In this document: positions 1 to 64,000 of the stretch, in pieces | How positions within the stretch are numbered: position 1 is the stretch's first letter | How the letters are laid out: the number at the start of each line of letters is the position of its first letter | From: Hyaloraphidium curvatum SAG 235-1 | Taxonomy: Eukaryota; Fungi; Monoblepharomycota | NCBI GenBank assembly: GCA_025558095.1 | Contig: JAIVFI010000003.1 | Span: forward strand, 806,001-870,000 | Direction: 5' to 3' | Length of the DNA stretch: 64,000 nucleotides | The notes under the pieces: model-generated | Database searches by the model: none | What the model was told of the DNA's origin: nothing | The model's input: only the letters and a program-made list of their open reading frames with translations | Translations under genes and position numbers: made by a program

Positions 1-2
1 AC

Positions 3-599
3 CAGGGCCACTGCGACCTCTGGGCCCTCGGCGCGCTGACGCATGGGCTGCTGACGGGGTTCTTCCCGTTCCGCTCCGAGGACCCCAGGGTGCTGCTCAA
101 GGAGATTGGCCCCTACGGCCCGCGCATCCGCCTGCGGGGCTGCTCGGACCTGGCGCACCACTTCGTCGGAGTCCTGCTGGACCCGCGCAACGAGGGCAAG
201 CTCTCGGCCTCCCTGCTCCTCCGGCACCCCTGGGTCGCGCCCTTTGCCGACCCCGCGCCCGGGGAGCGCGCAGCAAGGGACATCCCGCAGATCCCCTCCC
301 CCGTCGCGAACCTTGCCCTCGCGACCGCGGCCGCCGAGGCCGCGATCGACGCCGCGATGCCGCACCACCTCGCCGCCATGCGTCGCGCGCTGTTCCCCAC
401 CCCGGCACCGCCCCCGCCGTGGCGGTTCGAGCGCAAGGGGTCGCACAGCAGTGTCGCGTCGGACTCGACCGCCGTGGAGGCGTCCTCGCCGCCCCGGGCT
501 AAAGCCAAGGAGGAGGATGCCGCGTCGACGGGGAGCGGGGACACCGTCGGGAGGCTGGGAAAGGCGAGGCGTTGGTTGGAGGGGCTCCGGATGCGGTGA
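3..599 (+). CDS. 3' part of atypical Ser/Thr kinase (local family copy K1), 5' end outside window
   Basis: Frame 3 reads QGHCDLWALGALTHGLLTGFFPFRSED...LLDPRNEGKLSASLLLRHPWV (subdomains IX-XI), matching the other four copies; TGA ends at 599. Confidence 0.88.
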   Translation, partial: QGHCDLWALGALTHGLLTGFFPFRSEDPRVLLKEIGPYGPRIRLRGCSDLAHHFVGVLLDPRNEGKLSASLLLRHPWVAPFADPAPGERAARDIPQIPSPVANLALATAAAEAAIDAAMPHHLAAMRRALFPTPAPPPPWRFERKGSHSSVASDSTAVEASSPPRAKAKEEDAASTGSGDTVGRLGKARRWLEGLRMR

Positions 600-898
600 C
601 GATCTGCTGGGCTGCTCGGGCTGTGCATATGGACGTCGGATGCGCTTGGATGCGGGCGGTTGGGCCGCCGGGGATTGGAGCTGGCTCTGAACTTCACTTG
701 GCATGGTTGTATCTCTGCACACGTTTGGAATGGACTCCTGTCATCGATGCTGTCCCCCGCCAGGTAGTGCTTCGAACACCCTGAAGGCGATCGGTGCGCG
801 GGACACACGTGGACTTGCGCGCCGATCCCGGGCGCAAACAAGCGCATCGCGTCTGAAAGTGCCATCGGGCAGCGCTCTTTGGCCCGCTCCCCGAACCC

Positions 899-2563
899 AT
901 GGTCTCGGGCGGTGCTCCGGGGGCCAACGGGGCCGCCGGGCCATCCGCCAACGGAACCTCGGGCGCTAGCGGAACACGCCCGCCCTCGCTCAGGATCGTG
1001 GCCGTGAACGATGTTTACCTGCTCGACAACCTTCCGAAGCTCAAGACGCTCGTCGATGCCGAGGCCTCGCGCGATCCGGCAGACCTGCTGCTTGTCACGC
1101 TCGCCGGGGACTTCCTGTCGCCCTCCCTCCTGTCTTCCCTTGACCACGGTCGGGGAATGGTCGACGTTCTTAACGGCGTGCCCGTCACGCACGTCTGCTT
1201 CGGGAACCACGAGGACGACTTGCACGTCGACGAGGTCCGGAAACGGGTCACGGAGTTCCGAGGGTGCTGGCTCAACACCAACATGCCCTCATTCGTCCCG
1301 GCGCTCCCAAAGTGCCAAATCGTCGAGGTCGGGAACCCGGGCGGCCGCAAGGTCCGCGTGGGGATGGTCGGCGTGGTCATGGACGACCGGCAGATCTACG
1401 CGGCGCCCCCGTTCGGCGGGACGGAGATGCTGGGGGCCAACGAGTCGGCAATTGCCGTGGCAAAGAAGCTCATCGAGGACGAGGGGTGCGCGTGCGTGGT
1501 TCCGCTCACGCACCAGGACCTGGAGGACGACCTGCTGCTGGCGCGATGGCAGGGGGAGCGGACCTTGTTCCCCGTGATTCTCGGGGGGCACGAGCACCAG
1601 CCGATGGAGGAAAAGGTCGGCCGGACGCTGCTCGTCAAAGCGGGGACGGACGCCGAGACTGCAGTGGTTATCGACCTGACCTGGCCGGCGGAGGCACCGG
1701 CGCCGGGCCAGCCCGATCTGCCCCATGTTGCGACGAGGAACGTCGACGTCACGGCACTACCTCCGGACCCGGCGCTGCAGGCCCGCGCGGAGCAACACAT
1801 GAAGCTGGTCGCGGCGCTCGAAAGGGCCACGCTGCTGTTCCTCGGGCCGGGGGAGGAGCTGTCCTCGGTGGGCACCAGGCGGCAGCAGACCAGCTTCGGC
1901 ACCGTGATCTGCAACCGCCTGCGGGACGTGATGGGGGCGGACATGTGCATGGTCAACGGCGGCGGGATCCGGGCCAACCAGACGTACGAGGCCAAGTTCA
2001 CTTTTGGCAACCTCCGCGCCGAGTACCCCTTTCCGAACATGGTGGTGGTGGTCCGGATGCCGGGCAGCGTGGTGCGGGATGCGATTTTGCACACGCGATC
2101 CAAGGGCGAGACGGGATCGTTCCTCCAGGTGGACGACGGCGTCGTGGTGGACGAGTCGCACCGGCTCGTCTCGGTCGCGGGCCAACCGTTCGATGAAAAG
2201 AAGGTGCTCCGGGTGGCGCTGATCCAGCGGTTCCTCGAAGGGATGGACAACATCGAGCCGATCGTCGAGTTCGCCAATGCAAACCCGCATATGGTTCCCC
2301 GGAAGGACGCGGGAAGGGACGTGAAGGAGGTCCTCGTGGAGGGCTTTGCGCGGTCGTTGTGGGGACAGCTGGGGACCTTCGAGGCTATGGACGCCGATGG
2401 CGACCAGAAGCTCGACGCGAGCGAGATCGCGGCGGCCGTGGAGAGGAGGGCGCGGGAGCCTGCTTCAGAAATCACGGTCGAACTGCTGATCCGGGCCTTG
2501 GACAAGAACGATGACCATATGGTTGACAAGCAGGAAGGGCGAGGGACGGTGAAAGGATTGTAG
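899..2563 (+). CDS. 5'-nucleotidase/metallophosphoesterase with two C-terminal EF-hands, intronless
   Basis: Motifs NDVY, LAGDFLSPS, GNHEDD, LTHQD, GGHEH; 5'-NT C-domain NGGGIR..PFPN; EF loops DADGDQKLDASE and DKNDDHMVDKQE. Confidence 0.9.
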   Translation: MVSGGAPGANGAAGPSANGTSGASGTRPPSLRIVAVNDVYLLDNLPKLKTLVDAEASRDPADLLLVTLAGDFLSPSLLSSLDHGRGMVDVLNGVPVTHVCFGNHEDDLHVDEVRKRVTEFRGCWLNTNMPSFVPALPKCQIVEVGNPGGRKVRVGMVGVVMDDRQIYAAPPFGGTEMLGANESAIAVAKKLIEDEGCACVVPLTHQDLEDDLLLARWQGERTLFPVILGGHEHQPMEEKVGRTLLVKAGTDAETAVVIDLTWPAEAPAPGQPDLPHVATRNVDVTALPPDPALQARAEQHMKLVAALERATLLFLGPGEELSSVGTRRQQTSFGTVICNRLRDVMGADMCMVNGGGIRANQTYEAKFTFGNLRAEYPFPNMVVVVRMPGSVVRDAILHTRSKGETGSFLQVDDGVVVDESHRLVSVAGQPFDEKKVLRVALIQRFLEGMDNIEPIVEFANANPHMVPRKDAGRDVKEVLVEGFARSLWGQLGTFEAMDADGDQKLDASEIAAAVERRAREPASEITVELLIRALDKNDDHMVDKQEGRGTVKGL

Positions 2564-2741
2564 TCGAAGATAAAGGACGACTAGAGGCTCCTGAAGCACG
2601 GCCCAATTCCTTTCTCTGCCAGATCTACCATTCTACACAACAGTTCAAGATCTACGTTGAATGCAACAAGCAACACAATGAATCAATCTCTACAGTACCC
2701 AGCAGATGGTATCATAGCTCAATTCCAAGAGAGTGCAGCCA

Positions 2742-4182
2742 TTAGGCAATCCGAGTGTCTGGAGCATTGTCCAAAGGATCTGGCAGGCAGCCGACAGCGG
2801 GCGTCGGTTCATCTCGCATCTTGGTGCGAAGGTGCAAAGGAAGCAGCCGCGCAAGTTCGGTGGCCGCCGCAACGCATGCCCTCTTGCAGTCCCCGTACGG
2901 GGCGGGTACCCTCGGCGGCGGCTTCCGCGGGAATAGCCTGCCGGTGGGTACGAGGCCCGCGACCCATGGATGCGAGAGCAACGATGCCGCGGTGAAGCGG
3001 CCCTCGTTGCGGGGGTCCAGCACGATCGAAAGGAAGTCCAGGGCTTCGCTGCTGGCGCCCTCGATGTGCAGCGTCCCCAGGCTCTCGATCTCGCGCTGCA
3101 GGGTAGCCATTTCCTCGGATCGGAACGGGAAGTAGCCAGTCAACAGCCCATGGGTAAGCACGCCAAGCGCCCAGAGATCAGGGTGTCCCTTGGCCCCCGA
3201 ATACGGCCTGCGCTGGTTCACGAACCGAAGCATGGCGCAGCTGGCGTAGTTGATGCAGCCGACGGCCTCGGTGAACATAGTCCGGTCGTTGAAGAAGGTG
3301 GCCAGGCCGAAGTCGATAAGCGTGAGCTGTTGCGAGGTCGGATCCCACATCACGTTGTCGAGTTTCACGTCCCGGTGCAGCACTGGACAGATCCGTCAGC
3401 GACATTGCAACGGCAATGCAGAACGGGGCGTCGGACTCACCTCCGTGGGCATGACAATGGCGGAGGACCTCGAGGAGGTTGGCGACAATGAGCCGGGCTT
3501 CACGCTCCGGGAGCCGGCCTTGAGGTTGGGAATTGACATAGCTGTACAGCTCTTGGCTTTGGCCCGGGGCTCTGGTCATGACGAGGTGCACCGTGCCGTC
3601 GGCATGCAGAAAGTCGAGGATCTTTGGCAGGGATTTGTGCGGCGGCATGTGGACGAGTGCGAGGGCCTCCCTCAGAGAATGGAAAAGAACGCGGTCGGTT
3701 GGATCGCTCGCGGGGAGCACGGTGGTTTTGGCGACAGCCTGTGCGAGACGGCCGACGACGACAATTTGGGAAACGGTGTTTTGGAGGACGACAATGCCGA
3801 GGACGAGGATGCACCGGGGGCGGAAAGGGTCAGACTCCTGGTCATTCCGGGGGGCCCGGCAAATGGGACGTACCTCCCGGCCTGCCAGCTCTCCTCGCAC
3901 TAGCCGCGCTTCCGAAAACCCGCCCTTGCCCAGGGTGTCGTTTCCGACGGGGATCCATGTGTCGACCAGGCCGCGGAGGAGGCCCCCTTTCGGCGGCGTG
4001 TCGGCGCCTTTCCCCCGGCTCGAAAACGCGTCCATGGCGCCCGGCTCGGCGCCGGGCACATCGCAGAGCGTGCGCTCGCTTGATACCCGGGCGTTGCTGA
4101 CTGCCGTGTGGTCTCTGTGCATGACGGCGGGAAAAGTTCGAGGAGTCACGAGCAGGGTCTCGAGCTTGCGCAGCACCGCCAT
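2742..4182 (-). CDS. Atypical Ser/Thr protein kinase (copy K2), 2 introns (3739-3873, 3383-3440)
   Basis: LGKGGFSEA, AVAK, LREALAL, HRDVKLDN, IDFG, EAVGCINYAS, DLWALG; removing GT-AG introns gives a continuous domain; start codon uncertain. Confidence 0.88.
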
Positions 4183-4546
4183 GTGACTCCGAGCGGGGCC
4201 GCCGCAGCGAGTCATACCGACCTCGACATCGGGGCAGATACGGAAACGGCTTGAGAGAGGAGAGAATGGCGTTTTGGAGCCGCGAAAAGCCTGCCCACCG
4301 CTGGCAGGAAGAGGGCTGTGCGGGATCAGCACTGACGTGGCCACTAGAATCTTCCACCCCCCCGGCTCACTCCCAGATCTCGCCCCGACATTCGTGCAAA
4401 AGGCTTGAGAATAGAATCTTATTGCCGTAAACGACGTTACGGTCGTCCATCATGGTGCGAAGCCACCGATACATGGACGTGGACCGCGAATCGGACTGCC
4501 AGCGAGTCATCGTGTTGCCGCCCGCAAATGCCACGACACGATCGCG

Positions 4547-6430
4547 CTACTTCCGCGACGGGCTGAGCTTCCGCAGCCAGCTGCCCACGGTTTCCCTCCC
4601 GCCCTTCCGCTCCCCCTCTTCCGGGGGCATCAGCTCCCCCGGCGGCGCCGAGGGCGTCTCGTCCGATCGCGGCGGAGGGGGCTGGTACTTGTTCGAACCC
4701 CCCGACGACGACGACTGCGGCGGAACCTGCTGCTGCTGGGCCCCTGGAGGGGGCTGGTACCGGTTCTGAGGCTGCGGAGGCGGACCGGCCAGCGGTGGAG
4801 GTTGGGGCGGAGGGGGTTGGTAGCGGTTCGCGGCGGTGGCGGCCTGGCCCGTTCCGGGCGGCGGCACGGAGACCCGCGGCGGCGGAGGCGGCCCGCCTGA
4901 TAGCCTGGCGACCTGTTCCGCGACCGAAAGTATCGGCTCCGAGGAAATCAGGTTCTGCGCGGGCTGCGCCAATGCGCCCTGCTGCTGGAGCTGCGAGGGG
5001 GGAGGTACCGCCAGGCGCGGCGGCGGCGGCGGTCCCGGTGCTTTCTGGGCCTGCTGCGCCGTGGGAGGCCGCTGATTCGCGGCAGGAAGAAGGGAAGCCT
5101 GTGCCGGCTGCGCTGGCGGGCTGGCCAGCGCGCCCAGCGGTTGCGCGGGGTAGCCTGCGGATGGTTGCACCGGCGCTCCCGACCCGTCGATGGCAGCCTG
5201 CACCCATGCCGGCGGCCGCGCGCTGCGGGAGGGTGGTCTCGGGGCCACATCCGCCTCCGAAGCGGGCACGGAGGCCGAGGCGCCCGGAACCGGGGCCTGC
5301 GATGCCACCATCGGCCTGACCAGCTCTTCCCGCACGCGCCTCGACCACGCGGCATCGTCCTCCTCGCCTTCCGAATGGTCCAGCAGGTTCGAAGGCCTCG
5401 CCCGATCCGGCGCCAGGCGCGCAGGATCGGGCCCGTTCGCCGGCACCTCCTCGTCCTCCTCTTCCTCGTCCGAGCTCCATTCGCCCTCCAGAATCTCGCC
5501 CCGTTCCCACCGCTTCTTCTTCTCCTCGAGCTCGCCGATCCGCCTAAGGAGCTCCTGCTTCCGCTGCAGCAGCATCGCCGCAGTGGGCCCCGTTATCCGG
5601 TCGACGACCTCGGCCAGCGTGCCCGCGTACGACGCCGCGGCGTGCACGAGCGGGAGCGTGGCGTCGCGCGGGAGGAGCTGCAACAGCGGGGTCTGGAAGG
5701 GGTCCGACGACTGCGGGTAGGTCGGCGAGGAGGGCTCGGCCTGGGCGGCCGCGGGGAGGAAGGGGCGGAGGAAGTTGGAGCGCGAGTCGGAGAGGAACAT
5801 GGAGGAAAGCCGGTGGAACTGCTCCAGGGTGTGCGGAGTCGCGGTGAGGGAGGGAAGGATCTCGAGGGGGACCTCGACGAGCCTGGCGGGAACGTTGTCA
5901 GGCGGAACAGGTCCCAAACCACAGAAACGGAGACCCACTCTGGTGGAGACGAGTTGGAAGACTGGAAGGCGATCATCTGGACGCGATCCCGGAACTGGCG
6001 ACGCGTCAGTCGGCCGAAGCCTTCGCCCAGCCCTCGGAGCCCGCACCTCCGAGTCGGCGTTGAAGCACGACATGATGAGCCCCACGAAGCGGTGGTCCAG
6101 GTACTGCATGTTCCACTGTGTCCGCAGGTCCACGTGGCTCGGCAGCACGGTGATGTGCGGGTGCGAGTGGAACCACCCCACGACGCGCAGGCCCAGCCGC
6201 TCCGCGCCCTCCGACGCGGCGACGAGCGTCTCGGGCGAGATCTCCACGCGGTCCCTGCGCTTGTCGATGCGCTTCATCACGCTCGTTGCGCGGATCGTCG
6301 CGACGTCCTCGCGCGCGCCGCCCCACTCGCCCAGCAGCAGGCACATGACCTCCTCGTCCTCCGTCGACAGCGCGTACGCGAGGTTGAACAGCTGCAGCGA
6401 CGCGTCGATGCGGACGGCCGAGAGCGGCAT
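4547..6430 (-). CDS. BRCC3: BRCC36/BRCC3-like JAMM (MPN+) K63 deubiquitinase with long Pro/Gln-rich tail
   Basis: ALSTEDEEVMCLLLG, KRRDRVEISPE, VVGWFHSHPHITVLPSHVDLRTQ (HxH-x7-S-x2-D JAMM motif), FVGLIMSCFN; probable short introns near 5900-6045. Confidence 0.85.
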   Translation of the reverse strand: MPLSAVRIDASLQLFNLAYALSTEDEEVMCLLLGEWGGAREDVATIRATSVMKRIDKRRDRVEISPETLVAASEGAERLGLRVVGWFHSHPHITVLPSHVDLRTQWNMQYLDHRFVGLIMSCFNADSEVRAPRAGRRLRPTDASPVPGSRPDDRLPVFQLVSTRVGLRFCGLGPVPPDNVPARLVEVPLEILPSLTATPHTLEQFHRLSSMFLSDSRSNFLRPFLPAAAQAEPSSPTYPQSSDPFQTPLLQLLPRDATLPLVHAAASYAGTLAEVVDRITGPTAAMLLQRKQELLRRIGELEEKKKRWERGEILEGEWSSDEEEEDEEVPANGPDPARLAPDRARPSNLLDHSEGEEDDAAWSRRVREELVRPMVASQAPVPGASASVPASEADVAPRPPSRSARPPAWVQAAIDGSGAPVQPSAGYPAQPLGALASPPAQPAQASLLPAANQRPPTAQQAQKAPGPPPPPRLAVPPPSQLQQQGALAQPAQNLISSEPILSVAEQVARLSGGPPPPPRVSVPPPGTGQAATAANRYQPPPPQPPPLAGPPPQPQNRYQPPPGAQQQQVPPQSSSSGGSNKYQPPPPRSDETPSAPPGELMPPEEGERKGGRETVGSWLRKLSPSRK

Positions 6431-6534
6431 CGCTGCGACGGCGCGCTCAGCAGGGGCGGCTGCTGCACGGGGACGCCCACCGCCCGCGATCACTCCATCA
6501 CTCAACACGGCCAAACAGTGCCCCGGATCCCGCC

Positions 6535-7440
6535 ATGCCCGCCCCGCCAGACAGCGTGCTCCCGCGGGCCGAGCGCAACGCGTACAAAGCAGTCATCGCC
6601 GAGGCAACGCCGCCCGGTTGGCGGTGGCCCGTGCCGCTGGGCACCAATCCGACGCTCCTGCGGCCGACGTCGTTCTACGCCGTGAACATCTACAAACGCC
6701 TGGATTTCCCGCCAAAGCCTGTCGAGGAACTGCCCTCCGATGTCGTGCTCCGCGTCGACCCGGTGCCGCTGCCCATCGTGCCCACTGCCGATCCGCGGCA
6801 CTACGAGCGCGAGGTCAGCAAGGGCCCTTGGTCGCGCTTCTTTGACCGCTGCCGCAACGAGGCGCTGGCTGAACTCGTGCCGCCCGCGGAGCGCATCTGC
6901 GCCGTGCCCGGTTGCGGCAGGAAGTTTATCAACAGCTTCGCCCCGCGCGTGGCCAACGATGTCACGTTTCGATTCGAGATCACGGACCATCTGGCACCGC
7001 TGTGCGCCGGGCCCGGGTCTCGCTGCGAGCTCTGGGCAAAGCGGTGGTTCGAGACCCTCTTCTCCGGCGTCGAGGAGCAGCTCGACCACGAGGTGGCGAT
7101 CGCGGAGCAGTGCCTGAACTGCGGCCGCGAGGAGCGCAAAAACACTGTCAAGGAGTCCTTCAAGCGCTGTTCGCGGTGCCGGCGCGCGGTCTACTGCTCG
7201 GAAAAGTGCCAGCGGGAGGACTGGAAGGTGCACAAGAAGCACTGCACGCCGGCCGCGGAGCTCGCGGAGGCGCGGAAGGAACTGGGCGAGCTGCGGCGCG
7301 AGCTGAGCGGGGAGGCAGACGCTGAAGCAGCGATACAGCCTGATCTGGGCTCGGCCGTGCCCGAGATCGGCGGAGGCGGCGGAGGGCCGGTCGCGTCAGT
7401 CTTTATCGTCGGGCAAGCGGGCAGGGAGGTGAGCGGCTGA
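6535..7440 (+). CDS. MYND zinc-finger protein
   Basis: CLNC...KRCSRCRRAVYCSEKCQREDWKVHKKHC; additional N-terminal Cys cluster CAVPGC...PLC..C. Confidence 0.85.
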   Translation: MPAPPDSVLPRAERNAYKAVIAEATPPGWRWPVPLGTNPTLLRPTSFYAVNIYKRLDFPPKPVEELPSDVVLRVDPVPLPIVPTADPRHYEREVSKGPWSRFFDRCRNEALAELVPPAERICAVPGCGRKFINSFAPRVANDVTFRFEITDHLAPLCAGPGSRCELWAKRWFETLFSGVEEQLDHEVAIAEQCLNCGREERKNTVKESFKRCSRCRRAVYCSEKCQREDWKVHKKHCTPAAELAEARKELGELRRELSGEADAEAAIQPDLGSAVPEIGGGGGGPVASVFIVGQAGREVSG

Positions 7441-8111
7441 GCGGACTATGCGCCTTCTTATGTATCGTTGTGCCTGCCTCGTTCGCTCGAATGCGGGATG
7501 TTCCGTCAAAACTGCACCCCGTGGGCCTCTTCGTCCGCCCGACCCACCAATCGAGAGCGTGCCCGTCGGCTCCCGAGGCAGCACGCAGCTTCGTGAATTC
7601 TAGTCGGACCCTTGCCAATGCCTAACGCCTTCTTTGGCTCGCTCAAGAAGTGAGGTGGCAAACCAAAGAGACGGAGGCGGAACTTTTGGGCAATCACGTG
7701 TCGGCATACGCACTGATCCGACTGATAGGGGCACCCCCGGGTCCGGAGGCTTCCGTCGCTGGAGCCCCCGGTCAGGTCTGCGCTAGCCAGTAACCACCTT
7801 TCTGAGGTCCTTTGACGCCTTCCGGGGCGAGCAGAAGGGCAAGCGAAGCAGTGTTGGCAGAGTCGGAGCGTCCCGGACCCTTTGGCCACCCAGTCACGCC
7901 CGGCTCGTAAACAATTAGCCGGCAAGCGTTTGCCGCCAAACTTCCTCCCCGCCCCCGTACCCCTTCTATCTTCGTTCCGAGGCTGTCATTTGACGGCGGA
8001 GCTCTTTTCCTTTTCCTTCCGTGGCCGGCGCCGCTTCCCCTCGCCGCTGGGCCGAGCAGTCGGGGGTTCTCGGTCGCTGACGTGCCGAACGCCCAATCTC
8101 CGCCTGCCCCG

Positions 8112-9659
8112 ATGGCCGCCAACCTGGTGCCCAACGCCGTGCTCTCCACGCGGAAGCGCTCTTCGGAGTGCACCCTGTGCGGCGACGACCTCGACGGCCG
8201 CGCCCCCAAGGCCGACAAGGCCGAGCCGGGTATCTTCTGCGATGACGGGGAGTGCTTCTCTCGGATCGAGGCCGTCGGCGGCACCCCCGGGGCCGTGGAT
8301 CGCTTCCTTCTCGGACGGCTTCTAGGAGAGGGCAGCTTTGCCCGCGTCCGCCTGGTGAGAGGGGAACGCAGCGGGAGCACGGTAAGGCGGAATCCCCGGC
8401 GCCACTGGCCCATCTAACGCCTCCTTCTACAGGCTGTCGTCAAGACGGTCTCGATTGTGAACCCGTCCAAGCCGCGGGCTGCCCTCTTCAGCCTGAGGGA
8501 GGCCCTCGCGCTGGTCCACCTGCCGCGACACCCCAACATCCCTTCCCTTCTGGACTTTGTCGCATCGAGCATGGCCACGCAGACCGTGCTGGAGCAGGCG
8601 ACGGGCGAGGAGCTTTTCTCATATGTCAACGCGGTGCCGATGGGCCGCCTGGGCGAGGCCGAGACCCGCAAGATCGTCGTGGGAATCCTGTCTGCGCTCC
8701 GACACGCGCATGCCAACGGCGTGGTGCACCGGGACGTCAAGGTTTGTCGCCTACTTTGCCCCTTCCATGCAGATGCTAACGAATTACGACAGCTCGACAA
8801 CGTGTTTTGGGATCCTGCGACTGAGAAGGTGTCGCTGCTCGATTGGGGTTTGGCGACGTTCTGGGACGAGCGCACAATGCTGGACGAAGCCGTCGGCTGC
8901 ATCAATTACGCCTCGCCGCAACTCCTCCGCCTCACGAACGCGGGCGTGCCCTACCGCGCCGCGCGGGGTTGGAGTGACCTCTGGGCCCTCGGCGTTCTGG
9001 CACACGGTCTCTTGACAGGTAAACCGCAAAACTTGTAATCTTTTGTGTGCATGTGCTCATCGCTGATCCTTCTATCCACAGGCTACTTCCCTTTTCGTTC
9101 GGAGGACCCCGTCGAACTCGAGCGCGAGATCCGGCAAACGTGGCAGAACGCATCCGAGTTGGAAGGCGTTCCCCGCAAGGAGGTCTCGGACGCATGCCGC
9201 GACTGGCTTCGCACTGCATTGGACCCGCGGCGCGAAGGGCGCCTGACCGCCGCCGACCTCCTCGCGCACCCCTGGCTGGCCGGAGAGCAGGTGCACCCCG
9301 TCTCGGTCACCAGCTCCCCGCTGCCCCTCCTCCCCAACTGCACCAGGGACCACCGCCGCGTCGCCCGCCTGGCCGCGGGTTACCTGCAGGCCCGCCTGCC
9401 CGTACACCGCGCGCTCGCCCGGCGGGCTCTATTCGGCGAGGACGACCCCGCGCCGGAGGTCTTGCCCAGCCCACCGAGCTTTGCATCCGACGCAACGGCG
9501 ATGGACGTGGATGCGCCTGAACCGCAGGCAAAGGCGGACTCGTTCCGTGCGCCGGTGACGGCCAGCGCATCCTTCTCCTCCGTATCTTCCAAGGGCTCCG
9601 TGGCCTCGAACAAGAGCGCAGTCAAACGGTGGCTGTCCAAGCTCTCCGGCAGGAACTAG
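8112..9659 (+). CDS. Atypical Ser/Thr protein kinase (copy K3), 3 introns
   Basis: LLGEGSFARV, intron 8382-8432, AVVK, LREALAL, HRDVK|LDN, LDWG, DEAVGCINYASP, DLWALG, YFPFRSED. Confidence 0.9.
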
Positions 9660-9912
9660 AGGCGGCGATCTGGTGCGCCATCATACCCACTTCCGCGATA
9701 GACGTAGACAAAGACCTGCTAGAGCAAGACTTAGAGCTTAGAACGGATAGAACGATACCTAGCTGAGGCCGATTACCCATGTACTCTGACGCACCGCATT
9801 TGATTTTGAACACATGCATTCGAGTGCATCTTGACCGTTCCGCGGAAATCAAACAAGCGGCCGCATGATTGCCTGCGGAACCAAGTAGTGCGAAGAAAGA
9901 TCTATGTATCTT

Positions 9913-11637
9913 CTAGGCCTTCTGGCCGTACTCCTGCGCAAAGACGTCCTTGCCCACCAACTCGTCCTCGATGACCTGCCGCACCACCTTTTCCGCCTCA
10001 TGCTTGTTCCCGCCCTTGGTCCACGCCGTCACGCATCGCCGCGGCATGGACAGGAACTGTACCATGGGCGCCGGCGCAAAGTCCTCGTACTTTACGCCGT
10101 TCTCCACGGCCTCGAGAACGGCCTCGGGGAACTTTGCCGGATGGGCCGTGGCCAGCACGACCGTGTGCGTGTCGCGCGGGGGTTTGGTGGCCGCCGCGTA
10201 CGACTCGGCGGCCACCACGCCGACGGCCGTGTGCGGATCGAGGATGTACTTGCCGCCCGAAGCGGCGTAGTAACGCCGGATGGCGTCCGACGTCTCGGCG
10301 TTGCTGACGCACCGCGAGGCAAACAGCTCCCTGCAGCGCTCTAGCACATCTGCAGAGACGCTGAAGCCGCCGGTCGAGTTGAGCGCCTTCATGTGGCCCA
10401 GTACGGCCGCGGAAGCTCGCTCCGCAGCAGCGTCGCCGTCGGCACCGGCGGGCGCGTCTACGGACCGGCTGCGGTCGCCGCGCTCGAGGTACCAAAGGAG
10501 CCGCTCAAAGTTGCTCGACACGAGAATGTCCATGGCCGGCGATAGGGTCGCCCGTGCGGGCTCCACCTGCCCGGACTTGCCGTCAACGCGCTTGTTGTAC
10601 GTGCCCGTCTCCAAGAAGCGGTGCAAGATGTCGTTCTCGTTGGTCGCGATCAGGAGCTTCGAAACGCAGGGCAGACCGGTGCGAACGGCGTAGTAGCCCG
10701 CGAGGATGTCGCCAAAGTTGCCCGTCGGGACCGAGAAGACGACCTTAGGGAGCTTGGCGACGATTTCCTCGTCCGAAGCTGACGAAGCGAGGATCGCGTC
10801 GACGTCGACATCGAGCTGCTTCAGCAGCAGAAAATAGGCCGCGTAGTAGTAGGATGTTTGGGCGAGGATGCGGGCCCAGTTGATGGAGTTGATGGCGCCG
10901 AGGCGGTGGCGGGCGCGGAATTCGGGGTCCGAGAAGCACATCTTGACCACGTCCTGGCAGTCGTCAAAAACGCCCTCGACGGCCACGTTGAACACGTTCG
11001 AGTCCGTAACCGTTGTCATCTGCGCCTCCTGCACATCCGAGACGCGGCCCTTGGGGTGCAGGATGAAGAGCTTGACAAACTTCTTGCCCCGCAGCCCGTA
11101 GATGGCGGCGCCGCCCGTGTCGCCCGAAGTGGCGCCCAAAACCGTGATCGTGTGCTCTGCGGAGGTTCCGTTGGCGTGGCCGTTCGCCTGGCCCGCCGCC
11201 GCGGCGTTCTTGCGCTCGAGGAAGAACTCGAAAAGGTTGCCCAGGACCTGCAGCGCAACGTCTTTGAACGCAAAGGTGGGCCCATGGAACAGCTCCAGCA
11301 CGTAGAAATTGTTCTTTGGCGCCGCGTCGCCCAGCGACGGGTCCTTGTCCAGCCTGACCACGGGCGTCACGTCGCCGTGCGAGAAGGTTGCGAACGACCG
11401 CTGGAGCAGCGCAGCGAGATCCGCGTCCGTCATTTCGTCCGCTCCGACGTACGGCCGGACGAGCTTGAACGCCAGCTCGTGGTACGGCAGCGAGCGCCAC
11501 GAGAGCACATCCCGGAGGGCGAAGCGCGGGAGCGTGTCCTGCGGGATGTACAGGCCGCCGTCGGGCGACAGGCCTTCGAGGACAGCCTCCTCGAAAGAAA
11601 GGCCGGACGATTGGCCGCGGGTCGAGCGGTACTTCAT
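9913..11637 (-). CDS. THR4: Threonine synthase
   Basis: MKYRSTRG, GLSPDGGLYIP, LELFHGPTFAFKD (PLP lysine), ATSGDTG, NSINWARI, VPTGNFGD, SPAMDILVSSNFER, LATAHPAKF. Confidence 0.97.
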   Translation of the reverse strand: MKYRSTRGQSSGLSFEEAVLEGLSPDGGLYIPQDTLPRFALRDVLSWRSLPYHELAFKLVRPYVGADEMTDADLAALLQRSFATFSHGDVTPVVRLDKDPSLGDAAPKNNFYVLELFHGPTFAFKDVALQVLGNLFEFFLERKNAAAAGQANGHANGTSAEHTITVLGATSGDTGGAAIYGLRGKKFVKLFILHPKGRVSDVQEAQMTTVTDSNVFNVAVEGVFDDCQDVVKMCFSDPEFRARHRLGAINSINWARILAQTSYYYAAYFLLLKQLDVDVDAILASSASDEEIVAKLPKVVFSVPTGNFGDILAGYYAVRTGLPCVSKLLIATNENDILHRFLETGTYNKRVDGKSGQVEPARATLSPAMDILVSSNFERLLWYLERGDRSRSVDAPAGADGDAAAERASAAVLGHMKALNSTGGFSVSADVLERCRELFASRCVSNAETSDAIRRYYAASGGKYILDPHTAVGVVAAESYAAATKPPRDTHTVVLATAHPAKFPEAVLEAVENGVKYEDFAPAPMVQFLSMPRRCVTAWTKGGNKHEAEKVVRQVIEDELVGKDVFAQEYGQKA

Positions 11638-11918
11638 GCTGGCGGCCGCTGAACGCGAGCGTTAGGGGCGGCCTTTTTTGTTTTGACGATGCCGAGGAAC
11701 GACAGGGGTGCTTCTCCTCCAGCACAACTCCGCCGATCAGCTGGCATACCCGACGTCTATTGCTCGCAGCCATGGTATAGCACACTTCCATGCCGCACGG
11801 TCTCTGATCCCGGGCCCGAATGGCAGAACCTTTCCTACACTGATCCTTTACTTCTTCGACAGAGCTGGGGTTGTGTGACCGGCGTTAGCATACGCGACTC
11901 AAGAGTGATCCTCGCGCT

Positions 11919-12814
11919 CTACAAACCCTTCTTGCGCTGGCCTGTGAAGCAAAAGGTGTGATCAGAAGAGCCATTGGAGTGATCACTGGCGGAACCTACC
12001 CATCATGTAAGTGTAGAGCTGGAGGAAGACTGTATCGCGACACGTGGCCCAGGTCAGGCAAAATTCCAGAAGTCGGACATGTCGCGCTCACCGGGCGGGT
12101 AGATCGCCAGGAGGAAGATGTCGAAGAGGTAGAGGAGGGTCGAGTACTTCTTGGCGTACGGCAGGCTCTTGAAGAGCAGGACCATCTCCGAGCCGGCACC
12201 CAGGGGGTAGAGGAAGTAGAAGAAAGTGTAGCGCATCCAGTTCAGGAACGCCGGGACGCCGCCGAGGAGGCCCGCCGCGTAGAACGAGTACCGGACGACC
12301 TCGGTGATCGACCACGCGACGGTCATCGTGGTGTATGGCAGGATGTTGACGACCTGGAGCAGGTCAGCACGGCCGGTTGTGGCAACGGGCGGCGACACGC
12401 ACGTCGGGGTACGGGAAGAGGTGCATGACGCCCCAGACCAGCATGATGCGGCTGAAAACCTGGGTCGCGGTGGTCCCGACGGGCGACCTCACGAAACCCA
12501 CGGCGGAGTGGACGATCTCCAGCAGGGCGCCGGTCTGCACCCATTTGGTCAGCTCGCCGGTCTGAGCGTACACGTCCGCGGGGCTGCCGCCGTTGGCGTA
12601 GTGCCGGACGGTCTTGACGAGGACGTAGCCCCAGCCCAGGAACGAGGCGACATTGTACGCGACCAGGTACGCGTTGACGGCGGGCGAGCCTAGATGCGAG
12701 GCGAACGGGCCGGGAGGTGGCGCAAGTCGCCCATCGAGCGCGGGAATCAATCAGACTTTGGGCCCGCGGCGGAGAGCTTTGACGGCGCCTGCCTTTCTTC
12801 TGCGTCGCCGCCAT
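11919..12814 (-). CDS. PHS1: Very-long-chain 3-hydroxyacyl-CoA dehydratase (PTPLA/HACD family), multi-exon
   Basis: YLVAYN, QTGALLEIVHSAVGFVRSP, QVFSR, AWSITEVVRYSFY, WMRYTFFYFLYPLG..SE; last exons give LYTYMMGQRKKGL* (stop ends at 11919); first donor ambiguous. Confidence 0.9.
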
Positions 12815-12927
12815 CCTGCCTTCGCGGTGCACGGTCGCGCTGGGCGGGAGTTGTCGGAGTCGCCGCCGCCCCAACAGCAGAGGAAATCCCCCCAACAAGT
12901 CAACGCGGGCATAGCCGCTCCTCCGCG

Positions 12928-13536
12928 ATGCCCGTGTCACCCGGCAACCCGTGCCCCTTTCTCCGCGCGCTCGTCGAACAAGGCCTGGCGGAGGACGGCG
13001 CGAACCTGGTCTCGAAGCTCTCTGCGACCATATCCGGGCTCTCTGGGCCCGCCGGCGCCGAATCGCACATTGATGAGCGCCCCATAGCCGCCATCGCGGT
13101 CGTGGCGAACGGGTTGGGGCCGACGACGATTTACCGTTCATATTTCTACGGTGTGCGCCTGGATCAGCTCAGAGATGGCCCGTTGGACAAGCACGGAGTT
13201 GGATCCGGGATTCTTGACTCCAGTGGCCGAGTTGTCGACGAGCAGTTGGCACGCTTGGACGAATATGCTCGGACGGTGAAGGATCCAGAGACAGGATCTG
13301 AAGAACGCGGGTTGACGAGCAACGATTTGGTCAAGTACATGGATGCCAACTACGAGAGGTCGAAGGACAGGGCGAGATTCGTTGACAGGAGGCTGATGAA
13401 TGGCGAGTGGCCGGTGCTCCTGAAGCTGATGGGACGCGGCGAAGACCAGGACAAGTACCTGTCGGTCGCCGAGGTACGGACTCTCTTCGTGGAACGGAAG
13501 CTGCCGGAGCGCGTGATGCACAGGCTTGCAAAGTAG
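12928..13536 (+). CDS. Intronless 202-aa protein with heme-thiolate-like PCP motif and caleosin/peroxygenase-like C-terminal half
   Basis: NPCPFLRALV; DKHGVGSGILDSSGR..YARTV; GEWPVLLKLM..YLSVAEVRTLF. Confidence 0.7.
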   Translation: MPVSPGNPCPFLRALVEQGLAEDGANLVSKLSATISGLSGPAGAESHIDERPIAAIAVVANGLGPTTIYRSYFYGVRLDQLRDGPLDKHGVGSGILDSSGRVVDEQLARLDEYARTVKDPETGSEERGLTSNDLVKYMDANYERSKDRARFVDRRLMNGEWPVLLKLMGRGEDQDKYLSVAEVRTLFVERKLPERVMHRLAK

Positions 13537-13599
13537 CCTGAGGGGACTTTGGTTGGCACGCTTTCTCTATCTTTTTGGTGTGCGCAGTTTCGTCGTGGA

Positions 13600-15823
13600 T
13601 TACAGGGTTGATTTTGCTGGCGGTGCCTCTCCCCGTGCCGCAGCCAAGAACTTTTCCATCGTCCTCTTCGTCCCCGTGCCCAAAGACAACGCCACGCTCT
13701 CGTACTCTTCTCGGGTCACCCTGCCATCCTTGTCAGCGTCCGCGACACCCAACATGCCGTCAACCACCGAAGCAATCGAGATTTGCTGCTCTTCTGACCA
13801 TTCCTCTGGAAGCCAGATTGTAAGCGTCCATGGTAGTATAAGAGGAAAGCATTACCCACGTTCATTCCGAGACTGGTCTGGAGAGTACTTTCCACACAGC
13901 ACGTCGCAATATGCATTTCGTAGCTCCGGAAGCGATATCGACCCCGATTTGTCGACATCGAGCTGGTCAAAGGAAGGAAGGAGCCTCCACCAGAAGCCGG
14001 CAAAAAACTCGGCGATGAGCTGCTTGCCCAGCCGTGTCTGATCTGCGGTGTCGTCGTACTCTTGCGGGTGTGCATCTTTCCAGTCCGCAAGCGGCTTGAC
14101 GCCATCCATCCCGCGCAACAGTCCATCCAAGACCCCGACCCTGTATTTCTCCGCCGGATCAAACTTCTTCCCGTTTACCTCGAGGATCTCAAGGCGGTCC
14201 GGATCCATCTCGGTCCCTGGCACAAAGACGATCCCGTCGTCGGCATGCAAGAGTCCCTTGTTCCATTTTCCGGGGTCCGCCTTGCTCAGGATCCGCGAGA
14301 ACCGAAGTGCGGCGACTAGTTCAGAGCCATTCATTGGAATCGGTTGGATGGGGGTCGGGAACTGGAGGAGACCGGCGATGTCGGCATTGCGAAGCTGTGT
14401 TGTTGCGATTTGAAAGGGAGGAAACGATGGTCAGGCGGGCCGGCCGTAGAACAAGGCAGCAGACGGTACTCACGGGGATCTCATCCGCAGCGCCGCCTTG
14501 AACAGGGTCAAACGATTTGAGCAGCCTGACCGCACCTGCGTTCAGCAGAACCGCATCAACACCCAAGGCGTCTTTCATGATCGAGCATAGCATCGTATGC
14601 AAGGTGCATAGCTTCTGCATGCCACCCTCAGAACTGAGTGGCAGGTAGGACCGCGGAATTTTGTAGGCCAAGACGGTGCGACCAAGAGCGTTGACTTTGA
14701 CCATTAGCTTCGTGCACAGATCGAGGATCTCGGGGTCCTTGGGCCAGTTGTCGACGAGCACCTTCCGGTACTTGATTGAGGTCGGGATCCGGAAGCCTTT
14801 GGCTTGGTCGGATGGTTCCCAGACGAGATCTACGATCATCTGGGATCACAGCGATTAGGATTCTCCCTCGGCACCATGGACGAAGCAACGCACCGCAAAC
14901 TTGGCGTCGTATCCGCCCTTGACAACTACCCTCGACGGACTCCGGACGACGCCTGCTTCGAGCGGAATCCCCTTCTTGTCCCACCGATCCGGAAACTCGG
15001 CGTGAACCAAACCGCCCTTCCCGTCCGATTCGACAATGAACACCTCGTGCTCATGGCCCGCCAGCACCACCGGGAAGCGTGCTTCGTCCCCTGTGATCAT
15101 TTCCGAGTCCTGCGCAAGCGCCTGATGGGTCATTGGCAAAATCAAGTTGGCAGTCGCTTCCCGATCAACCAGTTTCTCGTGGTAAGACCTAGCAGCGGCA
15201 AGGCACGGCACCGCCGCCGCCACGCAGGCTTTCGGAAAGCCCGAAACGTCCTCCATGCCAGGCAGGATGGCACACAGTCCTAGCAACCCGACGGTCACAT
15301 CCCCGGCCTCCACAAACGCATACTGGGGTGTCCGTTCCCGTGCCAGAGTAACATGCGGGAGCTCCCCCGGGGTCACCGGCGGCACCAGCCCCGGGAGGTT
15401 CGAGTTGATTACGGGGAACGAGCATTCTGCGATTCGCCGAAGTAGTTGGTCGTGCGGGACGTCGCTCTCGTGGTTTCCAAGGCATGCAAAGTCGATTCCA
15501 ACGGCATTCAGGGCCTTGATCATCCCGGAACCCTTGTCCATGGCCGACAAGGCACTGGGAGAGACAAAGTCCCCGGCGAGGGTTGCGATGACCGTGTCCG
15601 GTCCATCGGGCTTGCCGATGCTTGCTTTTTCCTCCCGGATCAGCGTTGCGAGGCTGGGGAAGTGGTCAAATTCGTACACATCTGTCAAGTGAAAACGGGT
15701 CGCAGTTGGCGGGTACGCGATGAGCGACGAAAGTCAGCCATAGAGCTTTGCGGGCTCTGCCAGAGCGCGATAGGCACCGTTGATGGCCACGACCCGGAGA
15801 TGGGAGCGCCTGGGGGTCGACAT
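13600..15823 (-). CDS. Second 5'-nucleotidase/metallophosphoesterase with two C-terminal EF-hands, multi-exon
   Basis: LRVVAIN|DVYE, LAGDFVSPS, GNHESD, MTHQ, AGHEH, LNAGAVR; EF loops DVDKSGSISLPE and, in the last exon, DADKDGRVTREE; stop ends at 13600. Confidence 0.85.
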
Positions 15824-16536
15824 GACTCCGATAACGACCGCAACGGCAGGGTAGACGAAGCCCTGCGACAGTCGCCGCAGGTCCGGCGCTCTGGCTGAGC
15901 TGAGTAGTGGCTCGGAAGGTGCCAACGAGCCACGTTCGCCGGCGAGTCAGCAAGGGACGCGGAAAGGGCGGGCGGGTGGCGGGTAAGCGCCACACCACTG
16001 GATTCGTGCCTATTGCCGCTCATGGGCATGCTCATACCTATATGGATTGCTCTAGCTCACTAGTCCTCCGATCTTCCTCTTGGCGGCCTGGAGCCGTGAG
16101 GTTTGCCGTCGCCGAGCATTATAACCGATCACTCTATATTGCAGAAGCAAGACGTACAAGACGTAGTACGTAGTCAGCCGTCCACGGTGATTGAAAAGCG
16201 GAGCCGAAGTGGCGATTCGACGGACATGGCCGTGCTGCGGACGCCGTTGAGTACTTCAAGCCCCGCCCGATCCGTCGTCCCGGGATTCCCACCACCCACC
16301 GAAGGGCGGCGAATGGCACCGGGTCAGATCGCTGGCCATGCTATTGCACAACAGCATGGCCGAACGTGGCATGAGTCTCGGGCGTGGAGGGTGCATGGTA
16401 TGAGCGCCCCAAGCGCGCCGCGGGCGCGCCCACCCCAGCCCGCCGCTTCCATTTTCATTTTCTCCCTTCATTCGATACACTCCGTGGTGCCCGCCCCCAC
16501 TCCTCTCCACCCGCATTTAGCACGACCGTGAACACA

Positions 16537-18348
<1,812 letters not shown>

Positions 18349-18637
18349 TCGCCTCGCGCTGCGCGCGTCGCTCTCGCGGCTGAGCTTCGCACCTGCGTCC
18401 GAATCGATTCGCAATACCCCTAGCCCGCCGACGGATGGCGGGCCTCGGCAGCGGCGAGATCGGCCCGGAGCCGGGTGCCGGAGAATATCCCGATGACTAG
18501 AGTTTATACTTGTCGGCTTGGTTCCGAATACATGATGAAACGAGACCTGACTTGATCGAGGAGTGATTAGGACGAGGTTTCGCGAGTTTTTCATACCCCG
18601 AATCGCGCGATACCCCTGGCTTTCCGCGGCCCCGGCT

Positions 18638-21600
18638 ATGGAAACTGCCGCGGAGAACGATGCGTCGCTTGACGAAGCCCCGAGCCTGGGTCCGGACGCG
18701 TCTGTGGCGGACACGCACGATTCCGGCGACGGACACGAGCATAACGCGGCGGCCTTCTTCGAGGAGGCAGATGAGGCCGAAGGCCTTATTCGCGGTCTGG
18801 TAGAGAAGCTGCGCGAAGGCTCTGGTCCGCGAGCGGGACCGGACGCGTATTGTCGCGTCGACCGGGACGCGGCCGCCGAAAGCTCCGAGAACCCCTGGTG
18901 CCGGACAACGCCCGAGGAGGAAGCGGCCTGCGTCCGAATCAAGCGCATCGTAAGCATCTTGGTACCGGGTCTATGTCTTGGAATTACATGCTGACTTGCC
19001 GGGTCGCCAGTTCTTGAAGTATCAGGAGCAGCCCCACCTCCTGGATCCGTTCCTCAGCCGAATGATAACGCCAACCGTCACGTGCCTCCGCGATGTTATC
19101 TTGGAAGCCTATGAAATGGACGTTTCCAACTCGGACTCGGGGGAGGTCTCTGGATGGCCCCAGATGACGGCGCTCGTCGAGAATGCTCGGGTGCACCAAC
19201 TGCTCGAGGTTCTCTACGGCATTTGTTCCGTTCGTGGCAGCAAGACTACAGGTGGGCTCTGGAAGGCACGTTCTCGTCCTGGCGGCGACTAATGGGTGCC
19301 AGTGCGCCTCTTCACCAACTCGCCGGCGGAGCTGACGCCGCTCCTTGCGTTTCTATCGCTGATACCCCGGCCTTCGGTCGACTATCGACCCTGGGCCAGC
19401 CGTTTCGTCGTCTTGCTCTGGCTCAGCCTGGTCGTCATGGTCCCGTTTGACCTGCGAACGATCGATTCGTCTGCCGCGCTGACCGTTGAGGGAGATGAAG
19501 GCAGGCCTGGGCTCCTCCGCCAGATCATAGAGAGCTGCAAGAACATGTTTGCCCAGGCCACGGGCAAGGATGGGGAAGCCGCGGGGATCTTGCTTGCGCG
19601 ACTGCTAGGCAGGAGCGACGCTCTGGAGGACGACGAACTCAACGCTTTCCTCTCGTGGGCGGCGCGAGACGTTTTCGGCCCGAACCATGAACCCGATACG
19701 GCAAATGTGCATTTGGTGAGTGCCGTTCTTCGGTCTCGCGCCTTGTGTGACCGTTTTTGGCAGGCCAAGAACACACTCTACGCCCTGTGCCTCCTCCTCA
19801 AATACTCTCTCCGATCCCACCTTCTTCCTTGTCTGGATGCGCTATCGTCCGTATTGTTCACCATGGTCCCGAACGAAGAGGAAACGACTGGATCCTCCAA
19901 GACCGGCGGTGCGCTGCGGACCCAGGTTCTTCAGAAACTCCTAGTCAAGTACGCAGGCCGACTGGGCGAACTCTTGATGCCGCCGCGGAACAGAGATCTT
20001 CCGAGATCAGGCATCACGGCTCTGCAGGACAATCTTCGCGGCAACTCGCAAAGCACCTGCAGAGAAGGCGCTCGACCGGATCCCCATGCCGCTGACAACG
20101 ATGGAGATGAATCGGACGTCCCAGAAGCCATGGAACCGCTGCTGTCTTTCCTGCTCTCGGAGCTATCCGCACCCTCTTCGGCGGTACGGTGGGTTGCCGC
20201 CAAGGCTCTGAGCCGTATTTGCAGCCGGCTGCCAAGGGCTTTTGCGGCCGAAGTGGTGGAGGCCGCGATCGGCGGTTTTTCCGAGAATGTGCTGCCGAAT
20301 GGAGCTTCTCCAGACGCCGCCGATCTGTCTCAATGCTCGGACGCTACTTGGCATGGCACCTTGCTCCTGCTCGCTGCATTGATCCGGGCGCACGCGCTCT
20401 CTCGCCCTCTGATCTCGGCCTGCGTGCCGTGGGTGCTGCGTGCACTGACTTTTGACCACAAAAGGGGCTCCCAGATTATGGGAATCGGCGTCAGGGACGC
20501 AGCATGCTACGTGCTATGGGCGCTTGCGCGGTCGAATCCGGGCGACATTGAACGTTTGGATACGCAGAGCATTGGGCGGCACCTAGTGTGCACCGCCATG
20601 TTCGATCGCGAAGTGAACGTACGCCGAGCTGCGAGCGCAGCCTTCCAAGAGGGAGTTGGGCGTTTTCGAGACGACCAGCGGTATTCGAACGGCATCGATG
20701 TCTTGCGGGCGCTCGACTTTTGGACAATTGGCAACGTTCGCAAATGCTACAGAACAGTTGCCGTTGCGGTCGCAGCTCATGAGGCTTACCTTCCCGCTAT
20801 TCTGGCCCACTTGACAAAGCACTGCATCGGGCACTGGGACATCCAACTGCGCATTCTTGCTAGCTTGGCTTTGGAGGGACTCGCCGAGACGAGCCTTGCA
20901 CCGGTGATTGACTATTCATGGACGATGCTAATCGATCGCACCAAGGACCTCGACAGTGCGAAAGTGCACGGCGCGGTGCTCGCCGTTGCGGAGCTGTGTC
21001 TCGCCGCAGGAAAGAGTGCCTCACCTGCTGGAGCTGAAAAGCTGGATTTACTCGAATCTTGCCGCGCAACGACCATTGTTTCGCAGGCGGCAACGATCCT
21101 CGGCGGCGCTCGCATGGCGATCCTGGAGCAGGCGACGCCGACTTCCGACATGCTCCTCGCAGCATACGTTCGCCTGGTTGAATGTCTATCGCTTTCCCGT
21201 GCATCCCTTGATGGCAATGGCGTTGCCGCTGCCTTTTGCATACTGGAACTCGCTCTCTCGCGCAAACTCGAATCGCTACAGCGCAGCGCAGCTCGGGCGT
21301 ATGGAGCACTCGTGTATCTGGTTCCGGAAACCCTGGATCGCACCCGCGTGGATGAGCTCCTTCGCGGCGTTGTGCCAACAGAGGATGCGGCTGGTCTGAG
21401 TTTCTTCCGTCGTCGCGGTTGCGCGATGGTTCTGGGTCAACTGCCGTCTGCGCATGTGTTGGTATCCGCGGTAGCGATATCCCGCTCGCTCAGACTCGGA
21501 ATGCAAAAGGCCCCGTCCAAGCGAGGAAGCCGCACCGTCTACATCAGGAGCACTGTCACCGGCGAGGCAGAAGCAAAGTGCGAATGTGTTGCTTCGCTGG

Positions 21601-22868
21601 TTCGGACCTGCGTGGTTGTTCTCGAAGCCACGTTTGCCGGAGGCGCACGACCCGAAGACGTAGCTGTGGTTGTCGGCGAGACACTTTCCGCATTGACACG
21701 CGGGATGCTCGACTACTCGGTGGATTCCCGTGGAGATGTCGGCTCATGGGTCCGGGAGGCGTCCATGAGAGGCTTTGGGACCTTGCTGCCTGCTTTGCTC
21801 CTCGTACACTCCCAGGCCCCCATCAGCAGCTTTGAGGACTACAAGGTGACGGACATCTTTGGAGGTATTCTCCAACAAAGTGTGGAGAAGATCGACCGCG
21901 TGCGCACTTGTGCTGGCTCGACGTTGCGCGCCTTGCTGTCGGAGCGCCGCTGCTTGAATGCCATTGAGGATGCCGAGGCGCTGAAGGATGTCCTTCTCGC
22001 GGAACCTGGCGTGCGGTGGAACTACGCTTCCGATGTCTTCCCTCGGCTAATGCCGCTTCTCCACCTACGCCCATACCGGGGTTCCATCCTGCGGGGCATC
22101 GTAACCAGCATCGGTGGGATGACGGACAGCCTGGTGAAGAGCGCGAGCGCTGGCCTGGTCGGCTTTCTAGAAACTCTCGACGTCTTTCAGGACGGTTACG
22201 GAACTGCGGCAGCGGGGGCAACGCTCACAGAGATACTCGCGGATCTGCTTTCCATGATCAGGACATCAGCGACGCTGGAACGCATTGTCATCGCTCTTCT
22301 GCAGACCTACCATGTGCTTCTTTCGTCCGGGCTCTTTCGCAAGATTCCGGCCGTTGTGGCAGATCCGCATCACACCGAAGTCTTGCAGTTTGCGGAACGC
22401 GAAGCCAGCAAATCTCGAGATCCCAAGAAGCTCATGGGCTGCGCCACGGTTGCCATTGGGTTTCTCGGGCTCGTTCCCGTTGGCCGCGGAGTTGGTGCCA
22501 AGGAGCCTGTCGGGCACTGGACGCAGCTGGCGATCGACCTGTGCTTGCGGTTTCTCCTGCATCCCTTTCCTCGAGTTCGAAAGCATGCAGCTGAGCAGTT
22601 GTATCTCGTACTGAGCGCCCGCGATCTTGAGCTCCAGCTTGGCGAGGAGGACGTGGAGATGTTGCTGTCCGACGATGAGACGACCCCGCAGAACGATTCG
22701 GCGAATTCTCAGGGACAGGACCTTGACAGTCGAACGCTGTCGTGCTTTGCGGAAAAGATTGAGCCTTTGCTGCTTGGGACTGATTGGGACTCGGACACGG
22801 ATGTGTTGAGAACGATCGTGGACTGCTCGCTGACCCCGGCGGTCAAGGAGTTCTTGGGTCTGGATTGA
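18638..22868 (+). CDS. TBCD: Tubulin-specific chaperone D (HEAT/ARM repeats), several 5' introns
   Basis: YQEQPHLLDPFL, LLWLSLVVMVPFDL, VRWVAAK, WHGTLLLLA, VRDAACYVLWALAR, FDREVNVRRAASAAFQEGVGR, DYSVDSRGDVGSWVREA, EKIDRVR, HPFPRVR. Confidence 0.95.
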
Positions 22869-22890
22869 AGAGAGAGGCATGGCATTGAGT

Positions 22891-23364
22891 TCAACACAGA
22901 TAGATCCCCTTGTCTGGCAAGACGTTGCTCAAAGTCCGCTCAATGACAAGTGCTCCATACGAACGGGGCGCCACCGCTGGAACAACGTTGCGCCAAACTA
23001 GAAGTCCAATCGCCGTAACGCCCAGGAAAGTACAAGCCCCCATAGCAACGCTGAGCGCAAGGTCGCGGGGCGAGAATCCGCGAGGCTGCTGGGCTGTGGC
23101 CACCGAGTCTGACGCGTTTGCTGCTCTACGCGAGAGTCCATCAGAGTCTGAGGCAGTGTGGGGTGCTCTGCACGCCACGAGCTCGACCATGTCCGCGCAG
23201 CGGTACCGTGGGCCTTCCGTTCCGATGGCATCCATCCGGCAGTGCCGATGTAGAACGGATGGAACGGGTGGCGCAGAATCGCGGGCGCACGACCCTGGCG
23301 CTCCGTCCGCGGGCAATCCATAGAGGGTGAAGAATGTCCAAAGCAGCACGAGAGCCCGTCCCAT
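22891..23364 (-). CDS. Hypothetical small type I membrane protein
   Basis: Signal-peptide-like MGRALVLLWTFFTLYGLPADG, four Cys, hydrophobic segment LALSVAMGACTFLGVTAIGLLVW followed by R; no recognised family. Confidence 0.4.
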   Translation of the reverse strand: MGRALVLLWTFFTLYGLPADGAPGSCARDSAPPVPSVLHRHCRMDAIGTEGPRYRCADMVELVACRAPHTASDSDGLSRRAANASDSVATAQQPRGFSPRDLALSVAMGACTFLGVTAIGLLVWRNVVPAVAPRSYGALVIERTLSNVLPDKGIYLC

Positions 23365-23497
23365 CTGTTTGCGCACGAAGCAGCGAAGCATTCTTCGGTT
23401 CGGGATCGCACAGTCATCGCTTCAACAAGCCACACTGGCAACGACTCTCTCAACACCCCCCTCAGCAAACACCGCGCTGTCTATCCGACGGACCACC

Positions 23498-24649
23498 ATG
23501 CGCTTCACGTCGTTCTGGCTGCTCGTCGCGTGCCTCTTGGCCGCTCTTGGTGAGTCGCCGGCGGCCAGCGGCGACTGCCGGCCGTGCAGCGCGGTCCTGC
23601 TCCAGCGCTGACAACCTCCCGCCGTTGTCGCGGTGCCACACGCTCTGTCTCCAAACCGTACTATGCTATTTTCTCTACACGCGTTGACAACGCAGGCGCC
23701 ACGAACGCGGCCGTGCACCCCCTTCAATTTGCGAGGGCAATCCAGAAACGGCAGGAGCCAACGACGCCGCAAAACCAGTCGCAAACCCTCGGCCAGGTGG
23801 GAATCATCAGTTGAGCGTGCACTGGCGTCGCGTCTGACGCTTTATTCGTGCGTCAGGTGCTCGCGGCGGACGGCAACTACAGCATCTTCAACGAACTTGT
23901 TTCTAACACGACGTTCTTCTCGTTCTTGAATGAAACGCAAGGCAACTACACGGTTGGTTCGCCTTGTCAGGTTCCTTGTGCGGCGCTGATGGCTTTCTTC
24001 TCTCGCAGGTGTTTGCGCCCCGCAACGAAGCTTTCGAAAGGCTTCCGGCACAGTTCCTCGGTGCCCTCAACTCTACCTTTGGAGGACCGCTCGTTGTGGG
24101 CTTGCTTTCCTTCCACATTGTGAACGGCTCGGTGCTGAATTCGACGGATGTGCCTCTCGGCACCACCGAGCTCGCGACCCTGCTCGGCCTCCCGATCAAC
24201 GTCACGAATACTGGCGCCGCGGTATCGATCACGGGCTCGGATCCGACCCAAGTGCTGGCGGTCGTCGTCGATCCCGATCGGAACGCCACCAACGGCGTGA
24301 TCCACGGAATCAATGCTGGTGAGTCCTTAACAGTCATCTGAAGGACGCAGGTCTCGCATATCTAACTGTTCAATCCTCAGTCCTCGACCCCTTGAGAGCG
24401 CTTCGCTCCGCTACCGGGGCACCCACCGCTCCGACAGGCGGCACCGTGGCCACGGTGATCACCGGAACCCCGACAACCGGTACCGTTGGGCCTACCGTGA
24501 TCGGCACATCGGTTCCGACGGCAGGCACAGTCATCACCTCGACGGCCGGCACGATCATCACTGAGCCGACGGCGGGCACGATCATTATTGGCGGAACGAC
24601 CACCCTCGGGCCTTCGGCCACGCCGATAGCTACCATAACGGCGGCGTGA
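23498..24649 (+). CDS. Secreted fasciclin (FAS1) domain protein with Thr-rich tail, multi-exon
   Basis: Signal MRFTSFWLLVACLLAAL; YT|VFAPRNEAF (H1), LLSFHIV, ATNGVIHGINA|VL (H2); many N-glycosylation sequons. Confidence 0.88.
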
Positions 24650-24793
24650 TCGCTTTTGCCTCGCAGTACGCAGTACAAATGTTGTAGCAATATTTTGACT
24701 TTCAAACAAATACTTTCACTTCTCTCGCACGTCGTCGTTCTTGCGGGTTTCCGTGTTCCCGCCTGCATCAGGAATGCTCACTACTTCAGTGGT

Positions 24794-26405
24794 TCATTGC
24801 CATGGTTGCTGAGGGTTTGGAGGTCGGAATGCTTGCGCAGGGTAAAAGTGAGGCTGCGCTTGAGGACTCGACGGCTGCTGTTGATTCAGATAAACCGCCG
24901 GTAGGTTAGTTCGCCTGAAAAATGCGAGTAATGTAGACCGGTTCGAATCAAACGTGCGACCGCGCTCACGGTCCGAAAAGGGTCGCGATCTGTCCATCCT
25001 GGGGCGGTGCTTGCCCCGCACCCTGGCCCCAATCGCGGGCATGGCTTGGTGGCGTCATGTTGGGGCGGTAAGGTACGGCACCGTCCTGCACTGCCGGTGA
25101 CTGGCGCTGCACAGGTGTGCCGGCCCTGAAATGGTCGGGATCCTTGCCCCAGCTCGCGGCCATCATCTGTCCTTGAGGAAGGGGAGACTGCATCGGAACG
25201 GCCGCTGGTGGCGCCATTCCGCCTGGCACGGGCATGAATGAGCCCAGGTCCACCATTCCCAGGGGTGTCCATTCCCCGTTCTCTTCGTAGCGTATCAGCA
25301 TGCCCGAGGTCGGAGCAGGTTGTGCATTCGGAGGGCGGTCCATGGCTACGTCGTGCCCGAAATGCGGCTGCGAGCCAAACTGGTGGCTCTGCTGAGCATA
25401 TGCACCAGTGTTCTGAGGCGTCGGAGTGGAACTCTTCATCCCAAATCCTCCTGCGTTCTGGAGCTGGGCCAGGAGCTCCTGGTTCCGGCGGTTTGATTCC
25501 TGCAGCTCCAATTTCAGCGCCCGATTCTCATCCTTGAGATGCTGCAGGTAGTTCAGCAGCTCTGCCTGGGAAGAGAGGTAGCGGGAAGCCGGATCCTGCG
25601 CTTCCGAAGACGCGGGCGGGCGCGGCGGCGAAACTGAAGTAACGTTCCGCCGCGCACCGCCGGTCACGGCAGAGAAGTCCGGAGAAGACTGGTTTGGTGG
25701 CCCCGTCAAGGCATCTCCACCGCGGAAAAATGGAGGCGATACGTCCGGGTTTGGAGGGCGACCGTAGAGCATCGTCGGAGTGGGTTGCGAAGCACTCGAC
25801 ACCGAAGAGGCCGCCACAGGCGAATGGAAGATGCCGTCCGACATGCCGCCACCGAAAGGAGCATTGTACCCGGTTGGCTGCTGAGGCAGCGGAGGATGCT
25901 GTCCGTGCTGGAAAGCGCCCTCCTTGATCGCGGCGTGTTCGTTCTCGATGAAGGTGTTGATGGAAGAAACGGAGAACGACCCTATGGAGTTTGCGGCACT
26001 GGAGCGCCGGTGCCGGCTTCCCAACGGGGGATGGTGGTGGCCGTGGTCGGAACCATGGGGGTCAAGCAAAGCCTGATTGGCTTCGGATCCGTCCGTAGGA
26101 GCCGGAGAACCGGGGTTGTTTTGCACAAAAGGCCCCAGCATTTCGATCGTGACATTGTTGTGCGATCGCGTCTTGGGGACCGTGAAGGCGCGTTAGAGCT
26201 CCGATTCGCAAAAATGATGATGGGCGCAGAAGCTTACCCGTTTGATCGGCTCTTGAGCCTTCCGCGGCTTCGGCTGCTCGATGAACTCCTGATAGCTCAT
26301 GTTCCCGGAGATCGATTTCGGACGAGCTTGCTTGCCCGAGGCTCCGCGAGGTGGCTGCTTTCGACCGGTTCCCTGGTACGGAGCATCGTCGCTCCGCTCG
26401 TCCAT
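24794..26405 (-). CDS. Hypothetical low-complexity protein with central coiled coil, 2 introns
   Basis: Exons joined by canonical GT-AG introns (IKR|TRSHNN; FGP|RTNLPAVY); coiled coil LLNYLQHLKDENRALKLELQESNRRNQELLAQL. Confidence 0.6.
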
Positions 26406-27562
26406 CGGGCCGGTCGGCCCTATCCTTGCCGGCCTCCTCCGATCAGATGTTCGGCACAGTGCTGCAGCTCCACAACATAAGTGCAGGTCCCAGAGCCTCT
26501 GTTCTCTGCTTCGGTCGACAGATGGGGGACGCATGTGAAAAACGGCAAGCGAGTTAGTGGAAGCCGAGATGGTCAAATCGCAGCGCGGGACAGCGTGCGA
26601 AGCTCTGAGCAAGAGACTTCAAATGTGAACCAGCTCTTCGGCGCTGGACCGATGCCACCGCGCAATGGCGTTCGCCGGCCCGCGAATGGTCCGACGCCTG
26701 GGACCGCGCGGCGCCGCCCATTCGCGGCATCATCCCCCAAGTCCATCCTCAATCTGAAGCCGTCGTGCCAATTCATCCCTTGGCAATTAATGCGGGGCAG
26801 CGGCGGCCGGCCACCCCTCGCACAGCTCTCGGCGGAAGAAGTGCCTCGGCAAAGCTCACCTTCGGCGCGCTTCCCGAGGGAATCTCGCGCTCAAAGAGCG
26901 CGAAACATCGGCATCGGATGCCACAGGCAGGAATGTGGCGTATCCAGGCGGCCGCGATGCTTGTCGCCGGCCGGTCCAAAAGGGAGATGTTAGGGCCGGT
27001 GCACCGCCGAGCCCGCGATGATGCTGCTTGCCGTTTTGCTTGAGTTGTCCAGCCACACGCTTCCAACCTGTGCTGATTCGGAGCAACTCATGGGTTTGAC
27101 GATGTCGGATACGGGCAGCTTCGTTCCGATCCGGCATCTTTGAGCGAGTGCTATGTGACCGCGAATGACCAGATCGCAGTCTTCTCGAGGAGCAAACGCC
27201 TATCAAGAGCTACAGCGGAGATAGCTACTAAGTTCCCGCAGCTATTACTCGTTTCCGATCACTGATCGGAGCGTGATTCGCTGTTCGCAGCAGGAGGGGG
27301 AGCCGTGATCTGCGCGCCGTTGTTCAGCGGGGGCGCGTACTGGGTTGCCAACAGCTTATGAACAGGTTCAAGGAAGCCTGTACCCGGCAGCTCGGCGGAC
27401 ATCTAACCCCTCCCCTCTTCCCCGAATTCAATGTATATGGCGTGACGTGATGTATCGGGGTTGGGGGGCGCTCAGCGCCTCTGATAGAGATCCGATTGAT
27501 CATCCAAAGACGCCGCTAGGTCGGCCCCGAAAGAAAACCGCGGCGGCATCTCTCCCCTGAGC

Positions 27563-27972
27563 ATGGCGGCAAACGCGTCAGAGACGGTGAAGAAAGAAGA
27601 GCTGCCGACGCTGTCGTGGCTGGAGGAGGACGACGAGTTTGAGGAGTTCGACACGGAAGGTCGGACCGCCGCGGCCAGCTCGGTGGCCCGTTTCCGACGC
27701 GTTCCAACGCGCAGAATGGAACGAGACGGAGGAGGACCAGGAAGAGATCACGGCATGGAACGACAACTGGGACGACGATGAGCTCGACGACGATTTCTCG
27801 CGGCAGCTGAGGTGGGTCCTCGCCGGCTTTCCTGGGACTGAGCTGACCTTTGCTCAGGGCGGAGCTCACAAAAGCGGAGCAGCAGCAGCAGCAAGCGGCG
27901 AATCAACAAGCGCAACAGAAACCGCAGCAGGGTGGAACTGGCGGAGGGGGAGCTGCGGGCGCGAAGAAGTAG
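27563..27972 (+). CDS. SEM1: 26S proteasome complex subunit SEM1/DSS1, 2 introns
   Basis: LEEDDEFEEF, WNDNWDDDELDDDFSRQLR|AEL, followed by a Q/G-rich tail. Confidence 0.93.
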
Positions 27973-28113
27973 CAAAGAGCCGAACCTTCGCCCAGGCGGG
28001 GCAACGATCTTCAGGCATGGTGCTGCAGCCGTCGTATTACAACTTAAATCATCGTTGACAAAGCAAGGAGTCAAAATCATTCGACGCGTTTGCACTGCAG
28101 CGCATCTGTCCCA

Positions 28114-31100
28114 TCAGTCATTTCTGCGGGGGAACTCCGAAGTCGTAGGCGTGAGCGACTCGCCGTCGCTCGGCACCTGCTGGTCGAGCTCGAAACCGGC
28201 CCTGGTGGGGGTGAGGCCGGCCTCGTCGTCGATCGAGACGACCTTGCCGGGCTCGGCGTCGTCGTCCGCGTCGCCGTCAGGCCCCGTCGCGAGCCCCCCG
28301 CTGAGCCAGCCGCTGTCCATGTAGACCGGGTCGACGGAGCCGGAGGCGCCGCCTGGCAAGGGAGGCCTCATAGTGGAGTCCAGCACGCCGTCAACGTGCA
28401 GCGCAGGTGTGTGCTGGTACGTGCCCGTTCCAGACTCGGTCGACCCCGTCCCCGCCAGCGGCATGTAGGTGGTATCGTTCTCGAAATCGTCGCCGTACGC
28501 AAAGCCCTGGCCGAGCTCGCTGTCCAGATCCATGGGCTCCGACTCGATCGTGCCGGTATCATCGTCGTAGTACTCGGCCTCCATCTCCTCTTCCTCCTCG
28601 TCGAGGATCCTGGCCTTCTGCTCCTCGATGTAGTCCGTGTAGTTGAAGCTCTCGTCCAGATCGCAGAACTTGTGCTCCAGCAGCTCGGCGGCCGTGGGCC
28701 GGGCCTCGGGATCGCTGGTCGGGGAATCAGGAGCCCGGACGCGGCAGTAAAGGATCCACACTCACAACGTGAAGCACTTGTCCAAAAAGTCCTGCGCCTC
28801 GGCCGAGAGGTAGGTCGGGATCATGGGCCGCGGGTTCGGCTGTCCGAGCTGCGACGCAAAAGAGGTAAGCGGGCGAAACGGCCTCCCGGCAAACGCCGCG
28901 GACTCACCCGGTACAGCGCGGCCGTCTGGTCCTGGAACTGGCTCCACGGATGCTGTCCCGTGAACATCTCGAGGGCAAGGCAACCCAAGCTCCAAATGTC
29001 GACCTTGGCACTGTAACCCTTGCCCCGGATGACCTCGGGCGCCATCCAGTAGACGGAACCCTGCACCGACATGCGCGAGTTCCACTTGTACGCCATCTCT
29101 GCGGTACATTATCAGCCACGCTCCGAAGGAAATGGGCCAGGAGGACGCACCGCTCTTCTTGGAGATGCCAAAGTCGGTGATCTTGGCCGTCCCTTGCTCG
29201 TCGAGGAGGACTGCAAACAGGGGGGGTCAGCGAGGCCTGTCGTCGAACAAGCAATCCCAGACCCACTGTTCGCGCCCTTGATGTCCCTGTGCATGATCCC
29301 GCGGGCGTGCAGGTACTCGAGCCCGCACAGGATCTGGTACACCAGGCTCCGGATGAGGGGCTCGTCGAACTGGCCGATCTCTCCGAGCATGCTCGCGATG
29401 GACCCGCCCGACACGTACTCGAGGAACACGTTGACGTGCTCCGAGGTGACCTCGAACCCCAGGTACCGCACCACGTTGTCGTGCTGGATCCCCGTGAGGA
29501 GCTCGATCTCGTTGCGCAGGGCCTCGACGAACTTCTGGCGCTGCCGGCTGGCCGCGGTCTCGTCCTTGACCTTGGGGTGGATCAGGGGCACCTGCTTGAC
29601 GGCCATAAACTCGCCCGTGTCGAGGTTGAGCCCGTGGAAGACGGAGCCGAAGGAGCCCTTGCCGATCAGCTCGCCCTTGACCCAGCGCAGCTTGCTCGGC
29701 GAGTGCGGGATGGTGCTCAGGACCTGGCTGCGCATGCCCAGGGAGCGCGTCGAGGCGCTGCGGTCCACGGCCAGCGGCGCGGGCGAGCCCGCCGCCGGTG
29801 TCATCGACGCCGGCGTCTCGACCATGCCCGGCGCCATCGGCTTGGGGCTGAAGTAGTCCCGCTCGTACTCGGCCCCTGCGCGGCCGAAGGGCTCGTACTG
29901 CGGCGACATCTGGATCGAGTCCACCGAGGCCGAGTCCTCCGAGTCGAACGTCCCCGTCTCGGAGGGCACCTCGCCAACGCCGTGCGCCGGCGGCCGGAAC
30001 GCCGGGAACTCGGTCCCCGTGTCCACCACCACCTCCTCCTCGGCCCGGAACGCCACCGCCTTCCTCCTCCGCTCCAAGCTCGGCGTGCTCCCCTCAACCG
30101 ACCCCGCCAAGCCTTCGTGCGACGAATCGGCCTCGCTCGCCGAATCCACCTCGACGCGCACCGTCCCCGCGGGCCCCAAGCCCGCGGGCGACGGCCTGTC
30201 CGCCTCGGCCATCTCCCTCGCGATGCGCTCCGTCGAATGCAGCCCCTCCTCGGGCCCGACGACCGACGCCGACGACCCCGACTCGCGCGAAGGCAGCCTG
30301 CCGACCTCGTTACCCCCCCGTCCGTACGATGACGCATCGCTGCTCGCCAGCGCAAACGGCACCTCCCCCTCGGGCTCCACCAGCCGCGCCCACGCGTCCC
30401 GCTTCACGCTCTCGTAGACCGGATCGTGGTCCTCCTCCTCCCCGGGAAGCACGGCGTTGCGCAGGCTCGCGAACGAATCCACGCTGAACCGCGCGTCCCT
30501 GCTCCGCCCAAACGTCCCCACGGGCACGTCCTGCGCCGACCGCGCCTCGCGCCGCGCGCGCTTGAACTCGCTCAGCTGCTGCACGATGTTGACCACGTGT
30601 TTCTGCTTCTCGGTCGGGCGCCGGTCCAGCCCCGCCGCGCCCGCGGGGGCCGCGCCGGAGCGGTGCTGCCGCTGCTCGATGGCCTGCCGGATGCGGCCGT
30701 ACCGCACCGCCGCGGGATTGTGCCCGTCCTCGTGGTCCGAGGAGGCAGAGGCGATGCTGGCGTTGCTCCGCAGGCTGGCGCGGGGGTCGAAGACGCCGAC
30801 GGCCGGGGAGGGGGTGCGCGAGATCGGGGGCGGCGGGAGGTCGCCCTGACGTTCCGCCGGCTCGGGCTGCGGCTCGTCGCCCGGTGCCGCGGGGGGTTGC
30901 TCGCCCGCCGGCATCTCGGGCTGCCCCACGGTGACGGGCGACTCGAGGCTCGGGTCGCTGGCAATGTCCGGGAAGTAGTGCTCCAGGTTGTCCAGGATCA
31001 CCTCCGAGGGCGGCCGGTTGCCGACGTACAGCCCGGGCTGCCGGCCCCTCGAGAGCGACGCCGACGACAGCGTGCGGTCGATGGGCGCCGCCGTCGCCCT

Positions 31101-33053
31101 GTCCCGGATCACCTGCAGCGACGCCGACCCCAGCCGGGGCATCGTCCCCGCGCGGTGGATCCGAACCGGCTCGCCCTCGATGGTCGAGTAAAATTGCTTG
31201 TTGCCGAGCGTGCGGCGGCGGTGCAGGTCGTTGGCGCCCGGCAGGCCCGAGGGCGGGTCGTTGGGGCTCGGCGAGCGCGGCCGCGGGCGGGGGTTGGTCC
31301 CCGGCGCGCGGACCTCCGAGGCCGAGGGGAACCGGGCCATCCTCCGCGGGTCGGCGGGGGGCAGCCGCGAGGAGAGGGACCACTCCCGGGAGTGGCCGTG
31401 CGCGGGGGGCCCGTACTCCCGGAGGGAGCGGATGCGGAGGTGGTTCCGCGCGCCGGGGTTGCCCGGCGCCGTGGCCGCCGACACCGACAGCCGCCTGCCG
31501 TCCACCTCGCTGCTCCCCGCGCGCGCCAGCGGCGGGAAGGTGGGCGTGACGGGCGTCGCCACCGTGTCGATCGACATCTCGGGCACCGAGGTGTCCAGGT
31601 GCGGCGGGCCCGCGGGCTGCGACGCCGCGGCCGCCTCGTCGGGCGTCGCGGGCGACGTTGGCGGCGCCGCCGGCGGCGCGGGCTCGGCCTCCTCGGTCAC
31701 CACAGGCGACACCTTGGCCGCCTTGCCGCCGCGGATCCCCATCTGCGAGAGCATCTTGTTCAGCATCCCGCCGTCCTTCTCCCTGTCCTTGTCCTTGTCC
31801 TTCCCGGGATCCTTGTCCGCGGACTTTTCCCGCCCCTTGTTCAGCAGCCCCAGGCCGTGCAGCAGCGCCAGCGTCGCCGAGCTGGCGCCCTGCTCCCTCG
31901 GGCTCCCCGCCTCGGCCGGGCGGGGCGGCTCCTCCTCCACCGGCGTGGGCCAGTGGAAACCCGACGGCGACGCCGCGGTGCGGTACCCGCGCTCGCCGGA
32001 GCCGCCGGAGCCGCTGCCCGCCGACGCGGTGCGGAAGGAGGCGTGGTCCGAGTACATAGTCTGGGGGGTCTCGCCGACCGAGCCCGCGCTGTCGGGTTCC
32101 TGCTCGGCGGCGCCGCGGGGGGTGCCGGCCGCGGGGGGTGCGGGATCGACGAGGGAGCGGACCGAGGTGGAGCGGGGGGTGATGATGGGCGGGGGAAGGG
32201 AGGAGGCGTCGGGTGCCGAGGCGGCGGCGGTGCGGCGCGCGCGGAGGGATGGCTGCGCGGGGCGGGGGGAGGGGTTGCCCGAGGTGGTTAGGCCGGCGAG
32301 GTCCGCGGAGGTGGGGTCGGGGGAGGCGGCGGCGGCCGAGTCGACGGAGCGCGAGTCGCTGTCCGCGTCCGCGGCGGGGTCCGGCGGGGGTTCGGGGTTC
32401 TTGTCCGGTTCCGGCGCGGCGGGCAGCGTGGCGGAGGATGTGGCGCCGCGCGGCATTGTCTGCGGGCCGGGCAGCGGGACCAGCCTGGGCTCTGGCGGCA
32501 CCGCCAGGTCGGCGGCCGAGGAGCGCTGGCGCGGCAGCGGGAACGGGCGCTGCCACGCGGGGGCCGCCTGCGCTGGCGGCGGGCCCTGCCGTGCGGGCAT
32601 CGAAGCGGCGAACGGCAGCCAGTCCAGCGGGTCCTGCGGGTGCGGCAGCTGCGCCTGTGCGCGCCGCATCGCGTCCGCGAGCACGCTGCGGGCCGAGTCT
32701 GGGCTGCCCGCGGCGCCGGGGCTCCCCGGGTCGTGTGCCCGCGCCCTGCCCGCGAACGTGTGCGGCCTGACGACGTCCATGATCGGCCCCGTGGGGAGGC
32801 CGTCGGGCAGCGACAGGTCCGCGGCCGACGCCCACTCGCCCAGCGCGCCCCACCGCGGGCCGTCGCGCAGCCCCCACCCGGCGTCGACCAGCGGCGACAC
32901 GGGCGTCGGCAGCCCGACGGGCGAGCTCTCGTACTCGGGCGGCACGCCGCCCGCCGCGGCTCCCGGCTGCCCCGGCCCGGCGCCCGCACTCCCCGGGCCC
33001 CCCGCCGGCCCGCCGGCCCCAATGTTCCTCTCAGCCCCGCCGCCGCTACTCAT
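28114..33053 (-). CDS. BCK1: MAP kinase kinase kinase, BCK1/STE11 family
   Basis: RPPSEVILDNLEHYFP (Bck1-type N-terminal motif), WVKGELIGKGSFGSV, MAVKQV, FLEYVSGGS, HRDIKGAN, DFGISKK, MSVQGSVYWMAPEV, YSAKVDIWSLGC. Confidence 0.9.
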
Positions 33054-33186
33054 GCCGGCGGCGGGCTGTTTGGACTGGCCGACTCAAACGCGGGTCTTCG
33101 GGCCGAACAAATCCCTTGGAATCCCCGCCTTCGCCCAAACACGTCGTGCCGCCCCCCGTTGGACGCGTCCTCCCGCAGTCCCCGCC

Positions 33187-34358
33187 ATGCGCCTCCGCAT
33201 ACGCGCGCCGTCGGGCGTGCACACGCTCGGCGCCGCGCTGCTGCCCTCGTCCCCCCTCGCCGCCCTCCGCGCAGAGGCCGCCGCCGTCGCGGGGATCCCC
33301 GAGCCCGAGCTGGTGCTCAAGGCCGGCTTCCCGCCGCGCGTGCTCGGGGGCGAGGGCACGCTGGAGGCCGCGGGGGTCAAGGACGGGGAGCAGCTGGTCG
33401 CGGAGCGGGGAGCAGGGGGCGGCAACGCGTCGGCGGGACCGGGGGCCGCGTCGGCACCTCCCGCACCCCCTCCGGCCGCCTCCAACCCGTTCGCGGCACC
33501 GCCCGCCCCTCCGGCCGCGAGCAGCCCGGCACCCGCCCCGCCAAAGGCCCCCGGAACGGACGAGGCCGTCCCCTTTGGCCACGGCTTCCTCGTCCCCCGC
33601 GAGCAGGCCGACGACAACAGCTGCCTGTTCCGCTCCGTCGCCTTTGTCTGCACCGGGTCCGCCTCGTCGCACGCCGAACTGAGGAGGGTCGTGGCGGACG
33701 CGGTGCTGAAGGATCCGGACGAGTACTCCGAGGCCGTCCTGGGGAGGACCCCGGCGGCGTACGCCAGCTGGATCACGCAGAAGAATTCCTGGGGCGGCGC
33801 GATCGAGCTGGCCATCCTCAGTGCGCACTTTCGGAGGGGTGGGACGCACGCGGTGCCCGCGCGACGGCGGGGATCTCACCCGCGTCGCTCCCAGAGATCT
33901 GCTCCGTCGACGTCAGCACGCTGCGCGTGGACCGCTTCGGCGAGGGGCGGGAGTATCCCGCGCGCGTGCTGGTCATGTACTCCGGCATCCACTGTCTGTC
34001 CCCACATTCGCCGCCCTTTCCCCGCCTGACGCCGCTCGCTCCGCTCGCGCAGACGACGCCATCGCCCTGACCCCGGACCCCGCCCTGCCCCCCGAGTTCG
34101 ACCAGCTCGAGTTCCCGCTCTCGGAAGGCGACGCCGTCGTGGACGCCGCGGCCAGGCTGGCGGCCGTGTGGCAGCGCAAGCGCAAGTTCACCGACACGGC
34201 GCGGTTCACCCTCAAGTGCGGGGTGTGCGGGAAGGGTACGGCGTGCGGCCGTGCGGGCGGGCAACATGCTGATCGGGGTGTCGGCAGGGATGGTGGGGGA
34301 GAAGGAGGCGACGGCGCACGCCAAGGCGACGGGGCACGCAGAGTTCACCGAGTACTGA
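33187..34358 (+). CDS. OTU1: Ubiquitin thioesterase OTU1 (UBL-OTU-C2H2), 3 introns
   Basis: MRLRIRAPSG, GFPP, DDNSCLFRS (catalytic Cys), WGGAIEL, YSGIH|YDA, FTDTARFTLKCGVCGK, HAKATGHAEFTEY*. Confidence 0.95.
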
Positions 34359-34590
34359 TGGTCGGGAGGTGGGACGCACTGATGATCGGGGGGTGGGACA
34401 GGAGATCGGGGGGCGGGGGCGGGGCGGAGCGCCGCCGGGGGACGGGATCCAGCTGTATTGTCGGTACCGCGTAATCTATGGTATTTCCCGGGCGGGCTGC
34501 CGGGGGTGGCGGCACGGCGGTCAGCCCGACCGGGGTTTGGCGCTTGGTCCATCACCGCGGTCGACCCAGCACCCCCTAATTCAGAGCAGG

Positions 34591-36531
34591 ATGCAGAACC
34601 CCGCTGCGTTCCTCGCCGAGCAGGAGGCGCTGCTGCGCAAGCGGTCGTCGCGGTCGATCACGTCGCCGCCGTCCGCGGTGCGGCTGTCCGTCGCGCCGTC
34701 CGAGGCGCGGCTGGACGGTGCCGGCAAGGACAAACCCCATGCCCCGGGGGGGGGAGCCAGCGACCGGCTGCTCAAGTGGGCGGTGTGCGCGCTCGGCGGC
34801 GTGGCGCTGCTGCTCGCGGCGGCGGTGGCGCTGCTCGCCTCGGCGCTCTCCCGCGCGCCGCCCTCCGTGTCGGTGACGGCCCCCACGCTGCTCCTCGACG
34901 GGTCGCGCTCGCTCGTCTTTGCAAACGGCTCCGCGCGCTCCTTCTCCTTCGCAAAGCGCGACGACGTGCGCGCCGCAGACGCCGCCATCGCCTACGCCGG
35001 CCTGGTCACCGTCGAGCCGCGCTACCCGACACCCGCGGACGCCGTGGTCCCGCTCGAGCCGCCCATCCCGCACGGCATCCCGGCCAGCATGATGAGCTCG
35101 CTGCCGCCCACCGTCGCGGAGTACCTGGACGGCGCGGTGCTGGTCAACGCGAGCCAGAGCGTCGGCACCGCTTCGGCGGACGGCGGGGGCGGCGGCGACC
35201 CCACCGACGGGGGCGGGCCCGAGACCGCGGGGCAGAGGCAGCCGACGACCTTCACGCGGTGCTACACGCGCGTGCTCAACCCGCCGTCAAAGACCACCGT
35301 CACGGGGACGTCGGTGTCGCCGACCATGACGGCCACGATGCCGCCGTCCAACCCGGCGAGCAACAACTGGTACTTCCAGCTCGGATCCTACTTTGGTGCG
35401 CCGTTGCCGGGCGCGGTGGTCGCAGTGTGCTGACGCCGGGCCGCCAGTCGTCCCCAACCGCGCGCAGGTGCCCGTGTACCCCTGGATCCCCGACGGCCAC
35501 CTGCCCGTGCTCCCCGACGGCAAGGGCAACTGGATGCTCTACTGGTAACCCGCCTCCCTCCCCATACGCACACCTTCTGACCCCCGTCGCAGGTCAATGT
35601 ACACCAACTTCCGCACCCTCGGCAGTTCGCCGTACCCCGAGGACCACGTGGTCAAGGAGCCCGCGACCTCGGTCTTTGGCGGGCGTTTCTCCCTGGGGCT
35701 GTACTACTCGGGCGGCATGTGGCTCATGAGCGTGTACAGGATGACGGGCAACAACCTGATCGGGTTCTACCACGCCGAGGACAGGTGGGGCGGCGTGCCG
35801 CACCGGAAGGCCGCACGGCTCACTCCGCCCGCCGCCGCAGGTGGTCCATGGACTCGGACGTGGTCTGGAAATCCATCGGCGTCGCCTACTCGGCCGACAA
35901 CGGCCTCTCGTGGCGCAACGGCGGCCTCATCCTCCGCCATCCCCAGAACAAGCCCGCGAGCCCGCAGTGGGGCGGCGTCGGGGACATGGACGTGCTCTGG
36001 GACCCGTCGAGGAGGAGGTGGATATGCTACTTTTCCGACGGGAGGATGTCGATGGCCATATCGACGGACGTGAACGCGGCGCCGGGGACGTGGAGGAAGT
36101 GGTACCAGGGAGGTCCGTCCCGCCCGCCCCTGCGCACGCCCTCGGACCGCCGACTGACGGGCATCCCCCCAACTTGCCCAGGGTTCAACGCCGAGGGCCT
36201 CGGCGGGCAGCACGACTACATCGAGCCCCTCGTGGGCGCCGCCGGCGCCAACCCCTCGGTGCACTGGAACACCTACCTCGGCCGCTGGGTCATGGTCTAC
36301 GGCTCGTGGTCCGGCGCCGTGTTCATCTCGTCCTCGCGCGACGGGACCACGTGGGACGTGCCGCGGCAGGTGGTCACGAGCCAGAGGGGCGACAGGGCGT
36401 GGTACCCCACCATCATCGGGGACCAGGGCGACCGCGTGATCGGCCAGGACGCGAGGCTGTACTACGCGGATTTCGGGGGCGGGGGGAGGGATTTCGCGAG
36501 GAGGCTGATCAGGTTCGTCCGGAACGACTGA
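34591..36531 (+). CDS. Type II membrane protein with C-terminal Asp-box/beta-propeller glycoside hydrolase-like domain, multi-exon
   Basis: TM segment WAVCALGGVALLLAAAVALLASAL; FYHAED; Asp-boxes SADNGLSW and SRDGTTW; GANPSVHWNTYL; WYPTIIG. Confidence 0.7.
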
Positions 36532-36709
36532 TCGCGGTGTTGCGCCTTGTGTCTGGCATGCGTTGCGGAAGGAAGGGGCTGTGTCGACGGGGCCGCGGGG
36601 CGGGCCGGGGGGTGCATATACGCCGGAAAAGCATCGGTTATAGAAAGGATACATTATGCAAGGACGCATACGTTATGCATGGAATCCGCCGGGTATCGTG
36701 CATAAGTGG

Positions 36710-37966
36710 TTAGGTGGAGGAGTCGGAAGCGTCCGAATGATCGGGCGGCCCGTTCTCCTTGTCCTCGCTCGAGTCGTCGTCTTCGCCCTGGCTATCTTCC
36801 TCCTCCGTTCCTTCTGCTTCGCCATCGAGATCGGAGCCGGCCTTGATGCCGACCACGTACGCTGCATGCATGCCCGATCAGCGTGCGAGGGGAACCGTGG
36901 ACGGTGTGTGCTCACCGTTCCAGGTCTCCATCCCGGCCATCTGCTCGCCCGAGGTCACCTCGACGTAGTCCGCCAGCTCCTGCTCCCCGTCTTCCTCGTC
37001 CGACCCCTTATCTTCCCCGGATCCGGGGCCCGACCCATCGTCCGACCCGCTCCGCCGCCGGTTCCGCCTCGTCGTGTCCCCGACGTACACCGCCACCCTC
37101 CCGAACCCCGCCTCGAGCATCGCCTCCCTGACCTCGGGTATAGAATAGCACCTGAAGTCGTATGCGAAGGCGCGGCGAAGCCTGCTCCCGTCCGGGAACT
37201 GGAACGACAGCGAGATGGGCACGACGCCCGTCACGGGGTCCAGCGGCCCTTGCTCGTAGATGTAGTCGAAGCCAGGGTGCCTTCGCCGCCGGGTCTCGGG
37301 GGTCCAGGTGCGGGAGCCGAACAGGTCCAAAACAAGCGCGCCGCGCGGTTCGAGCGAGGCGAGGGAGGAACGGAGGTACGAGAGGAGCTTCCCGCGCTCG
37401 TGCAGGTAGCATGCCGAGTAATTAAGAGCGCAGATGACGTCGGCCTTTGGTATGCCCAGTTTGGAGTGGCTCCACAGCGCGTTGCCGCGGACCACGGTTG
37501 CCCTCGACCCCTCGGGCGCGTTGGCCAGCGATTCCCGCGCGTACGCAGCCGTCGGGCCGTCGAGTTCCACCCCATATGCCCGGTTCAGCACGTGCAATCG
37601 GCACCATTCCAGCGAGATCGCCGCGGTGCCGCAGAAATCCTCGCGCAGCGTCCGCGGCGGCCTCGCGTGCCTCCCACCGAGCCGGAACGCGACGTTGTAA
37701 AGATTGCGGCATTCCGCGCGTGGGAGCTGCACCGCGGCCGCGTACAAAGCGTGCTTGTCGGCCTGCTGTGCCATCGTGGGGGCCGAGGCGCGGCGGGCGC
37801 GCTTCGGAGGGGATGCGGAGAGGGAGAGCTTCGAGAGGTCGGGAGGGGGGTCCGGCGCATCTCGCGAGGGCCGGCGCCGGTCACGGCCATCCGAGGATGA
37901 TTTGGAAGGTGGGAAATCGGTTGATTTGAGCCATTTGGACCTGCCGTGCGCGTTGGACGTGCTCAT
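36710..37966 (-). CDS. Class I SAM-dependent methyltransferase, 1 intron, acidic tail
   Basis: DKHALYAAAVQ, LREDFCGTA (motif I), GVELD, DVICALNYS, GALVLDLFG, AFAYDFRCYSIPEVREAMLEAGF; last exon AYVVGIK...SST*. Confidence 0.85.
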
Positions 37967-38148
37967 TTGTCGGCGAGGCAGCGAGGGCTAGTTGCCCCGC
38001 CGATCGTCCCTCGAGTCCTCCTCGAATCTCGAGGAAGGAGGGAAGAGTGTAGAGTCTAATCATCTCCAACGAATGCAACAAATCAACCACACCATGATTC
38101 TGAATCCGAAGAGCCACCGAACATCGTCCTCCAAACGCCCGACCATGC

Positions 38149-41100
38149 TCAGTAGTAGTACGCCTCCAGCTTCACGCCCGGCCCCTTGAGCTTGTCCAGC
38201 TCAGCCTGCTTTTCGAGCGTATCCAGCACCCGCGCGACCGCGTTGGAGGGCACTGCGAGGCCGATGGCCTTGACCGTGTCGTTCTCCCCGCTCGTGCGCA
38301 CAATCTTGAGGCGCTGCTTGCCCGAGTTGTAGCTCATGGCGTGCTCGACGAGGCGCCAGATCGACATGGTACCGCCGCAGAAGAGGTGGTGCCGCCGGAG
38401 ACGGACGCCGTGGTCGCAGTGGCCCCCGACTCTCTCGATGCTGCATTTGCCGCTGGGACCGAGCTTGTGTTGGCACTTCGTCTCGGCAAACTCTGCGGGA
38501 GGAGGTCAGCGATGCAAATCCAAGCAGCGATTGGCTCTTAACCCACTGTAGCGCTCCGTCCACAGCGGCTTCATCTTGTCAGCCTTGATCTTCTTTCCGT
38601 TGCGCATGAGGGTCTTGTCCCACGGTTCGAGGGTGAAGATCTCCCCGATGTTCGGCTTGTAGACTAAAAGCCAACAGTTAGACGCACATTGCGGGATATG
38701 CCACGGTGACCGACGTTTGAACTGGTCGTTCGCAACCTCAATCGCGAGGACGTAGTGCTTGATAGAGCTGAATTCGTAAGATATGACGTAGAAACCGTCC
38801 CGCGGGCCCGGGTTCTCGGTGTCCTGCAGGATCGCGTTGGCGACCTCGAACGAGATCCCGCGGTCGGTGACGATCTCAAGGTAGCGCGTCTCCAGCTTGG
38901 TGTAGGGGTCCTGGTACACCGTGCGGACCGGCTTGCCCGGCGCGAGGGCCAGGGTTTCGTAAAGTCCGCCGACGGGCTCGATACCCTTGTCGAGCTTGTT
39001 GTGCTTGCGGGCCCAGCTCAGCACAGCGCGCAACTGTTGTTGGAAGTAGCTGAAGATGGGGTTCTGGAGGGTGAGGGGGAGGCCGAGGATCCGATTGAGG
39101 AACTGGAATGAGAAAGGAGATCAGTCAGCAATGAGAACAATCAGCAAGCACACAAACCCACCTTGGGCACGTTGGACATGTCGCTATCGTTTTGGGCCAT
39201 GTCGAGCTTGTCCACTAATTGTGTGAGAAGTGGTTGTCAGCTTGTGCATGCAAATCCATCAAATGAACACCCACTGTACTCCTGCAGTGTCGCAAAGAAT
39301 TCCTGCTGCGTCATGTTGGGCGGCAGCACGTCCGGTTTGAGGGCCTTGGTCGAGCTCTGGTAGTTGCTTTGATGGTACGAGCTCCCAATCGCGGCGTAAG
39401 TCTTCTCCAGCGCGAGGCGGCCAAATCGGGTCTCGTGGTTGAATTGGGTGAGGTTGATGCCGGTGCTGGCCTTGCGGTCGCCTGCGATGCACAATCAGCT
39501 GCGGAGGCATGCAATGCCGATCGACTAACCTTTTGTAAGCGCACCCATGCTTCCCAATCGTTTCGCAACGGAAGAGGCAAAGCGATTCTCGCCAGCAACG
39601 TCGCTGATCATGAGCACGTACTCCGGCGCCGAGGATTGGTTGCTTCGGTGAGTCCGGCCGAGTTGCTGCACGGTCTGGAAGTAGATCCACTTCAGTCCCC
39701 GGCAAGCAACGGAAAAGACCGCATCTGATTACCTTGTCCGCAGCCCATGCGAGCTCCAAAGTGATGTGCACGCGGCGGCGCTGGTTCGGCACGCGCTTGT
39801 CGGCCTGGAGCGAAATGCCGGCGCTGGCAGCGTCGCTGATGATTGCGACATTCTGTTCCGAACCAGTCAGCGCAGAAGGCATCAAGTGCAGCGAAGCTCA
39901 ACTCACCTTGTGCCCGTTCATGAATTGCTCCTTCTCCCGAAGATTCATGTTCTCGAGCGTTTTGCCCGTTCCTGGACCGTAGCGTTTCTCGAAGACGATG
40001 CGGCCGGAGGGCGAAACAACAGCGCGGATCTTGCGGCCGGTGAGCTCGGCGACTTCATCAGGCCCGCCCAGCGCCATGACGAGGTGGTCGAGAGCGTTGT
40101 CAGGAAGGTTGATGTCCTCGAGCCTTCGAAAAGGTGCGGGTCAGATGCACCATCAAGACCGGCGGGTTGCAGCGTACTTCTGCAGCAGGTTCTTCATCGA
40201 TTCGAAATGGGGCATCGCCTCGACTGCCTGCTTTGACCCCGCGAGGCGGTAGAGGGACTTCAGGTGCCGGTCCAAGTTGATCGGCCTGCGCTGGAGTTCG
40301 TCTGGGACGACATGGCGGCGAGGCACGGCGCGCGGGGACTCGTCGTCCGAATCCGCCACGACCATGCGCTTGCTCGACCGATGCTTCACGGGCTCGTCCT
40401 CGTCGTCGTCGTCCGAGACGGGTCCCTTCCGCTTGAGCGTCGCCTCCTTCTTGACCGGTCCCTGCTTCGCTGTGCCCCTTGCCTTCTTCAAGCGCCGCGG
40501 GGCAGGCAGCGAATTGTCCGATTCGGAGTCGTCGGAATCGTCCATGGTGCGTCTCGATGCACGTCCAGCGCCACGCTTCGATCCGCTGCGCGAAGAGTCA
40601 GCCGAGCCACGCTTTTCCGGCACAAAGTCGTCGTCGTCCGAAGCCGATTCCGACCCGGAATCGCTAGAATCCGAGCGACCCAGGTGGAAATCGAGCAAGT
40701 CGGCGTCCTCGTTCTTCTTGGCCTTCGGTTCCGCCTTGACCTTGACGGAAGACGGGACAGCGGGCTTGACGTCGCGCTGCGGGCTCGGCGGCGGCAGCTG
40801 ATCCATCGGAATGCGGCGCCTGGTGCGCGGCTTCTGATCTTTGGGGGACGCCGGGATAGGGGCAACGACCAGCCCAGGCTCGGCCTTGATCTTGACCGCG
40901 GGCTCGCCCTTGACGTTTGCCTCGTCCGCGGCATCCTCGTCCTTCACGTCGTGGCGGATGAGGTGTCGCCTGGGAGGCGTGGGAAGCCGGCTCGAGATGG
41001 ACGACGTGTCGTCGTCGTCCGGTTCGTCAAAGGGGTCCAGACCGAGGTCCTCGTCGTCGAGGTCCTTCTCCTCCTCGTCCTTTGGGCGACCGGCTGTCAG

Positions 41101-43498
41101 CGCGAATGTGCAAGATGGCGAGTAGACTCACGGCTTGGAAGAAGCAGTGCCTGAAGTACCAAACGATGAGCCTGATGAGGCTTTCCTTCGGCGCCGAAAC
41201 GAGTTCCGCGAGGTTGGGCTCGTCTTCCAAGCGCTTCGCCGTGTTGGACTCGCCCGTGTTCTGGAGCCCGATCACGACCGCCTTCCCCTCGCTGAGCGCC
41301 TTTTGCGCGAGCTCGATGACGGCCGGAACTTTGCTGCTCACGCAGAGGTATCTTCACGAAACAGCGATAAGGATGGCAGTCAGGATCAGAACGGATCAGG
41401 CTCATTACCTGAAGAATCGCTGTAGCGCCGGTTGCTGTCAGCCTTGACGACACCGCGGACCCAAAAGACGCTCACCTGGTGCGCCGCCCAGTACATGCGC
41501 TGCATCAGGGTGATCTTGCGCGACTGCAGCTGCGAGGAGTTGTTGGCGATCCACGAGTCGAAGACGTCCCGAGCGTCGAGCCACAGCTGCGCCGCGGAGT
41601 CGTAGTCGAGGAGCGCGGGATCCATGGTGACCTTGACGACCTCGAAAGTAGCGCCGTGGTAGCTCAGAGTGCGTGACAGGTAAGACCCCTTGAGAAAACG
41701 ACCGTCAGCTGCGAACGGGAAGGCCAAAAACCAGGAATTGCCATTGATTTCATGTCCAGGGCGAGACACTCCATGGCGCCCTCCCCGCGCTTGGAGATCT
41801 GGTCATAAAAGTCTCGAAAGCCGCTTGGGAAAGCGGTACCCGGTCCCCAGAGTCCCATCCTGCCGTAAACCAATTAGACATCATCCACAGGGGCAGTAGC
41901 AATGAACACGCACCTGGACATGTACGCAAGGTTGCGCACCTCGGAAACGCCGGTGGCGGAAACGTAGACCACGCGGGCCTTCTTGAGCCGCTCCTGCAGC
42001 GCCGCAATGACGATGCCGGTCTGCGTTGCCCCTCCCTTCTTCGTGACCGTCTTGACCTGCTGCCCGGCTCCGCGTCCGGCCTCGTTGATGAGCTCCAGAA
42101 TGACATCCGCCCGATTGCTCAAATCGATCTTGTCGTCCTCGTCGGCGTTCGGGGCTGCCGGCGTCTTGGAGCTCGGCGGAACGAGGTTCTTGGCTTTGTG
42201 CCTACCATCAAGACGCAACAATCAGTGAATGAAACCCCGAACAAGCAAGGCGGATGCGTACGATTCGTCAAAGACGATCGGTCCATCGAAGTCCTCCCCG
42301 AGCCAGTCGATCACCTGCTCCAGCCGCGAGCTCAGGAGCTTCTTGCCGCTTGCGCGCAGGGTGGTCTTCTGGGACCGCTTGGCAACGAGCGACGAGTAGG
42401 TCGAGAAGAGCACGCCCTCGTCAAAGTTGCGGATCGACTCGTAGGAAAGCTTGGCGATGTTGGTGACGGCAATGTGGTCGGCGCCGATGTCGTCCAGGTC
42501 CCGTTGCGCGTCGACGTGCAAATCCGCGGACACGCTGACCCAGAGCGCCTTCTTCCTCCCGCGGAGCGCGTTCTCGTAGATGATGCCGGCGATGGTGCGC
42601 CCCTTGCCGACCCTTTAAGCATAGGTTAACCATAAAAAAGAGAAATCTGATTCCGTAGAGATATGCTCAACTAACCCTGCCCCATCGCCGACAACGAAGC
42701 CTGCCGTGGTCTTGCCGTCCGGGCACTTTTGCTCGTGGCGCTGGCAGGCGTACACGATGCTCTCGAGCTGCACGTTCGACAGCGCACCCGAGTCGATCGC
42801 CTTGGCGCGGGCCTCGGGGTTGGTGAACATGAGCGGCGTGTAGGTGATGGGAGGCGGCGGGCAGTTGGCGAGAGAGCTGGCCTCGACCTAATGGAATGTC
42901 AAGACTTCAACCGAGTCGATGCACGCACGACGGAAAAACAACCCACCAGCGGATCGGGATGCGGCTTCCCGTAGGGGAGGCGTGGCTCGTAGTTGGTGAA
43001 GCGCTGGAGGTTCTCGAGCTCGTCCTCGATGTCTTCGTCCTCTTCTCCTTCAGGCTCCGGAGCGTTGACGACGGGCGGGGCTCCAGCCGGCTGAAGAGCG
43101 GCAGATGACCCAGCGGTAGGAGTCGTCGAGAAGAGGCCTTGAAAAAGGTAATCCTTCACCGCAGCCGCGGTCGTGTTGGGTCCGGCTTGCGATGGCGGCG
43201 GCTGAGCGCTTGAAGGCGGCCTCGCAGGCGCTTCCATGTCCACCATCCTCAGGTTTTCGGTTCCCCATATCGTCGACACGGCGTTCTTCGCCCGCGGGCG
43301 CGGGGGCGCCTTCTGGGCGGGCTGCGAGCCGGGCACCGCGGGAGACCCGGCGCCTCCTTGGGCATTCGGGCTGGCGATTAAGGACGCGTACGCCTGCGCC
43401 GCGGCGCTGGAGGACGGCGGCTGGGACGCCGGGGCCTTTGGTCCCGCGCTGGCGGCTCCGCCCGCAGCGGGCAGGTTCTCCTTGCCGCCCGACGCCAT
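38149..43498 (-). CDS. SBNO: Strawberry notch (SBNO) SF2-helicase-like protein, many introns
   Basis: [51 protein letters not shown]|[61 protein letters not shown]. Confidence 0.92.
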
Positions 43499-43680
43499 CT
43501 TGGCGAGCAGAGCGCGGACAGAGGGTCCGACGACTGCTGAGGCCGCTGATGGGTCTGCCGCTGTCCTGTATTCGACGTGATTCGGGGCAGCTCTCAATCG
43601 ACCAGCTCCGCCGCAACGGGGGTTGGTCGCGTCCAAACAGTCCACAACGAGCTCGATCGCGACCCGCAGCCCCAATCTCG

Positions 43681-44460
43681 ATGCGGCGATTACCTCTGCC
43701 TGCGCTTCTCCTCCCTCCGCCTCCGCCGGACCACCCCGATCCGGCTCCCGCGCTGCGGGAACTGCCCCAAGCATACCTCTTCCTGTTCCGCGGGATCCGC
43801 GATCCCGTGAAGCTGCGCAAAGCGTTGATCGCCGGCCGAACCGAGGACGGAACGGAGGTGCCTCAGTGCTGCGCGGTCGACGCGAGGATGGTGTGTTCTG
43901 GCTGCCTCGGAACGAGATGAGCACGTTGCCGACGTGGAACGCACGACCAGGTGCTCGACGTGTCCCAGCTCCTTTGTGCATGCTCGCGGGCGGTCATGCA
44001 CGAGATCCAGGGCAAGATGAAGACGCGGACTGTTTATGCCGAGACGCTGTACAACATGTCGCCTTGGAATCCCGTGCGTAGCTGTACCTGCCGCACGAGC
44101 CGTTCTCTGGAACCTTCGTTGCCGCAGATTTCGGAGGCCATGAAGACGTGGGGCGTTCGGGACGATACGAAGGATGTGCTGGTTCTCTTTCTGGAGAAGG
44201 ACGGCGGACTCTCGGCTTGGGAGTTTGAGGACGCCATACAACGGGTGGTTGACGCCGACGAGCGCCCCTTGGAGGAACTCACACACTGCGCGGATCTGGC
44301 GGAGATCTGCTCGGTGAGTCTTGACACCTAGAAATGCAGCGCCGTCCTTAATCTCACCGACATGCAGGCGATGAAGATTCCTGTGCCCGAGGACGGCTCG
44401 CTGGATCGGGCGAAACTCCTTCGCGATGTGTTGTCTACCATGGCAATCAAGGGCCTGTAA
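43681..44460 (+). CDS. CGI121: EKC/KEOPS complex subunit CGI121/TPRKB, 3 introns
   Basis: AVDARM|VLDVSQLLCACSRAV..GKMKTRTVYAETLYNMSP..ISEAMKTWGV; ends MAIKGL*. Confidence 0.88.
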
Positions 44461-44615
44461 TTGCTTGCTCTCTTGCACGATACCCTGATGTGTAGCCTTC
44501 AAGGAGAAAGAGACGAAGAAGCTCCATTCATTCAACCTTGCCCATCGATTTACATTTGCCATGATGTCTCTCCAGCATGCATCTTCCCTGCGCCGTTCCT
44601 GGTACCGAACACCAT

Positions 44616-45248
44616 CTAGCCGGGCAACGCGCCGGCAATCACTGGCTGCGCAGCCACGTAGCTCGGAGGCAGGTACGACGGGACGTTGTCCAGGACCTCC
44701 AAGCTGCCCGTCATCCCGTCCTCGCAGTCTCGGTACAGCGTCGAAGCCTGTGGCGGTGAGCAACGGAACGTGCGCCGGCGGAGTTGACCACTCACAAAGT
44801 AGTAGGTCCCCGTTTCGAGGAAGCTGTACTCAAACACGGCGCTCGCTCCCATGTGCTGCGGCCCGATGATGTCCGATTTGAACAGCGGCTGCGCTATCGG
44901 CGTGCACGAGCCGTTGGAGGCAACCTGCACGACATTGTGCAATCCAGACTCCCAGGTCCATATCTGTTTGCGTGCCAGCGATTCGACGGCACCAAACACA
45001 TCCGTGCGAAGGGAGACAAACAATGCAGGACGGCTCGACAGTCAGATGGGGCTCAAGGCTCCCCGGCAAGGTCCGGCACCCACCACGGTGTCGCCATTCC
45101 GAATCTGGTAGTAGTTCGGAAAGAAGGAATGCTGCCCGCCCGGTCCCACGTTAATCGTGTACACGTATCCCGTCCGCCGCTGTGCCGATGCCCGTCCGGG
45201 GAGCAACAGCGTCGCCAGCAGGGCTGCAGCCAGCAGCACGAGAGTCAT
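44616..45248 (-). CDS. Secreted cupredoxin-fold protein, 2 introns
   Basis: Signal MTLVLLAAALLATLLLPGRASA; INVGPGG..FFP..IRNGDTV|IWTWESGLHNVVQ..SC; GTYYF|ASTLYRDCEDGMTGSLEV. Confidence 0.8.
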
Positions 45249-45480
45249 TCGCGGCCACCGCGGCGGTGCGCCACCAGTTCGTCCTCTCCACGCAGGTCGT
45301 CCCCCGGTCCAATGAGGCCGACAAAAACATGTCATTTCTGGCCCGCAACCAGCTCTCCTGTGGCCGCAGACTCAGCAGCGAGACGGTCCCCGATTTGCCG
45401 ATTTGGTCGATTTTCAATCCCTTGGCTCAGCCGCGACTTCGCGGGGGTCTTCCGCTCCGACTCACGGAGCACTGGCCGCA

Positions 45481-48094
45481 ATGCGGCCGAGAAGAAGGCG
45501 ACGTCGAAGAGACGCCGGTGTTGGGCACGGCAATGGTCGGTCCCTGCTGGCGGGGCTGGTTGGGCCCGTGTGGACCTTTGCGGCGTTCGCGCTGCTCTCT
45601 CTCTGGACGGCTCTGCCCGCTATGGCGTATCCGTCGCAATTTCCACCTGGATTCTCGGTGTCCGATGTGGTCGGAAACCTGGGGTACGGAGCTTTGCGGC
45701 GTTTTGGAGCCCCTGAAGCTCACTGCTCGACTCGCGTAGGCTCGTCACCGACTTTGCCTTCCTGGACGGCTCCCGGATCCTCGTGGCCAACAAGATGGGC
45801 CAGATATTGCTAGTCAAAGGCAACTACGTGGCGGCCACGCTCTTGGATATCGGGTGGAAGCTCGGGTCCGTCGGTGGAGGTGGGCTTCGCAGGCTTCCTG
45901 TCCTGCTCTTTCTGACCCTTCCCCAGACCGCGGACTCACCGGAGTTACCGTGCATCCTCAGTGGCCGGCGTCGCCGTACATCTATGTGGGCTACGTGCGC
46001 GACGACAATCCGCCCGACTTTACGGGGCGAAAGTACAACGTCCTTTCGCGCTACACGCTCAACGCGGAGGAGTACCTGGACCCGTACTCGGAACGCGTGC
46101 TCCTGGGAGCGTGCAATGCCGGCAAAGTGATGGACTGGTACGGCGACGACTGCATGCCGCAGGACGGAACGACGCACACCATCGACTGGCTCGGTTTCGG
46201 GAAGGACGGGAACCTGTGGGTCTCGGTGGGCGACGGGGAGACGTTCGAGGGCGAATCGTGGGACGAATGGCGCGGGAGGGACTTTGTGGGGCCCATGGAT
46301 CCCAGGTTCCTCGGCGGCAAGATCCTGCGCCTCAACCCGGACACGGGGGAGGGGCTGCCGGACAACCCGTTTTGGAATGGCAACTCCTGGAGCGCAGCGT
46401 CGCGCGTGTGGGCCGTCGGGCTGCGCAATCCGTTCCGGTGCGGATGGGTTCCGGGGACGGACAATGACCTGATGGTGAGTGGGCGCCGCTTCTCGCGATG
46501 GACTCCCGGTGACCCGTTGTTCAAGTGCGGTGAGGTTGGCTGGTTCACGATGGAGTCCATCAAGCGCATTCAGCGCGGCGCAAATCTGGGTTGGCCTTGC
46601 TGGGAAGGCAACACGTATCCGGGGATGATGAACGCCGACTTTCCCGGTTGCCGCAACTTCTACTCGGGTGCGACCTCGTTCCCGGGATTTTGGGACGCCA
46701 ACGTCCCCTTCTCCTACCCGCACAACGGAGCTTCGGCGGCGGCAATCGGCGGCGTGTTCATGGGCGACAAGTATCCCGCCCCTTACCGCAACAGCTTTAT
46801 CTTCGCCGACTTCCCTTCGAGCAAGATATCCGCCCTCGAATGGGACACGTCCAAGCAGCTTGCCGCCGGCTGGGACGACCGCGGCAACAACCCGATCACG
46901 CCGCGCACCATTGCCATCAACGCGGACCAACCGGTCTCTTTCAAAATCGGTCCGGACGGGTTCGTGTGGTACATCGGACACTGCGTTTCGTGCTCGAACC
47001 TCGGCATTATGCGGCGAATCACCTTCGATCCCGCACAGGCCAGTGCCGCGCCGAGCGACGACAAGACCCTGCAGGACCAGGGTCTCCTCGGTCCGATTGC
47101 GGACCGGCCCGATTTGACCCAGAACTCGACGGCTCCGCCGCCCGCACCACCCGCCACGCCCGAGTCGTGCCGGCAGTCGGGAGCCGTCGTCATCCCCGAC
47201 CTGCCCCAAACCTGGGACTCCCAGATGTTTGTCGGCTCCTTCATCAACTCGCGGTACGCCCGCAACGGCGACGGGGGACCCGTGGAGCTCGACGCCTCAG
47301 TCGGTGGCACGCAGCCGAACGACGGCACGCAGCTCACGATCGGCGGCGTTCGTTTTGGGCACGGCATTGGAACGCGCCAGATCTCCGAGATCCACGTCGG
47401 GGTGAACAGCAACTGCTTCCGATTCCGCGCGCAGGTCGGAATCGACGACCAGGATGCCGCGTCGGGCGCTCGCGCCGAGTTCATCGTCAAGCTGGACGGG
47501 AGGGTGTTTTGGAACTCGACGCTCTGGAACTACGGAAGGCCTTTGCGGGCCGGCGATCCGCCCCTGGCTGTGGACATCAAGGGGATCCAGGGCGTTTCAG
47601 ACATTGGTTTGTACGGGTTCCATCCTTGGGATGTGGATCCGTCGACGCCCGGGAGCGCAGTCGACTGGTGAGACCGGTATCGCCGCGTCGGTGGGCTTCC
47701 ATTAATGCCATTCCGCTCCAGGGCCGACGCTCGCATTTTCTGCGGCCCCGATTCCCCCTACATGCCCACGGTCACGATCGCCAACCCCATCCCACGCAAT
47801 AGCTTCCGGGTCAACGACACCGTTGCTTTCTCGGGGTCCGCGATGGACTTCAACCGCAACGCGATTCCGCCCGAGAATCTGCACTGGTACATCAACCTGC
47901 TGCACTGCCAGGGCGCCCTATGCCACACGCACTTCTACCAGAACTTTGCCGGCATCACCAACGGGACGTTCCAGATCGCGGACCACACGCTGGCGGCGGC
48001 GGATCAGTTCATCTACTTTGAGGTGCGCTTGGTTGCCAAGGACGAGTGCGAACGCACCAACCAAGTCAGCCGCTACGTGGTCGTGCAGCTTTGA
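45481..48094 (+). CDS. Secreted PQQ-dependent glucose/sorbosone dehydrogenase (GSDH) + NPCBM + Ig/PKD-like domain, multi-exon
   Basis: DRGLTGVTVHP, THTIDWLGFGKDGNLWVSVGDG, GKILRLNPDTG, GLRNPFR, GANLGWPCWEG; NPCBM GPVELD..LTIGGVRFGHGIG..FRAQVGIDD..WADAR; C-terminal LHWYINLLHC..CHTH. Confidence 0.88.
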
Positions 48095-48430
48095 TGGAAT
48101 GAAGTCTTCATGCAACGAGATACCGCTTACACCTGGAGATGGATAGCAAGGAGCTCGTACATGTACACTATCATATTGATTTGAAATTATTGACAAGGAG
48201 ACGTGATCGCAGATTGGAGCAGTTGGATTTCGGCTTCGGCTCCTCGTTGGGCCGGCGAAAGACACTCCCCGCACTTTTCGTTCCCGCTGCCACATACTCC
48301 CATTGCGCACCACGGAAACTCGATAATTCGCGCATCGTGATCTCCACTACCGCCCCCGGGGTCCGATTCCGGCGGACGCTGTACCGCTCGCGCGGAAAAA
48401 GTCCGCCCCCCACAACGTTGCTCCGACAAC

Positions 48431-49018
48431 ATGGCGAGAGTGCTCTTCATCCACGGACTGGAGGGTTCGCCAACCGGAATCAAATCCGTCTACCTGAAAA
48501 ACTACTACGGGTCGCCGCCGAACGCGTACTTCTGCCCTGAGATGCCTCTTATTTCAGAGCTTGGACCAGGCCTTGCGGAATCCTACCGCGAATGTATAGA
48601 GATGCAGCGCCGTGCAGTCGCCGAGTTCAAGCCCTCGGTCATCGTGGGCTCCTCCTTCGGCGGAGCGATTGCGGTGGATCTAATCGTGGAAGGGACGTGG
48701 AAAGGACCCACACTTCTCCTGGCATGTGCCCATGGCATGCTGGGCAGGGCCATGGCCAACCTGGCGCCGGGAGGAGCGCCTTATCAGGTCCCTACGCTTC
48801 CGGCCGGCGTACCGGTGCTCATGGTGCACGCGACGAAAGACCCCGTTGTGCCCTTCGCCGATTCGCTAGACTTGTTGGCCAACGCGGAGGACAAGGCTAG
48901 CGTGCGATTGCTCGAGGTGGACGACACGCATGGCCTGCGAAAGCAGGTCCAGGAGGATCTCTTGTTTGGCCACGTGGAGGAAATCAGGAAGGCGGGGACT
49001 TCGGCCTCTGCGCTGTAG
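48431..49018 (+). CDS. Small alpha/beta hydrolase (YqiA/esterase-like), intronless
   Basis: VLFIHGLEGSP, GSSFGG nucleophile elbow, HATKDPVVP (Asp), DDTHGL (His). Confidence 0.88.
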   Translation: MARVLFIHGLEGSPTGIKSVYLKNYYGSPPNAYFCPEMPLISELGPGLAESYRECIEMQRRAVAEFKPSVIVGSSFGGAIAVDLIVEGTWKGPTLLLACAHGMLGRAMANLAPGGAPYQVPTLPAGVPVLMVHATKDPVVPFADSLDLLANAEDKASVRLLEVDDTHGLRKQVQEDLLFGHVEEIRKAGTSASAL

Positions 49019-49163
49019 GCTGACAGCAGTTCCGCTGCTGGCCGCTGGCCGCACGACCATGACAGTCCGGTGGATCGCCTGGAGCAAGGCCACTTGGGTA
49101 TCAACGGTATATGAGACAGAAGACAATACATCCAACGAATGAAGACAAAGTGCTGCGATTCCT

Positions 49164-50545
49164 TCACGCCCTGAAAAGCTTCTCAAAGAACTTCCCGAAC
49201 TTTGACCGCCTCAGCGATGCAGACCTGGCCGGCGTAGCCAAGTTCGCAGACATCCTTGACCGCGAAACCTCCGCCGAGTCCCGGGTCGAACCGAGCGTGG
49301 TGACAGAGGCAAAGCTTGCCTCGGACCCGACTCGCGGAACCGCCACAGTCCTCCCGCTTTCGCTGCTCGAGTCGTCATCGTCCTCTTCAATGTCAGCTGC
49401 GAGCTCGCGCAGGTAGAAGGGCAGACGCCGTCCAAGCTCCGCCTCGGCCGCGGTACATGCCCGCTTGGGGTTGGCGGTCACCGAAGGCAGCTTCACGATC
49501 GGCAGCCTCGAGCGCGCCGAGGCGGGGGTCGCAAAGTCGGCGACCCATCCATGGCGCAGCAGGCTCTCCGCGGTAATGCGGCCTTCGTTCGCGGGGTTGA
49601 GGATAGTCCGGAGGAAGTCGTGGCCCAGCTCGCTGAGGCCCTCGACCTCCAGCGACGGCCGGCCTTGGATTTCGAGCTCGAGCTCGAAGGTGTCCTCCGA
49701 TCGGAAAGGAAAGTAGCCAGTCAAGCAACCGAAGGCGAGGACGCCGAGCGCCCAAAGGTCCTGGTGGCCGGAGTGGGCCAGGTAAGGCGTCCTCCGGTTG
49801 ATGAACCGCAGGAGCGAGGGGCTGGCGTAGTTTGTGCAGCCCACCGCCTCGTCGAGAAGGGTGTTGCGGTCGAAGAAGGTGGCCAGGCCCCAGTCGATGA
49901 CGCTGACGTGCCCCGACGTCGCGTCGTAGAAAACGTTGTCGAGCTTGATGTCGCGGTGGAGGACGCCCATGGAGTGGGCGTGTGCCAGGGCAACGAGGAT
50001 GCCCGCGACGATCCTCCTCGTCTCGTCCTCCTCCAAATGTCCGTCTTGCTTGCCGTTGGTGTACGAGAAGAGCTCTTCGCCCGGGGCGACGGCCATTACG
50101 AGGTTCGAGGCCGTCGACGTCCGAACGTAGTCGAGGAGCGGCGGAATAGAATCATGTGCGAGGTGGGTGAGGGCTAGCGCCTCTCGCAAGGAGAAGAAGA
50201 GGTTGCGGTGGTCGTTGGCGGACATCTTGGTCTGCTTCACGACGGCCTGGGAAGGACCTGTCAGCCCCTCGCAAACGCTGGCGCGCATCACGAGGTACCC
50301 ACGATTCTGCCCGTTCGGCCCTTGGCGACGCGGACCTCGGCGAATGCGCCCTCGCCGAGCACCCGGCCGGTCGCCCAGTCCTCCGCGGCGCCGCGGACAA
50401 TGGGCCCGTCAAAGACCTCGTCGGCGGGCATCGGGCGTCCGGGCTTGCTCGCGTTGCGCTCGGCCGCCATCTGCTTCTCTTTCTCGGAGCAGAGCGTGCA
50501 GCTGCTTGCGCGGTACATGGCGATGCTGGGCGTCGACTCCTGCAT
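49164..50545 (-). CDS. Atypical Ser/Thr protein kinase (copy K4), 1 intron (50247-50302)
   Basis: VLGEGAFAEV, AVVK, LREALAL, HRDIKLDN, IDWG, DEAVGCTNYASP, QDLWALG, NEGRITAESLLRHGW. Confidence 0.9.
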
Positions 50546-51001
50546 GTTGCGTTGTGCTGTGGGGCTGCAGTCCCGCTGACGAAAGCTCGCGAAGGGTGCT
50601 TCTCCTCTCAAGACAGTCGGCGCGGAGGAAAGTCGTGCGAAAGGCGACGTGACTTCGCGATGTGATTGTTGGTAAGGGGTGAGGGTGTTGCGGTTTGGTT
50701 TCGAAAAACTCCGGGCAGTTGTGGAGCAGCCGCGGAGCGGGAGCTTGTCGAATGGTCCGGCGCAAAGGGATACTCCGTTCAGCCATGCACACGCTCGGAA
50801 CCTGGAGCAACCAACGAGAATCCAAAATTTGGTGCGTAGAGAGCAAGGTTTTATGGTGCCACAGGGATCTGACGGACCTTGGGGGGGAGTTATGCGTTTT
50901 GCGGACGAGCAGGGGAGGGGGAGGAAGAAAGCCACAGCTGCGCTCAACTGCTTGCCTCCACAACAATCAGATTGATCCGGCTAGCTAGTTGCACTTTCGC
51001 A

Positions 51002-52993
51002 CTAATCTACAATCTTTTTGATCGCCTCTGCCCGCCCCTCCCCCGTCCTCAAGATGCCCGCGACGATCTGCCATATCTCGTCCCCGACACGCACCCCCTC
51101 GACCGCGCCTTCCCCAACCCGTCCCACCAGGAATCCATTGGCGACGTTGGCTACCTTCGCCTTCCGCAGCGCCTCGGCATACGCCTGGACCCTCCGATCC
51201 GTGGCCGGCAGCCCGTCGCACACCAGGGAAGCGTACTCCGCCGCCGTCCACGCTCGCCCGTATGCTACCTTGCCCGAAAACCCGCCAGGTGCCCACTTCT
51301 CCACCCGCTTGCCAAACTCCAGGGGGTCAGCAATGTTGCCGACGACCGCGACCAGCGCCCCCGGCTCGGCATGGTCCTTTAGCCCCCTTACGATCCGCTC
51401 CGTGAGCTCGTCGCCCCGCGGCCCGCCGTCGCCAAACAGCTCCAGCGGCACCGCGCCCTCCGGGTTCGGGATGTACGGCGGGTTGGCGAGCACGGTCGGG
51501 AAGCGCCGGCCGTGCACGGCGTCCCAGAGGTTGCCCTCGAGCGCCTCCGCGCGGTCCTCCAGCGCGTTGAGCAGCGCGTTGAAGCGGCAAAAGCACGCGG
51601 CACGTGGGTTGACGTCCACGCAGGCGACTTCCGTCGCGCCAAGGCGGGCGGCGACGAGGCCCTGCACGCCCGAGCCGGAGCAGAGGTCCACGGTGGGCTT
51701 GCCTGCGAGGCGGGGGGCCAGACCCTCGGCAAGCAGGCCGGCTAGGCCGAGCGAGTCGACGCCGATGAACATGACGGGGTCGAATACGCCAGTGACGGCA
51801 CCGCCCGCCGTGTGCTGGAAGTCCGCGGCGACGTAGAGGGTCGTGCCGGCGACCGAGAGGGGGACGATCTGGATGAGCATCTGCAGCGAGCCGTCGGGGA
51901 GCTCGAGCGCCATGTTCTGGTCGAGGATAAAGTCGACGGTTTCGGCGCCAAGGACGGCTTTGGCGCGGTCCCGCGGCACCGCGGATTGAAGGAGCACCAG
52001 CTTGGCTGCGTCCAGAAGCTTGTCGGCCCCCGGAAGGGGGAGCTCCTTTGAACGGGCAGCGAGCACCGAAGCTGCCTGCGCGCGCCCGTTGGGGTGCGAC
52101 AGGTTCTGTGCCGGGAAACCGACCGCGGTTGCAGGCAGGGAGAGCAGCGAGAGCATGTTGGCGGCCGTGTAGCCGCAGTCCTCGAGCGCCTTGGCCAGCC
52201 GCCGCGTCTGCTCGCCGTACGCGGCCTTCCACCCGCCCGGCGCCTCCTCGTCCTCCTCGAAGTCCCAGAGCGAGCTGCGCATCTTGTTCAGCTTCGGTCG
52301 CCCGTTGGGCAGGCCACGCGCGGTGCACGACTCGCCCTCGCCGACGTCCGTCACGGGCCAGAATACGTTGAACGCCACCGTGTCGGAATCGGGGCGCAGG
52401 TCCACGACCAGGGCCATCTGAAACTGCGCGTCCGCCGGGTCCGGCGCGGGCGCCAGCCTGCTCCCGACCTCGTCCATGATGTAGAAGAGCGATTTGCCGG
52501 CCCCGTCCTTCTGCTGCAGTTCGTAGCTCCCGGTCACGATCCACAACTTGGGCAGGATCTCGTCGATGATCGTTTCCGCTGACTTTCCAGGGCGCTCGGC
52601 CTTGGCCTTGAGCTCTCCCGTCTCCTTGTCCTCCTCGACCACGTACATGCCCTCGTCTTTGATCCCGTCGAGCTCCAGCAGCTCCGCCACGCGATCGCGG
52701 AGGTTCGGGAGCTGTGCCAGCAGGGACGCGGCCTCCTCGGGCCGCTCAAACGTCGCCATGTGGTCGACGAGCCACACGTCGGATCCGGCGGGAATGTCTT
52801 TGGCCGCCATCAGCCCGTAGCGGCATCCTTGTGGCTCGTCGGCGTCGAACGAGAACTGGAATGCCTGGCCGGCGTCGAAGGTGCTAGAAGACACCTTTTG
52901 GAAGAGGCGCTCGAACAGGGTTTCGGGGACGCCCTGGGCGACGAGCTGGTCGCGATGCAGGCCGAGCCATTCCGAATATGCCTGCGAGACCAT
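51002..52993 (-). CDS. Fusion: TTLL12-like N-terminal SET-like region + HemK/MTS-like class I methyltransferase, intronless
   Basis: N-half LHRDQLVAQGVPETLFERLFQKV..FDAG, VWLVDH, YIMDEVGSR, FWPVTDVGEGE; C-half VDLCSGSGVQG, VDVNPRA, GNLW, LANPPYIP, DGGPRG. Confidence 0.8.
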   Translation of the reverse strand: MVSQAYSEWLGLHRDQLVAQGVPETLFERLFQKVSSSTFDAGQAFQFSFDADEPQGCRYGLMAAKDIPAGSDVWLVDHMATFERPEEAASLLAQLPNLRDRVAELLELDGIKDEGMYVVEEDKETGELKAKAERPGKSAETIIDEILPKLWIVTGSYELQQKDGAGKSLFYIMDEVGSRLAPAPDPADAQFQMALVVDLRPDSDTVAFNVFWPVTDVGEGESCTARGLPNGRPKLNKMRSSLWDFEEDEEAPGGWKAAYGEQTRRLAKALEDCGYTAANMLSLLSLPATAVGFPAQNLSHPNGRAQAASVLAARSKELPLPGADKLLDAAKLVLLQSAVPRDRAKAVLGAETVDFILDQNMALELPDGSLQMLIQIVPLSVAGTTLYVAADFQHTAGGAVTGVFDPVMFIGVDSLGLAGLLAEGLAPRLAGKPTVDLCSGSGVQGLVAARLGATEVACVDVNPRAACFCRFNALLNALEDRAEALEGNLWDAVHGRRFPTVLANPPYIPNPEGAVPLELFGDGGPRGDELTERIVRGLKDHAEPGALVAVVGNIADPLEFGKRVEKWAPGGFSGKVAYGRAWTAAEYASLVCDGLPATDRRVQAYAEALRKAKVANVANGFLVGRVGEGAVEGVRVGDEIWQIVAGILRTGEGRAEAIKKIVD

Positions 52994-53145
52994 CGCGACG
53001 TGCGGTTCTACGCCGGATCCGTGCGTTGTTTGATTGATTGACTTGATGGAATGGGCGCGTCCCGCGGCCGTCCCGCCGCCGAGTGTCCCCTTCCCCGACC
53101 GGAACCCCCTGCCAGTGCCGGCGACGCGTCTGATCTGCCGCGGCG

Positions 53146-54964
53146 ATGCAGCTGATCGAGTACAAGCCGCTCGGCGCGGCCGATGGCGCGGGCGACGCGG
53201 CCGACACGGAGAAGGCGGCGCAGCTGATGGGCATCGTCGGCTGCACGGCGGAGGAGGCGGCCAACGCGCTCGCGGCGTGCGGCGGCGACATGGACCGCGC
53301 GGCGGACATGCTGACCTCGGGCGGCCCGCCGCCGTACGCACCGTACGCGCCGTACTCGGCCGCAACGCACTTCGACCCGAAGGACGCGGCCGCGACGCTG
53401 TGGGGCTTCGACGTGGGCTCGGACCTCAAGCGGAAGGAGGCGTCGCGCAAGGCGCTGGAGGAGCTGCGCAACAACGCGCCCGCAGGGCTCGTCACGGGAT
53501 CGCCCGCGTGGCTCAACGCGCTGGTGCTCGCGGTCCACCACGCGTGCCTCGCCGGGCCGGGGGCGCCGCAGGCTGCGCTCTTCGCAAAGGCAGCAAAGGA
53601 CCCGCCGTCCGGCGCGGAATCCGACGCCGTCGACGCCTCCAACCCGAACCTGAAGCCCGCGGACCAGCTCGCGAAGCTCGCACTTGCGCTGCCCCGGACC
53701 AAACGGCGCGCCCTCTCCGCCGCCCCGCTCGCCGAATCGCTGGGCGCCAGCTCGGCCAACCCCAGCATCGCAGACACGTTCACCAAGCTCATCCGTGGCC
53801 TGGATATCCCAGAGCTCGACGCGCTCTTCCGCGTCACCGTGGCCGACGTGACCGCCTTCTTGGTCGACGGCGCGGTGGTCTTCATGGACACCCGGAGCAC
53901 ACAGGCCAACCCGGCGCTGCAGTTTTCCGCCGGCGATGTGATCGGCGCCTCCTGCATTACCGACGCCTTCCGGAAGCGGTTCGGCGCTGGCGCCGGCAAC
54001 GCCAACGGCGAGGCCGACGGCCGCTTCCTCGAGGACGAGGGCGCCGAGCTGCCCGGGCTGCTCCTGGCCACATTAGACACCCAGTTCCGCGGGTTCACTG
54101 AGTCGCGGATAGCGCTGGACCCCTTCTGCAGGTCGCAGGTGATGGAGGGTTCCGGCGCGGCAGCGGCAGACATTGCGCGGCAGCTCGAGGAGGCCGAGGC
54201 AAAGAGGACCAAGCTCAAGCCGCACAGGATCAAGCACATGAGGAGCCTGCTCAATCACCTGAAGGCGGTGCAGGAGAAAGACTCGATTCCGCCGCTGGAA
54301 CGGCTTATTTCGTGGCTCGAGACCTCGGACGCTGGTGGGCTTGATGAGGAGCTTGATCGGTTGCCACAGCGATTGATCGGAACTCCGTTTGCCTTGTCCA
54401 CAGAGCTCCAAAGTCGGATTGAGGACCTCAAAGCCCGCCAGCAGAACCTCTTCAACAGCTCCAGGCACATCTATCGGTGAGCAGCCCATCTGTCGCTCAC
54501 ATCCATTCCCTGACGCCTTCGCCAGCCTCTTTGCGGTCTTCACCGACCAACCCTCCCCCAACGTCCTCATCGACCTCCCCGACCGCGGCTGGACCCGCTT
54601 TACCGACGACCTCGCCGTCGAGGAACCCTCCTTCGCCCCCGACAGCGACCGCACCCCCGCCCGTGCGGTCTTCTACGCCCGCTCCTCCCTCGGCGGCACG
54701 ATCGACCTCGACCCGCCGCCGCCGCCCGCGTGGATCGAGCGCTGGGCTGACGCGGACGACGCGCGCTTTTCGAAGCCTCCGGCGGCGGACGTGGAGATGG
54801 CAGAGGCGGAGGCGCCGGCGGCGGCGGTGCCGATACTTGTGGAGGACGAGCCGGAGACGGTGCCGATCGTGATCGACGAGGGGGAGAAGGCGGAGGAGGG
54901 GTCGGACGGGGAGCTGCCGCATCCGAGCACGCTGGCGATGCCGAGGGCGGCGAAGGAGATGTAG
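53146..54964 (+). CDS. UBA-like domain-containing hypothetical protein, 1 intron near 54477-54522
   Basis: AQLMGIVGCTAEEAANALAACGGDMDRAADML (UBA-like); long ORF; second exon with acidic tail. Confidence 0.65.
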
Positions 54965-55098
54965 AGGTGCTTTGCAACAAGCCATCATACACGAAACCTT
55001 CTGTCGTCACTCACACTGCGGGAAGACGGATGACCTGCTGGCCTCCGTTCGAGCCGAGATGCTGGTCACACAAATGCACAGTAGGTGCTTGCGCGAGT

Positions 55099-55697
55099 TC
55101 AGAGGACCTCCTCCTTGGCAGAAGAGAGAGGAGTCTGGACAGGTAAGGCAGGGTTTGGTGTTTGCCTTACACTAGTCGTGGGGCCGGCATGCCAAAACTC
55201 CATTTTCTTCACCGACTTTGATGGCTGACTGTACTGCGATGCTACATCCCCCGGTGGGTGGAAATCCGTGACAAATGGCAAGATTATCCGACCGTTCCCG
55301 TACATGGGAAGTGGTGGGTTGGGCTTCACAGGCTTTTCAAACTCGGAGGCCAATTTTTCGGCCTCTCTGAGCGTCACTCCCCATGCGGTCTCGCGCATGA
55401 CTTTACTGAGCAGACCATAGGCTTGGCGGAACATGCGGTCCAATTCCCCTGCTCGATGGGTGGCCCAGGACGATTCTTCGGTACCAAGCAATGCAAGCTT
55501 GTCCAGTGCGACCAGAAATTCCGCGATCCAAGCCTCGAGGTCGTCCAGCTGTCGAAGTGCGTCCTCTTTTCTCTTCTTCTGTGCCAGCACTCGGAACCGG
55601 GAGATGTGCGCATTCAGCTTCTGGAGCCTTTCCGTCTTCGCGGGGATATGAGCTGCGCATGCTGCGTGCGAATATCAGGGCACTTAACCTGCTCCAT
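55099..55697 (-). CDS. Orphan helical protein A with shared motif FHPPGDVASQYSQPSKSVKKMEFW
   Basis: ORF 55099-55590 open further upstream; probable 5' microexon ATG GAG CAG|gttaag (start uncertain); motif shared with neighbours B and C. Confidence 0.6.
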
Positions 55698-55895
55698 CGT
55701 AATCAGTGCCTCCTCAAGCGCTTGATCGCGGGCCTCCCTTCACGTCCTCTGGTCCTCGTTAGCTGCGAGATATGCCTAGTCGATCGTGATCACGCGGGCG
55801 ACGCCAGACGCCAAGACCTCTCCGGCCGCCAGCAGAAACTGCTCGTTGAAAATTCTGCGAGCGAGAGTAGTGCGACTACTGGCCGTTGGAGCGAC

Positions 55896-56530
55896 ATGGC
55901 AGCGAGCTCCCGAAAGCGGAAAGTCGTGGTCGACTCAGACTCTGGCGACTCTGACAACTACGACGACCCGGAGGAGGTAAGAAGCGGCACGGCGGTTGCC
56001 GACGCATCGTTCAAAAGTCCATCTCCATTCACTCGTCCGTCAAACACCTTGGTTCCATGCAGCGAATGTTCCAGACGTTGAAGGACAAGCTGTTCCGAGA
56101 GAAGTTCCTTCTGCGACGGGACAAAGACCGGCCTGGCGAAGTCAGGAAGAAATTCCTATCGCGAATTGAGGCTTTACAAGCAAAAGTAGTCAAGGACCTG
56201 GCTCAGCTCACGAAGGAACTTGGCACCATGCGGAAGCGAGGGGATAGCGTCGCATCGAGGAATCGGTACCGGTCGGAAAGGTTGAGGGAAATCCATACGG
56301 AGGCTGAGGCCGGGCTCAACCAGTGGGGGGACGAGCTTGATGCCTTGAGTCCCAGGAAATTTGGGCTTGTGGGGGCAATTGGACGCCGCTTCGAGGTGCC
56401 AAAGGCAGAGTTCGAGCCTGAGCCAACTATGGCAACTCAGTACAAGCAGCCCAGCAAGGGCACCAAGAAGATTGATGCGTGGGCTAAGGAAGCAAGCAAG
56501 ACGAAAGCTGGGAAAGGAAGCGGCCGATGA
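55896..56530 (+). CDS. Orphan helical protein B with shared motif FEPEPTMATQYKQPSKGTKKIDAW, 1 intron (55977-56062)
   Basis: MAASSRKRKVVVDSDSGDSDNYDDPEE|gtaag...cag|RMFQTLKDKL joins in phase 0; basic NLS-like RKRK. Confidence 0.7.
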
Positions 56531-57012
56531 GCTTTCTAGATTGGACTTCGGAGGTAAGGAGTTATGAGACGGACAAGCAGTGAAATTGTAGGAAGCTGAG
56601 GACTTGGAACCACAAGGAATTTTGTGACTTTCGCTGGATGGGGAATGGCAGAGCTATGCTTCAATCTACAGCCGGGTAATACCGGTTTTGCACGGCAGCC
56701 TTCGTTAGTCGAAGCGCGTTGCGCCACCTGCTTAGACTCACAAGCTGAGATATACGGAACGAATAACATTGGTCACGCCCTGGTCCCGCACCGCGCAAGA
56801 ACCGTTGCCTCTGTGTGCCACGCTTCAGAACTTGTGGCATCTCCATCTCTAGTGTGAGCAAAACACGTGCAGTGGCGTCTAGTCGACGCGAGTAATGTGC
56901 TCTGCTGACCCTTTTCAACACCTTTGCATCTGCTTTCGCGATGTCTCGTCCACTGACGACCTCGACCTTGGCATTTGAAAGTCGTACTTCTTCCCGCCGC
57001 CGCATCGTGGCA

Positions 57013-57192
57013 ATGGGAAACGATCAGAGCAGCCAGAACCAGAAACGCCCCAAGGACGACAAGGTGCTCATTGAGCCGTTTGAGCCCGAACCAAGCTACA
57101 GCAACCAGTACAAAGAGCCCACGAAAAACGTCAAGAAGATGGACGCTTGGAACAAGGATGCCGGGAAACAGGGGAAGAAGGGCGGCCGTTGA
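57013..57192 (+). CDS. 59-aa micropeptide C, probable N-myristoylation, motif FEPEPSYSNQYKEPTKNVKKMDAW
   Basis: MGNDQS (G2/S6 myristoylation pattern); motif shared with A and B; polybasic end GKQGKKGGR. Confidence 0.7.
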   Translation: MGNDQSSQNQKRPKDDKVLIEPFEPEPSYSNQYKEPTKNVKKMDAWNKDAGKQGKKGGR

Positions 57193-57405
57193 ACCAACGA
57201 TGACTTGAGCGCCATGAGGGGATGAAGTAGGGCTCGTATTGTATAGGACAGCTCTCTGTTGCGACGCTGAAGGAATCGATCAGGATGCCCGTTCCAGTTA
57301 GTGAAGACTTCGCTGTCCGTTGACATTTCGTGACTACGGCGTGCTGTCTCGACAGGGTGTCTGGTCGGCTGGGATAGCCATCGCCTAGGCATATCCAACG
57401 CTACT

Positions 57406-59703
57406 ATGGGTCTCTTCGAGTACTTTTTGGGATCGTCGACGACTTCTTCGCTGGCTCCGGCAAGCGGCACCTTCTGGGAGGCATGCGAGGACGGCGACGT
57501 TCATCGCGTCTCGTCGTTCTTGCGGAAGCCGGACTTTGACCCAAACGCGCCTGACGCCGAGGGTCAAACTGGCTTCATACGGGCATGTCGATCGGGTCGA
57601 AGCAAAGTGGTCGACCTTCTACTCGCGGACACGCGCGTGGATCCGTGCCGCGCCGACGTCGATGGCGCGACCGGGTTCTTGGAAGCGTGCTTAGCTGGAC
57701 AAACCGCGGTGGTCAGAGCCCTGCTCGCGTCAGGCAAAATTGATCCGAACGACACCGATGCCGTGGGCAGGACGGGTCTTATGCTGGCATGCCGGCACCG
57801 AAGGCTCGCCAGCATTTCCGCGCTGCTCGCGGACGGACGCGTGGCCGTGAACGGAACCGGTGATCGCGGTGTAACCGCGCTCTGGGAATCGTGCCGTAAA
57901 GGTCTCGTCAGTGTCGTCCGCTTGCTCCTATCGGACCCGAGAGCGGATAGGAACTTGGGTGACGAGTACGGGCAGACCCCCCTGATGCTGGCTTGCACCC
58001 TTGACGATCCGGCGACTTGCAAGCTGCTGCTCGCGGATCCCGAAGTGGATGTGATTGCAACAGACAACGACGACTGGACGGCTTTGATGTTTGCGTGCAG
58101 GAACAACCGACCGCGGACCGTTGAGATTCTTCTGCGCGACGGACGGATACCTGTCGACGCGGTGGACGACAAAGGCAAATCAGCTTTCGTGCATGCCTGT
58201 GCTGAGGGATTCGACGACGTTGTAGAGCTATTCTGCCGGGAAACGGGCGCCGACATTCTCAACCAAACTGACGTATACGGTGATACCGGCTTGATGAAGG
58301 CCTGCTTTGCCGGCCACGCGGAAGTGGTCGAGCGGCTGCTCAAGCACGACCTCGTGGACGTCAATGTTCAAAACCTGCTCAATAGCGAGACGGCTTTCAC
58401 ATACGCGTGCGCAAAGAGCGACGTGGCCGTTATCAAGCTTCTTGTCTCATGCGCGAGGGTTGACCTCTCGCTTCGTAACAAGGATGGGGAAACCGGGTTC
58501 GATCTTTGCAACTGGACTGCGAAACAGGTCGTTCAGAAGGCGATTGTCGATCGGGAACGGATCGAACGATCTAGGAAGCAGGGCGTTCCCGTCAAGCTTG
58601 AGACTGACACGGGAGCAAACAAGGAGGGTCTGGATGAGAAGTCCGAAGCCTTGCTTTCGAAGCTGCGCGTCAAGGCGGGGGATGTCAAGTACGACGATAC
58701 CACGATGATTGCCCACGGTGGATTCGGCAAGGTGTACCGTGGCACCCTGCGCAAGGTGACCAAAGTGGCCGTCAAGGTGCTTTTTGCCAGCGCCAATGAC
58801 CCCAAAGGCATCGAAATGTTCCGCAACGAGGTGGCCGTCTGGGGTGGTCTCACGCAACGCAACATCCTGCCCCTTCTTGCCTACTGCGAATCGCCTCCGA
58901 TGATGATCTCGGAGTTTGTGAGCGACGGCGACATGCGCAGCAAGCTTGAAAGCATGGGATGGAACCAGGACAAGGGGATCGAGTACCTTGCGGGCGTCGC
59001 CGCCGGGATGGCCTTCCTCCACTCCTTCAACGTCCTCCACGGTGACCTCAAGTGCGCGAACGTAATGATCGACCGAGACGTCCCCAAGATCACCGATTTT
59101 GGCTTGGCCAAGCTCCGCGAACACATTACCAGCTCATCCTCGGCAGCCGCGGTCGGCAGCGCGGAGCCCGCGGGCACGGCCGGCTTCATGTCGCCTGAGT
59201 ACTGCGAGACCGGCAAGCTGCGTCCACCGGTGGACGTGTTTGCGTTTGCGATGCAGTGCTACGAAGTGGTCAGCCGTGGCGACTACCCGTTTCGGGCCCC
59301 GAGCCGCCAGATCATAATGCTTTGGGTCATGGATGGGAAGCGGCCCAGCCGGCCATACGACTCGACGGACAGGATGTGGAGCTTGATGAAATGGGCATGG
59401 TCCCACGAGCCCAAGGACAGGCCGACGTTCGAGCAGATCCAGGACGAGATGGCGCGCTGGGCTGCGGGCGGCGGATCCGCGCCTTCGGGATGGAAAGAGG
59501 GGCAGCCGAGCATGTTGTCATACTCGGGGTCCCTGGTCGGGACGGCCGACGGGGGCGCACCGGATGACAGCCGATCGTCGGGCACGCTGAACGAGCCGGA
59601 TCCCGAGGCGGCCCCAGCGCAGGCAGGATCGTATTCGACGCTCGTCGAGCCAGCCCAGAATGGGGTGCGGATGTCGGATTCGAGCCCCATAGTGACCACG
59701 TAG
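57406..59703 (+). CDS. Ankyrin-repeat tyrosine-kinase-like (TKL) protein kinase, intronless
   Basis: About 10 ankyrin repeats (G.T.LM.AC..G...VV.LLL); IAHGGFGKVYRG, VAVK, HGDLKCANV, TDFGL, GTAGFMSPE, DVFAF, RPTF. Confidence 0.93.
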   Translation: MGLFEYFLGSSTTSSLAPASGTFWEACEDGDVHRVSSFLRKPDFDPNAPDAEGQTGFIRACRSGRSKVVDLLLADTRVDPCRADVDGATGFLEACLAGQTAVVRALLASGKIDPNDTDAVGRTGLMLACRHRRLASISALLADGRVAVNGTGDRGVTALWESCRKGLVSVVRLLLSDPRADRNLGDEYGQTPLMLACTLDDPATCKLLLADPEVDVIATDNDDWTALMFACRNNRPRTVEILLRDGRIPVDAVDDKGKSAFVHACAEGFDDVVELFCRETGADILNQTDVYGDTGLMKACFAGHAEVVERLLKHDLVDVNVQNLLNSETAFTYACAKSDVAVIKLLVSCARVDLSLRNKDGETGFDLCNWTAKQVVQKAIVDRERIERSRKQGVPVKLETDTGANKEGLDEKSEALLSKLRVKAGDVKYDDTTMIAHGGFGKVYRGTLRKVTKVAVKVLFASANDPKGIEMFRNEVAVWGGLTQRNILPLLAYCESPPMMISEFVSDGDMRSKLESMGWNQDKGIEYLAGVAAGMAFLHSFNVLHGDLKCANVMIDRDVPKITDFGLAKLREHITSSSSAAAVGSAEPAGTAGFMSPEYCETGKLRPPVDVFAFAMQCYEVVSRGDYPFRAPSRQIIMLWVMDGKRPSRPYDSTDRMWSLMKWAWSHEPKDRPTFEQIQDEMARWAAGGGSAPSGWKEGQPSMLSYSGSLVGTADGGAPDDSRSSGTLNEPDPEAAPAQAGSYSTLVEPAQNGVRMSDSSPIVTT

Positions 59704-59800
59704 CATGCGGATGTATACCTGAATAAGGACCACGTGCATTCGCCTCGTTCGCTCAGAGTGTGCACAAAAGCCTCGATGTCCAATGCCAGGCCAAGTGTTG

Positions 59801-60680
59801 GCTCGAGCTCGAAGGTCTCCTCCGATCGGAACGGGAAGTAGCCGGTCAAGCAACCGAACGCGAGGACGCCGAGCGCCCAAAGAACCTGGTGGCCGGAGTG
59901 GGCCAGGTAAGGCGTCCTCCGGTTGATGAACCGCAGGAGCGAGGGGCTGGCGTAGTTTGTGCAGCCCACCGCCTCGTCGAGAAGGGTGTTGCGGTCGAAG
60001 AAGGTGGCCAGGCCCCAGTCGATGACGCTGACGTGCCCCGACGTCGCGTCGTAGAAGACGTTGTCGAGCTTGATGTCGCGGTGGAGGACGCCCATGCCGT
60101 GCGCGTGGGCAAGGGCAACGAGGATGCCGGCGACGATCCTCCTCGTCTCGTCCTCCTCCAAATGTCCTTCCTGCTTGCCGTTGGTGTACGAGAAGAGCTC
60201 CTCGCGCGGGGCGACGGCCATGACGAGGTTCGAGGCCATCGGGCTCCGAACAAAGTCGAGGAGGGGAGGAATCGAATCATGTGCGGGGAGGTGGGTGAGG
60301 GCTAGCGCCTCTCGCAGGGAGAAGAGGAGGGTGCGGTGGTCGTTGGCAGACATCTTGGTCTGCTTCACGACGGCCTGGAAAGGACCTGTCAGACCCCTGG
60401 CAGACGCTGGCGCGCATCACGAGGTACCACGATTCTGCCCGTTCGGATGCCCTTGGCAATGAGTACTCTGGCGAACGCGCCCTCGCCGAGCACCCGGCCG
60501 GTCGCCCAGTCGTCGGCCGCGCCGTGAAGGACGGGCCCGTCGAAGACCTCGTCGGCGGGCATCGGGCGCCCGGGCTTGCTCGCGATGCGCTTGGCTGCCA
60601 TCTGCTTCTCTTTCTCGGAGCAGAGCGTGCAGCTGCTTGCGCAGTACATGGCGATGCTGGCTGGGTGTCGCCTCCTCCAT
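59801..60680 (-). pseudogene. Truncated, decaying duplicate of kinase K4 (copy K5)
   Basis: Near-identical to 49680-50545 including the intron; 4-nt insertion after the first ATG, subdomain IX Asp to Val (QVLWALG), homology ends after FRSEETFELE so subdomain XI is missing. Confidence 0.8.
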
Positions 60681-60927
60681 GTTTCGTGGTGCTGTGGTCC
60701 GCTTGGACTGCGCAAACGCGTGCAGGTGCGTCTCCGGTGACTCGAAGGTGCGAAAGTTTCCTAGGCCAGGCCCCAGTCCAAGGCGGTCCTTTCCGTTGGA
60801 CTCTGGGAGTCGCAGCTGCGAGGTATGGCAAGAAGCTGTCACGACGTAGAGATTCCGCGAGGCTCGTACACCGTCGCGCAGTCCTGCACGTGGCACGGCC
60901 GCAATGAATCGCTCGGTGCCGCGACCG

Positions 60928-61376
60928 CTATTCATCCGCCAGATGCTTCGCCAGCTCCTCGACCGAAACCTTGCCGTCCGGGTTCGTCTTGTCGTCGATC
61001 TTCTTGATCATCCATGCTAGCTCGTCCTCGGACACGTGGACCTTGTCGCCGCCGGCCACGAACGCCTTGGGCTGCCGTCAAGCAAGGCTGGCGGGGAGGA
61101 CGAAGGAGGATGCGAACCTTGAGCTCGTCGCCCATGACGAACCCGTCGCCGTTCTGTCGGAACCGCCGGAAGTTGTGAATGATGCGCCATGGGGAAACGA
61201 CGACAGCGGGGGAGCCGTCGGGTACGCACCTTGTCCAGAGACCTAGCGTACTCGAGAACTTGGTCCTGCGATTGCGGGTGGAGCGTGAGGTTCGCTCCGC
61301 TGGAGCGACTCGCCTGGGCCGGCGGTATCCGGGCCGCAGCCCCAGCGCATGCCACCGAGCGCGAGGCACGCACCAT
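60928..61376 (-). CDS. Small (~70 aa) two-EF-hand calcium-binding protein, 3 introns, not visible as one ORF
   Basis: ATG|gtgcgt..cag|DQVLEYARSLDK|NGDGFVMGDELK|AFVAGGDKVHVSEDELAWMIKKIDDKTNPDGKVSVEELAKHLADE*; EF loop DKNGDGFVMGDE. Confidence 0.75.
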
Positions 61377-61733
61377 GGCGGGTTCGGCGGAGACTTTTCC
61401 GGGCAGGCGCCCGTTCGCAACGTCAAAGGATAGCGCGCTGCTGTGATGGGGGATTGTTGGGGACGTACAGCGGGTGCTGCTGCGGACCCTCCTGACTCCG
61501 CCCGCGCTGGACACGACTTGTCGCACGTCGACGATCCATTGGAGACAACGTTTCCATGACGGTGATCCGAGGAGATGGAACAATCTGATGGTGCGGGATG
61601 GGGAATACAAATGTCGGACTCGGGCCCCGATCGCGAAAGATTCAGATGCAGGCCTCTCGCAACAGCAAGCAATGGCGGCTTCGTTGGAGATTCGAGTTTA
61701 TTCTACCCCCTCTTCCACGGCATGTCCATCGGC

Positions 61734-63284
61734 CTAGAACTTGAGCTCGTCGGCGTAGGGCAGTTCCCGGATGTTGCCGTAGGCAACGACCGAGGTCCTC
61801 GAGTGCGTGATTTTGTGCACGATCTGTCGCAGCAAGGCGTCAGCAAATGCATCCTTTCGCACGGCCCGCCGGGGAGACCCACCTTTGCGACCTGGTCCGC
61901 GGTCACGGCGTCGATCTTGGACACGAGCTCCGCCGGCGACGAGAAGGACCCCGACGCGATCACCTGCTGCGCCGCCATGTGCAGGATGCCCTCCCTCGTC
62001 GCCTGCTCCTCGAGCTCCACCGCCGCGGCCTTCTTCCCGCGCGCGAGGTCGGCCGCCGAGGGCCCCTTGCCCGCGGCCTTGATGGCCGCCACGGCGCCCT
62101 CGACCGCCCCCCGCACCGCGGCGGCGTCGTCGGCGACGACCGAGATGCCAAACAGCCCCGTGTCGGAGTAGCTCGCGCTCACGGCCTCGACCGTGACGCC
62201 CTTGCCCGACAGCTTCGCGAACGGCGCGGCGGCCGACCCCGACGGCACGGCGTACTTGACCCTCGGCGCGCCCGAGCCCAGGATGCCCTTGAGCACCAGC
62301 GCCGCTGCGTGGTCGGCGGTGCCGAACGGCACGCCCTCGGTGGCGACGACGTAGCGCGACGGCCCGGGGGCCTCGATGCGGGCTTCGCCGCCGTGGTAGC
62401 TCGATGCGGCCTGCGCGGGCGCGCCCGAGCCGAGGTCCGCCCCGCGGAGCACGGCGTCGACCAGCGAGACGAGGTCCTCGTGGTCCACGCCGGCGCCGAC
62501 GACGGCGAGGTTCTCGGGGCCGGCGGTCTTGGCGAGGTACTCGAGCACCTTGGTGCGCGTGATCTTCTTTGCGCTCTCGGGGGCGGCGAACAGCGAGTTG
62601 CCCAGGCCGCCGCGGAAGGCGGTGCGGTGCAGCGCGTCGGCGACCACCGTGGCGGGGTCCGCGAGGGCGGCCTGGGTCTCGGCGGCCACGTCCGCGGCCA
62701 CGTCGGCGAACTGGTGGCGCACCATCAGGTTGGCGAGCACCTGCGAGAGCAGGTTCGGGACCACGTCGACGCTGTGCACAACAAGCGGGTGAGCGGGATC
62801 GCGGGGGCGGGGGGCGGGGCGACGCACAGGTTGTCGCGGAGGAAGTCTGTGCCGACGACGATGTACTCGCGGGTCAGGGCGGCGTACGGGTAGTTGCCCA
62901 TGAGCTCGGCCTCGCGGGCCTGGCGCAGCGCGGTGCCCTCTGCGGTGTCCTGCGCGAGCATTGCAGGGAGGCGTCAAATTGGGAGCGAGGCGCGCGGATG
63001 GCCCCGCCCACCTTGAAGGTGTAGTCCTTCAGGAAGTGCGACACGCCGGGCGCATCCTTCGGCTCGAAGCGCGAGCCGGCCTTGAGCACCACGGCGACCG
63101 AGCTGGATGGGCCGGGCAGGTCGAGCGTGGCGACGGTGACGCCGCCGGCCTTGGAGACGGCCTTGGGCGCGGCGGCGGCGGCGGCGGGCTGCGCGCGCTT
63201 GATGTTGACCACCAGCGGCGAGCGGGAGGAGGGCAGCACCGCGTAGCCGCGCTTTGCGACCAATTGGGCCGCGTGCCGCTGCAT
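61734..63284 (-). CDS. QCR2: Cytochrome bc1 complex core subunit 2 (M16 family), mitochondrial, multi-exon
   Basis: Presequence MQRHAAQLVAKRGYA; KAGSRFE..PGVSHFLKDYTFK, REAELMG, ALHRTAFRGGLGNSL, YHGGEARI, SYSDTGLFGI, YGNIRELPYADEL. Confidence 0.9.
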
Positions 63285-63559
63285 CGTCGCGGATGGGAAG
63301 GAGGTGGCGCACAGAGCAGGAGGAGGGTTAGGAGAAAACGCTATGTATGCGGGAGGGCCGCGGCAGGGCCGCGGGCGCCAAGGTTAGAGCCCAACTAGGG
63401 AAAATCGCGCGAAACAAGCTCCGCTCGACCCCCGAATCCAACGGGTTTCCGGGCCCGCCACGGCGTCCGCACTGCGTGGGGTGGGCTACCGCGGTGCAGC
63501 TTAGCTCGCGGAGTGGCCGGCCGGGGTCCGTCAGCGGGATCCGCAGCGTGCGCGCCCGC

Positions 63560-64000
63560 ATGCCGCGGCCGCGTGACAGGCGCATGCATTGCGGCGCGCG
63601 GGTCGGCACGCACACCGGCAACGGCGCCGCCATGCGCGGGGCGTGCGTCGGCGGTGCGCGGGAGGGCGGCAGGCGCGACAGGGCGCCGCGCGGGGCCGCC
63701 GGACGCACCGCGCTGCCGCCGCCGGCGGGGCTCCGAACGCTGCTGCTGCTCGCCCTGCTGGCCGCCGGCGGCCGCTCCTCCACCGTTCCGACCCTTCTCC
63801 ACGAGAGCCCGCGGCACGCGGCCCCGAGTGCCGCCCAGCCCGCCCCGCGCGGACCCCGGTCGCCCCCCGCTTGGCCGGACGCGCAGGCGGAGCCGCCCCT
63901 CCCTCCACCGCCGCCGGCCTGCGCGACCCGCTTCCGCACCGCGTCGGCGCACCTCGCCGCATACGCGCCCCCCGCGGACCCGCCGTTCGACACCCCTTCG
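63560..64000 (+). CDS. 5' end of a possible type II membrane or secreted protein, runs off the window
   Basis: Open frame from ATG 63560 to the window end with hydrophobic LRTLLLLALLAAGG; divergent from QCR2. Confidence 0.35.
   Translation, partial: MPRPRDRRMHCGARVGTHTGNGAAMRGACVGGAREGGRRDRAPRGAAGRTALPPPAGLRTLLLLALLAAGGRSSTVPTLLHESPRHAAPSAAQPAPRGPRSPPAWPDAQAEPPLPPPPPACATRFRTASAHLAAYAPPADPPFDTPS

Follow-up and report, generated by a model that had tools for sequence, protein, structure and literature searches.

A TTLL12-type SET-like domain fused to an AerE-shaped methyltransferase in fungi and ochrophytes

What does the N-terminal domain of TTLL12 do when it is carried by a different enzyme? 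The question is raised by an open reading frame (P0001; Table 1) in the window, the 64,000-nucleotide stretch of Hyaloraphidium curvatum DNA analysed here. The first-pass annotation read this ORF as a novel chimera, in which a TTLL12-type SET-like region is followed by a class I methyltransferase of the HemK/MTS type instead of the TTL ATP-grasp domain, and suggested that the TTLL12 module might target the enzyme to tubulin or histones.

The ORF appears to be a single gene. A spliced 2496-nt contig of run X1 spans positions 50889-53035 with no differing letters and no gaps, and at neighbouring places contigs of the same run skip introns. X1 is the one run that provides transcript cover; it is RNA only by the tool's guess, and its contigs carry no strand information. 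None of the runs listed is recorded as RNA. At the junction between the two halves there is neither a stop codon in the translation nor a stretch skipped by the contig. The gene is intronless across its junction, as had been claimed, and the transcript evidence does not split it into two genes. The X1 contig begins 42 nt before the ATG (position 52993), and the same methionine is the start in homologues P0003-P0006; in the public model P0002 translation begins further in, at Met79. A 787-aa reading started by TTG was ruled out because the homologues begin at Met1. No X1 contig covers 53075-53518, the region of this in-frame extension.

Table 1. Features of the fusion gene and the evidence for each
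Feature	Residues	Position in window	Strand	Evidence
Whole ORF (P0001), 663 aa, intronless		51002..52993	-	Translation without internal stop
TTLL12-type SET-like domain with i-SET insert, predicted catalytically dead	1-230	52304..52993	-	PF25556; hhalign; model
Helix and acidic linker (fusion junction; TTLL12 homology already over)	231-257	52223..52303	-	Homology ends at about residue 225; AerE overlay starts at residue 258
Helical N-terminal subdomain (DUF7059-like, AerE/GenN-type)	258-400	51794..52222	-	Within the 350-residue AerE overlay
Class I Rossmann methyltransferase core	401-629	51107..51793	-	PF05175, E 4.5e-9; model; fold matches
F409-x-G-x-D413, equivalent to AerE Y137 and D141 (general base)	409-413	51755..51769	-	AerE aligned to family profile
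SAM-binding motif I, DLCSGSG	436-442	51668..51688	-	D436 and G440 in 23/23 rows
NPPY, equivalent to AerE N231 and F234	504-507	51473..51484	-	N504 in 23/23 rows, Y507 in 22/23
C-terminal helices	630-663	51005..51106	-	Model; alignment A3; W641 invariant in 23/23 rows

The N-half scores 45 bits against the Pfam family SET_TTL (PF25556; cut-off 25.6, E 1.3e-11), and the TTLL12 motifs quoted in the first-pass annotation are all present. Five true TTLL12 proteins compared with the whole window by tblastn matched only at 52984..52265 (E 1.5e-18 to 2.5e-12). Their TTL halves had no tblastn match anywhere in the window, and the TTL family PF03133 is absent among the five Pfam families listed at E≤1 for the ORF. 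The ATP-grasp domain is indeed missing, with the methyltransferase in its place. Used as a direct query, residues 1-240 retrieved four matches, all of them fusion proteins; with a 16-row profile of fusion N-halves, TTLL12 made up five of the 13 matches. Alignment of this profile to Chanos TTLL12 by hhalign gave a probability of 99.6% (E 2e-23, 189 columns) and stops at TTLL12 residue 225. The fusion and TTLL12 are homologous end to end over these approximately 225 N-terminal residues, with 23-28% identity to the five TTLL12 proteins, and have the SET-like fold and its i-SET insert in common.

The profile-based assignment to TTLL12 is matched by a SET fold in the structural comparisons. The model of the N-half has a pLDDT of 93.9, and its 50 best structural matches shown are SET/PR-domain proteins or complexes containing one. 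The best match in this search is SmyD1 (Z 9.7, rmsd 3.9, 156 residues aligned), followed by SET8 (Z 9.6), and Foldseek places SET8 first (E 2.7e-5). Since SET8, SmyD1 and Set7 are tied at Z 9.5-9.7 with 10-12% identity, the SET8 match is generic for SET folds. Generic SET clusters were also returned for the N-half by the ESM Atlas (0.91-0.92), which we treat as a lead only.

Active SET lysine methyltransferases have an NHS motif that binds SAM and a terminal DY tyrosine. The N-half shares their fold but not these motifs, the sequences at the two places being RLAPAP and CTARGL. TTLL12 has a histidine after DExG and an RD[FY] motif, which we assume to correspond to NHS and DY. Both are found in all five TTLL12 proteins, and again in a sixth (L015), but in none of 21 fusion proteins. 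Other positions are invariant in 16/16 N-halves, namely P23, G42, D77, H78, R101, D174, E175, G177 and W212. From the lost His and RD[FY], the SET-like domain of the fusion is predicted to be catalytically inactive. The available sections of PMC3520985, in which the NHS asparagine of SET domains is taken up, report no histone methyltransferase activity for the SET-like domain of TTLL12 itself. Because the SET residues are lost while the two halves are conserved jointly, we infer that the role of the N-half is to bind a partner and not to catalyse. A complex prediction of N-half, C-half and SAM, run without alignments, scored 0.00 and counts neither way.

The C-half is a complete class I methyltransferase of the NPPY type, as the first-pass annotation had stated. 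It matches Pfam MTS and has all three expected motifs (DLCSGSG, VDVNPRA at residue 459, and NPPY), and most of the core is modelled with a pLDDT above 90. Its closest structural relative is AerE, onto which residues 258-636 can be superimposed with Z 31.9 and an rmsd of 3.2 for 350 of 373 residues (Foldseek: E 4e-15, target TM 0.76-0.79). GenN follows (Z 28.0, 300 residues), and then PrmC (Z 16.4). The fold search also finds other enzymes that methylate amide or carbamoyl nitrogens, HemK, HEMK2 and Asc-Orf2 (Z 15.4), whereas the lysine methyltransferases METTL21C (Z 13.5), METTL21A (13.1) and FAM86A (12.9) rank lower. The Rossmann core, GxG and NPPY are shared with HemK/PrmC and HemK2 (N6AMT1/Mtq2/KMT9), the N5-methyltransferases of the GGQ glutamine in release factors, but the overlay is confined to the core (Z 15.3-16.4), and these enzymes have a different N-terminal subdomain. 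All 15 NCBIfam families listed for the C-half fall under their cut-offs, including TIGR03534 (PrmC; 46.5 bits against 199.1), TIGR00536 (41.5 against 115.5) and TIGR00537 (HemK2/MTQ2; 46.2 against 87). The HemK/MTS label is therefore correct for the core but not for the closest relatives; judged by its modelled fold, the C-half cannot be counted as an orthologue of HemK.

The N-terminal extension had been described as prokaryote-like, and this description stands: the helical subdomain is of a bacterial type. PF23186 is not listed for the query in the Pfam scan; in the homologue P0005 it exceeds its cut-off (31.9 bits, threshold 27), and in P0026 and P0062 the match is weak. For the whole protein, the ESM Atlas returned bacterial MTS/DUF7059 clusters (0.79-0.80, again only a lead). 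Bacterial DUF7059-MTS(-DUF7782) proteins have 23-31% identity to the C-half in alignment A3, in which D151, V167 and NPP are among the invariant columns. They differ from the fusion in having a further C-terminal domain and no SET-like domain; in A3 the fusion family ends approximately 100 residues short of the end of its bacterial-type relatives of approximately 500 aa.

AerE and PoyE (PDB 7RC2-7RC6) resemble the C-half over its whole length despite a sequence identity of only 17%. According to the available text of PMC9060474, AerE is an N-methyltransferase of asparagine side-chain amides in a proteusin peptide and acts only on D-Asn, and mutants of Y137 (Y137F included), D141, N231 and F234 are nearly inactive. 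In the family profile, AerE VYIGPDS aligns with Y-x-G-x-DS of the family and AerE NPPF with NPPY. D141, N231 and the aromatic F234 are kept as D413, N504 and Y507; the column of D413 is Asp in 23/23 rows, and the F234 position is aromatic in 22/23. The exception is Tyr137, which is F409 here. Over the 23 rows this position is Tyr in 14, Phe in three, His in three, Cys in two and Ser in one, and the three Phe rows are the query and its two closest relatives. We know of no eukaryotic D-Asn peptide that could be a substrate of the AerE kind. Enzymes of this type lie in proteusin clusters with a precursor and an epimerase, and neither of these was recognised by Pfam among 26 other ORFs of the window, a scan limited to longer, uninterrupted ORFs. 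GenN, the gentamicin 3''-N-methyltransferase (PDB 5TYQ, 5U4T and others), shares the fold of two subdomains and heads the PDB matches by sequence, scoring 1e-35 against the family profile (AerE, 2e-22). Its substrate is a sugar amine, however, and its HMMER alignment has a gap at Y-x-G-x-DS and no Pro-Pro at NPPY.

The chimera is not peculiar to this genome. The fusion is present in at least 21 distinct proteins, among them members of two fungal phyla and two classes of ochrophytes; the named carriers include Polychytrium, Gonapodya, Tribonema and Nannochloropsis. The 50% library was searched with the C-half as query. Our own N-half HMM was built from eight of the proteins that it scored, and Pfam provides an independent check: PF25556 is above cut-off in 14 of 18 fusion proteins scanned, slightly below it in P0033, and without a match in P0007, P0070 and P0112. 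None of 17 pattern matches in viral contigs is a relative, and a scan of prokaryote genomes with P0031 yielded 0 of 179.

All 20 fusion methyltransferases tested fall on one branch with SH-aLRT 95 in a quick LG+G4 tree without bootstrap; in a FastTree of 154 rows the support for this group is only 80. The nearest relatives without the fusion are long proteins with other N-termini, and the bacterial DUF7059-MTS proteins are not the sister group. In the N-half tree, a long and fully supported branch (100/99) separates 16 fusion proteins from five TTLL12 rows. The divergence of the two halves is correlated (Mantel r 0.74, with none of 2000 permutations as high), but any single gene would be expected to give such a correlation, and it tells us no more than that the halves have stayed together. 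A recent transfer of the methyltransferase from a bacterium to a fungus was rejected as the simplest reading, because GC3 is alike in the two halves (0.87 and 0.86) and stramenopiles share the fusion. A single origin of the fusion, before or across the split between fungi and stramenopiles, is likely, followed by loss from most lineages or by transfer among eukaryotes.

What might this enzyme methylate? We tentatively favour, at somewhat below an even chance, an AerE-shaped methyltransferase that acts on the side-chain amide of Asn or Gln in a cytosolic protein, with the dead SET-like domain docking the substrate. One ORF with two domains, the fold of each, the conserved residues and the existence of a family are direct observations; the chemistry is drawn by analogy with AerE. 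SAM would be bound at motif I and D413 would take a proton from the amide. N504 and Y507 would stabilise the amidate, helped by a monovalent cation as has been suggested for AerE, and the methyl group would pass to the amide nitrogen. The N-half would choose the protein substrate, as suggested by its lost SET residues and by the joint conservation of the halves. AerE chemistry cannot be transferred unchanged, because the Tyr137 position is Phe here and Tyr in only 14/23 rows. The amide- and carbamoyl-methylating enzymes among the top fold matches, and the carbamoyltransferase fusions of a bacterial subfamily of relatives described below, speak for an amide acceptor. NPPY enzymes can also methylate lysine and nucleotides, however, according to the available text of PMC8904536.

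These points bear on an alternative that we regard as unlikely, namely that the pseudo-SET domain docks a protein whose acceptor is an amine, such as a lysine or the N-terminus, for example on eEF1A. An amine has to be activated less than an amide, which would suit a protein that lacks the Asp-activating Tyr of AerE, and GenN methylates an amine with the same fold; yet the general-base Asp is present in every row, while GenN does not align there, and the lysine methyltransferases are low-ranking fold matches. Lysine is also among the targets of HEMK2, itself an NPPY enzyme (PMC8904536, available sections). EEF1A1 co-purifies and co-precipitates with TTLL12, but the accessible part of PMC3520985 does not map this binding to a TTLL12 domain. 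The AerE/GenN fold also serves small molecules, since GenN outscores AerE by sequence. A small-molecule N-methyltransferase acting on a sugar amine, a carbamoyl group or a peptide metabolite, in which the SET-like domain would be structural or localising, nevertheless seems decidedly unlikely to us. In one bacterial subfamily of relatives, the methyltransferase is fused to a carbamoyltransferase in 68 of the 80 GTDB loci fetched (75/80 have the Tyr and NPPF), and Asc-Orf2 is a carbamoyl N-methyltransferase. Against this, the gene lies in no biosynthetic cluster, its neighbours being a kinase, an alpha/beta hydrolase, a UBA protein and an ankyrin kinase, and none of these neighbours is shared with 17 metagenome loci. 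The SET fold is a peptide-binding fold, and its retention across fungi and algae better suits a protein partner.

Targeting to tubulin or histones, as first proposed, would place in one chain what TTLL12 promotes indirectly, but we consider it very unlikely. Many TTLL12 residues are kept in the N-half, although the long branch separates it from TTLL12, and SET8, its best Foldseek match, is the H4K20 enzyme, although that match is generic. In the available sections of PMC10883266, loss of TTLL12 lowers tubulin arginine methylation, but GST-TTLL12 aa 1-260 does not bind tubulin above GST and leaves its methylation unaffected. Tubulin targeting is doubtful because TTLL12 binds tubulin through its TTL domain, which is required there and missing from the fusion. 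As for histones, the part of PMC3520985 available reports that H4K20me3 is altered by TTLL12 levels and that H3 and HP1gamma co-precipitate with full-length TTLL12, but does not map the domain responsible. It is highly improbable, finally, that the protein is a dual methyltransferase with an active SET-like half, or that its class I half acts on RNA. The N-half has a complete SET fold with invariant D77-H78 and D174-E175-x-G177, but 21/21 fusion proteins lack the His and RD[FY], which even TTLL12 retains. The RNA enzymes TrmM, RsmC and RlmG have [DN]PP[YF] and reach Z 14-16, but they overlay 175-220 residues compared with 350 for AerE.

In the literature searched, which leaves most subscription journals outside its coverage, we found no description of a TTLL12-methyltransferase fusion, consistent with the novelty claimed for it, and nothing on DUF7059, asparagine methylation of tubulin, or ansacarbamitocin. 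The combination of SET-like domain and methyltransferase is already visible in the Pfam annotations of public proteins; what is new is the recognition of the family and of its AerE-type active site. In fungi and algae the SET-like domain has been retained without TTL, attached to a methyltransferase whose SAM-binding and NPPY motifs are intact. The role of the TTLL12 domain thereby becomes open to experiment, since any partner on which it docks would be marked by the enzyme. With AerE-like chemistry, the fusion would also write amide methylation on Asn/Gln in eukaryotes outside the HemK families; as a small-molecule enzyme it would matter less. In a bolder and somewhat unlikely reading, it could be the founding member of an ancient eukaryotic family, patchily retained, whose product is N-methyl-asparagine in a cytosolic protein and whose type of enzyme has so far been known from peptide toxin pathways of bacteria, its SET-like domain being a portable reader of the same kind of partner as in TTLL12. 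The substrate of the fusion would then reveal the partner of the TTLL12 N-terminal domain in animals.

Two observations concern the surroundings of the gene. Apparent synteny with loci L002, L009, L010 and L013 was rejected: on re-alignment of L009 the matches turned out to be of low complexity and in shadow frames. At a distance of 28 kb from the fusion gene there is a gene for tubulin cofactor D, a proximity that we take to be chance.

The fusion gene joins a TTLL12-type SET-like domain (N-half, residues 1–230) to an NPPY methyltransferase (C-half, residues 258–663) in an open reading frame free of internal stops. The public model of the gene (P0002, 585 residues) begins at Met79 and cuts away a third of the N-domain. 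It is likely to be truncated: the 78 missing residues are conserved in homologues and encoded within an RNA-like contig. A longer frame starting at TTG was rejected, as the homologues P0003–P0006 start at the same Met as the 663-residue frame and the RNA-like contig begins at 53035. That contig, from the sole sequencing run covering the gene, has 2496 nt and spans the whole ORF with no differing letters and no gaps. Contigs of the same run omit GT..AG or CT..AC stretches at four nearby places, so the run fits RNA. A single transcript is thus supported but not proven, because the RNA nature is a software guess for one run with strandless contigs; the first-pass annotation had described one ORF with no stop at the junction. 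The two halves have similar GC3 (0.87 and 0.86).

Positions of the features described in the text
Feature	Sequence	Position	Strand	Remark
Fusion gene	window	52993..51002	-	663 residues
Residues missing from P0002	window	52760-52993	-
Match to five TTLL12 proteins	window	52984..52265		sole matching stretch in the window
Zero cover in the run	window	53075-53518
Skipped GT..AG stretch	window	50832-50889	+	58 nt; 113 nt beyond the stop; CTGAC branch-like site
Protein kinase ORF	window	49164-50291	-
Protein kinase ORF	window	59283-60368	-	overlaps end of opposite-strand ankyrin-kinase ORF
Tubulin folding cofactor D gene	window	19437-22868	+	28 kb from fusion gene
Dehydrogenase-NPCBM ORF	window	45854-47671	+
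Carbamoyltransferase fusion, ~1270 residues	L022	2781-6557		66 more among L018-L097
Carbamoyltransferase fusion, ~1270 residues	L024	2682-6554
Stand-alone methyltransferase and following ORFs	L018 (Streptomyces)	5001-10805
Stand-alone methyltransferase and following ORFs	L019 (Streptomyces)	5001-10797

The N-half matches Pfam SET_TTL (PF25556) with 45 bits against a cut-off of 25.6, and a Pfam scan of the fusion protein found no TTL domain. A profile built from 16 fusion N-halves retrieved 13 proteins, five of them true TTLL12 (PF25556 plus PF03133; E 2e-31 to 4e-22); its match to Chanos TTLL12 (probability 99.6%, 189 columns) ends at TTLL12 residue 225. The earlier assignment of a TTLL12-type region lacking the TTL domain therefore holds. 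Modelled alone (pLDDT 93.9; 26-row alignment including TTLL12 rows), the N-half resembles SET folds, with SmyD1, SET8 and Set7 effectively tied (Z 9.7, 9.6 and 9.5) and a Foldseek E of 2.7e-5. Two features, a His following DExG and an RD[FY] motif, which we take to correspond to the SET NHS and DY motifs, are present in all five TTLL12 proteins and in a sixth (L015), and missing from all 21 fusion proteins; in the protein P0106 the pattern landed on an earlier DEVG, and the correct site was taken from a separate reading. Nine further positions are invariant in 16/16 fusion N-halves, which suggests that the domain has been retained for some function, most simply binding. A tree of the 16 fusion and five TTLL12 rows separates the two groups (100/99); it gives no root for the SET-like domain, as four of the five TTLL12 rows are from animals.

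A whole-length search (7993 scored candidates) returned eight proteins: the query gene, six of the same architecture and one bacterial-type methyltransferase. Among the best 150 of 6313 C-half 50%-cluster representatives (E ≤ 0.001), an HMM detected the N-half in 15, three of which had been used in building it. Of 18 fusion proteins run against Pfam, 14 score above the PF25556 cut-off. The family comprises at least 21 distinct proteins, counting P0179 and P0180, with members in Chytridiomycota (Polychytrium aggregatum), Monoblepharomycota (Gonapodya sp. JEL0774), Xanthophyceae (Tribonema minus) and Eustigmatophyceae (Nannochloropsis/Microchloropsis). Scanning metagenomes yielded 17 loci (16 with the fusion, one with TTLL12), many of them near-copies; none shares a neighbouring gene with the query. 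We hand-picked 46 of 154 rows for a quick LG+G4 methyltransferase tree (20 fusion, P0180 excluded; 15 long non-fusion; 11 bacterial-type). The 20 fusion rows form a single branch (SH-aLRT 95), within which Gonapodya pairs with the query (92), a placement suggesting a monoblepharid-like fungal host; in a 154-row FastTree the fusion group, five fragments included, has a support of 80. Compared pair by pair, sequence identities in one half rise and fall with those in the other (r 0.74; 0/2000 permutations as high). The simplest reading of these sequences would be one origin of the fusion, either old or spread among eukaryotes. Outside the family, the rows that lie closest are long proteins with other N-termini, not short bacterial-type ones. 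These closest relatives (P0058, P0078, P0103, P0109, P0110, P0119, P0134, P0036 and P0092) look eukaryotic and carry the same methyltransferase behind N-termini to which none of the listed Pfam families matched.

The C-half matches Pfam MTS (E 4.5e-9), and DUF7059 exceeds its cut-off in the homologue P0005. All 15 listed NCBIfam families score below cut-off, on which ground a PrmC or HemK2 orthologue was rejected. In a model of the whole protein (pLDDT 76.5; above 90 for most of the C-half), residues 258–636 overlay AerE, a proteusin D-Asn amide N-methyltransferase, with a Z of 31.9 and a r.m.s. deviation of 3.2 for 350 of 373 residues. In the same comparison (48,161 chains aligned) the gentamicin methyltransferase GenN reached 28.0 and PrmC, next, 16.4; Foldseek placed AerE and GenN within its first 12 rows. 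Of the proposed HemK/MTS-type enzyme with a prokaryote-like extension, the MTS match thus stands and the extension is an AerE-type helical N-terminal subdomain, but the HemK type is not borne out. By the tests applied, the fusion protein is neither a TTLL12 nor a HemK orthologue, and its SET-like half is predicted to be inactive. Listings of the literature searched, which leaves out most subscription journals, showed no description of a TTLL12-methyltransferase fusion or of DUF7059.

According to PMC9060474, the group that AerE methylates is the side-chain amide of D-Asn within a peptide, and Y137F, D141A, D141N, N231A and F234A leave almost no activity; passages of PMC11285071 confirm PoyE and AerE as Asn methyltransferases. 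Our family profile matches AerE residues 136–282 (1.6e-22), with VYIGPDS on Y-x-G-x-DS and NPPF on NPPY, and the equivalent query residues are F409, D413, N504 and Y507. All 23 family rows have the Asp and the Asn, and 22 of them keep the NPPY-site aromatic. At the AerE Tyr position 14 of the 23 have Tyr; the query and the two proteins closest to it have Phe. This substitution is the main result against an unaltered transfer of the AerE mechanism: the fusion would work most like AerE, but without one catalytic residue.

From the folds and conservation we infer, tentatively, that the C-half methylates an Asn or Gln side-chain amide on a protein. Motif I would bind SAM, D413 with N504 and Y507 would activate the amide, and the SET-like domain, predicted to be catalytically dead, would dock the substrate protein. 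A protein amine is a less probable acceptor. Passages of PMC8904536 present NPPY as a glutamine-binding motif and add that HEMK2 methylates lysine as well. Somewhat less probable again is a small molecule, a reading favoured by GenN, which outscores AerE with the family profile (1.3e-35), yet lacks the Y-x-G-x-DS and NPPY strings.

The first-pass annotation had the TTLL12 module possibly aiming the enzyme at tubulin or histones. Tubulin is weakened by passages of PMC10883266, in which TTLL12 residues 1–260 bind tubulin no better than GST and leave its methylation unaffected, the TTL domain being required. Passages of PMC3520985 report that full-length TTLL12 co-precipitates with EEF1A1, H3 and HP1gamma, the domain not being mapped there, and that TTLL12 has no histone methyltransferase activity and lacks the SET asparagine. 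We consider either target unlikely. An active SET half, for which the fold speaks and against which the loss of the His after DExG and of RD[FY] counts, or RNA as the acceptor, is the least probable of these readings; an Asn or Gln amide remains our preferred acceptor.

An alignment of one AerE-type subfamily in GTDB gave 275 relatives. It was chosen and is not the sister group of the fusion family, and so informs chemistry only. Among the best 80, the Tyr and NPPF are kept in 75; 68 join the methyltransferase and a carbamoyltransferase in one protein, and in 3 the two lie in separate ORFs. The title of PDB 9L4Q ascribes carbamoyl amide nitrogen methylation to Asc-Orf2, and the carbamoyltransferase fusions fit such a reaction. 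They occur in many cyanobacteria, and also in proteobacteria and planctomycetes, often next to signalling genes. Very often they end in a conserved TKTTPTC[LIV]S[AS]YL, which could be a built-in substrate peptide. Downstream of the stand-alone methyltransferase, two Streptomyces loci have conserved same-strand ORFs of ~700 and ~588 residues, which presumably resemble B12-dependent radical SAM proteins.

The genes flanking the fusion gene in the window are unrelated, with housekeeping and signalling functions; the tubulin folding cofactor D gene is taken as chance. The stretch skipped in the contig of the fusion gene reads opposite to that gene and to the downstream kinase, so the contig may have absorbed a spliced transcript, either antisense or divergent. 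The two kinase ORFs, ~10 kb apart, are near-identical, the C-terminal part of the more distant one diverging. Another ORF combines a glucose/sorbosone dehydrogenase domain with an NPCBM carbohydrate-binding domain, a pairing commoner in bacteria.
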